Part shown: positions 1 to 64,000 of the stretch, one piece after another
Layout: every line of letters begins with the position of its first letter
Position numbering within the stretch: position 1 is the stretch's first letter
Source: Leucoraja ocellata
Taxonomy: Eukaryota
Direction: 5' to 3'
NCBI GenBank assembly: GCA_036785375.1
Contig: JAWMAR010000243.1
Location: 1,364,001 to 1,428,000 of the forward strand
DNA length: 64,000 nt
Translations under genes and position numbers: made by a program
The notes under the pieces: generated by a model
The model's database searches: none
What the model was told of the DNA's origin: nothing
Seen by the model: only the letters and a program-made list of their open reading frames with translations

Positions 1-6
1 CCCCAC

Positions 7-115
7 CTGGAACAGTCAGTGTTAGTAACCTAGACTGGAGATCACACTGGGACAGGGGGTAGTGATCCTCACTAGAGCTCTCCTGGAATAGGGCAAGTGA
101 TCTTCACTGGAGTTC
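7..115. repeat. Degenerate ~36-bp minisatellite, resuming at 955-1012
   Basis: Units like CTGGGACAGGGGGTAGTGATCCTCACTAGAGCTCTC, interrupted by CR1 and Penelope-derived insertions. Confidence 0.65.
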
Positions 116-850
116 AGAACAAGGCGGCAGATCATTATCTGAATGTTGACAGATTAGGAAACGGGGAGGTGCAACGAGACCTGGGTGTCCTTGTAACATC
201 AGTCACCGAAAGTAAGCATTCAAGTACAGCAGGCAGTGAAGAAAGAAAATGGCCCGTTGGCCTTCATAGCAAGAAGATTTGAGTACAGGAGCAAGGAGAT
301 CCTACTGCAGTTGTACAGGGCCCTGGTGAGACCACACCTGGAGTATTGTGTGCAGTTTTGGTCTCCTAATTTGAGGACGGGCATTCTTGCTATTGAGGGA
401 GTGCAGCGTAGGTTCACCAGGTTAATTCCCAGATGGCAGCACTGACATGATGAAAGAATGGATCGACTGGGCTTATATTCACTGGAATTCAGAAGGATGA
501 GAGGGGATCTTGTAGAAACATAAAATTCTTAAGGGATTGGACAGGCAAGATGCCGGAAAAATGTTCCTGATGTTGGGGGAGTCCAGAACCAGGGGTCACA
601 GTTTAAGAATAAGGGGTAGGCCATTTAGGACTGAGATGGGGGGGAAAAACCTTTTCACCCAGAGAGTTGTGAATTTGTGGAATTCTCTTCTGCCGTGGAG
701 GCCATTTCACTGGATGTTTTCAAGAGGGAGTTAGATATAGCTCTAACGGCTAAGGGAATCAAGGGATATGGGGAGAAGCAGGAACGGGGCACTGATTTTA
801 GATGATCAGCCATGATCATATTGAATGGTGGAGCTGGTTGGAAGGGCCGA
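116..850 (+). mobile_element. CR1-type LINE 3' fragment
   Basis: LYRALVRPHLEYCVQFWSP, EGVQRRFTRLIP, SRTRGHSLRIRG, FTQRVVNLWNSL. Confidence 0.9.
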
Positions 851-1064
851 AGAAGGGTCTCGACCCGAAACATACCCAATCCCTCTCTCCAAAGATGCTG
901 CCTGTCCCGCTGACTTACTGCAGCTTTTTGTGTCTATTCTGTTTCTATGTTTCACTCTGGGACAGGGGGTAGTGACACTCACTGGAGCTCTCCCGGGACA
1001 GTCTTAGTGACCTGCATGACTATGCTCAGCCTTCAGTACCCACACACCTACATAACACACATAC

Positions 1065-1179
1065 CTTTGTCTTCAGCGATGATTTGCACCAGTTGGTAAT
1101 CCTCAGGCCTGTCCCCATCCAAATTGTGTTTGGCCATGGCCTTTCGAATGACAACAGGCGTCTTATCTTGGCTTGTCAC
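1065..1179 (-). CDS. RALGDS: RALGDS exon 17 (115 nt) [38 protein letters not shown]
   Basis: RA-domain sequence; acceptor ttccag, donor G|GTATG. Confidence 0.95.
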
Positions 1180-1807
1180 CTGGAACAGAATTTTAACCCT
1201 TTAAAAGACCAGGCTTTGGTATTTATTACCCTATTATCCTTTCAGTAGTTTAAAAATATTTACCACATCCTCATCTCCCCTCACCTGTATGTCTCTACAC
1301 ATTATCTCCCATCCTCTCCATAGAATATCTACACCCATTAAGAATACATGTTCACATGGGCTTGCATCTCATGTTGGCTCTTGGAGCAGTGGTAATTGAG
1401 ATATATTGTCTTGGAGAAAGCACCACAACCAGAGCCACTTCCAAGTTGCAGCAACACTCATTAATTAGAGCCAAGGCAACACCAGGAACCGTGGATAATT
1501 TCCCTCCCCATTTCCTGGTGGCAGTGGCGTGGGGCTCAAAACGTAACCATGATAGTAGGGCAAGGCCAACTCTGGAATCTCAGTTAACTCAACCACGGCT
1601 GGTAATCCGAGTGCAAAACCAAGGCAGAAATTGTGACTTGACCAAGACTGAGGGAGACATCAATATAGATTTTATTTAAACAGTGGTCCTATCAACAATG
1701 CTTGAGGAATGCCACCATTCACCTCTCCCTGCGTCAAAAACAACCATTTACTACCACCCTCGATTGTCATAGTATAAATGTTGAGGCACAGCAATGAAAC
1801 AGGCCCT

Positions 1808-2112
1808 TAACACAGAAAAATAGGTGCAGAAGTAGGCCATTCGGCCCTTCGAGCCTGCACCGCCATTCAATATGATCATGGCTGATCACCCAACTCGGTA
1901 TCCTGTACCTGCCTTCTCTCCATACCCCCTGATACCTTTAGCCACAAGGGTCACATCTAACTCCCTCTTAAATATAGCCAATGAACTGGCCTCAACTACC
2001 TTCTGTGGCAGAGAATTCCAGAGATTCACCACTCTCTGTGTGAAAAATGTTTTTCTCATCTTGGTCCTAAAAGATTTCCCCCTTATCCTTAAACTGTGAC
2101 CCCTTGACCTGG
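1808..2112 (-). mobile_element. CR1 LINE 3' end
   Basis: RGHSLRIRG...FFTQRVVNLWNSLPQ plus conserved 3'UTR hairpin. Confidence 0.9.
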
Positions 2113-2762
2113 CCCACTCGGTCCTCATTGTCCATGAAGCATCCATTGACATTAATCCCATTTTTATTATTTTCACCTTCCCATTAACAATGCACATTTT
2201 CTACCACTCATCCATCTGCTGCTACAGTCATTTTCACATGTCAACTAACCTACTGACCAGTATGTGTTTAGGATATGGGAGGAATCTGCAGAACCTGGAA
2301 GAAACCCACGCAGTCACAGAGAGTATGTCTAAACTCCAAACAGACAGCAGCCAAGGTGAGGATTAAACCAAGGTCACTGGAGCTGTGAGACAGCAATTCA
2401 GCTTGCTGTGCTACTGTGCCACCTTAGCATATGGGAACCCTGCTCTCCTTCAAAATAGTAGTGCCAAGAATTTTCATATATGCCTTAGTGGGTGAGATAG
2501 TGGACGTGGAGTGAGTTTTAAAAAGATATGAACTCGGAGCAACAAACAAAATGTTGGAGGAATTCAGTGGGTCGAGCAGCATCTGTGGATGGAAAAGCAT
2601 TGTTGCTTTGTTTGTTGCTCCAGGTTCCAGCACCAACGGTCTCTTCCGTCTTGAAAGATACACACTTGTTGCCCAGAGGAATGTGAGGCAGTTTTGCTTA
2701 GACCAATCCAATGTTTGCCATCTCCTGCTCCCCATCTCACCCAAGACCCGAGCAATGAACTA

Positions 2763-3047
<285 letters not shown>

Positions 3048-4470
3048 CTAAAAGAAAATAAAATATGGGAAAAAAAAGGTTTACCATTGGGACAAGACTG
3101 GTACCACCAGTGCCCAGTCTGGCCCAGCTTGGAATGTTGTACCTGCCAGTTAAAAGCTGGTACTTCCAAAGTTCAGTAAAAAAAAACTAAAGGTGAGGTG
3201 CTGAGTCAGTTCTGAAGAGGTTTGCAGAATACATCCTCTTGTAAGCCCAGCATTGCCACCATCACCCTCATGTGTTCCCAACACCAGCGCCAAGCTCAAT
3301 TCACGTCTACCTACCTCACAACCACAAATTTCATTTGCACAGCACCTTCAATGCATCAAGATGCACTGGCATACAAAATGATTCTTTCATTCACAATATG
3401 GATGTTGAACAATAAGGTGATGAACAAGCATCTTACAAGTGGATGGAGCAGGGGAATTTCCACACTGGGCGTCTTGGCGGCTGAAAGCCCTGTCACACAC
3501 TATGAAGGGATTAACATCAGCAGTGCTCAAGAGGCTCAAATAGGAGGAACATCAATATCTCATTGGGTCGTGGGGCTGAGGAGATCACAATTGGTGAGGC
3601 CTAGGGTGAAGGTCTATAACAATATGGCTTTTCCAAAGATATTAATTTGCTTAATAATGCAAGTGTGTGGAAAGTTGCGAATGTCGGATTCCTTTTGTAA
3701 ACCATGGGAGGGAATGTGGAACACTTTGGGCTTCAGGGACATCATGGAGTAAACATTCATCGGGGATCCAATAGGGATGTTTCAGGATGGGAAGATTCCC
3801 AACTCCAGGCTCTTTGAACAGCTCAACAAATTGTCTCTCCATCTCCCTACTCCAGAAGCCTGCCTTTGGCCAGTCAATATGCCCGCTAATGGCAGGTAAT
3901 ACCTTCCAGGGATAACCACAAGGTAAACAGACACACGGTGACTCTGGACTATCAATTAACTAGCCGTTCTTTGCTCAACTCCAGCATGTTTATAGCAAAG
4001 AGATAGAGCCGTTGAGTTGTATCTCCTGATAATTTGCAGGATTTTACTTTGGTCCGGGATATTAATTTTCCCATCCCGGGAGACTTCAGGATAATCTGGG
4101 AGATTTAAAAACCCCAGTGGTCGGGCGAGCCAACACTTTTAACTGGGGTTTGGGGTGGGGAGGAATGTGGAATGGATACATCTTGGGAGAGGAATGGAGA
4201 GAAGGCAGTGATCACCCTAGGGTTAGAATCTACAACTAGTCACAAACAGTTGAGCTCATTCTAGCACCTCTACTGCTGCCATCATAATTAGGGTGGGTCA
4301 TACCCACTTCAGGCTTCTTTAGTGACAGACTGTTGCGTTACACAAGGCTCTCCATGGAGTCTAGGCTTGTCCCATTTTACTGGGCTAATGGGCTGATGAC
4401 AGTCGGCCTCTGGCACTGGACATCAGAGTTAAAGAACAATTTGTTTTGTGTTTGCACAATCATTCCCTAC

Positions 4471-4669
4471 CTTCTTCTCCTGGGAATCTGGTGACTCGGA
4501 GATGAAGCTGATGTTGATTTCTTCCACGTCAGAGTTGCTGGAGCCGGCAGATGTGACACTGACTGAGTCTCCTGCATCGCCACCGCCCAGGTAGGGCCCG
4601 TACTTGAGCTGCTCGCAGGATCGGGACTGGGCGCCTGTACATGGAGCATCTGCGCCTGGCGTACTCCTG
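4471..4669 (-). CDS. RALGDS: RALGDS exon 15 (199 nt) RSTPGADAP...SDVEEINISFISESPDSQEKK
   Basis: SAGSS.SDVEEINISF motif; CAGCAG (NAGNAG) acceptor; AAG|GTAGG donor. Confidence 0.92.
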
Positions 4670-5459
4670 CTGCAATCGTCGATGGGATGGAAGGAAGAAG
4701 GTGTTAACAAACTGGATAGTCCAATGATAGACCTCATGTTGGACTGAGCAGACACCTCATTGGGTCATCAGCAGCCCCCATTACTCTCCCCACATTTTAT
4801 TTCCATTGATATCTGTCCTGAGCTCAGCACATTGATGCAATGGTAAAGGAAATCTACCAACACCTCTACTTCCCTAGAACATTGATTTGGAATGTCAACA
4901 AATACTCTCTTGAACTTCAACAGGTGTGCGGTAGAGAGCTTACTGGCAGATAGCATGGCCTGATATGGTTATTAATTGATTGAATTGTTTAATATGTATT
5001 ATGAGTATTATGTTCACAGACTTGTTGTGCTGTTGCAAGTAAGAAATTCATTGTTCTGTTGTCAGTATGACAATTCAACACACCTGACTCTTGGCTATCA
5101 ATGTCAATATGAATCAGGCTATCAACTCACTTCCAAGTTCAGAGTCAAGTGTGTTTAATTGTTATATGTACCGATAATGTTTCTACACGGCCACCCAATG
5201 TGACAGTCATGGCGGGGCACAGCAATGTAACCATTCTGGCCTTTCCCACCTTTGCTCAAGTGTCAAGTGCGGTTAATTGTCATATGTACCTGAACAGAAC
5301 AAAGAAACCCGTACTTGCAGCAGTATAACAGGCCTGTAAACACGGCACTCAATAGTCCTCCACCTAGCCCCAGGATTGCCCAGGCCAAATGTCACAATCC
5401 CCTCTCTACCTTTACATTCAATGCACATCTGTCTAACCACAGTGGCAAAGGACACTCAC

Positions 5460-5555
5460 TCGCTCCACCGCTTGATGATGCCTGTGTTCTTCTTTGCCTT
5501 CAGAGTGTTGCTCGCAGATTCTGCCAGAGGCTCAATTTCACAGGACAGGTTGTAA
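5460..5555 (-). CDS. RALGDS: RALGDS exon 14 (96 nt) YNLSCEIEPLAESASNTLKAKKNTGIIKRWS
   Basis: Conserved translation; GA|GTGAGT donor. Confidence 0.94.
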
Positions 5556-5907
5556 CTGGAATTATAAGAAGATTAAAACAGTTAACAAAATCAAGACAGG
5601 GCATGATTTTCCAGCACCTCTCCCCACCTAGCGTTCTTTATTCAAATCCCAGCCAGGTTTTCCCCAGTCACTGGCTCTCTGATCTCACTGGGATAGGGTA
5701 GTGTACTCGCACCACCTGCTCAGATAAAAACAGATCCATGTCCGTCATTGAGATTGATTTCACGAAAGCTTGTGTTGGGCAGATGTGTCTGTGAAAGTGT
5801 GAGCCCCGAGCAGGTACATAGGCTCTTGCCCTGGCTCTCTCCTCTCTGACAACACTGCCGACCGACCCATGCCCAACCCTTCAACAGCAGCACAAGCGTC
5901 CCCTCAC

Positions 5908-6029
5908 CTTTCCGCCTCCGTCAGCCTCCCCACGCTGCGAAACCACTCCACAAACCGATGGTCCGGTGTAAATGAGTAGTTATTGCAGGCAGACTGCAGC
6001 AGCTTGATCTGGGCAATCACTTCGAACTC
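5908..6029 (-). CDS. RALGDS: RALGDS exon 13 (122 nt) EFEVIAQIKLLQSACNNYSFTPDHRFVEWFRSVGRLTEAES
   Basis: Conserved translation; TAG acceptor, AG|GTGAG donor. Confidence 0.95.
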
Positions 6030-6828
6030 CTAGCAGAGAAAACATTCGCCAGTGTTAGTGGAGCTTGCAGAAAAATACACCCACATTTCCTGCCTTCCAT
6101 AGCATACTGGTCCATCATATCAGTTCCAGTCCTCAGTATCCCATATGAACCATACAGAGGTGGCAACCAAAGCAGATGCCTGTGTACCACAACTCCCAAT
6201 TCACATTGTGCGGTGGGCGTTCCAAATGCTGCCAGCAATGTTACAGTATTGTGTGTAATATGAACATCCCACCAAGGTCCAGTGAAATACAATGGCAGCG
6301 CCCATACTAACTATTAGCTTCTATCTGCTTCCAAATGGAGTGGCTATCAGCTTGTCTCTGAAGGCAAGCAGTAAGCCAAGCCTGTGAATGGGCACACTGC
6401 CTTTACACAGAATCATTTATAAGACACATTAAAAAAAAATGTTCTTTGCCCAAATGCAAATGCCACTGGTCATGCCAGTATGTTGTGCCCATCCCCAACT
6501 GACCCATCGGCCATTGAATAAATGGTCCCTCGGGAATACCCTGTAACTGAATTAAAGCAACCCAGGTGTATTGGTGGGATTCAGTGTTGTTGCCGGGCCT
6601 CTGGACACAGACCGAGTAATTTAAACTAAGTAATGGGATAGAGGGGAGAGGAGTGGTGGTGGGTTTTCAGCGCCAGGTGATATATGGCGGTCCAGCTGGG
6701 ATTTGACCTCTCCCTGGGAGTCAGCACAGTGGCTCCTTCATGAGGAGCTCATGCTCCGAGCTGTGGAGGTAAATGTTCATTTATAAACCCATGGCCCTCA
6801 ATAATGAAACAAGCCTGAAATGTCTTAC

Positions 6829-6861
6829 CTTTCTCCTCTTTTCAAAGTTGATCAGACCGCC
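6829..6861 (-). CDS. RALGDS: RALGDS exon 12 (33 nt) GGLINFEKRRK
   Basis: LINFEKRRK motif; acceptor cacag, donor AAG|GTAAG. Confidence 0.94.
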
Positions 6862-7450
6862 CTGTGAAGTGGAAAGGAACAGATTAATAACCTGAATTAT
6901 TACATTTCCTCTCCCCACACACTCGCTCTCCCCCCTTCCCTCTTCTGGGGAGCAGGTAGAGGCATCAGACACTTGCTGGCATCGCACTGTACAACAGTAC
7001 AAGGTCTACTGCGGTACACAAACTGGCACTGACCATTACAGGTCCTGAAGGAACTGCTGGTGAGACTTGTGGATAATTACTTCACACGTTTAGCTGGCAC
7101 ATAAACAGAGGAGACACAAGGACCTGGAATCTTGTGGAGAACACAAAGTACTGGATTAACTCAGCGGGTCAGGCGGCATCCCTGGAGGACATGGTGTGAA
7201 GGGTCCACCTAAAACATCGCCTGTCCATGTCCTCCATAGACACTGCCTGCCCACTGAGTTATTTTACCACTTTGCGTTTTACATAAACAAAGACGTGGAC
7301 ACATTTAACTACTTAGTTACTTACACCAGTGGAGAACACATTCGTCACCATATTCCAATATCACAAGCCGTGTTTCCCCACACTAAACCCATTTGCTACA
7401 TACATTGAATGCTCCATTTGTAAACAGATTCTAGGATAATTCTCACTTAC

Positions 7451-7537
7451 GTCTAAATGATCTTTCACCGCAGTGTCCAACATAACCAGGTCAGTGAGAA
7501 AGGTTCCCAAGTAAGGGATTGTACCCTGCATGACACC
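7451..7537 (-). CDS. RALGDS: RALGDS exon 11 (87 nt) GVMQGTIPYLGTFLTDLVMLDTAVKDHLD
   Basis: PYLG.FLTDL RasGEF motif; preceded by a 97-nt intron. Confidence 0.96.
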
Positions 7538-7634
7538 CTGGAGAAACACAGAAGGCATTTGTATTACTGATTAAGGACAGCCATTAGAATAAATGACTTG
7601 TGTGGCATCAAATAGATCTCTGGAGCAAACCTAC

Positions 7635-7712
7635 CAACTCCTTTTGTTGCTGCTGCCTTTTCTGAGCCCGTTTTGGATTGAGGTCAAGTGTAGCAAACTT
7701 TGAGGTCCCTTC
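7635..7712 (-). CDS. RALGDS: RALGDS exon 10 (78 nt) EGTSKFATLDLNPKRAQKRQQQQKEL
   Basis: EGTSKFATL motif; GT-AG. Confidence 0.93.
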
Positions 7713-9886
7713 CTGGAATTACAGAATATGAAAATAAAGGAGACATACACACAATGAGCACCTTACGAACAGGTCAAAGAATGCATGTGTGTTATTTAAA
7801 CTTCAGTGTAAAATGGTATTAAGTGCTAAACCTTGCCTTTCCAGTAGGTGGCAGCACCCATGCAAAACAAGGGTTTGGGATTTTAGATTCAGGTTAGTAA
7901 TATACACAAAGAAATTCCTCATTCACATAGAGTGCATGGTGTACATGATAATAATAGATAACAATAAATACAATGAAGGATGCAAAACAGCAGAGGTGTC
8001 TAAAGTTGTAGTGCAATTTGAAGTAGCGGAGAAAAAATACTAAAGTAAATTATGGAATAATCAAATATTCTAAAAAAAGTCTAAAAACAGGGTCTCTACC
8101 CAAAATGTCACCCATTCCTTCTCTCCAGAGATGCTGCTTCACCCACTGAATTGCTCCAGCATTTTGTGTCTACCTATGGAATAATCAAGTTGAGTTTAAG
8201 AGGACATCGCGCAGCACCTCTGGGACGGGGGTGTGAAGAAGTGATTGGTTCATGAGTCTGAAAGCTGTGGGGATGAAGCTGTCCTTAAATCTGGGCTTTC
8301 AAGCTCCAGTTACTTCTCTCAAAAGGTAGAAGAGAGAAAAGCCGGGGTGACAGACGTGATTGGTGAGACTCAGCCTTCCTGAGGCATCACACCGTGAAGA
8401 TGGAAGGAAGAAGGAAAAGACAAGTCTGCGATGGACTGTGCTATGTTTACGTCCTCTGCAGGTTCAGGTGATCAAGAGCTGAGCAGCTGCCACAACAGGC
8501 TGTGATGCATCTTGCCAGAATACTTTAAAGAGAGCGAACAAGCTCAGGACATTGAGACATGCTAAGATTCTTTTTCTGAAGTGGGTCATTGGAGTACAAT
8601 TGTACAAAACACAATCCTACAAACCTGCTAATGACCAGCCTGTTTTTGTTGGTGGTGTTGAGTGAGGGCTGGCTATTGCTTGGGGCCACTAGGGATAACT
8701 TCCCTATGGAGGGTGAAGCAACGCTTCAGTTTTGCCCATTTATTTTGTTTCTCGTCCTTCAGATGCTGCCTGACTTCATGCTTCCAGCGTTTTCTGCAGC
8801 CTCAACCTTGGATTCTGTTCATCTCCATTCTACCCATTGGCTGGCCTCCTCCATCCTGATTGAAAATGGTTTCCCTTCCAGTGCTGCTCAAAGAGTGCCA
8901 GGGCGGTTCCAAGTGATTCACTCACCCAGTGATTCAGACACGGCAGCTGAACAACCCACACTATGAAGACATTGCAAGTTACTGTAAGAGAAGCTAATTA
9001 AGAGCGATGATTGTGGGTTGCCGGGGGTAGAACGGAAACTAAGAGCCGGTCACGGACTGTTTCTAAAGAGTACTGTGGTGACAACTTTCCCTTAGTCAAG
9101 TCACTGTGGGTTCGCTACACATTGGCCTCGGGTGGAAACTCTCCTGCTGCTGGCAAAAGTCATTTCAAAACTTATTGACTGACCTATCAGCTTGGTGAAG
9201 AAAGCAGTGTCTTCTGCAAGAACACAGTGACTGGTCCGTAAAAGCAGTTATTTACAGATTATACATACAACCACATCCTGCCATCATTGCATCTACTTCA
9301 TGCCTAAAAACGTTGCCCCCACTGTTGCTTCCCAGAATGTGCACTTTAACCACACACTGCAGATCTTATACAATAGCTTCACCGAGCAGCTTTGATAAGG
9401 CTTTCTGCAAGTTACTATTGGTGTTAAAAGTGCAGAATGCTCTTATTATTCTTTTTCTATCAGTTGCTTTCGCTTTAAGCCTTGTTAAGTTCAACAACAA
9501 TGAAAGCTTGTTTTTCCATTGTGCCTTTCACAATAACCTCCCAAACTTCCTCGCAACAGAATGGCTCAAAGAGGCACATTTCGTGGAGGGGAGAGAGGTG
9601 GAGAGGATCAGAGAGAGAGAAATGCAAAGGTTGAGGCCTGCACAGCCCACAATAGTGGAGGCTCGAGCTGGAATTTGGGAAGAGTATTTTGGGAGCCTGT
9701 ATTTTGTAGAGGTCGGGCCGTAGAAGGATATTAGTATAGGCAGTTGGCCTCAAAAAAATACCTTCACATGCCTTGGACTGTTTCAACAGACAGTATAATA
9801 AAGAGGGATGATAAAAACAGACATTGCTGAAAGCACTCAGCGGGTCAGGCAGCAGTTGTGGAAAGAGAACGAGAGTTCGTGTTTCA

Positions 9887-10166
9887 AAGCCCTGTCCCAC
9901 TGTATGAGTTCATTCAAGAGCTCTCCCGACTTAAAAAAAAAATCAAACTTGTGGTAAGCACGTAGAATGAACGTAGCGGGTACGTCGGAGCTCGGGGACG
10001 TCTCTTAGCGACTCATAACGCTAATGGCAGGTACTCGGGAAACGCGGTAAGCTCGGGAAGACTCTTGAAGATTTTTCAACGAGCGGCCATTACCATAAAT
10101 CTCCGAGTTCGAATCATTGGAAACTCGGCAGATCTGTTAAACGTACTTGTACAGTGGGACAGGCTT
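9887..10166. mobile_element. Harbinger-type MITE, same family as 28092, nested in a Penelope-derived repeat
   Basis: TIRs AAGCCCTGTCCCACTGTA / TACAGTGGGACAGGCTT; internal sequence shared with the 28092 copy; TCA/TTA target. Confidence 0.82.
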
Positions 10167-11231
10167 TTAGGAGCGAGACTCTTCATCAGCATTGATCTGA
10201 AAAATTAACTCTTGTTTTTCTATCCACAGAAGACGCCTGATCTGCTGAGTGCTTCCATCAATGTCTGTTTTCATTTCTAATTTCCAGCATCTGATGTTGT
10301 TTTTGATTATCTTAACAAACAGTGATCTAAATTGGGTACTCGTGACTTCTGTGTAGATGATTCAATCTCTAAGGACAGTGAGAATAAATATTTGCTTGAA
10401 TTAATTAACAAACTGCCTACACATCACACCATAGTGACATGGACATGCAGATTCACCAGTGGAATAACAAACTAACAAATGCAAGGATATTTCCACAATG
10501 TTTTGCCTGATTTAAACAGAATAATATCCAGTAACTCCCATTTTCTTTTTGCATACTGGGGGCTTTTCCAGGGATCTGACCTTGATATCATTCAGGTCAC
10601 AGGCTCCCACTGGCGAGAGCGGTTTCACGCCACACGCTGACACTGGGTGCATAACTTCATGTATTACGAGAGACGTCCGCTGGAATCAGAAAGATCCCAT
10701 GTCTGATTTGCCAAATTTCTTACACCAAGGACCCCTTCCATCATTCAGTATTACAAACTGCTTGTTTGACTTCTTACTATTTATAACGCTGGAGCCCAGA
10801 ACCCCTGCCAACAAACTAACCAGCAGGTGTGAGCAGGTATGGATTACCCAGGCACAATTATAAATGACTTATTGTTGAGAGTCCTTGAGCAAAGTCCAAT
10901 TCAGAAAGGTTCATTAGTGTTTTAAACAACCGTCTCTTCAGTTCATAAACAATACCTGAATATAATTGTATTGAAAGCACAAGCTTTAAACCACAACAAT
11001 GCATTTCTTTTTTTTAAAGTGTTCTGTGTTAACAATCCCCCAAACACTACTATCTTCAATAATAAAAAACTCTAAGTGGAAAGTTGATGGCACAGAATTA
11101 AAGGCAATGATATACCAGAGGGATCCTGATTCAGTGCATGGTGCATAAGACAAATGATCAGACAGTTGATGGGGATGCCTTAACTTTAGTAGTTTCACTT
11201 AACGATCACCCGTACACTAGTTCTATGTTAT

Positions 11232-11440
11232 CTCTCTGCCACAGAAGGTAGTTGAGGCCAGTTTATTGGCTATATTTAAGGGGGAGTTAGATGTGGCCCT
11301 TGTGGCTAAAGGGATCAGGGGGTATGGAGAGAAGGCAGGTACGGGATACTGAGTTGGATGATCAGCCGTGATCATATTGAATGGCGGTGCAGGCTCGAAG
11401 GGCCGAATGGCCTACTCCTGCACCTATTTTCTATGTTTCT
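11232..11440 (+). mobile_element. CR1 LINE 3' end inserted into a V-SINE
   Basis: Near-identical in inverse orientation to 1810-2020; SINE pieces on both sides (about 11200-11231 and 11441-11640). Confidence 0.85.
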
Positions 11441-11846
11441 ATCCCCTTTTTGTATTTTACATGCCAAGGCAATTTACAGAGGCCAATTGACCTACAAACC
11501 TGTGGGAGGAAACCACAGCACCCAGAGAAAACCCTCATAGTCACAGGGAGAAAGTATAAACTCCATGCAGACAACACCTATAGTCAAGATTGAACCCGGG
11601 TGTCTGGCGCTGTGAGGCAGCAGCTCTATCATTGTGCCGCTCATTGATCTTATTGGGCCCGGGATGGGGAGTAGAGCAGGTCATTCAGGATTGGCATGTC
11701 CTATCTCTGTTCAGCCATGCTGGGAGGCAAAAGAGTGTGGACACTAATCAAGTCCAGGCAGTGATCTTCCACTTGTGTGGGTTTACGGTTGGGTGAACAT
11801 TCACTGGGTAACAGGATCCCACCAAGATTGGGAAAGAGAACCCTTA

Positions 11847-12062
11847 TGCCCCTGTCCCACTTAGGAAACCTGAACGGAAACCTCTGTAGACTTTGCGCCC
11901 TGCCCAAGGTTTCTGTGCTGTTCCCGGAGTTTGCAGGTGGTTGCAGGTAGTGGAAGCAGGTAGGGAGACTGACAAAAACCTCCGGGAACCGCACGGAAAC
12001 CTTGGGCGGGGCGCAAAGTCCCCAGAGGTTTCCGTTCAGGTTTCCTAAGTGGGACAGAAGCA
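11847..12062. mobile_element. PIF/Harbinger-type MITE with long (~85 bp) TIRs
   Basis: TGCCCCTGTCCCACTTAGGAAACC... / ...GGTTTCCTAAGTGGGACAGAAGCA; TTA TSD on both sides. Confidence 0.88.
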
Positions 12063-12095
12063 TTATAGTTTATTAGAAAGACAGTGAACTCTTAC

Positions 12096-12180
12096 CTTGA
12101 TGAGCAGCTCACGGCTCAGGGAATGGTTATTGTCATCAGAGAAGATTTCGGACAGTTCTTGGAATATCCGAATGTTCTCT
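12096..12180 (-). CDS. RALGDS: RALGDS exon 9 (85 nt) ENIRIFQELSEIFSDDNNHSLSRELLIK
   Basis: Conserved translation; acceptor tttgcag, donor AAG|GTAAG. Confidence 0.95.
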
Positions 12181-12914
12181 CTGCAAAATTCCAAACGGAC
12201 ATAAAATGTTAGAAGCAGTGCAACACAATTTGCTATTCACAGGAAAACTGATAACTATAGCATATTGAACAACTCCCTTCAATTAGACAGTCAAATTCCT
12301 ATTCAGAGCAGAACAGGAGAAACTGGAAATTGAAGCGAGAATTGATTTGTGCACAATTCCAGGAAACCTAATCTGCAAGGTCTTGCTTCCAGAGTACACG
12401 TTGTACGTGTTACTGAGGAGCAGGCGCGGGCGGGACAATATCCATCCTGTTCACTACATAGAATAGTTTACATCCAAGCACAGCTGGAGATTGTCACAGT
12501 GTAACATGTATTTCCAATCCTTGCTGTGCAGGACTGCAGACACCAGGTTATGCACCTCAACATCATCTTGCCCATTCATTTGGTATCTGGTGTCTGTGAA
12601 ACACCACTGCAATTCTCCATTCGCTAAATTTAAATCACTGGCTAGTCCACCAGCTTCACCAATTTTCATGACATATATTGAAATGTACAAACTATCTCCT
12701 TATCCTACACCAACCTTTGAAGGGTAGGGTTTTGGCAACAATGTGAGCCACACCACAAGCACCTGTCAGGAAACTAGAACTGTACCAGCTGGATTCAGGA
12801 TGGTCGACACCCAAACAGATTTTCCTTATTTACTATTCTCAAATATCATGCTGTAAAATGCACGTGTAGTAATTATACATGAATACACCACGATTTAACA
12901 TAAACTACTTTGGG

Positions 12915-13215
12915 GCAGCTGGTGGAACTGATGTAGAGACCCTGGGACCCAGGTTCGATCCTGACCTCGGGCGCTGTCTGTGTGGCATTTGAATGTTCTC
13001 CGTGACCACATGGGTTTCCTCTGGATGCTCCAGTTTCTTCCCATATCCCATAAGCAACCGGGTTTGTTGGTTGATCGGCCTCTGTGAATTGCCCCTAGTA
13101 TGTGGGAAGTGGATGAGTAAATGGGATAACATAGAACTAGTGTGAATGGGAGATGGTTGGTCGGTGTGGACTCGGTGGGCCGATCGGCCTGTTTCCATGC
13201 TACTGTATATCTCTT
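12915..13215 (+). mobile_element. HE1/V-SINE copy
   Basis: B-box-like GGTTCGATCC, V core TTCTCCGTGACCACATGGGTTT, tail GGCCTGTTTCCATGCT. Confidence 0.78.
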
Positions 13216-13323
13216 AAAACTCTGAAGTAAAGTAGCTCCTTATCTGTCCTTTTCGTGGAAAGATGGTCAAAGTAATTCCAAATGATGCCAACTGCTAAAT
13301 CTCTTGCTGGGTTAATTTCCATA

Positions 13324-13384
13324 GAAGGCCTCTAGATGGCAGTAAATTGGAAGGCCTCTAGACAGCACTAAATTGGAAGGCCTC
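13324..13384. repeat. 26-bp tandem repeat x2.3
   Basis: GAAGGCCTCTAGA(T/C)(G/A)GCA(G/C)TAAATTG. Confidence 0.8.
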
Positions 13385-14161
13385 ACATTCATTCTCTGGT
13401 CACTGCTGTGTTTGCTGAGAGGTGAGAGATGGACACAAACATTCTGGGTTGAGGGCAGGTCACCATTGCATAGGGTCGAGGCCTAGATATGAGGCTCCAT
13501 AAGGAAACGGACTGCTCAGGTCACACACAGAGAGAATTGCAAATTAGGCAAGGAATGGGGAGAATATCACTCAATAACCACAAGTTGCATTAACACAGCA
13601 CCTTTTAAACATGAAACATCTCCATGCACTTTACATGAACTTCACAGACATGACTTTAAAGCTTATGAAAAGCTATTGAGGCAAATGCTAAGTGACCCAG
13701 TTGTTGCGGCAGACTTATTGAGGATCTGAAAGGATAAAAGAGAGGGGTTTAGGAGGGAGTTCCAGGGCTTAGCATCGAAACAACTGAAGAAATGCCAGTC
13801 AAAGGGGAAGTGGTTAACCTGGAGCTCAGGAGGCCGGAGATGAAGGAACACAGATCTTTATCTGCGCTCGACTGCAGATAGTTATTGTGTGGTGTTACCA
13901 CGTGGGATCTAAAAATAAGGATCAGGACTTTTAAATAGATCCAGTCAATGAAAATGGGAATGCTGAATGATTGGGAGATGGCTGGAGGTCTGAGCATAAT
14001 ATTAGAGGGGAAAGATAGTAAATCAAGCAAGAGAATCAAAGATTAGAGGCAACAAACTACGAATGAGTTTTCAGCAATAAATGACGTTGAATCCAAAGAG
14101 GAATTAGCACGTTTTTTAACATAATAAAGGATTGAAAAAATGTGCGTTATCCTGGTCTTAC

Positions 14162-14265
14162 CTTGATACCTCATCCCAGCTTTTCTTGAGTCTGTGGACA
14201 GAGTTGCATTGTAGAGCAGAGAGGATGGCTCGTAGCGAGGAGAAATTTTTGAAGATTCTGCACTC
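14162..14265 (-). CDS. RALGDS: RALGDS exon 8 (104 nt) [35 protein letters not shown]
   Basis: RasGEF motif NFSSL.AILSALQ...RLKK.W; GT-AG. Confidence 0.95.
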
Positions 14266-14805
14266 CTGTGACAAAGGGAAGGAAAGATTGAAGATGGATC
14301 ATAAAAGGAATATTTTCTTTTCAACACAGAAGCCTTGTATGTGGACATTTGCCCTCGCTTGATTATTCTGAACACACATGGTTAATAACAGTGGTTGCTG
14401 TGCTTCCAAACTTTAAATCAGAGTGATTAAGAGGCCACAGCTTGTGACTGAGAGTCACAGAGAGATTTCCATTCCTTATTGTTCGACTTTTTCACACAAT
14501 ATCCCATTGTGCGTCCTCACCCCAGCAGCTCAGTAGGGAAAAGCATTCAACTCCTAGTGGAGTCATCAAACCACCTGGCCTGGCTATGTCAGCCCTTTAC
14601 TCACTCACTCAGGGAGCTAGTGGATTAGGATTACGTTTATTATTTTCATGTGCACCGAGGTACAGTGAAAAGCTATGTTTTCCAAGCAGATCTGGTATAC
14701 TCTATATAAACACAATCAAGTTAAAGCCAAGTACACTAGATAATGCAATGGGGAAGTTACAAATTGCAGAATATAGTGATGCATCGGTTCCACAGTGTTT
14801 ATTAT

Positions 14806-15168
14806 AGACAATAGGTGCAGGAATAGGCCATTTGGCCCTTCGAGCCAGCACCGCCATTCAATATGATCATGGCTGATCATCCCCAATCAGTACCCCATTC
14901 CTGCCTTCTCCCCATATCCCCCGACTCCGCTATTTTTAAGAGCCCTATTTAGCTCTCTCTTGAAAGCATCCACAGAACCTGCCTCCAACCCCCTCTGAGG
15001 CAGAGAATTCCACAGACTCATCACTCTCTGTGAGAAGAGGTGTTTCCTCGTCTCCGTTCTAAATGGCTTATTCCTTATTCTTAAACTGTGGCCCCTGGTT
15101 CTGGACTCCCCCAACATCGGGAACATGTTTCCTGCCTCTAGCGTGTCCAAGCCCTTAACAATCTTATG
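14806..15168 (-). mobile_element. CR1 LINE 3' end
   Basis: GESRTRGHSLRIRNKPFRTE...LWNSLPQ; TAGACAA tail. Confidence 0.9.
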
Positions 15169-15530
15169 AGGGAAGTTCATTGAAAAGTGGAAAGTGCTGG
15201 TGGCGTTGGGTGTGTAGAATAAGGTATGGGCAGCACAATGGAGATGGGGTTTCACGAGGTTAAAGCTCCAGGAACATCTCCAACCAGAGTTGGCAACTTA
15301 AGCTCTGGGCTGTAATGGAGATATGGTGACTTATCCAGATATTGCCATATAACCATATAACAATTACAGCACGGAAACAGGCCATCTCAGCCCTACAAGT
15401 CCATGCCGAACATGTTCACTGACTCCTCTTAGACTGGGGCTCCACCGTTTGCGATGGTCATGAATGCCTTTCCAATACAATCATGGTGCTTAGAAATATT
15501 TCTCATACACCTGCCTCACTTCTAACTTAC

Positions 15531-15746
15531 CCTGGCCACATCAATCCATCGCTCTATGATCTTGGCTCTGTGTTGAGGCTTCAACGTCTTGTCACTCAAA
15601 CAGGTTGCAATGACACAGTTGGTGACCCGGTTAAACTGTGTGACGGTGGCACGTATTGTTGGTGCCACATGTTCCTTCCCCTTCTTATCCCTCTGGGACC
15701 AGATGCTTCCCAGGCAGTGATATGGAACTACTTTCTTGAACAACTC
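15531..15746 (-). CDS. RALGDS: RALGDS exon 7 (216 nt) ELFKKVVPYHCLGSIWSQRDKKGKEH...WIDVAR
   Basis: Near-identical to recalled RALGDS; GT-AG. Confidence 0.96.
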
Positions 15747-16191
15747 CTGCACAAAAGAAATACAAACTCATAACCTGAACATCCAGAAAACAGACCAATC
15801 ATAGAAAATCAACAATCCTCTGTACGTTAATTTATTTGAATAATTGTGAATTTCAGTGCATTCTAGAGGGGCGGACTAGTCTACATGTGTCCAATGAAAG
15901 TGATCAAATTCATGCCCCAGGGCGGAGCCTGATACAGTTGGCATGAATGTGACAATGCATATCTCCCTCTAAACTGGGAAATCTTACAGGGCCACCACAA
16001 CCAAGCGTGCTCCATGAACTAGCCCACCCTAGGGAGCTCAAAATTGTCAGATATTCAACCTTTGTATCCCTCTGCCTGCTTAAATACAACGTGAAAATAT
16101 TCATTCAGCTGGGTAAGTTGGCGCTATAGAAAGTTAACAACATTGAATCTAATCCACAAAGTGCAACAGAGAAAACTACCTAGTGTTGGAA

Positions 16192-16418
16192 GAAGGTAGA
16201 CAAAAATGCTGGAGAAACTCAGCAGGTGCAGCAGCATCTCTGCAGCAAAGGAAATAGGCAATGTTTCGGGCCAAAACCCTTCCTCAGTCAGAAGAAGGGT
16301 TTTGGCCCGAAACGTTGCCTATTTCCTTCGCTCCAGAGATACTGCTGCACCCGTTGAGTTTCTCCAGCACTTTTGTCTACCTTTGATTTTCCAGCATCTG
16401 CAGTTCCTTCTTAAACAA
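16192..16418. mobile_element. Palindromic Penelope-derived element, same family
   Basis: ~95-bp inverted arms; 13-bp TSD AGTGTTGGAAGAA (16182-16194, 16419-16431). Confidence 0.75.
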
Positions 16419-16684
16419 AGTGTTGGAAGAACTCAGTGGGTCAGGCAGGATCTGAGGAGGGAATGGATAGACGACATTTTGGGTCGGGCCCTCAGATGCT
16501 GCCTGAGTTCCTCCAGCACCTTGTGTCTCCAAAGAGAGAAACGCAGTACACTATAAATTAATTTAAAGTTCAAGCCAATAGTTCCTCCGGGACACAGGAA
16601 TGGGAGATGATTTCTCATTGCCAATCAACGAATCATCTCTGTGCTTTCACAGTCGGGTAAGCGACAAGCCTCATGTCCACTCAC

Positions 16685-16806
16685 CGCGTCCATTAAGGTG
16701 AACTGTTCGGCCACCACATTGGCAACAAAGGAGAGGAAGTCAGGCTTTGGCTCTTCAAAACCGTTCTCCTCAACCATCGTGAAGGTACAGCTACGGTGAT
16801 CTGCCG
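16685..16806 (-). CDS. RALGDS: RALGDS exon 6 (122 nt) ADHRSCTFTMVEENGFEEPKPDFLSFVANVVAEQFTLMDA
   Basis: VAEQFTLMDA starts the CDC25 domain; donor GCG|GTGAG; an alternative in-frame acceptor lies 6 nt downstream. Confidence 0.88.
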
Positions 16807-17085
16807 CTGTGAACACAACACAAGATATAGTCAGCATTCATCAGCTATCCACTACACCGTCAGGTCAGGAGTGACAGGTTAGGTTCTCAACTGTCTCCTA
16901 CTAGTCCAATCTGTTCACCACTGACAGCTATGTCTTCAACTGTCTGTCCCGAGAATTCACTCCCCAGTCCCTTTTGCCTCTCCCAATTTCTCGTTCTTTA
17001 AAGTACTCTTTGAAAAACATCTCTTCTCGTTTAGTTTAGAGATAAAGCATGGAAACAGGTCATTCAGCCCAAGCCCACGCTGACC

Positions 17086-17483
17086 AGGCACGGAAATCGC
17101 TATCAAAACATGCGGGGGACACAATTTCTTGGCGGCCACTCGCGTGCATGCGCGCACACACACACACACATACACGCGAGACTTCGGCCGTGGCCCCTGT
17201 GGACAGTAACATCGGGAGTTGACCTGGTCGGTGACTGACTCCGAACTCCAGCAACAGCAGCTTCGTCCGCCCTGAATCGTGGGACTTGAATCGGCCCGTT
17301 CGCGGGGTCTTTCATCGGCCGACGGGGGCCTCATCATCGTGAGCCTCGATGCAGCAGTTTCATTTTAAGCCGCGCCGGTCGCTGAAAGACCCTGCAAATG
17401 GGCCGATTCAGCCCTTGGAAAGCGTTTGATAAAGTCCGGATTACAAAACATGGGGCGGGGGGGGGTGGGAATCGTCCCACACC
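17086..17483. mobile_element. CpG-rich DNA-transposon-like insertion with (CA)n, inside a V-SINE
   Basis: Abrupt GC/CpG shift splitting the SINE tail (17030-17085) from its body (17484-17675); right terminus not evident. Confidence 0.5.
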
Positions 17484-18744
17484 TCTCCATACACACTCGG
17501 ACCAATTTCACAGAGTCCAATCAACCTACAACCCCACAATTCTTTGGGATGTGGGTGGAAAGCCACGAGGTCACAGGGAGAATGTGCAAACTCCACATAG
17601 ACAGCACCCAAGGTCAGGATCGAACCCGGGCCTTTGGCTGTGAGGCAGTGGCTCTACTAGCTTCACTACCGTTCCACCTGGACGTGGCCTTAAAATCTTA
17701 TTTATCTGCTGAAATTGTTGGAAATTCCTTGTAGATCAGACAGAAAAACAGAGTTAACATTTATAGTCGATTTTTATGGAAAACCATCAACCTGAAATAT
17801 AAGCACTTTATCTATCTCCAAAAATGCTACCAGACCTGCTGAGTCTCTAGCATTTTTTCTTTTAGGATTTCACAATATTATAGTTTTTTGATTCAAATCT
17901 CTTTGCCTTGCACAGTCCCATGAGTTTGATAACATTCTTGGGATGTTGAAAGCAATCGGTAAACATGAGTTGCAGTTATTCAACTTTTTAGAAACCATTG
18001 CAAGCAAAATAATTGGAAACAGACTGGGCAGGCAATAACTGCTGCCACAGAACACATGGATATATGGTGTTCAGCACATTGCAAGCAGCGTGTTGCTGGA
18101 TTCGCAGAAACACACAATAGCCGGGACGAGAACATTGTGGAGATTATTTACATACACAGAAGCAATAACATATCTTTTGTTCTTGTCTGTATTTCTAGCT
18201 TCACACCATCTCTCATGTTTCATATTTCCTCGTGACATTGACTGTTTGGCCTGTTAACTCTTTGCTGCTTTCAAAGTAATCCCATCAATCGCAGTATCTA
18301 AATTATTCCCGCTCACGCTCCCATCAGCTACACTGTTAGATCCAGTTGGGGCAGTTTAAGGTGCCTAATGAATCTACCAACCAGCAAGTGGCTGAATGGG
18401 GAAGGAAACCAGAGCACCTGGAGTAAACCCACTTGGAGAAGATGCAAACTCCATCGTCAACACCAAAGGTCTATATCGATCCAGGATTACTGACGTTGTG
18501 ATGTTGCACCAAACCCCACAGAGTCTCCTCCCTGTAACCCTCTTTATCATTGTGAGGGTGAGTGGTGGTGGTGGTCGCCAACAGTCATCTTATACCCACT
18601 GCCAGGAAGTAATATTACACGTGAGAGACTGTACGTGCCAGGAGAAAGTGAACGTGTTGTGGCCCCTTTCTCTTGAAAGGTGCAGACAGTGAAGGTGTGC
18701 AGGGTGGTGTTTGGGGGTGTGGGCATGGTGCTGCAAGAACCTAC

Positions 18745-18935
18745 CTTGAACAAGGTCCAGCTCTTTGTGCCTTTGGAATGAGCCAAGAAGGACATGAGCA
18801 CGGCGTTGCAGATCCGAACCTGGAAACATCTGATGGATGTAAGTGTAGAGATGCTTCAAGCAGGAATAATCCGGTGGCTTCCTGAAATCTTCAGAATACT
18901 GATCGAGCCAGGCTCCAAGAATGTTTGAAATGGTA
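18745..18935 (-). CDS. RALGDS: RALGDS exon 5 (191 nt) TISNILGAWLDQYSEDF...PGSDLQRRAHVLL
   Basis: WLDQYSEDF motif; acceptor ttcttccag, donor G|GTAGG. Confidence 0.93.
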
Positions 18936-19667
18936 CTGGAAGAAGAATACAAAAAACATGTGAACACCTGGCGATGAATGACCAATGCTTTATGACAAAC
19001 AGCAAACGGCTGTATTACCATGGCTCGTTGGCTGGCTGAAGGGCATATTTCGTGCTGTACAGCTCAATGACTATGATTCATTGACAGGTAAAAATCCTGC
19101 CCCTCTTACCTATCCCAACTCATGCCGGGCTCCTTCACACTAAAGGGTTGACTTGTAATTGCCTTCTGAAATAGTCATGCGACCATCTTGGTTCAGGGTA
19201 AAATGAGCGATGCAGAAAGAAATGCTGCCTTAGCCTCGCGAATAAATAATAAACATTTCCATGGATAGCCGAGCACTGGCTGTAGAGGGTAAAGGAAGTT
19301 TGTCTACCTCGTCTCTCCCACTGACTAAACTGGCTTGCATGGAATTCATTCCTTACAACCACCAGAGGTAGGTATAGAATTTTTTCCCCGTACCAAAGAA
19401 AAACAAAGCCCAATCGTCAGAGCATCTGTTTATGTATGAGCAAAGGTCAATGAGAATTAAACTGCTTCCAAAGAACATCAAAGTTACAGCCCACATCTAA
19501 GCAGATGCCAATCCCCTCAACACTCACTAGCACAGCACAAATGTGCAAAGCAAGAAAACTTGGCACCTAGAAATAGCCCCCCCCTCAAAAATAACAATCA
19601 TTCTCATTTGACAGTACTGTTCTTTTCAGAATGCAACAAGTTTTAGCAAAAACTGTTACTCAGTATT

Positions 19668-20191
19668 AGACAATAGACAATAGGCGCAGGAGTATGCCAT
19701 TCGGCCCTTCGAGCCAGCACCACCATTCAATGTGATCATGGCTGATCATCCACAATCAGTACCCCGTTCCTCCCTTCTCCCCATATCCCCTGACTCTGCT
19801 ATTTTTAAGAGCCCTATCTAGCTCTCTCTTGAAAGCTTCCAGAGAACCTGCCTCCACCTCCCACAGAGGCAGAGAATTCCACAGACTCACCACTCTCTGT
19901 GAGAAAAAGTGTTTCCTTGTCCCCGTTCTAAATGGCTTACTCCTTATTCTTAAACTGTGGCCCCTGGTTCTGGACTCCCCCAATTGGGACCATGTTTCCT
20001 GCCTCTAGCGTGTCTAAGCCCTTAACAATCTTATATGTTTCAATGAGTTTCCTCTCATCCTTCTAAACTCCAGAGTGTACAAGCCCAGCTGCTCCATTCT
20101 CTCAGCAAATGACAGTCCCACCTTCCCGGGAATTAACCTTGTAAACCTACGCTGCACTCCCTCAATAGCAAGAATGTCCTTCCTCAAATTC
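19668..20191 (-). mobile_element. CR1 LINE 3' fragment
   Basis: LRKDILAIEGVQRRFTRLIPG...GESRTRGHSL; (TAGACAA)2 tail. Confidence 0.9.
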
Positions 20192-20244
20192 TGAGATAAA
20201 TGATTAATAATGCTGTAGAAGTATTGGTACACAAAAGGCCTTAC

Positions 20245-20316
20245 TTTTTCAATTCCATCCTGTCATCAGGTGTAAGTTTAGAAACATCTCCATTCATTTG
20301 ATGCAAATTTCCATAT
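20245..20316 (-). CDS. RALGDS: RALGDS exon 4 (72 nt) YGNLHQMNGDVSKLTPDDRMELKN
   Basis: Acceptor tttcttacag, donor AA|GTAAG; phase 2/2 bridges exons 3 and 5; YG...LKN conserved. Confidence 0.85.
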
Positions 20317-21103
20317 CTGTAAGAAACATGAGAGATTTAAACAAATGAGTTCAGGTTATATGAAGGGAAAACAATTTGATGAGACTGAATATCCAGTTAC
20401 TGTAGCTTCTCATTCTAAAGGACTGGGGTTTGATCCCATCTCTCTGCTGGATCAGCTGGTGATGCACCATGTACATTCCAGGGGGGTTTGAGTAATGGCC
20501 TGAGGGTTTCTGCTGGGCCACTTGTGCTGGGTCAAGAGAGGACAGACTCAGACTGGAGTGCAGTTTCGCCATCCAATACTTCAGCCAAATAACCATGCTC
20601 AATGCGACAAAGCCAGATTTTAGCTTTACTGGTGAGCTATAGAGTGAGCAGAACTGTCACAATGGGAATGCCGGCTCTTGCTTAGCCCTCCACACTTAAT
20701 AAACTAAAGGACACCATGCCTCCGAGTCTTTCATCAGCTCTTTACCAGAGAAGCTGCAGGGGTAACTCGATTGAATTTGCCAGTGACAAAAATTAGCTGA
20801 GTTAATTACACTCAGGCTCCACACATCTCTTCATTGTAACGTTCTATTCCTTTCTGCCTCAAGTATTTCCCTTCAATACATTTGCTTCAGCTCGACATGT
20901 AAGTGCTCCTTGGGAAGAGCTTTCCCCTTAATTTACTTTTAATGACTTGCTTTTATTTAGGTCCCCCTCTATCTCATCTCTTTACAAGCACAAATTAACT
21001 TTATGTTAAGCCTATCGAATCTTCACACGGCTTAACGGCCTCTATTGAGTCACCGTCCCCAGCTGTCCCCGCCCTAGGGAACAGGCCAGCCCGCTGCAGT
21101 CAC

Positions 21104-21297
21104 CTGTTGAGCAGTAGGTCCAACACTTGTTTGGTTGATGCGAAGGCCCTGTAAGTGCAGAGGAAGATGGTGACGTAGGTGGAGTCATTGCCTTTAAAGG
21201 CCGACACCAGGTATTCCACGAGTTTCTCCAGGGTCCCGGCCTTGATGGTCCGAATTTTGCACGTTTCGTACAGATTCATGGCAGACTCATTCTCCAC
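21104..21297 (-). CDS. RALGDS: RALGDS exon 3 (194 nt), REM domain VENESAMNLYETCKIRTIKAGTLEKLV...LDLLLNR
   Basis: ORF track hit; CAG acceptor, AG|GTGAC donor. Confidence 0.95.
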
Positions 21298-22519
21298 CTG
21301 TTAAGAAGAAGCAGAGGCATGTCATGGGGGTACAAGGCAACTGTGGATGATGGAATCGTGAGCAAAACACAGACTGCTGGAGGAACTCAGCCGGTCAGTC
21401 AGTATCGGTGAAGAAAATGAACAGGTGAAGAAGTTTTGGGTCGAGACCCTTCTCCAATCTAAAGAAGAGTCCCAACCCAAAACGTCACCTGTCCATTCCC
21501 GATAGAGATGCTGCCTGACCTGCTAAGTGCTTCCAGTGCCTTGTGAGATGTACATCATGTTAGGATGCAAGGGACCCAGGGTTAAAAGCATTAAACTGTA
21601 GACAAGACATTCAGAACTGAACGCCCTGATATCACTGCTGTTGGAATGGCCTGGGACAAGGTCAGCTTCTTGCCCGCTGCTACATGCTACATTGCATAAA
21701 CAACAACAAAACATTATTACAGCCCTAAATGCCAGCTCCCATGATGACTCGGGCAAAATTATCCAGGGAGGGGCTGAGTAACACAAGCCAATCAGCCAAA
21801 ATGCAACATGAAAGTAAGCTAGAAATTCCAGTGTAAGTAATACAAATGGCCAGACGCACACAGCCAAGAGCATATATTGAGGGAGAAACAGTGGATAGAG
21901 TCACAGAGCCATGAGGCATAAAAACAAGCCCTCAGCCCAACTCATCCATGCCGACCAAAATGCTCAATCTAAGCCAGTCCCATTTGCCTGTGTTTGGGCA
22001 AACCTTTCCTATCCATGTACCTGTCCAAATGTTTTTAAAATGCTGTTATTGTACCTGCCTCAACTAGCTGGTCTGGCAGGTCCTCCTGTATACCCATCAC
22101 CCTCTGTGTGGACAAAGTTGCCCTTCAGGTTCCTATTAAATCTTTCCTCTCACGTTTAAAAACACCCCTGGACTATCTGTGATCAGACTTTACTGGCTTT
22201 ATCTTGCACTAAACATTGTTCCCTTTATCATGTATCTGTACACTGCGGATGGCTCGATTGTAATCATCTGTGGTTTTCTTGCCGACTCGTTAGCACGCAA
22301 TACAATCCAGGTTTTCAATGTACCGTGATACAGGTGACAATAAACTAAACTAAACTAAACTACGCTCTCTAGTTTTTTGGTACCTCTATTCTGGGAAAAA
22401 TACATGATGCATTTATTCAGTCTGTTCACCTCATGATTTTATACACCTCTATAAGTTCACCCCTCGTTGTCCTGCGCTCCAAGGAATAAAGACCTAGCCT
22501 GCCCAAACTTTCCCAATAG

Positions 22520-23031
22520 CCTAACTGGCCTGATGGGCACCCGAAAAAGGGACCACATCACCCCGATCTTGGCCTCTCTCCACTGGCTCCCTGTGCGGTT
22601 CCGTATACATTTCAAGACCCTCCTCTATGTTTACAAAGCCCTCAATGGGCTTGCCCCCCTCCTACATTAAAAGTCTTCTCACCCACCACTCCACCTCCAG
22701 GTCCCTCAGATCGGCCGAACTGGGGCTGCTGAATATCCCGCGGTCTAGGCATAAGCTTAGGGGCGACCGCGCCTTTGCGGTTGCAGCCCCTAGACTGTGG
22801 AACAGCATCCCCCTTCCCATCAGAACTGCCCCCTCCATCGACTCCTTTAAGTCACGACTAAAAACATATCTATACTCCTAAGCCTTTCCCGACGTCCACT
22901 GAGCGAGGGCTATATGTATATATGTATGTAGTTTGTTTGTTTATACTATTCTTATAACAAATGTAAAGCACTTTGGCCAACGAGAGTTGTTTTTTAAATG
23001 TGCTATATAAATAAATGTGACTTGACTTGAC
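22520..23031 (+). mobile_element. L2-clade LINE 3' end
   Basis: DHITPILASLHWLPVRFRIHFK...RGDRAFAVAAPRLWNSIP...FKSRLKTYLY (one frameshift); 3'UTR ending AATAAA and (GACTT)n. Confidence 0.88.
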
Positions 23032-23258
23032 CCTAGTCCTGGCCACATCCTCACACGCAACCTCAGCGCTCCTTCCACACACAGGTGTGACAGAAATGCA
23101 AATGTATCGCTTGTTCTTCTACACCTTTGTCTTTAATGATGACTCAAAGCAATTATTTTGAATGTTGTTGATAATAACCATGAGCGGGTTACTGGTGGGA
23201 ACTGGCGGAGTTGAGGGGTGGTCCCGGCACTGTGGGATTTTGGTAGTGATGTACTTAC

Positions 23259-23369
23259 CCCAAGCCATCGTTGTCCTTTGCTCGCTGTGTGGTGCACCTG
23301 CACCCTCCTCAGCGTTATGGTATAGATTGCACCGTCTTCTGTCTCCTCACCAATCTCCTGCGCTGCGCT
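23259..23369 (-). CDS. RALGDS: RALGDS exon 2 (111 nt) SAAQEIGEETEDGAIYTITLRRVQVHHTASKGQRWLG
   Basis: Acceptor ttacag, donor GGG|GTAAGT; QEIGEE and KGQRWLG motifs. Confidence 0.93.
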
Positions 23370-23636
23370 CTGTAAGGCAAATACACCTTTGACTACAATG
23401 CCCCATGTAACCTTCAGCTCTTATGAATAAAAGCAGAACATGCTGCAAGCTCTCAGCAGCTCAGGCAGTATCTGTGAAGAGCAAAGCAGAGAGAGCATTT
23501 CAGGTTGATGGCCTTTCTTGGAAATGCTGCCAAACCTGTCGTGTATCTCCCGCAGTTTCTGTTTTTCGTTTTGGGATTTCCAACATCTTAGTTATTTGCT
23601 TTTTGAAGTCAGCAGACACACCGCTCAGCAGTATGT

Positions 23637-23801
23637 TTAAGAAGGAACTGCAGATGCTGGAAAAATCGAAGGTACACAAAAATGCTGGAGAAACTCAGCG
23701 GGTGCAGCGGCATCTATGGGTTTCGGCCCGAAACGTTGCCTATTTCCTTCGCTCCATAGATGCTGCTGCACCCGCTGAGTTTCCCCAGCATTTTTGTGTA
23801 C
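23637..23801. mobile_element. Palindromic Penelope-derived element, centre partly deleted
   Basis: Inverted arms; 16-bp TSD CC(G/A)CTCAGCAGTATGT (23621-23636, 23802-23817). Confidence 0.72.
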
Positions 23802-24342
23802 CCACTCAGCAGTATGTCTCATTGGGAAACTCTGCTGATTCTTTTTCCATTCATTCCCAGCCCTGGATACTGAAGCCATGTGTAGGCAAGAAGACACAAA
23901 GCACTGGAGCAACGCAGCGGGCTAGGCTGCATCCCCGGAGGATTTGAGACAGTAACGTTTGGGTTGGGACCCTTCTTCAGAGTCTGCATCTGCAGTTTCT
24001 TGTGAACTCACACAGTGCAGCCACTGTGCCCAGAGAACAGTGACACGGGTTGTTGGGACACAGTGGGAACTGCTACCGACCGGGAGATGGTTACCCTCTG
24101 TAACCATGTAGCCAGGCAGCCCAGTTGCATTTGTTTTCCTACTCATTGCCGCAGCCTGAATGTTTTGGAGAGAGCTGTTTTCTTTCAAGCGCTGACATCT
24201 GATTAGAGGCTAAACCTTAAATCAAAACAACACTACTTACATCTACTGTCAGCTTGTGACAAAAGGCAGTTTAGAAGCACAGGCATCCCTCAAGCTTTAA
24301 ATGATGAACCAAAGCACTGATGCAATGATGTACTGGATCAAT

Positions 24343-24499
24343 TTAGTTAGATAGAGCTCTAGGGGCTAGTGGAATCAAGGGATACGGGGAGAAGGCAGGC
24401 ACGGGTTATTGATTGGGGACGATCAGCCATGATCACAATGAATGGCGGTGCGAAGGGCCGAATGGCCTCCTTCTGCACTTATTTTCAATGTTTTCTATG
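24343..24499 (+). mobile_element. CR1 3' tail
   Basis: GATCAGCCATGATCA..GAAGGGCCGAATGGCCT 3'UTR. Confidence 0.8.
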
Positions 24500-26285
24500 C
24501 TGGGCCCACATCAGACACAAGTAGGGGATCTCGACGATACTGCCCCACCACCTAGACCCACGTTGCCCAGTGTGGGAACTTCTAATGTTTGCTGATCCCA
24601 AGACCCTTCGACAGCAATACTCTTGGGTGTCCACATGTAGCTTGGGGATGGGTGGTGGTCAAGATTGTCAGTCTGCAGTGACTCCGGATTAGCACCTAAG
24701 CAGCCGGAACCTCTGCTATTTTGACAAATTAAGGGAGACACAGAAGAGAATTTGCAGAAGGCATTGAGGAGCACCTGTGTAGAATACTGTTGAAGATAAG
24801 TCAACAAAAGCCCATCAAACTATTTCTAGGTTTCGCCCATGTTATGGAGATCAGAAACTTGTATTTCTAACAATATATATACACTTCATGAGTAAACTTG
24901 CAATTGCATAATATCCTACTCATCCATTGTATGTGTACCTTGTAGTACATCTGTTTACCATAGTTACATGATGTCAGCAAGGCATCCCAATCATGCTCTG
25001 TCTGGGACGTTTGCTTTGCAGAGCCCAGCCTCCATGGGCTGTTGTGGGGAATGCCTTAAAACTGTGGCATTTCCTCACAGAGCTTTCGCAGCAGCTGTAC
25101 TACGTGCCAGCCACTCCCTCCGCACGTAATCCTGCATGGAATGTACCAGTTGGCAACACTCAGTTACGAGCAGCTCCCTGTACTTGATGACCAACAGACC
25201 CGGGCAGACCAAAGTGTATTTTTCACTGAGTTAATGATAAACCAGCAGCAATCAATGTCTCTGTGTGCATCACTGAGAACAATCCATAGAGCCCTGGGAT
25301 AGAGCGAGCAAGGGATGAGCCTTAGCACACACACACTACAGTTTTCCTTGGACAACACACTTTGTGAGAGATGGGCACCAACTCATTCCCTCCACCGTAG
25401 CCTCAAAGGCCGGATACCGTGGTGCCCAGATTCGGGCTGTTCTGAATGTCGAACTGGCATTTAGGCCAAGAGCCTTCAGGAGTTCCGCAAAAGAGTTACT
25501 GTTAAAAACCCCTGTGACATTACGCATGCTGTAAACAACCGGAGCTGTAGTTTGACCCTCTTTGTTCTCTGGACAAGCAGAAGAGGAGGGCGGTGCAGCA
25601 GTTTATTAGAGGGAGGGAATGATACAAAGGCAGCCTGCCATGTCCAATAAAAACGCATCGCAACAATGTGCCCAGCATCACCATTCCTGCTGGTTTCTTG
25701 GTAATTAGAGTGTCCCCTGTAGCTTGTCTTGCCCTAAATATTAATGAACGATGAGGCAGTGACGGGGAAGTAGACAGGGCATTGCCATGGTGATACACAA
25801 TATTTCTCTGGACAGCCCATTAAAACCCTGCTGTTGCAGACAAATTGAGTTTGACATCTTATTTTACAGATTACAGCTTAGTTTATTGTTATCTATACCA
25901 GGATGCAATGAATTTCACATTGAGCTCAGAGTACATAGAGTATTGATAAATGCAACAATAAATATGAGTGCAAAAGAATGATGTAATATTGTGGTGCAAA
26001 AGAATATTAAAGTACAATAATGGAAACACTAATGAGGTGGAGTTTAGAGTACCTAGCAGCCCCCTCTGGGAATGTGGTATGATAAAAGTCATGGTTTCAG
26101 GAGTGATAGCAGCGGGCATGAAGTTGTTCTTAAAGTCGGGACGTCCTGTTTTTTCAAGCTCCCTTATCTCATCACAAATGGTGGAAGAGGGAAAAGGAAA
26201 TGGCCAGGGTGGCAGGCATCCTAGACAATGTATTTACACATTGCAGTCACACTGTGTTGATGGTGGACAGATTCAGTGTTTAGAT

Positions 26286-26866
26286 CAGGAGTGGGGAACC
26301 TTTTCATGCTGGAAGGCCGCATCAAGTTAGCTGTAATCTAATAAGGCCGCATCCAAGAAACTTCAATTAGATATACTTCAAAATGTACATTATTTTGTAA
26401 AAATCTAACTACTATGTACTAACTTCAAGAAAATGAAAAAATGTTCTTCATTCTAAAGTTAACTAACCTTCTAATGACCTTGCTGTGACTGCCTTTTGTG
26501 GGAATGCATTTGAATATTTGGTTGCAACATGGAGGTACGCAGTTTCAGCTGATCTTCTAGATGGGTATCTGTCATTAGCGACCTTAAGGGCGTCTTGATT
26601 TGGGTTAGGTAGGAGAATGTAGATTTGCAGCAGTAAGTGGTTGAAAAACAAGAAAGCATTTTTCGTGCGGGGGAGGATTATTTTGTTGAATCTTCTTTTA
26701 CTCTTTGGTACTTTAAATACGTTCATTTTAAGATTAAAATAAAAATAGTAATAGACGAACAAAAACATATTAATACAAATAAAAAAGATTTGTTCGACAA
26801 AAATTGGATTCATTCAAAAGGCTGCACTACTTAGTGGCCTAGAAGGCCGCAGGTTCCCCACCCCTG
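26286..26866 (-). mobile_element. hAT (Charlie/Buster-type) DNA transposon deletion derivative
   Basis: TIRs CAGGAGTGGGGAACC / GGTTCCCCACCCCTG; perfect 8-bp TSD GTTTAGAT (26278-26285, 26867-26874); ORF 26471-26659(-) FSTTYCCKSTFSYLTQIKTPLRS..TDTHLEDQLKL is the hAT C-terminal dimerisation domain. Confidence 0.92.
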
Positions 26867-28091
26867 GTTTAGATGGAGTCCAAATCAAGCCTCTGCTTTG
26901 TCCTGATAGATGGGCTTCTTGAATTCTGTTGCAGCTATACTCATCCAGGCAAGCACAGAGTTGTCTCTGACACTCCTGAATCATGCCAGCAAAGTGCCAG
27001 AGGTGAAGTCTTGTCAAACATTAACAAGCCATTACTGTGTGCGGGGCTTTTCCTTCAGTGTGCAACTCTCCCATATTATGCACTCAGTGAATCATTACAC
27101 TCCTTGATTTGCTGGCCCTGGGTTGAAATCAATTTCTATTTCCTACCTTAACCATTAATAGCTCGTTGAAGGAAGACAAAATGATAGCTTCTACCGGAAA
27201 TGCACCTGTATTGTAAGGTGTCCTTGGAGATCTTGGAACCTCTCTCAAGGTAGTGGTTTAAACTTAATGACATTCTCTCATCCACCACTGTAAGCTCCAC
27301 CTTCAGCTGATTGGGTCAACTGGCCACTGTAAATGCACCCTATTATGTAAGTGGGTGGTCGAACCTAGTCTTTGGGAACATGGGGAGAATAAATGGATGC
27401 AGTGTTGAATTCTGGCACAATGGACATTGAGCTCCAGATTTTCCTCCTTCGATCAAATTCTCTTTTTAAACTCCTTAAAATTTGTCCTTTTGTGATAATT
27501 ATGTACCCCAGCATGTGACCCAGAGTTAATTTTGTTTGGTTATATCTCCAAGAAGAGGCCCAGGACGATTTATTATGTTAAAGATTCCAAATAAATACAT
27601 GTGCTCGCAGTTGTTATACTGTGGACTCGGATGGAATCTGCTGAGAATATAACTTCTTATGATCAGTGTTCTGCCTACCGTTTAATTAAAATGGAGATGG
27701 CGTGTGAAACCTATCACTAATTTAAAAACTGGCTCCTTAGGATGACAGTGTCTGTGCAGTATTGAGACCAGTTGTTAAAAAATGTGCCTTTGATGCTATG
27801 AGAGCAAACGTTTACCATGCAGAATCTCCAAAAGGTGAATAGAAAAATCTGAACTGGATTTATTCAGGTGGTGAACCATTTACTGTTTGGTGCATTAATT
27901 TATAATATTAAAACTCCAGCAGGTGCTTCACATTGCAAATGTTCAAAGTCCAGCAACTGTTTTATGGGCAGATACAACGTCAGCCAGTCTATCACAATCA
28001 GCAGAGATACACATTCAGTTCTAATCTAAGGATGGAGCTAAGGGATAGCTCTCTCTTCTGTTTGCACATGGGAGGCCTGTGAAAAGCTTTA

Positions 28092-28423
28092 AAGCCCTGT
28101 CCTACGGTATGAGTTCATTCCAAGAGCTCACCCGAGTTTAAAAAAAAAATCAAACTCGTGGTAAGCACGGAGAATGAACGTAACGGGTACGTCGGAGCTC
28201 GGGGACGTCTCTTAGCGGCTCGTAACGCTAACGGCGGGTACTCGGGAAGACTCGCTAATGGCAGGTAAGCATGGGAAGACTCGTGAAGATTTTTCAACCT
28301 GTTGAAAAATGTCCACGAGAGCCCCGAGTACCGACGAGTGGCCATTGCAGTAAATCTCCGAGTTCGAATCAGGGCAAACTCGGGAGAGCTCTTGGAATGA
28401 ACTCATACCGTGGGACAGGGCTA
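28092..28423. mobile_element. PIF/Harbinger-type MITE
   Basis: ~48-bp TIRs AAGCCCTGTCC...GAGTTT / AAACTC...GGGACAGGGCTA; TTA TSD. Confidence 0.88.
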
Positions 28424-31400
28424 TTAGTTTAGCTACACAAATATCGTGCCAAGGTATAGCTATTAAATATCGCCCAGGCAAAAGAACCAACATGGTTTAC
28501 ATTGGCTTCATATGATCGTGACTGCACTTCCTGAAAGAGCAGAGGAAACTGATTCAACAGTAAATTTCGCGACGGTATTCGATAAATATCTGTGATGGTA
28601 TCGTTTACATGGAAAGAGAGGGGTATCGTGTTAGTCAAACACACGAGCACGAGCATAAATAACCTGAATGGCCTGCTACTGCAGTGAGAGCTTCTATATT
28701 TAACCTGAGCTATGGAACAAGCTGCCAGAGGAAGTAGTCGAGGCGGGTGAAACAACGAGATTTAAAAAGATTTGGACAGGTACATTGATAGTAAAGATTT
28801 AGAGTGATATGACCAAATATAGGTAAATGGGACTAGCTTGGATGGGCAACTTGGTTGCATCTGTGAGTTGGGCAGAAGGGCCAACTTTGATTATTAAGGG
28901 TGTCAGGGGTTATGGGGTGAAGGCAGGAAATGGGGTTGAGAGGGAAAGATTGATCAGCCATGATTGAATGGCGGAATAGACTTGATGGGCTGAATGGCCT
29001 AATTCTGCTCCTAGAACTTGTGAAGGGCCTGTTTACGTACTGACTGACTTTATGAGCCAGCATCAAATCCATTGATATATGGCCGCAAACAGGCATGTGT
29101 GCAGACGAGGATAGGAAAAAGAGTTGCCAAAACAGCCATGGCATTTGGGTATAATCCCCCTAGCCTAGACGTCCCTCTGGTTCTCTGTCCTGTCTGATGA
29201 CCCTGAGCATGTGCACAGTTATGAGGCTCTGATTACTAGCCCAGCTTCTCTGAATACCAAATGAATAGCTCGATGTAGCTTCGCTTTAACTTCCTGTGGA
29301 AAATAGCTGCTCAGTCTCTTCACAATAAAATGCTCAACAAATTTTTTTTTTTGTCTTACTTGGTTGGTGGAGACAGAAACAGCAGATGTCACTTTTGCTA
29401 AATCAGCAATCCCATTGTTGCAGTTCGCTGCATTGTGTAAACAAGCTTCTTTTAACATTACTAAACATCTCATCCAAACACAAAAGCTATACCTTGATAA
29501 ACGGATCTGCCTTCAGAATTAAAAGTAGAAGCCATATTCATGCATCAAAATCTCAGAATTTAACCCTACAAGTCACAAATTACCCCGGTGAATTCCTACT
29601 GTACCCTCCAAAGGACATTGTGTCTTTCGTGAAGAATACGTTTCAAGAATGAACACGGCTCTATTTGAGGATTAATTGAGTGAAGCATCGACCCAGCCCT
29701 CTGGATTCCAACCACTGAGATGAATCAAGTCTGGCTTTACACAAAACACCCTACCATTACTTGAACTTGACTGTTAATGCTTCATCATCATGAACAGAAA
29801 CCCTTAAATTACATGAACGGTCAGTTTGAAATATGTTAGACTCTCTTCCTAGAAGCCACCTGACCTGCTGAGTATTTGCAGAATTTTGTTTTTATTTCCG
29901 ATTTCTGGCAGCTGCAGTTTTTTTGTTAAAGACTGAACCTGCTTAGGTAACAGTGTCGCTCCAGTAATGTCAGTAGAACCTAATTAACGTTAAACGTAGA
30001 ACAATGCAGCACAGGAAAAGGCCCATCGGCCAAGAATGTCCGAGCATGATGCCTAGCCCAACTCTTACTTGCCGGCACCTGATCAATATCCCTGCACATC
30101 CATGTGCCTATCTAAAAGTCTCTGCAGTTGTGGACTGGCTTTTTGCTTTATTACTGTTGATGGGATACATCAGATATATACATAACACAAAATAATGACC
30201 TACATTTCCATATCATCTTCAATACTTAACCATAACATGATCTTCAACACCCAGCTACAATAGCTGTTGTAACATTGTAAGATTATAAAAGGCTATTTAA
30301 ACTGAAACAAAAACTAACACCTTGCATTTTTACTGCTTCTCATGAAAAACTAAATTTTCAAAGCTAATCTTGTCCAGTTCAACCCTAGTTTTCATCATTT
30401 CACTGAGGCCGAAACCACTGGCTTTCCTTTCAGGAGCACTAAGATATTGTTTCAAACCAGTTACTTTTCCAATTGCTTGGTCAACGTTCCCCAACGGCAT
30501 AGCAATGTGGAAGGTTTTAAGCACCATGCAAAAGGAGATTCAAGAAAGAAAAGCCAATGTTTGGGTCTGGGCTCCAATGATGAAGAAAACCAGGGTTGCA
30601 TTGGATTGACTAAAGTTTGATTTTTAAAAAGTGGGATGTTTTGATGAGAATTGGTAAATGTGTGGCCTCAGATTTTGTTTCAATTCCAATAGCTCATCAT
30701 TTAACAATGTCCATCTGGATAAAATATTTGCAGGAAGGAGAGATTGGCCTCGAGAATATTCCCTCTGGACATCTTCAGGAGAAAGCGAAAAAACAGAATT
30801 GAGCTGACCATTCAGTTTACACTTTCATATCACGCTTTTGCGATGCTTGCGTGATTTCAGACTTCCACTATTCAATCTTCCATGACTCAGAAGGCAGTGG
30901 TTACTAATTTAAGGTTTGCTGAGTTTCTCGGTTTGAATACATTCTGAAGGAGCCACAACCACAAAACTTCTGCAAATTCAGTTTCACGGCGAGTGGAAGG
31001 AACAGTGCAAATACTATCCACTCCAGCCCTGACCACTGTGCTGTTCAGTCTCTTATTTATTTTTAAACCCTTTGTGTCATACATGGCAGGAGTTTCCCCG
31101 CTGTGTCATCACACACGTCAACCGCTCCTGCCTCAGCAGCTGCTGTTGCCACTTTTATATAATGCCTCCCTCAAGATGCATCTAGATCAAGTCTGAAAGT
31201 AGATTCAACCACACACTGCATTTATATATTGTCCTTCATCTTGTAAAACAATGTGCCGCAAAGACATGCAGATAAAGTACTGTCTGCACAGACTTAATTC
31301 CCAAGTAATCCGGGTTGGGAGATTGAGGGTGTTCTTAAATGAAATGCGTCATTGGATAAACTGGTTAGAAACATAATCCAGACTGACACTACCTAGGGAG

Positions 31401-31519
31401 GGATGCACATTGGAGTGTCTTTCGATGTAAAGCAGAGGCTCCTCACAAGTCTTTCAGTTCGTATAACTCATGTTATGTCATGTTGCACTGTGCACTGCAT
31501 TGACCTTAATGACACAAAT

Positions 31520-31564
31520 CTCAGTAGGTTGGTAGAGAAGGCTGTCAGTAGGTTGGTAGAGAAG
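31520..31564. repeat. 24-bp-period tandem duplication
   Basis: CAGTAGGTTGGTAGAGAAG occurs twice. Confidence 0.8.
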
Positions 31565-33613
31565 ACTCTCCAATAGCGCTTTAGGGATGAATTTGATATA
31601 GTAAAACGTCTTGACTTATTTCCAGTCTGTATCGTTTCACATGTTAATGCACTGCCCATTTGCTGCCACTACTAACATTGAATCTGCAAGCTGTTGAAAT
31701 GCGACCCGTCTTTAAGGAACAACAACAGTTGGCCGTTTTAAAATGGCTGGTCTCAGTGCACCCCATGCTAAGTTTTGTAGCCGAGGACTTTGCTTTGATT
31801 CTTTGTTTACATCTATAGCTGTATTAGTCGCTTGTGGTTGATGAAATTCTCCCACATTCTTCAATGTCTCCTCCATAGAAACTATGCATTTTGTCTGGAC
31901 ATTTGAAGTCAAGATTTTGCATTCTCAAAAACGTAGAGTGAACTTGCTCATTTTCCAGTCCACATTCTTAATTTATGCATACATGCCGAGGCTTAGTATC
32001 AGGACAGCCATGTTGCCCACTACAGTTGAACAGTGACATGGCCAAACTTGGTGTGGTCAATGCCATCGTCCCTGTGGCCTGTTCTGCTGTGTCCTCTCAT
32101 CAATACACGCACACACTTTAGACGCACAAATTCAGTTTGTGTGTCGCAAGAAAAAAATGTTTTGTTGCTGCGAACCCAACTAAAACTAAAAATGAAACTT
32201 ATTCAGGCAAGAGTCGATGTTCTTCAACAGTCCTGAGGAAAGGTTACACAAGAGGCTAGGCTCTCGTGTAGCGTGTAACACAAGAGGCTTGCGCAAAGGC
32301 TATATTGCTACACCTGCCTGTAATGCCGTCACAACTCCATTGAAGTGTGAACCAATTACAGCAAAAATAATGGTTTATCTACAACTCATAACATTTAACC
32401 CCCATAAGTGCTGAGTGCGCTCGGCTTGATGTCATTATTTTTACACATCATCAGATTCTCCTTTCGAAAAGCATCACAAGCCTCTCCTCTCCCGGCATCA
32501 CTCTTTTTGTCAGGTTGCAGTGATGTTCCCTCTATCTGTCCAGAAAGATGCGAACCAATTCGAATGGGACCGACTCACTTCCTTCCTTCAACCACAAAAC
32601 AAATCCATTGGGCTTGATATTTGTCTTGTGTGGATGGTAGCTATGGATGGTAGCTATGGACACCGATTTGGATGGAATCTTGAAACTACTTTGAGTAAAT
32701 GCAGATCTGTCCTTCATTCTCTTTTCAATTCCAAAATTTGTCTGGAAAGATTATGGTCTACAATTCCATTTACTGGATTCCTTCCTGCACAGGTTAATGG
32801 AAGTATTCCTGTGGTTAGTATTTCCACCCATGGAGCAGCTTAGCACAGTGCAAACACACAAGTATACAAATGCACATGAACACATCACACACTTGGCATG
32901 GTTTTTAATCCCACATGCATGAAATGAAAACTTTGGAGTTATTTTCCTGCAGAGAGAAGGTTTATTGATTCTCCTTTCACTGCTCCCCATCTCTTAGTGC
33001 GTTGGAGCCACGCCAGATAAAGCACCATGGTTACGCTAAATATTTACCGTCCAAATTGATGTCAAGGTAAAAAGCGCAGTTTAATTCTAGTTTTCCAATT
33101 CTCATTTCTGATGCGACTCTGGGCTGCCAGCTGCCTTGGCGACTCTAAGTATTGTGTGTAAACCCGGGTTGGGTGAGTAGTGTAATGTGATAGCCAGGCT
33201 GGTATGAAGGATTGCTCAACATGCTTATCTTCAGCCGGTGAGGAATTAATTGAATAAAGCCGACGAGCTTAGACCCCCCGTCCATATTTCCAACTGCGAA
33301 TCATTAAGGGCATACAAGAGATCTACTTCATTATTTCAGTAATGAATTAAGTTCTCCAGGATCCATGATGATCCATTAGGCAGACATCTCCCAGGTCTTC
33401 TCTGTTCATAATAGGTTGGTTCCCATAAACTACAGGTCTGGATCAAATGAGCAAAAGATTTGCAAATTCAAAGCACCTTTTATGATGTCAAAATGTCCCA
33501 TCCAACCACAACCCCTTACACTCAGCAGGATATTAGAGGCAATTCGCCTGCTGAGTGTTTCCAACATATGTTGCTTTGACACAAGAGTGCTAGCAACTAA
33601 GTTACAATGATAT

Positions 33614-33821
33614 GAAGGTACACAAAAATGCTGGAGAAACTCAGCGGGTGCAGCAGCATCTATGGAGCGAAGGAAATAGGCAACGTTTCGGGCCAAAACC
33701 CTTCTTCAGACCCGAAACGTTGCCTATTTCCTTCGCTTCATAGATGCTGCTGCACCCGCTGAGTTTCTCCAGCATTTTTGTGTACCTTCGATATTCCAGC
33801 GTCTGTAGTTCCTTCTTAAAC
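33614..33821. mobile_element. Palindromic Penelope-derived non-autonomous element with hammerhead core
   Basis: 79-bp inverted arms (33614-33692 / 33711-33789, one mismatch); ~17-bp TSD AAGTTACAATG(A/C)TATGA; minus-strand CTGAAGA-AGGGTTTTGGCCC-GAAAC-GTT. Confidence 0.75.
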
Positions 33822-35821
33822 AAGTTACAATGCTATGAGCTTTGTTATTCAGTTGAATTCAGTTTGTGTCCTGCCTGCACCTACACAAGGCAACTCTTTC
33901 ATGTGAGAATGAAACAAAGGGGGTGGACAGGCTAGAACACAAGGAATGGACATATTCTCTCCCACTTTAGTTAGCTAAGGCTCTCTGGTTCATTTTCAAG
34001 GACAGATCATGGAAATTGTAACATCTGGAAGTTCAGCTTGTCAGAATATCCATGTTGTCTATTCAGGGCAAGAGGCATAACAGTAAGCAAGCATAGTTAC
34101 TATTTAACATTATATTCAAATAGAGGCACTAAAGGGTTGAACAGACCTTGCTGAACCAGTTTTTCAAAGATAATATATTCAGAGTACATAATCAGAACAT
34201 AATGTTCGATTGTGTGTTGTACATCACTGCTGATGCTAAGAAAGGCATTTCTCCGTACTTTAAGGTTACATTTAGACTCATTGTTTTGAAGGACTTAGCA
34301 ACGTGAAGAGAACCTTCTCAACCTTCTTCCTCAAAATAACCATGTCAAAGTTGTTGCTAGCAGAATGAAATGATGATTAAGAACAAAAGACACTCTGAGA
34401 ACACTTCCTCCTTTCATTGTTAAACTTTTTCCCTCCTCGAGTTGATGACTCAAGCGCTCAGCTACTCCCCGAAACCCTCAATTATCCATTCTTGATCTGC
34501 GAGTTTCGATGGTGAGCAGCAATGGGGTATCCGACAGCAGATGGCAGCAAACATTTGTCTTGTGTGGATGGTAGCGGTTTCTAATTATGCCATAGACACA
34601 CACATACCCACCCACCCACAACCAGACATCCAGATCCTATCTTGACCTTGCATACTGTCTGTGTGGAGATTGTACGTTCTCCTTGTGACCACGTGGGTTT
34701 TCTCCTGGTGCTCTGGTTTAATAATAATAATACATTTTATTTATGGGCGCCTTTCAAGAGTCTCAAGGACACCTATTGACCCACATCCTAAAGATGTGGG
34801 AGTCTGTAGATTAATTGGCCTTTCTAAATTTCGCCTAGGGTGAGGGAAGTGGCTGAGGAAGTGGGATAACACAGAACTAGTGTGAATGGGTGATCAATAG
34901 TTGTATTTAGTGGGTCGAAGAGCTGTATCTCTAAACTAAACCGCTGAGAACAATCGGGGGGCTGGCAGGGGGGCTGTCAAGAATGAAGAGGGACCTGGTG
35001 GGGGGGGGGGGGGGGGTGTGCGTTGGGGGATACCTGCTGTCACGTGCGGCGGGAAGGCAGTAGATAAGAATGTTCAGTGATTTTGTAACTTTCTCGGCAT
35101 TTGCCATATGATTTTACCGGGTTGTATGAAAACAAGGCATTTCACTGTAACTAGGTACTTGCGACAATAAAATATCATTGAAATAAAGTGTCATGGAAAC
35201 TATAATCGGAAGCCTCGCCCATGGCCCCCCCCCCTCCCCCATCACCACGTTTGATGTTCCTGCACCTCAAGAGAAAAAAGTAAGCACTGCCGTCCGTCAA
35301 TCTCGTGAGTACAAGAATGAAAGTGACAGTGAGTAGAATGAATGCAAGTGAGCACGTGCAGAGCACCAGATAACCCCATCTACTGATGCACCATGTATCT
35401 CTGGCAGCTGAGATAGGGCACTTTTTGGAAAAGCCATTCATAGAATTGAGGTAGTCGGTATATTCTTCACTATCCCTTTACTGTGAATATTTGTGGAATG
35501 TGCAATAAACACAGAGAGAGAGTTGAACTCCAATGCCTGTGTCTGCTCAGCTTGTCTGGTTATGGGGAGCAGGGCAGTGCTGGGACAGGGAGGAGCAGAG
35601 AGTCCTGCTGCCTAACATTCCTCAGAGAACCACATAAACAACTGGGGAACTTTGTCAAAACGATATATGTTGAAACTGTTGTGTCCTTGTGGATTAGTTT
35701 GTCTTCCCCATTAAATCTTAATCTCCAGTCAAGTGTAAAAACTGCTGAATGTTTTCTTTCTAATTTTCTGCCTCGTGTCTCCCAAGATGGTTTATTGTTG
35801 TTGCACACCTGGGTCAGCACG

Positions 35822-36132
35822 ATCCAGGCATCACTTCCATACAACAGGGAACCAGGCTCTTCGACCCACCGGGTCTGCGCCGCCCAGCGATCCCCGCATA
35901 TTAACACTATCCTACACACACTAGGGACATTTTTTTTAACATTTACCAAGCCAATTTACCTACATACCCGTATGACTTTGAAGTGTGGGAGGAAACCGAA
36001 GATCTCGGAGAAAACCCACGAGGTCACGGGGAGAACGTACAAACTCCGTAGACAGCACCCGTAGCCGGGGTTGAAGCCAGGTCTCCGGCGCTGCAAGCGC
36101 TGTAAGGCAGCAACTCCACCGCTGCGCCTCCG
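35822..36132 (-). mobile_element. HE1/V-SINE-type tRNA-derived SINE (best copy)
   Basis: tRNA-like head GGCGCAGCGGTGGAGTTGCTGCCTTACAGCG and V core GGAGTTTGTACGTTCTCCCCGTGACC. Related copies at about 2180-2422, 11441-11640, 12915-13215, 17484-17675, 18330-18510, 34640-34940, 41620-41835, 53725-54110. Confidence 0.8.
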
Positions 36133-39100
36133 CACTTTATCTGCCCTCTCTTGAAGCTAAGCGGGGAGTTTATCCTAGGGTACCCTGGCCAATATTTATC
36201 TTTCACCCAACAGCATTAGAAACAGATCATCATATTCCTGTTTGATGGATCTTGCTGTGCCTTTCGATCAAATCAGTAGCTGCAACACTTCGGGTGTTAT
36301 TCAGTGAGTGTGGAACATCGGTGCTGCCTTGAAGTTGAGGCGAGCTCAGTAACAAACATTTAGGGGGTGAACATTCAGGGACCATTTAATGGAGCTAATC
36401 AAAGCCAAGCCCTATCTCATTCATACCTAACATTCTTTCAAAAAATGACACATGCCTGATCCCAAACCATCAACTAGATCATTTGTTTGCCCATTACTGT
36501 TTAACCATTTATAAGAGCAGCTTCCCTTATTCACCAGGAATGACCAAGCACTGCTCCGGGTGATTAGCCCATGGTATGTCTGATCTGTTAGTGGAGCCGA
36601 GGAACCCTCGCTTCCCACTCTCCATGCTCTGGCCTTTCAAACTCGGATGTCAATTCCACCATTGGCAAGAAACATCCAAACAGAGGGGGAAACAACTGCG
36701 TTGATTTTGCAGGATTACATTTTTTAACTCAACAGAGCCACAAGTTCGTGCCTTATTTTCTAGATTGTTTATTGTCAGGAAACCAGCTGGCAGGGGGAAC
36801 GAACATAGCGCCTGCAATAGAAAAGGCCCTACAATGACAGGAGAACAATCTCAACCCAGTTTGATTTTGAAATGTACACGGATCACAGAGAATGCAATCC
36901 CTCAGCATGTCCGTGAAGAGTCACAGACCTCCAACCATTGCTGAATCTCAATTATCTCCAGTCAGCGCCACAGCCATAATTACATCATTAATGCCCGACT
37001 TGAAACTTTGCAATATTCCCTGCTCAGGCTGTGTGACTAGCAGCATTCATTAGCCCCAACAATTGTGGCCTTGCACAATGCTGGGTCTATGAAAACTGAT
37101 TTCAGCAACACATTTGCTCAATAATGTATTGTTATTTTGCTCAATGCAGGCCAGACAAATAGGTTAAAGGTTTCAAATGAATGCAGGGACAAAGAAAAAA
37201 AAAATACAAGCACGCTGCAGTTTTTATCCACTCTTTCACTCCACCAGGGGTTGCAGGCCAGTGTTAGTGAAATACGCTGGGTCACTCTGGAACAGGCACG
37301 AATATGTGAAAGAAAGGAACATTTTCACAATGTAGCCAGTTCGTCAATAAATGCTGCAGTGTTAAGGAAGAACAGATCCCTCTTTTATTCCTACCATAAA
37401 TGCGCATAATCATAACGACAAATGCCTCTACACTCCTGATCAATCACATTGGAGATGATTCAACCATTACATTTCAGCTATTCACCCTTAAAATTCCCTC
37501 ACTGAAGAGGGCCATTTGGCCCATTGAGTCCATGCCACCTCCTTGTGAAACAATCCCTTCAACCCCATTTCCCCAGTCCTTTCCCAGAGCCCTGCAAATT
37601 ATTTCCCTTCAAGTGTCTTTCCAATCTCCTTATAAAACTTCTTTGTTGGTTGGAACTTCCAGGTCTCTGTGTAAAATGTTCTTCCTTAACTCTTCCCATG
37701 TAAGTTCTGACTGGGTGTGCCATGGCTGGTACAGCAATGCCAATGCAGAGAAATGCAAGAGACTGCAGAGGCTGGTAGAGTCATCATGGGCACAGCACTC
37801 CCCAACATCAAAAGGATCTACCATGAGATAGATGCTGCATCTGGACAGCGACCTCTGCCCTCAATGATCCCCTCCATCCGAACATTGCCCTCTTCTCATT
37901 GTTACCATCAGTCTGAAGTCCCACACCTCCAGGTTCAACAACAGCTACGTTCCTACAACTCCCAGGTTCAGCAAAATCCACCTCAGCAATGGAGCACTAA
38001 TGGGAGCAGTTTCCATCCACTTTAACTCATCCAAATCAGTCATAACGTTGTGCGCATGCTCATTCTTCATTAGTGGGAAAAAATAATGACCTGGCCCTGA
38101 CGAGTCTCACAGAAGTGTCAAACACAATGTGACAATAACAGGTGGTTCTAAGGAGGTTCTTACATTGAAATTGGGAAAATACAAAGATGGAGGCGATTAC
38201 AGAGAGAATTCCAAAGCTGTGCACCCGTTATCATGTGTCCTCAGACAGAGCGGCTACAGAACATGAGACTAGAATTAAAAGAGCATTTTAGTGTTGGTGG
38301 GCTGAAATAGGTAACTGAGATGGTGAGGTTGGCAAGTAAAACAATAACCTTAAGAAAGGTCATCCAAGATTTATTGCATGATGTACATCTGAAAGTAAAC
38401 AGCAATGTGTGTATGTACCTCTGTCTCTAAGTGAGTGTATCTATGGGTGTGTGAATGACGGACAAACTGATCTTGTCCCACCCTGACTTCACATTTCTCC
38501 ACCTCCTCGCCCCGCCTAGATTTCAGCACAGTTACTGCTCTGTGGATTAAAGCAGCGCCACTTCTTTGCAAGCATTATTCATTTTTTAAATTATGACAGC
38601 AATTTTTATATGCTGTAAGGGGAAAGCAATATTTCCAGATGGTATACCGATGCAACCATCAATCATTGTGCTGAGCTAATTCACTTGTTTGAACCCCTTA
38701 TTTCTGTGAACAATGTACTTGTTTTCTTTCTATCTCATGTGGAAACAATTATAGGCAAGCAAGAGTGCAGTTATCACTAATCAGAGCAGAGACGATTAAC
38801 GCAAATAGCCGATGATCAGATGGGTCAATGTTGATCCTGATATTCAAAGCCTTCTTGACCATGTGAGAGTCCCATAAATACCCTTTTAAAACAGATTTGT
38901 ACATGAGAGTGCACTTGGCAAGTCGTTTCCCCACCTTGTCTAAAATAGTGTGAAATTTTACAGCTTCAATCTATCTTCGAGCTCTTTGCAGAATGCAAGC
39001 TCTAACTAATTAGCAATATCACTAAGCCAGGGTAGCTAGATGTAAAAAAATTGAGATACATCACTAGAGACAGACTGCTCTTCATGGCTTGTCTCAGGTC

Positions 39101-40179
39101 ATGATAAGGGTGCAAGGAAAAGTGCTCTACACCCAATGATAATGGACCTGACCAGCCAAGATCACTGGATGATATAGTTTTACATCTATGATCACAGCAT
39201 TCTTTATGCTAGAGGGGAAATAATGTGTATTTATCACAAGCCTCCATGACCTTGGATACCCTGGAGAACTTTAAAAACAAGAGTTCTTGTAATTTAAGGA
39301 CCCATAGGAACCAATTTATGTACAGCAAAGACTCCCAATAAGCAATAGTCAGATAATATGAGTTATGAATGTTGGTTGAGGAATAAACAAAAATTGCTCC
39401 TGTGAAATAGCAATGGGCTTATCCCATCCCCAACCTAATTAGAGGGAGCAGCCCTGTGAGAAGCCTTTCAGTGATTCATATCTCGTCTGGTGACTAATGT
39501 AAGCTGGAGATGGGACCTGCAGCATAGATATGATTCATTGTTGACATGCAAAATTTCAGATCATAACCTTATTGTTCCATCCAGGAGCAGCTGAGTGATT
39601 TGGTTGCATCCATATCCATGTTCCTTACATTTTCTACCTTGCATCCGTATAACCCCGTCTTACTTTACATCTTCAAGGCTTGGTTTCTTGAAAGGATATC
39701 GGCCTGACATATGATTGATTCCAGCATTTCTTTTCCTTTCAGATTTCCAGCAGCTACAGTATCTTAATTCCTCTATTTGTAATCTGTTGCAATACAAATC
39801 CTCCTGCATGCAAGATTTTCACTGTACCTTGCCTCATTGTGCATGTGGCAATAAATTAGATTTAACCTGAATTCCATCCACACGTGACCTGAATTCCAAT
39901 TCAACAACATTCCACATGATGGCCAGATGCCGATAAACAGCTCACAAACTCAATATAATATATTTCCTTTACAATTCCTTTCTTTTGGCAGTTATTCTGA
40001 ATCAATGGGAAAAGGAATCGTCCGAATCATCTTTAGGTTTCTAAATTATGCTAAAAGTTAAACAATAGTTACCAGAAAAAATCCAATATTATGAGCAAAC
40101 ATATCCCCTCACTACCATATTAAAGTATTTCTGAAATTAATTTAGATTTTCTGCCTCTGCTATCTATCCCTGAAGTGTT

Positions 40180-40620
40180 CATCGTAGCTCAGCTAATGAT
40201 GCTTCTTAATTCGGATACAGAAGGTCATGGGTTTAAATACCATACGAGAAGTTAGTTCTGATGGTATATGTATGGGCTGACTGTTTCAATTCTAATACCA
40301 TGGGAGTGATCCACTGTTGGAGTGACCGTCTTTGTGGATGAGACATAGAACAGTGGATCCAGATTTCCTTGGAGCTGGATGTAGAAACCCTCTTGGCAGA
40401 ATTTCCAAGACATCCAAGGCAGTTTGCATCAATGAACACCTATCCATAATCCTTCATCACCAAGAATAGATAAATAGGCCATTGCCCCATCATTCTTTAA
40501 GGGTGTTTTCTGTGCACAAACTGGACACTCCATTTCCTACAGTGCAGCAGTGAATTCGATGACACTCATAACATTTTAGGATGCTATTTTGGTTGTGAAG
40601 GAGGCATTAGAAATATATTA
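40180..40620 (+). mobile_element. Ancient Deu-domain SINE (SacSINE1/AmnSINE-like)
   Basis: GGGAGTGATCCACTGTTGGAG..CGTCTTT..GATGAGACA core. Related fragments at about 8600-8710, 36150-36340, 39220-39420, 52590-52740, 54620-54880, 63130-63300. Confidence 0.6.
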
Positions 40621-43110
40621 ATTGCTTTCATTTCCTGGTCTGCAGTCTCTATATTTGCCTTTTACAAGGCAGAACTAGGGAGGGGTCAGTTCTGGCCATT
40701 CAGTGCCAGGTGGTAGTAGCGATACTTCCACCGAGCTGCTTTGAGTTTCCTCTTTCAGTAGCTATATGAAACTGCATGCCTGTTTGTTAGCTAAGGGCAG
40801 GGGTAGGCTGTGGCCCTCCCCCATGGCTTAAGTGATGCCAATACCTATTACCCTGGTGACGCTTGATGAACAGCAGTGTTGGACAGAACTCCACTCCCAC
40901 TCAAGGCTGCAAAAGGTTAATGATCTGTATGTTCAAAGTGCAGGCCAGCCTTCACTGGCTAATGTACAGAGCAGACCAGCACACTGCATTCCCTCCTCTT
41001 GATATTACAAAAGGAGAAATTGTTCTTGGTGTTCTATTGATGTGACTTTTGTTGAAGGCTGCAGAGCCTGTTTCCAGGTATTGTGGCTTACTGTTGGACG
41101 TTTTATTTTTAATCCAAGTGTCCTTGAGTCTTTTTTTTTTAAAGCCACACCTACAATAAAACAAGTTGCAGAGGATTACATTTCAGGATGTTCCAAGACC
41201 ACAGAGAATGTAGCTAGATTTTCCACGTGAGATTCAGTGCATCTTAAAAAGTAATTAAATAATGTTAAATGGACCTTACACCAGAGGCTGATTTCATTCC
41301 CGAATGTGATTATAAGGCATCTACAAAGCAGAAGAGGCTCAGATTAATAAAGGGCAATGGTGCAATGTTACACTTAGGCTGAGCATTTATTAACTAAGTG
41401 CTAACTGTCCTGAACTGAGGAGGTAGATAACCTGCTATTATGGTGGTCGACTTGGAGACGCATATTGAACAGACAATGGCAGGATACAAAGGCAGATTTC
41501 CTTCCCCGAAGGACATTAGGCATCTGATTATCTGGAAATGGGAGAAGCAAGTGCAAGCGTGATGCCTTCGGACGTCAAATGACCACTTTGGATGAGCAGT
41601 GCATCATATCGATTGGTGGCAGCAAGAACAGGTTAGTGTGGAGTTAGCACATCCTCCCTGTGACTGCAAGGATATCTGTTGTGTCCTCCAGTTTCCTCCC
41701 AGATCCCAAAGACATGCAAGTTTGCAGGTTAATTGGCCTCTACAAATTGCCCCCAGTGTGTATCTAGTGGGGCAACATAGAACTAGTGTGAACGAGCGAT
41801 CGATTTTCAGTGTGGACTTAGAAATGGGCCTTTCGGCACACCATGTGGTATATTGCAATGAGATCGAATCAATACCACAGAAACACAAGGGCAGTTTCAA
41901 CTTGGATTGCAGTTAAAAATGCAGAGATCACAAATTCACCTTGGTACAGTTAACTTAAATCAGCCTAACTTTTCATCTTTGATAGAGCAAATTACTGATG
42001 TCTCCTTGTGTCAATGAGCTATGTAGACAATTTTCACTCTTCTACATTTAGGCCAAAAAATGGCCACGGTGTATCTATTTAGACCGATCCCAAGCCATTC
42101 CTTAAAAAAAAAATCTACAATTTTGCTACACAAAGTATGAGAAATCCTCTCCTGCTGCAGAATAAATTGCAATCATTGCACGCCTGAAATAAATTGTTCT
42201 GCAAACTGTAGAAAGTGGGCAGCTGGAAAATCACGTAATATTTGATTCAGTTTGTGATACAAGAAATTGCAGATGCTGGAATCTCGAGTGAAAACACAAA
42301 GTGCTGGAGGAACGCAGTGGTTCAGCCAGCATCTGTGGAGAGAGGGGACGGTCGACGTTTCCAGTCGGGACTTTTCCACAGACCTCATTCCCTTCACAGA
42401 TGCTGCCTGGCTCACTGCGTTCCTGCAGCACTTTGTTTTTGAGCAATTGAAATAGTTACACCAATTGTCTAGTTCCATTTACGAGTTCATTTTTTGTACA
42501 AAAATGTAACTCTTGGAGAGCCTCTTTTTCCCCTGAATAGGTCAAAAGACGCAGGGAAAAATAATGGAATAACATCCCATTAATCCGAGACTGGTGCTGA
42601 TAATACCACACCCCCCTCCTTCCCCAGGCGCGATTCCTCACTGGGTTACAGTAAGCAGAGTTAAACACATGATTAAGTGGCATTACAACACCTCATGACA
42701 CCAGCGGGATTCCACTACACAAACAAACACATTGCAGAAATTACTCAGAACTGCATAGTAACTGCGGGGATGGCTCATAATGCGCCAACTAACCGGTGAA
42801 AATATGTTTCCTGCAATCACAGAATTCTTCCAGACCGCGGATTGCATGCCAGTTCCTGGTCAAAAAAAACAAATACGGCAGTCCCATCCCCTCCAAACTT
42901 TTTCCTCTTGCTTGTCCGTCCAATTGACTGACTGATTATGTTTCCACCGTCCTTTTGATGCAATTCCAGATGGAGATTATTCTAATATATTTGCAGCCCA
43001 TCTGGGCTAGTTTCTGGTCTAAATGTTTACATCTGTGACCGCAGTTGAAGCATCCACTAACGGAACCGCTCCCTTCATCACAGGGAGTTTTACACTCCAT
43101 CCAAGCTTAC

Positions 43111-43293
43111 CTCGGTTAGGGGGAGATCAGGATCCAACTGCGTGAATCTGTTGAGGACCACGGAGCTCGGGTCTCCAGTCACCTCCAGTCTCACCGCATC
43201 CCACAGGTTCTTCATGCGTCTCGAACTGTCAAACATCTTTTGCCCGCCCTCTGCGCAGTCATTTTGCAACTCCGGCCACGTTAGGTAAACCAT
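43111..43293 (-). CDS. RALGDS: RALGDS coding exon 1 (183 nt) MVYLTWPELQNDCAEGGQKMFDSSRRMKNLWDAVRLEVTGDPSSVVLNRFTQLDPDLPLTE
   Basis: Matches the recalled human N-terminus (VWDAVRLEV...SFTQLDPDLP); donor GAG|GTAAG, phase 0. Confidence 0.9.
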
Positions 43294-43299
43294 GAGAAA

Positions 43300-43530
43300 G
43301 GCTTGCGTGTATTGTGTGTCCCCACTTGTTAAAATGACAAGAAACAAGCTATCTCGGTTCGTAAAGAGCCAAGGGCGAATGTAAACACGAGTGCTGGGTC
43401 CTTTTAAAGAAAGACCTTGCTTCAACTCAGCGGAGCCGCGGCTGAGCCATAAATGGGAGGTGGCAGCGAGTGACTGCGATTCACACCCGCCCTCTGGGGC
43501 AGCCAGCCAGCCCAATGATGTCACTATTGT
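43300..43530 (-). promoter_or_regulatory. Putative proximal promoter/5'UTR of RALGDS exon 1
   Basis: CpG-enriched unique DNA; CCATAAATGG (CArG, 43447-43456), GC box CCCGCCC (~43486-43492), TGATGTCA (CRE-like, ~43516-43523), GTAAACA (forkhead, 43381). Confidence 0.55.
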
Positions 43531-45057
43531 TCAACGGAGCCTCCTGCAGACTCACAATAGTGGACTAGACTTCCCTGGGCACCGGATTGCATCAAATATT
43601 CAATACACAGTCCACATTCCAGTTGATTAAATTGTTTTAAAATCGCCACGTTCAACGTGACCTTTAAATGAAGTGCATTGCTTTCGTTAAAAATAAATTC
43701 AGACCATCAGTTATTAACCGTTTGTTTCTCCGACTACACTCCAATCCAGTGTAGACTGTACTCCACCACATGTTTTCTGGCCCTTGTTTTCAAGCCACAG
43801 CTAGCTCTATGTTGATACCCCCAAGAAAACTTCCCTGTGGAGACCTCGGTCTCACTTTCAAAGGGCACTTTGGAGAAGAGTTTAGTTAGGTTGTAAATTT
43901 GTCACTAATACATCTGGCCCGTGGAATCACAGCCAAGTGGCCCAGTGCAAAACAAAATCATCAAAAAGCAGAACGAATTATCTGATGCGGCATCGCAATT
44001 CAATGCTAACAAATCGACAAGTACGAAGATCGATGACCTTCTGAGTGATCAACAGTTAGAGTGACAGACCATTAAGGCTTGGTAGGAAAACACTGCAGCC
44101 CAAGGTCCGACCGCGGCTGGACAGTGAAGGGGCTGGGCCCTGCTAATGATTGAACTCCGCAAATATTTGAATGTACAGTTCAGAGGCCTCTGCTTTGTAA
44201 ACTGTACGTATTGTTTTGATTGTGCAATAATTCCATACACGTGATGACATTATGAATGTAAAAAAATAGATCCATTATATTTCAATATATATGTTCTTAT
44301 GAATACATTTTATTCTCCGAATGACAGTGAGCTTGGCTGTGGGCCGGTTTCTATGCTGCAAGACGCTGTGATCATGAAACCATCCTATTTTCACCCCCAA
44401 CATATTGGGTCCAGGAAGCTTCCAACCACAGTCGCTACTCCAGGAGGGACGCAAGAGCAGTCACTATGTTGCCCCGTGTGGTCAGCTCCGGCACAACATT
44501 GCCTTCAACTTTAATTATAAATAAAAATGTTAATGCTGGAAATCCGAAATTAAAAACGGAAACTGCTCGGTAAAGTCAAAAGTCAGACAGCATCTGTGGA
44601 AACAGAACAATTTTAATTAATCAGAACTGAGAAAGACGAACAATTCAGATGATCCCAACTTGTACAAGAAATCTAGGTACCACCTTGGCAAAGCCATCAG
44701 GGACGTCACAAAACAATTCCAGACCAAGCTATGGTCCCAGACTAACCACGCAGACATCCATCCATCCATTCTGGCAAGACTCGCATGTGATAAGAGTCTA
44801 CAAAGCGAAGTTGGGCCGAATCCCTGCAACAATGCATCCTTCCCCGACAAGCTCAATTTTAACAGGTCAGTGGAGTGAAGTCACCTGCCCCAACAGCATC
44901 GGGTGCACATGTACCTATGGTCACCGTCACAGATATTAGATTGGCCTTCCTGAAAGTGAACCCATGGAAAATCAATTGGAGCTCTCAGAACCTGCATGGA
45001 CCAGCAGCTGACTGGCTATTTGCAAACATCTTAAACCTCTCCCTACTTGTATCTGAG

Positions 45058-45507
45058 GGTTTGTCCCATACGGGACTGTCCTCGTCCGGCCCCGCCTCAC
45101 CCGTCCCGATGAAGTGCAACCCATGGAGTGCAGCTGCAGAGCCTCCCCCGTGGCCCCGTTGGTCGGCAGCCCGGCCAGCTGTCCGACCTTCGGACCTTCG
45201 CTTACCGCGGACACCACCATCCTTCTCCCTCCTTCTCATGGCCGATCATCGGTTCAAGAGTTGGATGTGACGAATAAACTCGACTTTGACTTTTGGATGG
45301 GTGCTGGACTTTGCACTCAACGCCGCGCAGCCCGGGCTAAAACTCCTCAACTGGCCCGCCGGCTGGGCTTTGTGTGCAGTCCAGCACCCGGGCCAACTCA
45401 TCATTCACCCAGCCACATCCGAGTCGGTCAATGAATTGTCGTCGGGAATTAGTCCCTTATTTTGACCTTTTGTCCCTTATTTGGGAGTGAGAAAGTTGGC
45501 AACCCTA
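45058..45507. mobile_element. GC-rich hAT-like non-autonomous element, left end lost, inserted in a Rex/Babar LINE
   Basis: Right terminus GTTGGCAACCCTA (TAGGGTTGCCAAC type); subterminal GTCCCTTATTT repeats; interrupts an RT-coding LINE. Confidence 0.6.
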
Positions 45508-45829
45508 GTCCCACCCGGTTTAAGAAAGCCTCTATCATCGTAAAACCAAAGATACTATGCGATAATGACTACCCTCCAGTGGCTCTGACATCCACCATCA
45601 CTAAGTGCTTTGGGAGGCCAGCCATGGTGTATACAAACTCCAGCCTCCAGACAGCCTTTTGCTGCCTGGAGGCAATTTGCCTAATACTGCAACAGGTCTA
45701 AGGCAGATGCCATCTCCCTGGCCCTGAAACATCTGAATAACAAGAACACCTACATCAGATTCAATCAAACCCATCACCAAACTCCGGGACCTAGGTCTCA
45801 GCACCCCTATCTGGATCCTGGTGTTCCTG

Positions 45830-45935
45830 ACATAGAAACATAGAAAATAGGTGCAGGAGTAGGCCATTCGACCCTTCGAGCCTGCACCGCCATTCAATAT
45901 GATCATGGCTGATCATCCAACTCAATATCCTGTAC
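45830..45935 (-). mobile_element. CR1 3' tail nested in the Rex/Babar LINE
   Basis: (CATAGAAA)2 tail and CR1 3'UTR. Confidence 0.8.
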
Positions 45936-47556
45936 TCATAGGTACATGTGATCCATAGGTACCGCAATTAATAAGGAAAGGCAACAAAACATCCTCTATG
46001 ATAATTTACAGCATTGGTGCCCACAAGGCCTTATTCTCAGCCCCATAACTAGGTTTACAAATTTGCAGATGACACCACTGTAGTGTGCCAGATCTCAAAT
46101 AACGACGAGACTGAGCACAGGAAGGAGATAGAGAGCTTAGTGGCGTGGTGTCAAGGTAACAACCTTTCCCTCAATGTTAACAAAGGGAAGAAGCTGGTCT
46201 TTGACTTTACGAGTGGGGTAGGCTGCACGCCCCAGATTGTGCTGAGATAGAGATGGTCGAGAGTTTCAAGTTCTTTTGTGTAAATATTACCAATAATGTG
46301 TCCTGGTCTAACCATATTAATGCTATATCTAAGAAAGAATACCATTGCCTGGACTAACTCAGAAGGAAATTTGGTATGTTTCCGATGGATTTACCAATTT
46401 CTACAGATAAATAAAATCTGTATGCATCACAGCTTGGTATAGCAGCGGCTGTGCTCAAACTGCAAGATATTGCAGAGATGTGAATGCATCCCTGTCCAGT
46501 CTCTCCCCCACACTGCAACATGAAAGCAGCCGACATAATCAATAACAACTCACAACCCGATCATTCTATCATCTCCTCTCTCCCATCGGGCAGAAGATAC
46601 AAATACTTGAAAGCACATCTCGACCAGAACACTGAATTGGGATCAGAGTATTCCTCTTGCTCTGACATTCTGACAAGCAAGTAGCATGATTGGCAGTTAA
46701 GGCAAAACACTTAGTTCCATGCAACTGCAAAATGACAACATTACCATGAAGTCAGAACTGTCCCATTTTACTTAGCCCTAGCCGAAAGTCACATGATCAG
46801 AACTCCTGGAATGTTTCCAACTCAGAACTGGCAGCTCTGCTGTGCTTTTCAGCTTTATTCACTAAGTGGTCTACCCTCTGATGGGAGCCTGGCAGTGAGT
46901 GTCCTTAATTAGATTTACTGATCAGTCCAGCAGGTTTTAATGATTAACATTGTTTTCTGTCGCAGTTGGCAGCAGGACTGCACTGCAGGAGGGGAACTGC
47001 AGCAGAGTGGAATGCAAGCTCCTGCCAAATGATGACCTCTGTCTCATCGGGGATACCTTGCACTGGGGCTGCTTTCAAAAGAAGGTCGGTCGCTAATCAC
47101 AGAACAATAGTTTCAGATAATTGACAAAAAAAAAATCTGTGAGGTGCATTATAATCTAGCATGCACAAAAGGTGGATGCAACTCAATGGCAACTTTCAAT
47201 TAAGAATCCATTATGAACTTGAAGGGGAACTGGAATTAATTATTTCCACGAGTAGGCACAGGCAAGGTAAACAAATGTGATGCTACTTCTGCAGGAAAAA
47301 TGTAAAGGACAACATTTGATCAATATCACCATCCGACTCAGCCATGCCAGGACTAATATTTTTCTTGAAGCACTTTATTCAAGTGGTCGTTCTTCACTGG
47401 TGACAACACAGCATCAGCAGGCGATTAATAGTCACGTGCAAATGTGGACCTGTCATCACCTGATGTTCACACATGCACATTGCCACAGTAATTAGTACAG
47501 TGAAATAACCCTTCAGAGATTGGGAATGCTGAGGCTTCCTCGCTGCCAGCTAAGGA

Positions 47557-47932
47557 AGCATGCAGCATGCAGCAAGCGCAACCTAACGTGGTCGCTTGAG
47601 CCGCACGGGGCTGGTCCCACTTCGATCGCCGGAGCTGTATGGAGTTGTGCGGAGCTGGTCCCGACATCGCGCGGTGCTCCGAAAAACTGACCATGTTTAA
47701 AAATTCCGCGCGGCAACGACCTGCCGGCCCGCAGCCGCTTCAACGTCGTGTCACTCACTCGACCTCCGCGCGGCTCCCGCTTCTGGTTTGGTCGCGCTTG
47801 CCGCATGCCGTACGGCTCAAGCGACCACGTTAGGTCGCACGACTGATTGCCGCATGCAGGCGCATGCTGGTGGGACCGGCCCTTTAGGTCGCCCTTGCCG
47901 CATGCAGGTCGCATGCTCGTGGGACAGGCCCT
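47557..47932. mobile_element. CpG-rich Harbinger-type MITE, left end missing, right end doubled
   Basis: Two right termini GTGGGACCGGCCCT|TTA (47883) and GTGGGACAGGCCCT|TAA (47932); internal inverted repeats (AACGTGGTCGCTTGAGCCG / CGGCTCAAGCGACCACGTT). Confidence 0.7.
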
Positions 47933-50900
47933 TAACTCAGTGGGTCAAGCAGCATCTATGGAGGGAATGGATGGGCGACATCTTAGCTCCCGACATTTTT
48001 GATGAAGCTTTCAGCATCTGTTGAACCTTTTTCAGCACTATCTGGGAGATGTTGCTTAGTTCACTGTATAGTGTTTCTCGCTATGTTTCAACATGCCTCA
48101 CCAAGGGTCACTGTAATTCTGAACTGGTCATTTTACTAAGGTTTAATATGAATTACCTTGCTAACCAATGCTGTCCTTTTCGAATCACTAGCTTAGTCAA
48201 TGAATCTGTGTGCACTGTAGCCTGTCAAAATGGACATGCCTGATTAATCCATACAAAATTGTGCTGGCTGAATGATTTTCTGTGATTTTGTTTGACCTCT
48301 TCTCCATGCTGTTTAAGATGTAAAAGAGTTGTCCTTGTCATTTTTGATCTCTCCCCCGCTCTCTCTTCCTCCACCCGTTAGGTGGACCAGGGAGGGGGAC
48401 TGCTGAGAGGAGATGAGGCTGCAGAGAAGCTGAGGGAGAGCGGACAAGGGACCCAGTGACCTTCCTTCCTTGGCCCGAGGACTAAGTAATTGGCCTGCTT
48501 CCAACCCCTGCCCTATCACAGCTGCCACAATCAGTTCTAATCCATGGGGAGCTGGGGGATCGAACAAGTGTTTGACTACAACTGCTCTGCAGCGTTCCAC
48601 CATTACAAGTACATAGCATCATCAATCACCAGTGTGTGTCACTGTGGCCTGTAGCCAGCTATTGACTGGAGAAACGGAAAAGGCCGTAAATGGCAGCAAT
48701 TCGAGGAAAGGCCTGATAAAATCACGACAGAGTGGATACAGATAAACTGTTCCTATTGGGGGAACTACGAATCACAGAATGAAGGTGAGTGGCAGCAGAC
48801 CCAAATGTGACATGAGGAACAATATTCTATACTTACATCCGGCGTAGTTGTGGAGTCTGACTGAATTGTTGTGTTAAATATTTAATCATTTGCAAGGCTG
48901 TGGGGGGGGGGGGAGCGGAAGGGTGCTACTCGCTAGATTTTTCTTATCTATACTGACAATGAACTGGATAATCAGCTAATGTGTCGCGACTATTTTGGAT
49001 CCTTTGATGAACAGAGTGGAAGTTCCTCGTACAAAGACCAAAGCAGTGACTGGCGTGTTTTTCACACAAATGCTTACTGCCCTGAGGGATGGTTAGTTTA
49101 AGAAAGAACTGCAGATGCTGGAAAAAAAAATCGAAGGGAGACACAAAATGCTGGAGAAACTCAGCGGGTGAGGCAGCATCTATGGAGAGAAGGAATAGGC
49201 AACGTTTTGGGTCGAAACTTCTTCAGTATTACAATTATCAAAACTGACAATGTTCTGCCTATTACTTATACTAGTAACTTACTAAAGTTAGCAGTAATTT
49301 TGCTGGTTACTGTGCATTGGTAGGTGACAAAATTATATATATGTTTCTAGTTATAGGTGTTGAGAAAGACTATTAAGGTTACAAGGGAAGATACTTAATC
49401 TAAGAGTGAACGCCAGCAAGCCAAAGTTGATGAAATTGAATAAAAGATAAAACTCATTTTTCGGCCAACCTTGGCAAGAATACACTGGAAACAAACAAAT
49501 TCATCCATCTGAAATGTGAAATGGCATGAGACCAAATCAACGACTGAGATGTGGCAAGAATTTGCAAAACCCAATCTGTCCTATGCCATGCTGAAGAACA
49601 TCTGGATGGCAAAGTAACGGACTGCAAACAAAACTGTAGATCTTTCACAGCAGATATCCTCAACGTGTTTATATGGTTTAACATGGGGGGAGCTGGCAAA
49701 TTTGAACATAAACAAAGTGCTGGGGGAACACAGCAGCACCTGTGGAGGGAAATGAAGAGATGACGTTTTGAGTTGGGACCCTTCTTCAGACAAATTTGAG
49801 ATCTACCAAAACAAATGAATACAAATGAGCTCAGAAGTTTTAAGCTGAAAACCCCCTCAAAAATGAGAGTTGAATTAAAGACAAAAGCTATTGTCCAAAC
49901 TCTATGAAGGAGCAAATGTAGCAATATTGTTAGCTCCACTGCCCAGAACACAGGTCCAGGAACAGTCAGTGGGAATAAAAGGGGTAATCCCAAGGTGACA
50001 AGGTAAAAAGGAGATGAATGTGTGTAAATGAGTGTCATATTAGCAACACCGGTGCACTATTCCAGAGAAACTGATGTGCCATTCGAGGTACCAGCAGGAT
50101 TGAAAGAATCATCATTTTCAGAAGTTCATTCCCAACAAAACTGAAATCCCAGTTCAGATGAAGGGTCTTGCCCTGAATTGTCAACTGGCCATTTTCCTCC
50201 ACAAATACTGCCTAGTTACTCAAGTGGTTTGTTTTTTTGTTCAATTTCCAGCATCTGTAGTCTCTTGTGCCTATAAACAATCCACTCAGTAGTTTTCCAA
50301 TAAGCCACGTTGCAGTTCAGGGGGAAGTTTTCAGAATTGTGCTTCAAGGATATTTTCATTCAGAGGTTGGAGATTCCCATAAACGCAAGGAATTGGAAAC
50401 AACAGTTCCCCCTACCCGACTGGTTGAAGAAGCAAGAATAGTTTTGTGTTAACCTTAAACGGTTTAGTTAATGCCAATTGGAGAAATACTGGATGTACAA
50501 CAAATGGTCACAGCACGTCCGAGTCAGGATGGGAAGTGAGCCAGATACCACACAGATCTCCGTCCAACAACCCTTGCATGAAGCACACAGTTAGGACTGT
50601 AATTCCTTCTTAGCTTTGCTGTGAGTATCAACTGTGGCTTAGTGAGATGAACCAAGTCAGAGCTTTGTGCATTCAATTCCCAGGGGAGAATGAAGTCTAG
50701 TGCGACAAAGAAGGAAGTCCAGCCTTACTATTTGGTCAAAAAATTATCACATGTTGTTGTTGTTACTGCATCATTACAGAAATTATGTGCAAAAAATACT
50801 CGTGTTATCCAGAGAAAACACACAGCACAGTGAAATTTCAAGTATCTTCCTGATTAAGCAGAAATCCATCAGGAACACCAGGTGTAAGCCAAGACCCTCA

Positions 50901-53900
50901 GATGTTGCCTTTGTAAGATATTCAATTCAATTCAACGTTAATGTCATTGCACAAATACGAGTATGGGTACAACGAAATGCAGTTTAGCGTCAGTCCGTAG
51001 TATCAAACGGCAAACACGACTGCATCATTTTAGGCTCAAATTTAGGGCAAATTTCCATTGCTGGCTGGCAGTTGTTGGGTTAAAGCTGTTCAAACTCATT
51101 GCCGACAGGACTCTTATATCCAGCCATGGGAGGGAGGCACCCACTTTGTACTGAAATTAATACAAACCAGGCCTGAGGATAAGCACTGCACTCCCCCGGC
51201 ACCAGTCATCTCTCTTAAAAGACAAACTTAATTATTTTTTTCTATAAATTTGCTTTTTAAGTCGGCAACAGCAGATTGGGCTAATGATACAAAGCAGCGT
51301 GCAGCAATAAATGCTGGTTGGAATGTGCTTGTACGGAGTTAAATCAGGAATCTAATGTCTAGTACTTTTGATAATTCACCAGGAGTCACAAATACAAATC
51401 CTACCAATATAATTTAGGAATGCAAGGAATGAAAGAATCTATGATTTTAAAAGATAAAGGCTAATCTCTGAAATGGATACAATGAAAGTACAGAATATTG
51501 TAACTCTCTGGGGAGGAAATCTTAATCCTTATTGAATCTGGATTATACCCAATTGCATCACAGACGATGGTTGAATAAGGACCAGTAACTTCTAAATTGC
51601 AATTGTAATGTAGGTAAATGTCCCGAGGAGTGACACGCACAAAATTGATCAGCAGACTCTGAGACATTATTATTGACCAATGCCTCTGATCAGAAAGGCA
51701 GATTGTAAAGGAGGAGAGTGCGAGTTGGTGAGCAGTGAAAGAGAAAGAGCAAGAGTGTGTATTGCTTTATAAACCAAGGAATTACACATAGGGAAGTGCG
51801 TGAACCTGAAGCTGGAGGTATCACAGTGTCCTGGATAAGCTTGCAGAGATAAGGAAGGGAAGGCTATGAAATGAATCAAAATTGAGGATGTAAGGTTTGT
51901 TAAGGTGTTTCCATGACCAAGGGGGCTTGCTGTGAGTTAATGATTTGGCGGGGTTTGGCCGAACTCAGGCCAATGGCAGGCAGAATGTTGAGAAAAAGGC
52001 AGTGGGGGTGCTGTCCATAGTGCTCAGAGGTAGCTCCTATCCCTGCTTCCACCGCCTCACAGGCAATCACTGCCACAGAGCAGCCGAGAGTCAGGGATGA
52101 CTCGCCTGCTCTCAGCCACCCTGTTCAATCAGCATAACTGTGGTTTTAACTCCAAGCTACTGGGTGGCACTATTGTTCAACTGCTGCTTTACACATGGCC
52201 CTCAGGCCACCTCTTTCTTCATTATGCCCTCTCCCAACACTCTTGAAAATAGTGATTATTGGCAGATATATCCTTGGGACTTTTCCAAAACACTCTCAGA
52301 CATTCTCCCTCCTACTCTGACACTCCTCAAGAACTGCAACCATATACTTAAACTTTACGTAAGCACAATAAATACAAGTGTAATCCAACATTATCCATTA
52401 ATATGGCTGTCTCCTCACAGTCATGTTTCCTTGGCAAGGGTCCAAAAATGAGAAGGATCATTCTACCCTGAGAAGCTGACGATGGCCACATTGTTTCTTG
52501 AGACGCTCCAAACCATCAATAGTGTCTCTCGAATGTCAGCATTAGTCCCTCTCCAAAAGGCAAAGTGCCAAATCCATCACAATACAGTGGGGGCTACTGT
52601 ACTCAGAGTCCCCCTTGATGGTTCAGCCAATAATCATCCCTCACTTGCGAATTCCAATCACTGAAGAGGATCATCTGGTCAGTATCCTGTAGTCACTCCA
52701 TAAGTGCTTCATGATGTCTTTAGAGTGTTCTTAAGTTGTAAACTAACTATTCAGATCAAGACTACATCCATATTTGATAACCCGAAGCTCATATCTATTC
52801 TCTTACCTACAACCTGTGCAAAATATAAATGGTGTAGATCTTTACATTCAGTGCAGTCACAGGAAGAATTATCACACTTTAACATCTCTTTAGTGTTCTG
52901 GTCTCTCTTGGATAACACAAAACCAGATATCAAACTATTGCAACCTCTCCTCCTGGGATCTGTGCAGTGACTATTTTATTTGTTGAATCTTCTGGAAATA
53001 TCATGCCAAGTGCCGTCATTAAAGGCTCTTTGTGAATGGTTTCTGCACACTATAATTTTTAGCTGGAAGAGGGTGGATTTCCATGGGGCTCCTGAGTCTG
53101 GGCTGAGCATATTCCTGCTGCAGTGTGTGCAAGTACTCTGCAAGATGTGTGGTCGGCTTTGGAAGGATGTGGGGAGGATTAAATTGGATGTTATTGTTTT
53201 GTGTCATTCTTCCCTCCTGCATCTAACCCCTCCGCCGTCACCACTGCTGTATCAATGCTTATCTATCTGAGGCAGAAACAATGGCAAAGAGCTGAGTTGG
53301 CCCACTGCATTCTGTGATAAATAGCATCATTATTTTTGCTTGCTTCGAGATAAGATGTGATCCAGGGAAACAGCTCATGGGGCACAGGCATTTTCCGAGG
53401 GGGAGGAAAGACGACGACTCCTCTGGCACACTGTTTAGATCATGTGGTCTGTTTATTGCTGAGCTGGGGAAAATAACTTTTAGTGTGTGGCAGCCCCACG
53501 ACCTCACATCAAACAGCAGAACAAGCCAGTCCCGTCAGTGAATGAGAAATGAGTCACACACAGATAATACTGCATGGGCTTGGCTGAGAGCCAGGAGCAA
53601 AGCACTTTCTCTTGTAAGAAGCAACTATTGAATCTGGAAGTCTTTGAGGGTTTGAAGAGTTTCCTGTTATTCTCTCAGTGCCTTTGGATAAAATCTTCAA
53701 TCATAACAAACCCACTTCAAATAGCACAGTGGTGCAACTGATCGAGCCGCTACCTCACAGCTCCAACAATGCCGGTTCAATGTTGATCTCCAGTGCAATC
53801 TCTTTCGTGTTCTTTTGTCTCTCCCTTCGATAACAGAAAACTAAACATTAAACTAATGCAGTCTTTCCTCTTGGGATTTGTGCAGCGAATGTGTGGAGTT

Positions 53901-55592
53901 TGTATGATCTTCCTGTCATTGTGTAGGTTTCTTCCAAAATCGTAAAGATGTGCCACTTGACTGCTGTTAATTGTCCTTTGTGTTTAGAAACAAATGGTAG
54001 AATCTGGGGCTAGTTGATGGGGATGCCAGGAGAATAAAATATAGGATCAGTGTAAATGGGTGCTTGATGGTTGGTGTAGGTTCAATGGCCTACTTCTGTG
54101 CTGTATATTCCATGACGCAGTGCATAAGAAAATAACATTGTTTATAAGATATATAGTTTATAACATATAAGATAGTAGACACAGGCCCAACACCCCCTCT
54201 ATGAGCATGGTTTGACATCCAACACGATCATGATTGATTTATTAGCCTCAATACTGTTCTGCCACTAATCAGTTGAGCTTAATGCAGTTTAAAATCTGGT
54301 CAAAGACACTGATAAAATCCCACTGCTCTTTCAATTATACTACGGGAATCTTTGCCGGGTAGAATGAGCCTTGTGTTTAACATTTGAGCTGATAACTTCA
54401 CCCTCGTTCAGTGACTGTGATGTTTGAAACAGCTCAACTCAACACAGAGAACCGGATAAACCTTTGCACGCTGCATAGCTCAGCACTAAAGAAGAAGCAA
54501 CTTTTTTTATTCATTCAAGAGAAATGGACCCTCACAGGCTGAGTCAGGTTGCCCACCTCAAGTCCCTTGAGTAGGAGGCAGCGAGCTGCTTTCTTGAACA
54601 ACTGCGCTTCTTCAGGTATTGGTGTTCCAGTCTCCATCCTCACTGCCATCTGAGTAGTTTCATGAAGGTGTTGAAATATAGTCACTGGTGTAAAGCAGCA
54701 GTCAATTCATACACAGCCAAGCTCCCAAGTGGGCAATGAGATAAAAGCTTTGGTTTTAAAGATTAGTTGGGGGATATACATTGGCCAGGGCACCTGGCAC
54801 AGAAGCCATCCTTTTAAAAACAGAGGAACCACTCTCTGTCTGAGAAGATAGATGGGGTTTCGGGTTTAACACACATGACAAGAGCCCAGTTATAATCATG
54901 TACAGGTATAACCACAGTATTCCATTGCTATGTCTATATATTTAAATATATAAAAATATATTTATTGCTCATATCCTTTGTCGCTCTTCTAGGGAGATGC
55001 TAAATGCATTTCGTCGTCTCTGTACTGTACACTGCACAATCACAATAAAGTTTGAATCTGAATCTGAATCTATAGATATAGATCACATAGAGCTTTAGTT
55101 TAGCAACCTTCTCCCATGGTTGTACGATCAGAAACTACAAAACATACAGTGATAAAAAATTATACGTTTCCAATATTAATGGAAGGACTAGAAACCCATA
55201 TTGTTTATTAAAGCAAACAGTCTTTGCCAGGAGTGCATATGGGACCTGGTTGATGGAAATCAGCTCACTGCAGAATTTCTCAACACTCCGTGACCAGACT
55301 AATTTCCAGGCATGCAAAGCTCTGGGCTGGGAGCACAAGTTCAGGAGTGACACCATTTCATTCCTCGGCGTGACCCTCTTGGAAGATCTGTTGTCAAGGT
55401 TAAGAAACACTTCACTACTGATCTAAGCCGGAAGCTCCCACTAGTGCATGACATGCCCTCCTCATTGTCCACAGCCCCAGGACCACACAAGTGGCAACAG
55501 TAGCTCGGTTGGTACCCGTCATGCTTCCAGATTGGAAGGCCAAGGGTTAATGCAGCACATAACTCAGGCTGAAACAAATGTAAGATTATGGA

Positions 55593-55686
55593 AGATAGAC
55601 ACAAAAAGCTGGAGTAACTCAGCGGGACAGGCAGCATCTCCGGAGAGAAGGAATGGGTGATGTTTCGGGTCGAGACCCTTCTTCAG
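55593..55686 (-). mobile_element. Solo arm of the Penelope-derived repeat with hammerhead-like core
   Basis: Minus strand CTGAAGA-AGGGTCTCGACCC-GAAAC-ATC-ACCC. Other arms at about 850-945, 7110-7275, 8088-8175, 21345-21540, 42255-42440, 49095-49225, 49710-49790, 62390-62517, 62928-63030, 63360-63545. Confidence 0.65.
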
Positions 55687-57959
55687 GTTAAGGAAGTTCG
55701 ACAATGTAAGTGGTGCTGCCTTTCAGAAGGCAATCTCTCCCTACTGCCTCTGAGCTTGCATGCTTCTTCCTAAAAGGGTCGCTTCATCTTGGCTATAAAT
55801 TCCATTATACACCTTTCCCTTTTTTTCTATGACCCACAGCGTTTAGAAATGTGAATTTGGGGTCACTTTGGCAGGACATACCTATTTTATTTTGATAAAC
55901 TGAACCCTGGCCTCCTCCTGCAGTGCATAAATCCTCCGCACAAAACCTGTATTAAATGGAATTCCCCAAAAAGTTTGAGTTAAATTGGGTTTTTTATTTG
56001 AAATGCTGTACCAATTATAATTGCCATGGGCCATTTCAGCAAAAGCATTAATGGGTAATTCCCAGGAAATTCCAGGGAGATGAGTTTCCAGATCTCTCGT
56101 CATGTTTTGTTGGAAAATGAACTTCCTCTGTTGTGCAGAGAAATAGGACAACTTACAGCATAACAAAAGGGAAAGTTGACTTTCCGCTCTTCGTGGCCCT
56201 TCCCGCTCAACAACCCCTGTTCTTTCCTCTGATCCTGCGTTGAATTTTACTTTTTAGACTCTATATCCAATTTCCATTTCAATTTTACAATTACTTTTAT
56301 TTCCACCACCCTCTGGGACATTTTATCCAGCTCACCAATTTACATGCCAAAAAAAAAAAAATCCTGAGACTTTTGCCAGGTTTCCAAAATCTAAGGCTCC
56401 TGGAAAGAATTTCTCCATTCTACTCTATCAAATCAACTTGTATTTTTTTTTTAAACAAAATCTCTTATTAACCATCTTTGCTCTATACTACCTAATAACC
56501 CAGACTTCAATTAAACATCAGATTTAAATCCTGTGATAAAAAAAATTGAGGGCCTGGCCAATATGTTCTCTTTGATCACCATCATTCATCATTGGGAGCT
56601 TTCTATGTGCATTGATTTTCCAGTTTCACAGTTTCTCATGGTAACTCTACTTCATAAGCAATGTATGTGTTTGTTATTGTCTCGTGTACCAAGATACGGT
56701 GAAAAACTTTGATTTACACGTTTGCTAGACAAGTCATACCAAGTATGAGTACAATAAACCATCATCCATACATGCGTTCTCTAGGCTAGTGCAGAATGTA
56801 GTGTTACAGCTGCAGGAAAAATCACCCCCCAAAATGTGCAAGGACTGCAATGAGCTAGATTGGGAGACCAGGAATACATCCTTAGCTTATGCGAGGTCAG
56901 TTCAATAGTCCTGATAAGCGCTGAGCTTTGATATTCAGGGGGGGGGGGGCTGAAATGCATGTAAACACAAGTCCTTTCTTGATTTTTCCTCTAATACACC
57001 AACATATGTCCCAGAGGAATTCTTGAGAAATATCTTGTGGAAATCCATTTCCAGAGAATTGGCCTTTATTGTTTAGAGCTCGGCAATGTGGTCCACCTTC
57101 TTTCAAAAATACACCAACATTACGAGGGGAAGGGGAGGGCAAGCAGACATCCTGATCCCATCCATTCTTCTGAAAGGAATATGGGTTGTGGATATTTAAA
57201 TACCTACGTCCCCTTCCTACTAGAAATTCAAAAAGGTCCTAAAATGGACAGAAATTAAACCTAAAATCATCACCTATCCATATTCATCTTTGGATCCTTT
57301 GCATCCACTTTAAAGACAGAGAAAAGATCAGTGCAGCCTCTCGTGCGTAAGAAACTTAAGTTACCTACAATGCTGCCCTGGCAGCATCATCAATATAGAT
57401 TTTCTTCTCAAATGATTCAATTGTAGCTTAACCCCCAGGTATCCATCCGATTCAGGAGCAAGTGCACTAATAACTGACAGATGGTCAACACTTGGCTAAC
57501 AGAGGTGAGCCTGAAGTAAAACAATCAGCTCCATCCTAGCCACATGCTCCACTATGCTTGCTTTCCACCCCTTCTCTCCTCAGATGCCCTGCCTCCTTGG
57601 ATTGTGGACTAAAGGAACATCCGTTCTCACCTTTCAGGGTGGAATTAATATTCATTAGTGGTAATGAGAAAATGAACAAAGGATTGGGCTGATCAGATAA
57701 GTAGATTTTGTTTCACAAATAGCACAATCTTCTAGGCTGTGTAATCCCCACCCCAAAATATGTTTGACAATTTTCATTCCAAATTAGGAAGTTCCTGATC
57801 TAGGTCCACTGTGCATCAAATTTTTCATTTGTTTTCTAAAATAAATTATTAATTCTCTCTGATCTGCCTTTCTCCATTCATTTCAGGTACTTTCGGAACG
57901 CTGCTGAATTCATACGATGGCAATAGGCGGGCTGGAAAACAAAGCAGCACAGACCAAAG

Positions 57960-58430
57960 GCCGTATTTTGAGTGCATAATGACTGGTTGCAACACGGCCT
58001 GTTCTGGCAACTCGAATGCCCAAGAACAAAGGAGACTGCAAAAAGTGGTGGGCACTGCCCAGTACATCACCGATACTGACCTCCCCACCATCAAAGGGAT
58101 CTGCAGAAGTCGCCGCCTCACAAAAGAAGCCAGCATCATCAGAGACCCACACCACCCTCATTTCATTCCTGCCATTGGGAAGAACGTATAGGAGCCGGAA
58201 AACTGTAACATCCAGGTTCTGGAGCAACTTTGTCTTATAACAATCAGGCTATTAAACACTACAACCTCCAAATAAGCTCCGAACTGCAGGGGGCACTGTT
58301 TTGATCCGTTTGTATTATTTGTTGTCTATTATTGTGTGTACAGAGTACTGTGGTCACATATCTGTTGTGCTGCTGCAAGTAAGAATTCCATTGTTCAGTT
58401 GTCTGATCAAATGATAATAAAGCATCCTTG
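57960..58430 (+). mobile_element. Rex/Babar LINE 3' fragment
   Basis: GNSNAQEQRRLQKVVGTAQYIT.TDLPTI...KEASIIRDPHHP; similar pieces at about 4800-5100, 8200-8580, 37690-37975. Confidence 0.7.
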
Positions 58431-59077
58431 GGTTCTTGATTGCACCCTTACCCAGCATTTCCAGTTGAGCGTGTTGGCATTAACGCGGCTTAATCAGCAG
58501 GATACTGACTTCTGAGGCTTCAAGTGGCAGTTGTACAATCTCACAGAGAGAGCACTGTGTTTCTGCAGGTGTTTGGGTGAAAGGCACTCATGGCACTGAA
58601 ACGACGTTACCATCATCAACTCGCTTCCTGGTTAACATATGGACGGAACTGTAAATAAAGTCGAGCAGCCAGCTGCATTTTCAGTTGCTGTTTGTTGGTC
58701 TTTATTCTGAACTAACAGTCCCCCACAATGATTCTCTCTCACAACAGCATTCAATGTTTTTTTTTAAAAGGCTGCATTGGCTGTGAGATTTTATGTACAG
58801 GTAACATTGTGCATTTAATGCTGCAAATAAACTCCAAGGTATTTCAACAGGGTTTTCTCAAATTAAAGCTCCATCAGGAGATATTATTAGGACGGTAGCC
58901 CAAAAGCTTCATCGTCAAGAGAGTTTGTTAAGAAGCTTCTCAAATCCAGACAGAGACAGAGTGGTAGCGAGAATTCCAGAGTTTCTGCAGCAATTAAATC
59001 CAGGGAGCAAACAGGAAGTAAGAATTGGAGGAGTGGTGAAATCTGGGAGTTGGAAGATGTAGAGACAAAGGGAAGCG

Positions 59078-59080
<3 letters not shown>

Positions 59081-59109
<29 letters not shown>
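59081..59109 (+). repeat. poly-G run (29 nt)
   Basis: Direct read; shorter G runs at about 35000 and 48902. Confidence 0.8.
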
Positions 59110-59426
59110 TCATATCCTGAAGGGATTTGGAAAGAGTAATGAGATGTTTAAATGCTGTTGCATTGTTTAACTGGGAACAATGGTGGGTCAGTGAGCACGG
59201 GGGGGCCCTAATAATTCCGACTTCAATTAAAAATCAGAGTTAAACACTGTAATTGAATTAACAGCTATTGACTCAGTTAATAGAAAGGGGAGTGAGGAGT
59301 GAAGAATCGAAGGACTTATTGGACTTCTTTCTCTGCAACACAATTCCGTACCCTACATCTCGGCTGTAGTTTGGATGAGAAATGACTTCAGCATTTTCCA
59401 AACACTCTTATGAATTCTAAAAGATA

Positions 59427-60576
59427 CTAGACTAAGTGGGACCCGTTGGGTCCCTGTCACACGGGAGGCCCGTTCCCCCAACTCAATATTCCACCACTCA
59501 CGCCTATCCACCCCCCCTCCATCAAATCCACCCTTCCCTGTCCCCCTCTCCCTTCTACCCCCCTCCCTCCCCCCTGCACTCCTCAACCCCTCTACCCCAC
59601 ACGCTCCCGCTCTTTCCCGCCTCCCTCCCTCCCTCTCTTCCCCCCTTTCCTCCCCCCCCTCTCTCCCTCATCTCTCTCTCCCCTCCGTCCTCCCTCCCCC
59701 CCCAAGCTGTGGGCCGGGCTACAGCGTTCCCCTCTCCATGTAATGTTGTGGTGCATTAAGGCCGCTCCCGGTGACCACACCCACGGGCAGGAGCCGCTGG
59801 AGTGCTGCCCATCCCGGGACCCACGGTGTCCCTCGCCAACGGGTAGACAGCGGGGCTCGGTGCTGCCCCACCCCCCCACCATTCTCCCTCTACCACCCTA
59901 TCTCCCTCCTCCCCATTTCCCTCATCCTCCTCCTCCCCTCACTCCAATTCCCTGCCCCCAGCATCTACTCAGGTGGCAGAGCAGCGCCAGGGCCTGGAAA
60001 CTCGGCCTGGTCCTCGTACTCGGCCCGACCCTGGCTGTTGGCGGCTGAAGCACTCGAGGGCCTGGGCCTTGACGGAGCCGGGCTCGCTGTGCCGGGGGCG
60101 GGGTGAGTGCGGCGGGCGGCAGAGCTAGAGTTGCCCGCAGAGCAGGAAGCAGAGGCTGTGCACCAGGATGATGGTGGCCGGGCAGCTCCCGAGGCACTGG
60201 TACACCATGACCAGGCCCCGGGGTTGGGCACGACTCCGGCCCTCAGCTCGGCCGCTGCCTGGGATGCAGTCCATGCCCCGACAGCGGCCAATCAGTGCGG
60301 CGATGGTGCCAGGAACAGGAGACTGACAGGAGAGGAGACCAATCTGCGTGGCAGTGACTGACAGCAATCTGCGCATGCGTGATTTTTAGGATTTATAAAC
60401 ATTAATAACTTTAACAATATTCCATCGATCGGAATGAAACTTGTTGCACTTGCAGCACGGGCAAACGGTGAGTACGCCGGTGAAACATCGGAACGCTATC
60501 ATGTACCATTTTCGCGCAAATAGAAAATCCGCGCAAACTGGTAGAGCACAAGATCAGAGTTTTAGTTATGTATAGA
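59427..60576 (-). mobile_element. Non-autonomous Helitron
   Basis: On the minus strand it starts TC (TCTATACATAACTAAAAC) and ends CTAG. A perfect 7-bp GC hairpin GGGACCC-n3-GGGTCCC (59438-59454) lies 7 nt inside the CTAG. Inserted in an A|T dinucleotide with no TSD. Confidence 0.85.
59967..60230 (-). pseudogene. Degraded coding fragment inside the Helitron, SAC3/GANP-domain (SAC3D1-like)
   Basis: Strong GC3 codon bias; reads MVYQCLGSCPATIILVHSLCFLLCGQL*LC...EPGSVKAQALECFS.../AEYEDQAEF/QALALLCHL with one stop and about two frameshifts; resembles recalled SAC3D1 motifs. Confidence 0.55.
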
Positions 60577-61119
60577 TTTTCTTTTAAATTACAATTTTTT
60601 TTCTCTGAAGATTATACACGGCTTATTTATTTCCATTAAACGTGGTACTGGCTGTCTCCAACACAGCTTGGTTTCTGTAGTTTAGTGTCACTTTCCTCAT
60701 TGAACTGCCTTAGCAGGAGCTGATGCACACACCATCTGACTATGACAAGCCAAATTTGGGACTGATGCCAGCAGGAACGTGATCAACAGCTGAAGTTCAT
60801 TGCCGGGAAATCTCGTCAGGACCAGAACACTGATCTCATTCGAGAAGCAGCTCAATGCTATATCAGGGCAAGAGTAGAGTTGGCATTCTGGAAGAATGAA
60901 ATAAAATTGACTGACAACCCTGCTTCATCCAAACATCTTGTGTGATTTCAGCCAAGTGAGACAATGGAAAATGCTCAGTCTTTCTGCAATTATTTTTCTT
61001 GAACCCTGTTCAAGTGGTGACGTGATTTCACAAAATCTCAGCTCCTCATCAGAGTCAAGTAATGAGTATGTATAGCTGGTTGTTAAACTGTCCTACACTT
61101 CATTCGTCAAATTCTGTCA

Positions 61120-61335
61120 GGTCAAGTCAAGTCACTTTTATTTCTATAGCACATTTACAAAACAACTCTCGTTGGCCAAAGTGCGTTACATTGGTGGAGG
61201 TACTAACGTTATACAACAGTGGTTCATGGATGAATTCCATAAATACATACATATATCCCTCACTCAGAGGACGTGAAGACAGGCTTGAGAGTAAAGATGA
61301 GTTTTTAGTCTCGACTTAAAGGAGTTGATGGAGGT
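61120..61335 (-). mobile_element. Second L2 3' end of the same family
   Basis: (AAGTC)n tail; ACAACTCTCGTTGGCCAAAGTGC is the reverse complement of 22968-22990. Confidence 0.8.
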
Positions 61336-61759
61336 GGTGATGGCGACAAAGCTGAAGGATCATGAAAGTTTACAGCACAGGGTGGCCACTTACACTCTTG
61401 TGACTGCTTTTTCCAAAGAGGTTGGTCACACCTCCCTTTTTGCATCCATGTCTGTCTGCTCCTTATACTCTGGTTCTAACTTTTCCAGTCAAAATTAATT
61501 GCCAAGTTGTTCGTTGAGGAGAGAAGGTATGAATGGGTAAATGGTTCCCTCTTCAATCACCAGGCATTGCTCATACCATAGTTGAGATGTCATTGTGGAC
61601 AAGGCCAAAAATGGCTGTTCCAGGGAGAGAAATGGTTTTTTTTTCCACTTCATGGCATCACGCAGTCAGTACGGACTCGGCTGCTCACTGTACATTCCAT
61701 TCCATTTTGCATTCAGCAGACAGATCATAAGCTACATAAGCAGGAGTTGGCCAGTCAGC

Positions 61760-62125
61760 TCCTCGCACCTGCTCCGCCAATCAATTATATCATCGCTGAT
61801 CTTTTGCGTCAGTGCCACTTTCTTGCCCTTTGATACCCTCAATGTCCCAAAATCTATCGACCTTTTGGTTTGCATCCTCAGCAGCTGAGCCTCCACAGTC
61901 TACTTGGGGTGAGAAATCCCCATACCCCTTAAGTGAACAAACTTCTTTGTGAGTTCAGAATGACCAACCCGATTTAAAGGCTGTGTTCTAGATACCCCGT
62001 TAGGTAAGCAGCATTCTGCATCTACCCTGTCAAACTTAAGAAGAATTTTGTATGTTTCAACGAGATCACCTCTCATTCTTCCAAGCTCTAGAAAATCTTC
62101 CTTGGACAACAAACCCATGCTATCA
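61760..62125 (-). mobile_element. Old CR1 fragment
   Basis: RMRGDLVETYKIL..FDRVDAE. Confidence 0.65.
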
Positions 62126-64000
62126 GGAATCTGTTTGATGAAGTATAACAGGAGAATGAATCAACACTACCCACATTAGCAACGATACACAAAATCATCT
62201 GCTAAACTTGGATTGTTCCCTGCAATAATGCCTAATACAGACAAGATCAGTGACAAATGATCACAGGAGCTTTGATTATGTACAACATCCTATTTCTGTG
62301 CACCTTATGAATCCACTTACTAATTGCCCTTAACTCATTTAAACGAGTCGACATGTCCAAGTATTAGAGATGGGAAGGGAAAATGTGGTTTGAAGAAGGG
62401 TTTCGGCCCGAAACGTTGCCCATTTCCTTCGCTCCATAGATGCTGCTGCACCCGCTGAGTTTCTCCAGCATTTTTGCGTACCTTCGATTTTCCAGCATCT
62501 GCAGTTCCTTCTTGAACAAAATGTATTCTTAGGTTGGTTCCCTTTGAACCCGCAGGGAACCCCTGATGAGTTAATTTGCTTACTCAGCAGAATTAGAGTT
62601 GAGTTGACCCCATACTTCCCAGCAAGGAATGGCTTCTGCTATCGTGCCCATTCATAGGCGAGGAGCCAAATGTTCCTGTAAGGTTATCGCAAGTATTATA
62701 TCACCAGTTCAGCATTTTCCTGTGGAGAGAATTTGTTGAATCTGACAAAGGGTCTTGACCTGAAACATTGTCCATTTCCCTCCACAGATACCGCTGGCCT
62801 GCTGAGCTATTTTAACTGCTCCTCAAGGTATGCCCACTTTGATGAGGTTCTCCTCCACTCCCTCACAAAGGTTCTGTGAGACCACCTTTCACAACCTCTG
62901 TGCACTCTAGCTTTATCCCCCTACAACAGTCTGAAGAAGGGTCCTGACCCAAAACATCGCCTATGCATGTTTCTTTAGAGATGCTGCCTGATCTGCTGAG
63001 TTACTCCAGCACCTTGTGCCTCTTTTTGTTAAACAAGCACCTGCCATGCCTTGTGTATCCTCCAACATTTTGCTTTTTACACTGCTGGTAATGTTAGGTT
63101 TAGTCCTGTCCGGAAGATCACTTTGTTGCTGTCTCTCATCCAACTGATATTCTGGTCTTTATTACCATGCTCAGATGTGATATCTTGGTTGTGGACAATA
63201 ATTATTACTGTATTTCTTACATTACAATAGTTTACCATACTTCAAAACACTCAGCAAGCTCTAAAGTGCCCAGGGCTCTTCTGAGATCATTGTATTTTTT
63301 ATATATACTCTGCACGTTATAACTGAACTCAATGTCATTGGTACAAATGTAATACAAATGAACTGCAGATGCTGGTTTATATCAACGCTAGACACAAAAT
63401 GCTGGAACAACTCAATGGGTCAGGCAGCAACTCTGAAGAATATGGAAAGGTCGGGACCCTTCTTCAGACTATCAGGACCCCTTTCCACTATTCATCTAGA
63501 GTTGCTGCCTGACCCATCTGTGCTTGCTCCAGCCATCTTTGTATCTGTCATTGGTATATATATGAGTTTACTTGGGGATTGGGAGGAACAGGAATGATAA
63601 ATTATGAAACCTTCATGGCAAAATGACCTGTAGACACTGCCGACTCAGTGTGTGATGAATACAAGTGGGACAGGGTCAGTAGTGATGCACTTTCACAGAA
63701 GTTCCCAACTTTAAAGGAGCAAGAGATAAAGCCAAATGAAGGCTGAGGGAGCAGACAGCCGGCGGGGGAGGGTGAAGGGATATCTGTTTGTTTTCCTCAA
63801 ACAGGCTCAAGCAGCAGCCCCACCCGTCAGCACATTGCTGGTTTCCTGTGAAACTATTTCATTTTGCACTCGCTGAGATTTCCAGCTAATGAGCAACAAT
63901 TAGCAATTTCAGGTGAAACCCAAAGTGCTTGCAGCAACTGTTAATTACTTAACACTGCTAATAAGCAAGACAGAAATGTGGCAAATGGCAGAAATTATTT

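Follow-up and report, generated by a model that had tools for sequence, protein, structure and literature searches.

The palindromic repeats found in and beside the skate RALGDS gene (minus strand) are probably dead-end insertions of the ribozyme-bearing end, a pseudo-LTR (pLTR) plus tail, of an EN+ Penelope-like element (PLE), whose mirror shape likely arose at insertion, without a palindromic master. Run-off at the 5' end of a full-element RNA would account for these stubs without a separate non-autonomous family. The window, that is, the whole 64-kb stretch of DNA that was analysed, contains three young palindromes, each flanked by 13-17-bp duplications.

In the copy at 33599-33838, the left target-site duplication (33599..33615, plus strand, 17 nt) overlaps by its last 2 nt the end of a tail-less arm (33614..33711, minus strand). 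This arm, which is sense to RALGDS, starts 2 nt before hammerhead position C3 and stops at the short 3' end, which lies at about +95 relative to C3. The tailed arm (33711..33821, plus) starts at +17, without the CUGANGA, has a long 3' end at about +128, and overlaps the other arm by 1 nt at 33711. It ends in a one-sided tail of 32 nt (33790..33821, plus), which is followed by the right duplication (33822..33838, plus; 17 nt, 1 mismatch to the left one). Positions 33614-33692 and 33711-33789 of the two arms are 99% complementary across 79 nt. The second young palindrome (16182..16431) has an exact 13-nt duplication (16182/16419), and both of its arms reach the hammerhead start. The third (23621..23817) has a 16-nt duplication with 1 mismatch (23621/23802), a tailed arm (minus) from +44, a tail-less arm (plus) from +8, and no complete hammerhead. 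The repeats enclose 224, 165 and 206 nt, in the order of position. A sequence-only reading of this DNA had reported hairpins of about 170-230 bp with 13-17 bp direct repeats at 16192, 23637 and 33614, and this was confirmed, with repeats of 13, 16 and 17 nt. It had also treated the palindrome as the mobile unit, for which we found no support: the three young copies have three different centres.

Searching the window with nhmmer identified 35 arms of the family, with 18 of them in nine head-to-head pairs and 17 solo, in line with the more than 10 solo arms claimed previously; five shuffles of the window gave no arms in any case. Nine of the ten adjacent arm pairs were head-to-head, and the remaining pair represents two separate insertions. 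There were no tandem (head-to-tail) neighbours among the 35 arms, and none among eight tandem-repeat rows. Duplications of 17, 16, 14, 13, and 11 nt were found at five of the 24 units examined, against a background in which a repeat score of at least 13 occurred in 7 of 1500 random placements. They include an exact 14-nt duplication belonging to an older solo tail-less arm (8051..8188, plus) and an 11-nt duplication at an older head-to-head pair (63333..63556). Duplication length is thus variable (11-17 nt) across units, as in EN+ PLEs.

These observations bear on the possibility that the repeats are a DNA MITE or a microRNA-type hairpin. The hairpin is near-perfect (z -24) and there are weak Rfam matches to miRNAs, but this explanation has a negligible probability. 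A MITE has symmetric terminal inverted repeats and a fixed short duplication, whereas these units have asymmetric ends with a tail on one side, variable centres and duplications of 11-17 nt, and the solo arm at 8051 has a duplication of its own. All 16 Rfam matches in the window were below the gathering score, and no hammerhead family was among them. The preference expressed earlier for a target-primed retroelement over a DNA MITE therefore stands, on the evidence of the variable duplications and one-sided tail. Annotators can confuse such repeats with MITEs or microRNA hairpins.

The ends of the arms are regular. Young arms have one of two fixed 3' ends, at +92..95 or at +128..130. When reads and contigs were mapped to a tailed solo arm from the young subfamily (62388..62518, plus; hammerhead with U at position 3), their loose ends accumulated at two points, 62483 and 62518, past which the sequence was mixed (agreement 0.35-0.41). 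Eight of the nine pairs have exactly one tailed arm. The tail-less arm extends further 5' than the tailed arm in four of these eight pairs (7125, 23425, 23637, and 33614), and the tail is unique to the tailed arm, which indicates that neither arm was copied from the other. A later deletion of the centre could mimic this pattern. Since the centres vary and each arm has sequence absent from the other in four of eight pairs, it is likely that both target strands were primed and that both copies ran off.

An alternative within a PLE origin is that the first cDNA, or an antisense template, folded back and primed itself to make the second arm, with sequence at the centre lost later. Self-priming has been proposed for head-to-head PLE palindromes (PMC3846280), two diagnostic variants (47G and 88C) are common to both arms at 16192 and differ from the arms at 23637, 33614, and 62388, and in the other four of the eight pairs the tailed arm extends equally far or further 5'. 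However, the four pairs with a longer tail-less arm, including 33614, would each need a second deletion, and the outer ends of the arms are fixed on both sides and share 1-3 nt with the target, so we regard fold-back as improbable.

The process that we favor, priming on both strands, would begin with an element RNA whose start lies at an initiator-like TCAGT, about 3 nt ahead of the hammerhead core. A putative element endonuclease would make a 13-17-nt staggered cut, and both 3' ends would prime reverse transcription on the RNA, at a far site (+128), which would give the tail, and at a near site (+93). Both cDNAs would extend to the 5' end of the RNA, over about 130 nt at most, and would then be joined head to head, overlapping by 0-3 nt and losing a variable amount of sequence. 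Priming on a single strand would leave a solo arm. Published work (PMC11167929) is consistent with parts of this scheme: two internal reverse transcriptase start sites bound the tail, and both strands were nicked and extended in vitro. The anole enzyme cuts both strands at an ATT motif in vitro, and the account, in the part available, does not include a 13-17-nt stagger.

The 5' edge of the family is sharp, with mapping depth dropping from about 4600 in one bin to about 100 in the next. The 5' loose ends have a common consensus over only about seven letters, the last of which are TCAGTC (agreement over 30 letters, 0.39-0.59), and comparison of 21 arms of the window showed no common upstream sequence once overlapping coordinates, arms lying close by and unrelated repeats were set aside. 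This edge, where the cDNAs would run off, is probably the transcription start. Some reads of run X22 extend into a C-rich upstream stretch (agreement 0.59), so it could be a stalling point rather than a start.

Copy number is very high, as had been suggested from the window: 45,234 and 78,273 contigs aligned to the reference arm, and about 0.1% of RNA reads belong to the family. This abundance, together with the sharp 5' edge, the distinct subfamilies among the arms and the lack of a nearby ORF in the PLE-protein search of the window, would also suit a separate non-autonomous family, SINE-like, in which the stubs have an internal promoter, are self-transcribed and depend on a PLE enzyme for their mobilisation in trans, with palindromes still made at insertion. 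Mobilisation in trans needs no more than pLTRs, according to PMC3846280. Nothing specific indicates transcription driven by the stubs, however. The TATA box of locus L001 (below) lies outside the unit, and mapping on the reference arm (62388..62518) revealed no pile of read starts and no site where many molecules begin. Of the aligned X24 records, 97% continue into unlike sequence, as expected of passengers in host RNA. No RNA record was listed for positions 14600-24500, which does not bear on expression. We therefore consider a separate family unlikely.

The hammerhead is a further point of kinship with PLEs. The minimal type I motif at 33680..33711 (minus), with C3 at 33709, consists of a 2-bp native helix I, CUGAAGA, an extra A, a 4-bp helix II with a 4-nt loop, and GAAA-C-G-UU, with a predicted cut at 33682/33681; the pattern is as in Fig. 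S3 of PMC4209133. A full descriptor (CUGANGA-H, helix II opening with G-C, GAAA, palindromic 15.2-16.2, NUH and helix I) was passed by two of the 35 arms, 33709 (minus) and 62390 (plus, U3), and by one of the 24 arms within the gene; one match was obtained in 2 of 100 shuffles. The proposed minimal type I pattern was thus upheld, and the letters on the minus strand were as claimed, but for helix II a 4-bp stem (GGGU/GCCC) closed by a loop of 4 nt is the better drawing. The proposed 4-bp stem I is an artefact of the junction, half of it being supplied by the opposite arm: in its GGGU strand only GU (33711-33710) is native to the arm of the motif, and the outer GG (33713-33712) comes from the start of the opposite arm, read as its reverse complement.

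The sequence-only reading had taken the repeats for a palindromic element of retrozyme type, with hammerheads in sense orientation that could cut RALGDS pre-mRNA. The placement was correct. The first coding exon (43111..43293, minus) matches isoforms X4/X5 of Amblyraja radiata at 100% identity, and the 23637 and 33614 copies lie inside the intron of about 19.7 kb between it and the second coding exon (23256..23372, minus), so that the one descriptor match at 33709 is in sense orientation in intron 1. Self-cleavage of the pre-mRNA was not supported. Folding predictions for the 33614 copy impose a penalty of 31.1 kcal/mol on the hammerhead and give helix II a probability of 1e-8, which would leave the motif sequestered within the long hairpin, and there is no intact sense partner for a dimer. 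Minimal hammerhead monomers showed no cleavage in earlier work (PMC4209133); self-cleavage of the minimal PLE type is attributed to dimers or to help from a protein. Preferential conservation of the core, one of the tests that the reading had set for itself, was not seen (171/220 in the core and 692/880 in the flanks, p=0.78). Helix II was 91.7% paired over 15 arms, and covariation in helices I and II was not above that of shuffles (74/500). The catalytic G12 is changed from G to A in 9.4% of RNA reads, inside the 5.4-14.5% range of five other CpG sites. Arms within RALGDS showed no orientation bias (11 sense, 13 antisense). Orientation selection in the gene was also considered for the solo arms and rejected (3 sense, 5 antisense). 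There are also no tandem units, and the retrozyme-like view is very improbable. The hammerhead decays after insertion like any other sequence, unselected. Given this decay and the predicted confinement to the hairpin, the motif in the palindromes probably does not cut host RNA. Ribozyme-cleaved RNA was rejected as the main template, as none of eight young arms starts at +28; a minor class is possible among read ends.

The kinship with PLEs that had been proposed is supported by the layout, an inverted short copy with a one-armed 32-nt tail, and by the hammerhead pattern. An inverted, 5'-truncated copy joined head to head characterizes EN+ PLEs, and all nine pairs have this form, none being tandem. 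So does a tail of 30-40 bp at one end only (length as given in PMC8557442), and eight of the nine pairs are single-tailed. Direct (tandem) pLTRs on either side of an ORF are another mark of such elements, but the 64 kb contain no full element. Comparison of the window with 90 PLE-type proteins gave no tblastn matches, nor did a profile of them. A Pfam scan of 150 of the 153 frames of at least 80 aa in the window found no reverse transcriptase or GIY-YIG domain, with RasGEF alone above the cut-off. The peptide running from the arm ATG through the tail had no detectable homologue, a weak test with so short a query.

In a contig of another animal (L001), a near-identical hammerhead and a PLE-type reverse transcriptase lie about 1 kb apart; this is a single locus, chosen by its hammerhead pattern, and its likeness to the skate family is limited to the hammerhead region. 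The hammerhead is of the same subtype and follows a TCAGT, and a TATATA is found 31 nt upstream of the A of this TCAGT. A decayed ORF lies on the strand opposite the hammerhead, and its relatives carry RVT_1, in many rows together with GIY-YIG. The L001 reverse transcriptase also had a short viral match (L002; 23 aa, E 8e-4). Pattern scans found no hammerhead in viral contigs or prokaryote genomes; in metagenome contigs the strict pattern gave no matches and a relaxed pattern one.

It may be, and we suggest this tentatively, that the stubs are the PLE equivalent of strong-stop DNA. Every transcript would start at the initiator 3 nt before the hammerhead and have both reverse transcriptase start sites at both of its ends, and a dimeric enzyme would prime both strands of the staggered cut, one at each site. 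Use of the 5' copy would give stubs and palindromes, and use of the 3' copy on one strand would give long elements of the classic form, in which one pLTR is inverted. PMC8557442 describes the origin of PLE tails and inverted ends as unresolved. If the strong-stop reading is true, the tens of thousands of skate junctions are a fossil record that would settle how these structures form.

Layout and motif are already published for PLEs. Since the copies are also decaying, the family is of little importance as a ribozyme system or as a regulator of RALGDS. Its value lies in the data. The family combines tens of thousands of copies with fixed 3' ends and a sharp 5' edge, so that junction counts from a skate genome can serve as a test of dual priming and run-off. 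Literature searches turned up no paper on this repeat family in skates or sharks; it may already stand in Repbase, Dfam or preprint supplements.

Animal non-LTR retrozymes (bioRxiv 10.64898/2026.07.22.740005; see also PMC7229834) are likewise non-coding, with a type I hammerhead and kinship to PLE pLTRs. Circular RNA monomers are a further mark of retrozymes. Their units stand head-to-tail in tandem, with two or more motifs intact, whereas the skate units are head-to-head or solo, have duplications and are mostly broken; lacking tandem arrays, the skate family is not a retrozyme. The minimal hammerheads of metazoan PLEs (PMC4209133) share with the skate motif the CUGANGA-H, the G-C opening helix II, GAAA, NUH and a palindromic C-G replacing helix III, and also occur as dispersed single copies with a second motif nearby on the opposite strand. 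The skate motif differs in its short 4-bp helix II and 2-bp native helix I, and there is no cartilaginous fish in the Fig. S3 alignment of 56 motifs. In Poseidon PAc of Anolis carolinensis (PMC11167929), two reverse transcriptase start sites downstream of the hammerhead likewise bound the tail. The distance from the far end to the helix II start is 121 nt in the skate versus 111-118 at the main PAc site, and no RNA ends are reported at the cleavage site in either. The PAc ORF begins within helix II, whereas an ORF start could not be shown for the skate family, and PAc was studied as a full element. A similar layout is seen in the Pen2/Pen2a EN+ PLE units of Adineta vaga (PMC3846280, scheme in PMC8557442), which have a head-to-head inverted short pLTR copy, a tail at one end (31 bp in PMC3846280, 30-40 bp in the scheme), a target-site duplication and solo pLTRs. 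The skate insertions consist only of the pLTR end and tail (165-224 bp), without an ORF, and their duplications are 11-17 bp, compared with the 8-10 bp described for the rotifer.

The palindrome at 33599-33838 and its flanking direct repeats, described in the sequence-only reading, were borne out by the sequence at those positions. Its 79-nt arms (33614-33692 and 33711-33789) were 99% complementary, a 32-nt extension (the tail) was found 3' of the right arm only, and the copy was enclosed by a 17-nt repeat with one mismatch. The repeats at the other two young palindromes were 13 nt (16192) and 16 nt (23637), and the three copies at 16192, 23637, and 33614 had inserts of 224, 165, and 206 nt. 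Only 7 of 1,500 random placements reached a repeat score of at least 13. Flanking repeats of at least 11 nt were present in 5 of the 24 units examined, while the 9-nt matches at 2 of the 24 were within chance. Within 16182-16530, the insertion point of the young palindrome was the end of a head-to-head pair of greater age (16415-16530), and its duplication is a piece of that older copy.

A profile made from nine arms found 35 arms in the window, 18 paired and 17 solo, and none in five shuffles. Nine of the ten adjacent pairs were head to head, the tenth being the young 16192 copy touching an older one, and exactly one arm was tailed in eight of the nine. Read from 5' to 3', each arm opens with the hammerhead motif; some 65 nt later comes a short end at +92 to +95 from core position C3, which is optionally followed by a tail to +128 to +130. 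Out of 12.9 million RNA records, 15,507 matched the young solo arm at 62388 (+), as did 45,234 and 78,273 contigs from two DNA runs. Loose ends piled up at 62483 and 62518, beyond which the sequence was mixed (agreement 0.35-0.41), and further piles at 62476, 62513, and 62424 tracked differences between this copy and others. Because the mapped reads and contigs show it, the arm layout with two 3' ends holds genome-wide. Contigs from a related species (run X4) entered this arm from both flanks (62279-62650), so the insertion appears to be common to more than one species. Joints jumping back 34-35 nt over the hammerhead (62394-62430) occurred in RNA and DNA runs, and may be short tandem motif duplications elsewhere or misread head-to-head junctions. 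Single-cell reads of run X22 over 62390-62515 favoured the strand opposite the hammerhead, 6.0-fold at the 5' end and 2.4-fold at the tail; this skew may reflect antisense transcription, host-gene orientation bias, or priming bias.

The palindrome is not moving as a unit, because the 5' starts at the three young centres differ: near 0/-3 at 16192, +44/+8 at 23637, and -2/+17 at 33614. Both 16192 arms carried the same two variants, absent from the 23637, 33614, and 62388 arms, and therefore the arms of one insertion derive from one template lineage. In four of the eight tailed pairs, including 33614, the tail-less arm had 5' sequence absent from the tailed arm, so that neither arm is a copy of the other unless there was later deletion; the arms were equal at the 5' end in two of the other pairs, and the tailed arm was longer in two. 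Both outer ends overlapped the target by 1-3 nt. Dual priming, in which both target strands would prime on element RNA, would account for the centres, the variants, the arm asymmetry, and the target overlaps. According to the portion of PMC11167929 available, the protein of an anole Penelope-like element (PLE), for which a dimeric form is predicted, can nick and extend each of the two strands and starts at two internal sites bounding the tail.

The 5' edge of the family was sharp: from one bin to the next, depth decreased about 45-fold, the consensus of the loose ends was common over only about 7 letters, and no common upstream sequence was found among the window arms. Had ribozyme-cut RNA been the main template, arms would start at +28, where none of eight young arms did. 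A transcription start is the reading we prefer, and the stubs (short insertions of the PLE end with no ORF) would be run-off copies primed near the RNA 5' end. A C-rich upstream consensus in one RNA run (agreement 0.59) speaks against this reading, since some copies then ran further and the edge might be a stall. The template may be the RNA of a complete element or a short non-autonomous RNA.

No coding element linked to the arms was found in the window. A relaxed hammerhead pattern scan of metagenome contigs returned one locus, L001, with a hammerhead of the same subtype (TCAGT, CUGAUGAA, GGGU-loop-ACCC, GAAACGUU). This motif, with a TATA box and a CCAAT-like box, lies at 536-640; on the opposite strand is a decayed PLE-type ORF (791-2818), which tblastn maps from about 1 kb away. 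Relatives of the ORF have RVT_1 and, in many rows, GIY-YIG as well, and bony fish supply the best named among them. The TATATA box is 31 nt 5' of the A in TCAGT, itself 3 nt before C3, and 31 nt is the usual TATA-to-initiator spacing. There was no inverted repeat at this locus, and the arrangement is either an inverted pseudo-LTR or a bidirectional promoter. With a pattern space of about 2e12, a chance match of this type somewhere in the collection is possible; one adjoining a PLE-type reverse transcriptase is not likely. The link is indirect, consisting of a single locus from another animal with likeness confined to the hammerhead. The skate family behaves like a PLE terminus and very probably is one.

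The hammerhead motif of the 33614 copy matches the PLE minimal-hammerhead consensus as given in the available part of PMC4209133. Helix II comprises 4 bp and a 4-nt loop and was 91.7% paired across 15 arms, of which nine had U-A and four U-G; covariation was no better than in shuffles (74/500). The 4-bp stem I proposed earlier is native in its inner half only, its outer GG being the opposite arm read backwards: the native family sequence before the core is AGU, giving a 2-bp stem I. Just two of the 35 arms, 33709 (-) and 62390 (+), satisfied the full descriptor, and 2 of 100 shuffles gave one match. Preferential conservation of the core was not seen in the 20 core-reaching arms, where 171 of 220 core letters were the majority letter versus 692 of 880 downstream (p=0.78). 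The catalytic G12 was lost in ten of these arms, and in RNA reads, which were selected at 85% likeness and so biased to young copies, G>A at G12 was 9.4%, inside the range at five other CpG sites (5.4-14.5%). Inserted hammerhead copies thus decay without selection, and the pattern common to subfamilies would suggest that selection acts solely in the active parent.

The gene and strand named earlier were confirmed: the RasGEF and Ras-association exons of RALGDS are on the minus strand, and exon 43293-43111 matches the beginning of RALGDS isoforms from Amblyraja radiata at 100% identity and Leucoraja erinacea at 98%. By mapping of the proteins onto the window, the 33614 and 23637 copies lie in the first intron and the 16192 copy in a later one. 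A GC-rich island at 59400-60400, 5' of the mapped first exon, is possibly another promoter or first exon. Exon 3047-2796 (-) fully matches the 809-aa isoform and matches the 751-aa isoform only from 2876, suggesting alternative acceptors. In most arms, young and old alike, a pyrimidine run ending in AG lies just 5' of an ATG (33660-33675 (-), 62422-62442 (+)); by its sequence it resembles a splice acceptor, and could be a cryptic one in sense introns. In arms of the young subfamily the frame from this ATG continues across the tail without a stop, and no homologue of this short frame was found. Two unrelated repeats were also observed: an inverted repeat at 11839-12070 (94-nt arms, 88% complementary, 44-nt spacer) and a dispersed family of 100-300 nt, up to 95% identical (1812-2111, 11233-11430, 14804-15103, 19673-19972, and 45832-45935), which we take to resemble LINE 3' ends.

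The suggestion that these copies might cleave RALGDS pre-mRNA is unlikely on the computed folds, the sense arms, and published behaviour. In a sense transcript of the 33614 copy the opposite arm is transcribed first and the element folds as a single hairpin (-168.6 kcal/mol), with a computed penalty of 31.1 kcal/mol for forcing the hammerhead; in the solo arm at 62388, helix II with an open core costs a computed 0.2 kcal/mol. The 23637 sense arm has no hammerhead motif, and in that of 16192 the 15.2-16.2 pair is mismatched (C-A). Minimal hammerhead monomers gave no cleavage in the accessible part of PMC4209133, and the anole PLE motif needed protein in that of PMC11167929. Among the matches listed for the 62388 arm in two related-species RNA runs, covered to 5 and 1 parts in 100, there was no site where many molecules begin or end.

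The repeat family is real and ordinary in kind, and, as had been proposed, is not a MITE. Searches of the published literature turned up no paper on it; its layout and hammerhead motif are already known, and the family is useful as a test bed for the formation of PLE ends. The retrozyme-like reading was not upheld, as the tandem arrangement by which the portion of bioRxiv 10.64898/2026.07.22.740005 available defines such elements is not that of the skate family. Endonuclease-bearing PLEs, in the parts of PMC3846280 and PMC8557442 available, are described with a 5'-truncated copy in inverted orientation, one end that bears a 30-40-bp tail, and a duplication, and the skate family has this same layout of head-to-head arms, one-sided tail, and duplication.

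Follow-up and report, generated by a model that had tools for sequence, protein, structure and literature searches.

A Helitron1-type element in a skate genome that carries a broken SAC3D1 fragment, likely captured from genomic DNA

A 64-kb stretch of the Leucoraja ocellata genome (64,000 nucleotides, here called the window) holds on its minus strand a short element with the ends of a rolling-circle transposon and, inside these ends, a piece of coding sequence that resembles a host gene. The locus thereby raises the question of what the element is, from which gene its cargo came and by which route the two were joined. The answer that we hold with considerable confidence is that of a 1,150-bp element with Helitron1-type ends and a broken SAC3D1 fragment, the latter likely taken from genomic DNA by rolling-circle run-through and the whole likely moved by a transposase encoded elsewhere. 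The main parts are as follows, with depth given as summed contig depth, which is not the same as copy number.

59427..60576, minus strand: non-autonomous element of Helitron1 type, 1,150 bp long and bordered on this strand by A (60577) and T (59426)
60283..60576, minus strand: 5′ module starting with TC, high copy; depth 10,900-144,000 in bins 60326-60646 versus 12-56 in flank bins
59970..60282, minus strand: captured piece of SAC3D1 coding sequence, in sense with the element; it leads from a linker repeat of skate type into the SAC3/GANP domain as far as ...YDL and is broken by three frameshifts, one stop and two deletions
59520..59896, minus strand: low-copy GC-rich stretch, partly of low complexity; depth drops to 6-140 in 59577-59790; no Pfam match
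59427..59520, minus strand: 3′ module with hairpin and terminal CTAG, common to a much larger family; depth 336,000-899,000 in bin 59363-59469

Both ends can be read directly from the minus strand, where A|TC at 60576 is the start and CTAG|T at 59427 is the end of the element. The 5′ TC lies at 60576-60575, with loose contig ends behind 60577. The CTAG terminus (59430-59427) is preceded by a hairpin at 59438-59454 with a perfect 7-bp GC-rich stem and a 3-nt loop, which ends 11 nt before the last base, i.e., the CTRR terminus and subterminal hairpin of Helitron1 (HLE1). By folding energy alone the hairpin does not stand out (z -1.40), and 14 of 200 shuffles give an equally good fold. When both strands of the 64-kb window are considered, CTRR-T behind a perfect GC-rich stem of at least 6 bp occurs twice, and the combination with a 7-bp stem is found solely at the element's own 3′ end. 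No direct repeat, and hence no sign of a target-site duplication, was found between the element flanks. The A|T insertion is seen at this copy, and the largest contig-end pile-ups retain the flanking base at both ends. The first-pass annotation, which had described a minus-strand 5′-TC, a 3′ hairpin with CTAG, an A|T insertion and the lack of a target-site duplication, is borne out on each of these points by direct reading, by the pile-ups at both boundaries and by flanks that share no direct repeat. Helitron2 or Helentron (HLE2), with its short terminal inverted repeats and T|T target, was rejected, as the target is A|T and none of the 25 longest inverted pairs lies at the termini. Within the 64-kb window, blastn revealed no second copy of the element, and a Pfam scan of 140 of the 181 window ORFs of at least 75 aa found no host gene, transposase or Rep/Helicase; an Rfam scan of 57000-64000 gave no match. 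Terminal structure and dispersed copies together support the assignment of the ends to the Helitron1 type.

The evidence for dispersed copies comes from contigs of seven public runs from seven organisms, 20 of the 24 listed runs containing part of the region; no RNA data set is listed as containing it, from which nothing follows about expression. Ends and flanks were compared in runs X1, X3, X5 and X10, and cargo sites in runs X5, X13, X16 and X18. In the first four, depth is approximately 12-56 in the flank bins (two bins being 0), 15,000-144,000 in the 5′-end bin and 336,000-899,000 in the 3′-end bin. Loose ends accumulate at 59426 (119-164 contigs per run in four runs) and at 60577 (53-82 contigs in the three runs giving that position), and the flanks at both boundaries are unrelated and AT-rich, with a flank agreement of about 0.4. 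Because loose ends pile up there with unrelated flanks, A|TC and CTAG|T can be taken as boundaries of the family in general, the 5′ and 3′ ends of which were observed separately and not as entire copies. The family thus has dispersed members that share their ends but differ in their surroundings, another characteristic of Helitron1 (HLE1). Loose-end piles at 59418 and 59424 were rejected as alternative boundaries and are read instead as AT-rich flank that probably continues to the next G or C.

The insertion in the window can be read as common to the four organisms compared. Unique flank contigs enter the element in all four runs, by 24-28 bases at the 5′ end and by 41 (X10) and 21 (X3) bases at the 3′ end, the 31-base bridging rule being satisfied by the X10 left junction only and the remaining flank contigs running 21-28 bases inside. 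No empty site was seen in the best 15 of 84 joints of the four runs, with flanks compared for organisms A-D. Contig joints also connect 60566-60574 to 59424-59427 and hence fuse the 5′-end region straight to a 3′ end, as in tandem or nested elements; the precise CTAG|TC junction is absent from the best 12 of 150 joint rows. The flank consensus behind 60577 starts with AGATAGA in three runs, which hints that many copies lie in or beside GATA repeats.

The identity of the cargo follows from a comparison with proteins. A read-through of the cargo, with X at two breaks, has one match among 20 candidates, the SAC3D1-like protein of Rhinoraja longicauda (E 1.5e-19). This parent protein matches PF03399 (4.7e-69) over residues 176-393, covering the matched stretch. 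In a frameshift-aware alignment of 60282-59970, the cargo corresponds to residues 164-283 of the Rhinoraja protein (P0002) and 166-285 of the Amblyraja protein (P0005), with 71 and 72 of 99 residues identical, respectively. SAC3D1 orthologues were found in skates, rays and sharks, and alignment scores are 253-263 for skates, 93-143 for rays, 64-77 for sharks and 29-50 for eight shuffles. No direct Pfam match to PF03399 was found on the cargo, neither in its four frames nor in the read-through (P0001), and the identification therefore rests on the skate protein. A search for a short skate exon or for cargo ORFs found none among 133 candidates. On sequence comparison, the derivation of the cargo from SAC3D1 can be regarded as confirmed.

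The first-pass annotation had proposed a SAC3D1-like host fragment with strong GC3 codon bias at 59967-60230. The skate SAC3D1 match, with a score of 263 against 29-50 for shuffles, upholds the gene; the quoted peptides are present and, in the aligned frames, G or C is the third base of 74 of the 79 codons. SAC3D1 sequence does lie within the proposed interval, but its true extent is longer (60282-59970). The expected protein likeness holds for the alignment with skate SAC3D1, which is significant, but not for a direct Pfam SAC3/GANP match on the cargo.

With regard to the donor lineage, the linker repeat of the cargo occurs, among the aligned sequences, elsewhere in skate proteins only. The skate SAC3D1 proteins XP_078252027.1, XP_032902980.1 and XP_055514366.1 share this skate-type linker and the indels, with approximately 72% identity to the cargo over 99 aligned residues. 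A tree of 12 rows groups the cargo with batoids (100/100) on a long branch and does not separate skate from ray, so the assignment to skates rests on the scores and indels. Compared to skate SAC3D1 (SAC3/GANP, PF03399), the cargo covers about a quarter of the protein and has frameshifts, a stop and two deletions; it is not a gene. The skate proteins (P0002, P0005 and P0015) contain an AEPG repeat insert of about 100 residues that ray and shark proteins do not have. The Rhinoraja SAC3D1-like models (P0002-P0004) lie on records of 32.8 Mb and 6.6 kb and differ in their linker repeats, indicating a duplicate or a haplotig.

The place where the cargo ends is informative on the type of nucleic acid that was captured. 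Two further features adjoin it:

59963..59969, minus strand: likely splice donor that closes the exon; most copies have G|GTAGGT, whereas this one has a decayed A|GTAGAT
59897..59968, minus strand: purine-rich stretch behind the donor; depth 4,100-72,000 in bins 59897-59965, far above that of the exon

Homology of the cargo to SAC3D1 ends at L283, and the majority letters at 59969 and 59964 give G|GTAGGT in all four runs (X5, X13, X16 and X18). From 89 representative SAC3D1-like matches, the 61 that reach about the L283 point were examined. In the majority (41 of 61), the sequence beyond this point still has a BLAST match to the remainder of the skate protein. The other 20 have no BLAST match; seven of them are family-like by eye, two are unclear and 11 lose homology directly after YNLG. 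Seven of these 11 go on with E, as expected from a GGT-GAG donor. The seven of the 11 that were looked up are gene calls on contigs, and one of them clusters with a shrew SAC3D1. This pattern points to a conserved phase-1 intron, apparently seen via unspliced read-through of a G|GTGAG donor. The purine-rich stretch would be the start of the SAC3D1 intron, and 59520..59896 may be additional intron or filler. Because the match stops at the apparent intron position of vertebrate SAC3D1 and most copies have G|GTAGGT, SAC3D1 was likely captured from genomic DNA and not from mRNA. A contig of the parent SAC3D1 locus was not recognizable in the best 32 of 3,357 pieces.

A rolling-circle capture could have proceeded as follows. 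Replication would have begun in a skate ancestor from a Helitron 5′ end that lay upstream of the exon ending in YDLG, and the element's own terminator would have been missed. The remainder of the exon and the start of the intron would then have been copied until replication stopped at a hairpin-CTAG 3′ end of the standard kind, which in the simplest case would have belonged to a second family member downstream (chimeric end bypass). This is our preferred route, modestly favored among the DNA-level routes, and it was chosen because the 3′ end of the element is the standard high-copy one. Bat captures in which a second Helitron supplies the 3′ end offer a precedent for it (PMC4224331, available excerpts), and Helraiser is described as transducing flanking DNA when the hairpin is missed (PMC4778049, available excerpts). 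Internal deletions would have killed the reading frame early, after which the chimera would have reached at least tens of sites, mobilized in trans by a Rep/Helicase element. The copy in the window would have inserted before the split of the sampled species and would have decayed since. In this copy no remnant of the first element's 3′ end was found between the 5′ module and the cargo, and the junction of these two parts is rare (depth 8-121 at 60285).

The main rival keeps the same Helitron and the same cargo, but explains the SAC3D1 DNA as filler, introduced when a break within an already present element was repaired by template switching to the gene, instead of by read-through. We consider this possible, though not probable. 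The internal position of the cargo between two high-depth modules would fit it, as would the lack of a leftover internal 3′ end in this copy and the contigs that join 59950-59962 to 60286-60324 across the exon. Such joints are, however, equally explained as deletions, given that the skips are nested (62-335 bp) and that depth climbs to the 3′ end of the exon. Moreover, a sense orientation and a cargo of exon plus donor form the pattern of bat and Xenopus captures in the published excerpts, although this pattern is not diagnostic.

The fate of the cargo can be traced from lesions that are either shared by copies or private to this one:

60125..60127, minus strand: stop codon at a Trp position, absent from most copies; 35-46 contigs per run carry the majority letter at 60126
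60037..60044, minus strand: frameshifting deletion of approximately 11 bp as estimated from the parent protein, common to several copies
60206..60215, minus strand: deletion junction from linker to domain, with roughly 50-100 bp lost depending on the repeat aligned, common to several copies

The deletions near 60040 and 60209 are common to copies, since contigs cross them without gaps. This is the case at 60037..60044 for, e.g., X16 60001-60226 and X18 60001-60263, and at 60206..60215 for X16 60017-60237 and X18 60001-60263, the latter junction also being present at the N-terminus of protein P0018. An extra base near 59999, like the stop at 60126, is missing from most copies. The cargo is multicopy in all seven organisms compared. 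At each listed cargo site the majority letter is carried by 15-64 contigs (X5, X13, X16 and X18), and depth in the exon bins 60035-60264 is 265-7,800 versus 3-97 for the single long contigs listed; it is also raised in X1, X3 and X10. There are at minimum tens of cargo copies. The skipping joints form a nested series of deletion derivatives and, with depth increasing toward the exon's 3′ end, shorter derivatives holding just the exon end or an intron piece appear to have spread further. In each run, 11-14 contigs extend past 60282 into further linker-coding sequence, and this copy has therefore lost part of the cargo. Record 15 of X16 (3,212 bp) matches 60282-60044, departs at the shared deletion point and continues for approximately 2,960 bases, perhaps as an early or truncated copy.

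The differences between this copy and the others point to decay. Among 40 of 70 differences, 14 majority letters are non-synonymous; 12 of these give the parent residue, one favors the window and one neither. Compared to letters held by at least 30% of the depth, this copy differs at 57-63 of 661 sites, whereas the flanks differ by 0.5-4.5% between the window and the four runs. As the divergence of the copy exceeds that of its flanks, it fits an old, fixed and decaying insertion. The cargo is likely a dead passenger without protein function, which was probably non-coding before it spread, and this copy is probably junk.

Some cargo copies could nonetheless be functional, with a promoter-like 5′ module driving the exon and the donor splicing it to host exons, or with a regulatory RNA acting against SAC3D1. 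The 5′ module contains motifs at 60288, 60339, 60324, 60359 and 60371, which we take to be two CCAAT, two TGACAG and one NRF1-like putative promoter motifs. CpG observed/expected is 1.18 over 60283-60576 versus 0.35-0.37 in the flanks, and 60283-60400 may be a captured promoter, possibly that of SAC3D1 itself. In addition to these motifs upstream of the cargo, the donor is intact in most copies, and P0018 links cargo-type N-terminal residues to spliced SAC3D1. This protein, encoded on a contig of 1,029 bp within the Amblyraja/Leucoraja cluster, starts with residues that carry the cargo's deletion junction and derived changes, followed by a spliced, nearly intact SAC3D1. Its simplest reading is an assembly chimera, although it may be a real chimeric transcript, and it suggests that the cargo family is present in the Amblyraja/Leucoraja lineage. 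Function of any copy is nevertheless unlikely, as a frameshifting deletion is shared by copies, the donor has decayed in this copy and P0018 is a single contig that may be an assembly chimera. In a still wider reading, skates would be a second, bat-like vertebrate lineage of large-scale Helitron capture, with SAC3D1 promoter-exon-donor cassettes at hundreds of sites, some starting transcripts spliced into host exons or back onto SAC3D1, and P0018 perhaps recording such an event. We regard this as rather unlikely.

An origin of the cargo from mRNA, as a retroposed SAC3D1 piece inside or captured by a Helitron like bat HelibatN424, is very unlikely. Bat Helitrons with retrogene cargo are known (PMC4224331, available excerpts) and the fragment itself is intron-free, but it stops exactly at the presumed exon end and goes on with a donor-like GTAGGT, not with the next exon (SDQALHH); neither that exon, nor a poly-A tail, nor a duplication was found around the cargo. 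Finally, a locus that is no Helitron is highly improbable, be it a SAC3D1 pseudogene piece standing alone amid unrelated repeats or a transposon of another class whose ends look similar. In its favor, TC/CTRR signals are common and yield false positives (PMC11417382, available excerpts), there is no link to a transposase, and a weak inverted pair (14 nt, 79%) lies in the flanks. This pair, however, is outside the family boundaries and was rejected as a terminal inverted repeat, and of 84 inverted pairs the 25 longest include none at the termini. Moreover, dozens to more than 100 contigs with unrelated flanks break off exactly at the two ends, and the cargo is multicopy with shared lesions.

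As a Helitron with a run-through cargo, the skate element has several known counterparts, which are described here as far as the available excerpts of the sources go. In its ends it resembles Helitron1 (HLE1) and Helraiser by the 5′ TC, the hairpin 11 nt before the CTAG end, the A|T target in AT-rich DNA and the lack of terminal inverted repeats (PMC11417382; PMC4778049), and differs from them in a palindrome of 17 instead of 19 bp. The closest precedent is HelibatN3 (NUBPL) of vesper bats (PMC4224331). Like HelibatN217.1 (TMBIM4), it is a non-autonomous Helitron that holds a housekeeping-gene exon together with part of the intron behind it (PMC4224331), a layout that the skate element probably shares. 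The NUBPL cargo was amplified by transposition to about a thousand copies, which was followed by deletion derivatives (PMC4224331). Unlike the vesper-bat Helibats, the skate element has a cartilaginous fish as host and carries the 3′ part of a long coding exon; while TMBIM4 is in reverse orientation in HelibatN217.1 (PMC4224331), SAC3D1 is in the orientation of the element. Heli1Xen1 of Xenopus laevis is likewise a vertebrate Helitron1 with captured CDS pieces (PMC12001565). Its 64 insertions hold 19 such fragments, most of which are 5′ parts and lie in the element's orientation (PMC12001565). In this young family no fragment has more than 17 copies (PMC12001565), whereas the skate copy is old, approximately 9% from the common letters. 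The skate cargo also appears to be more widely amplified and is present in several species.

A report of Helitron gene capture in skates was not found in the literature, although Repbase, Dfam, subscription journals and genome-paper supplements may list such elements. The element is not described in the available text of the little skate genome paper (PMC10115646, with no use of the word "helitron"), the main text of the Rhinoraja preprint (10.1101/2025.06.08.657570), or the excerpts of the dogfish genome paper (PMC10468316) and of a survey of fish transposable elements (PMC6817897). The first-pass annotation had cited maize, bats and Lepidoptera as precedents, thereby missing the captures in Xenopus laevis (PMC12001565, available excerpts). 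Given the latter, skates add one more vertebrate lineage to a known process, for which bats and Xenopus were the documented vertebrate examples. The skate element is well suited to tests of capture models, having a single known parent gene and a break at what is probably a conserved intron, and the shared and private lesions and the deletion series over several sequenced species are of the same value. In practice, annotation, the mapping of reads and the assembly of transcripts in skates can be misled by the dozens of degenerate SAC3D1 pieces.

Two minor observations concern the surroundings of the element. The left flank contains a long uninterrupted G run at 59079-59109. On the other side, approximately 61075-61395 of the window is another very high-copy repeat, which is 77% like 22829-23032.
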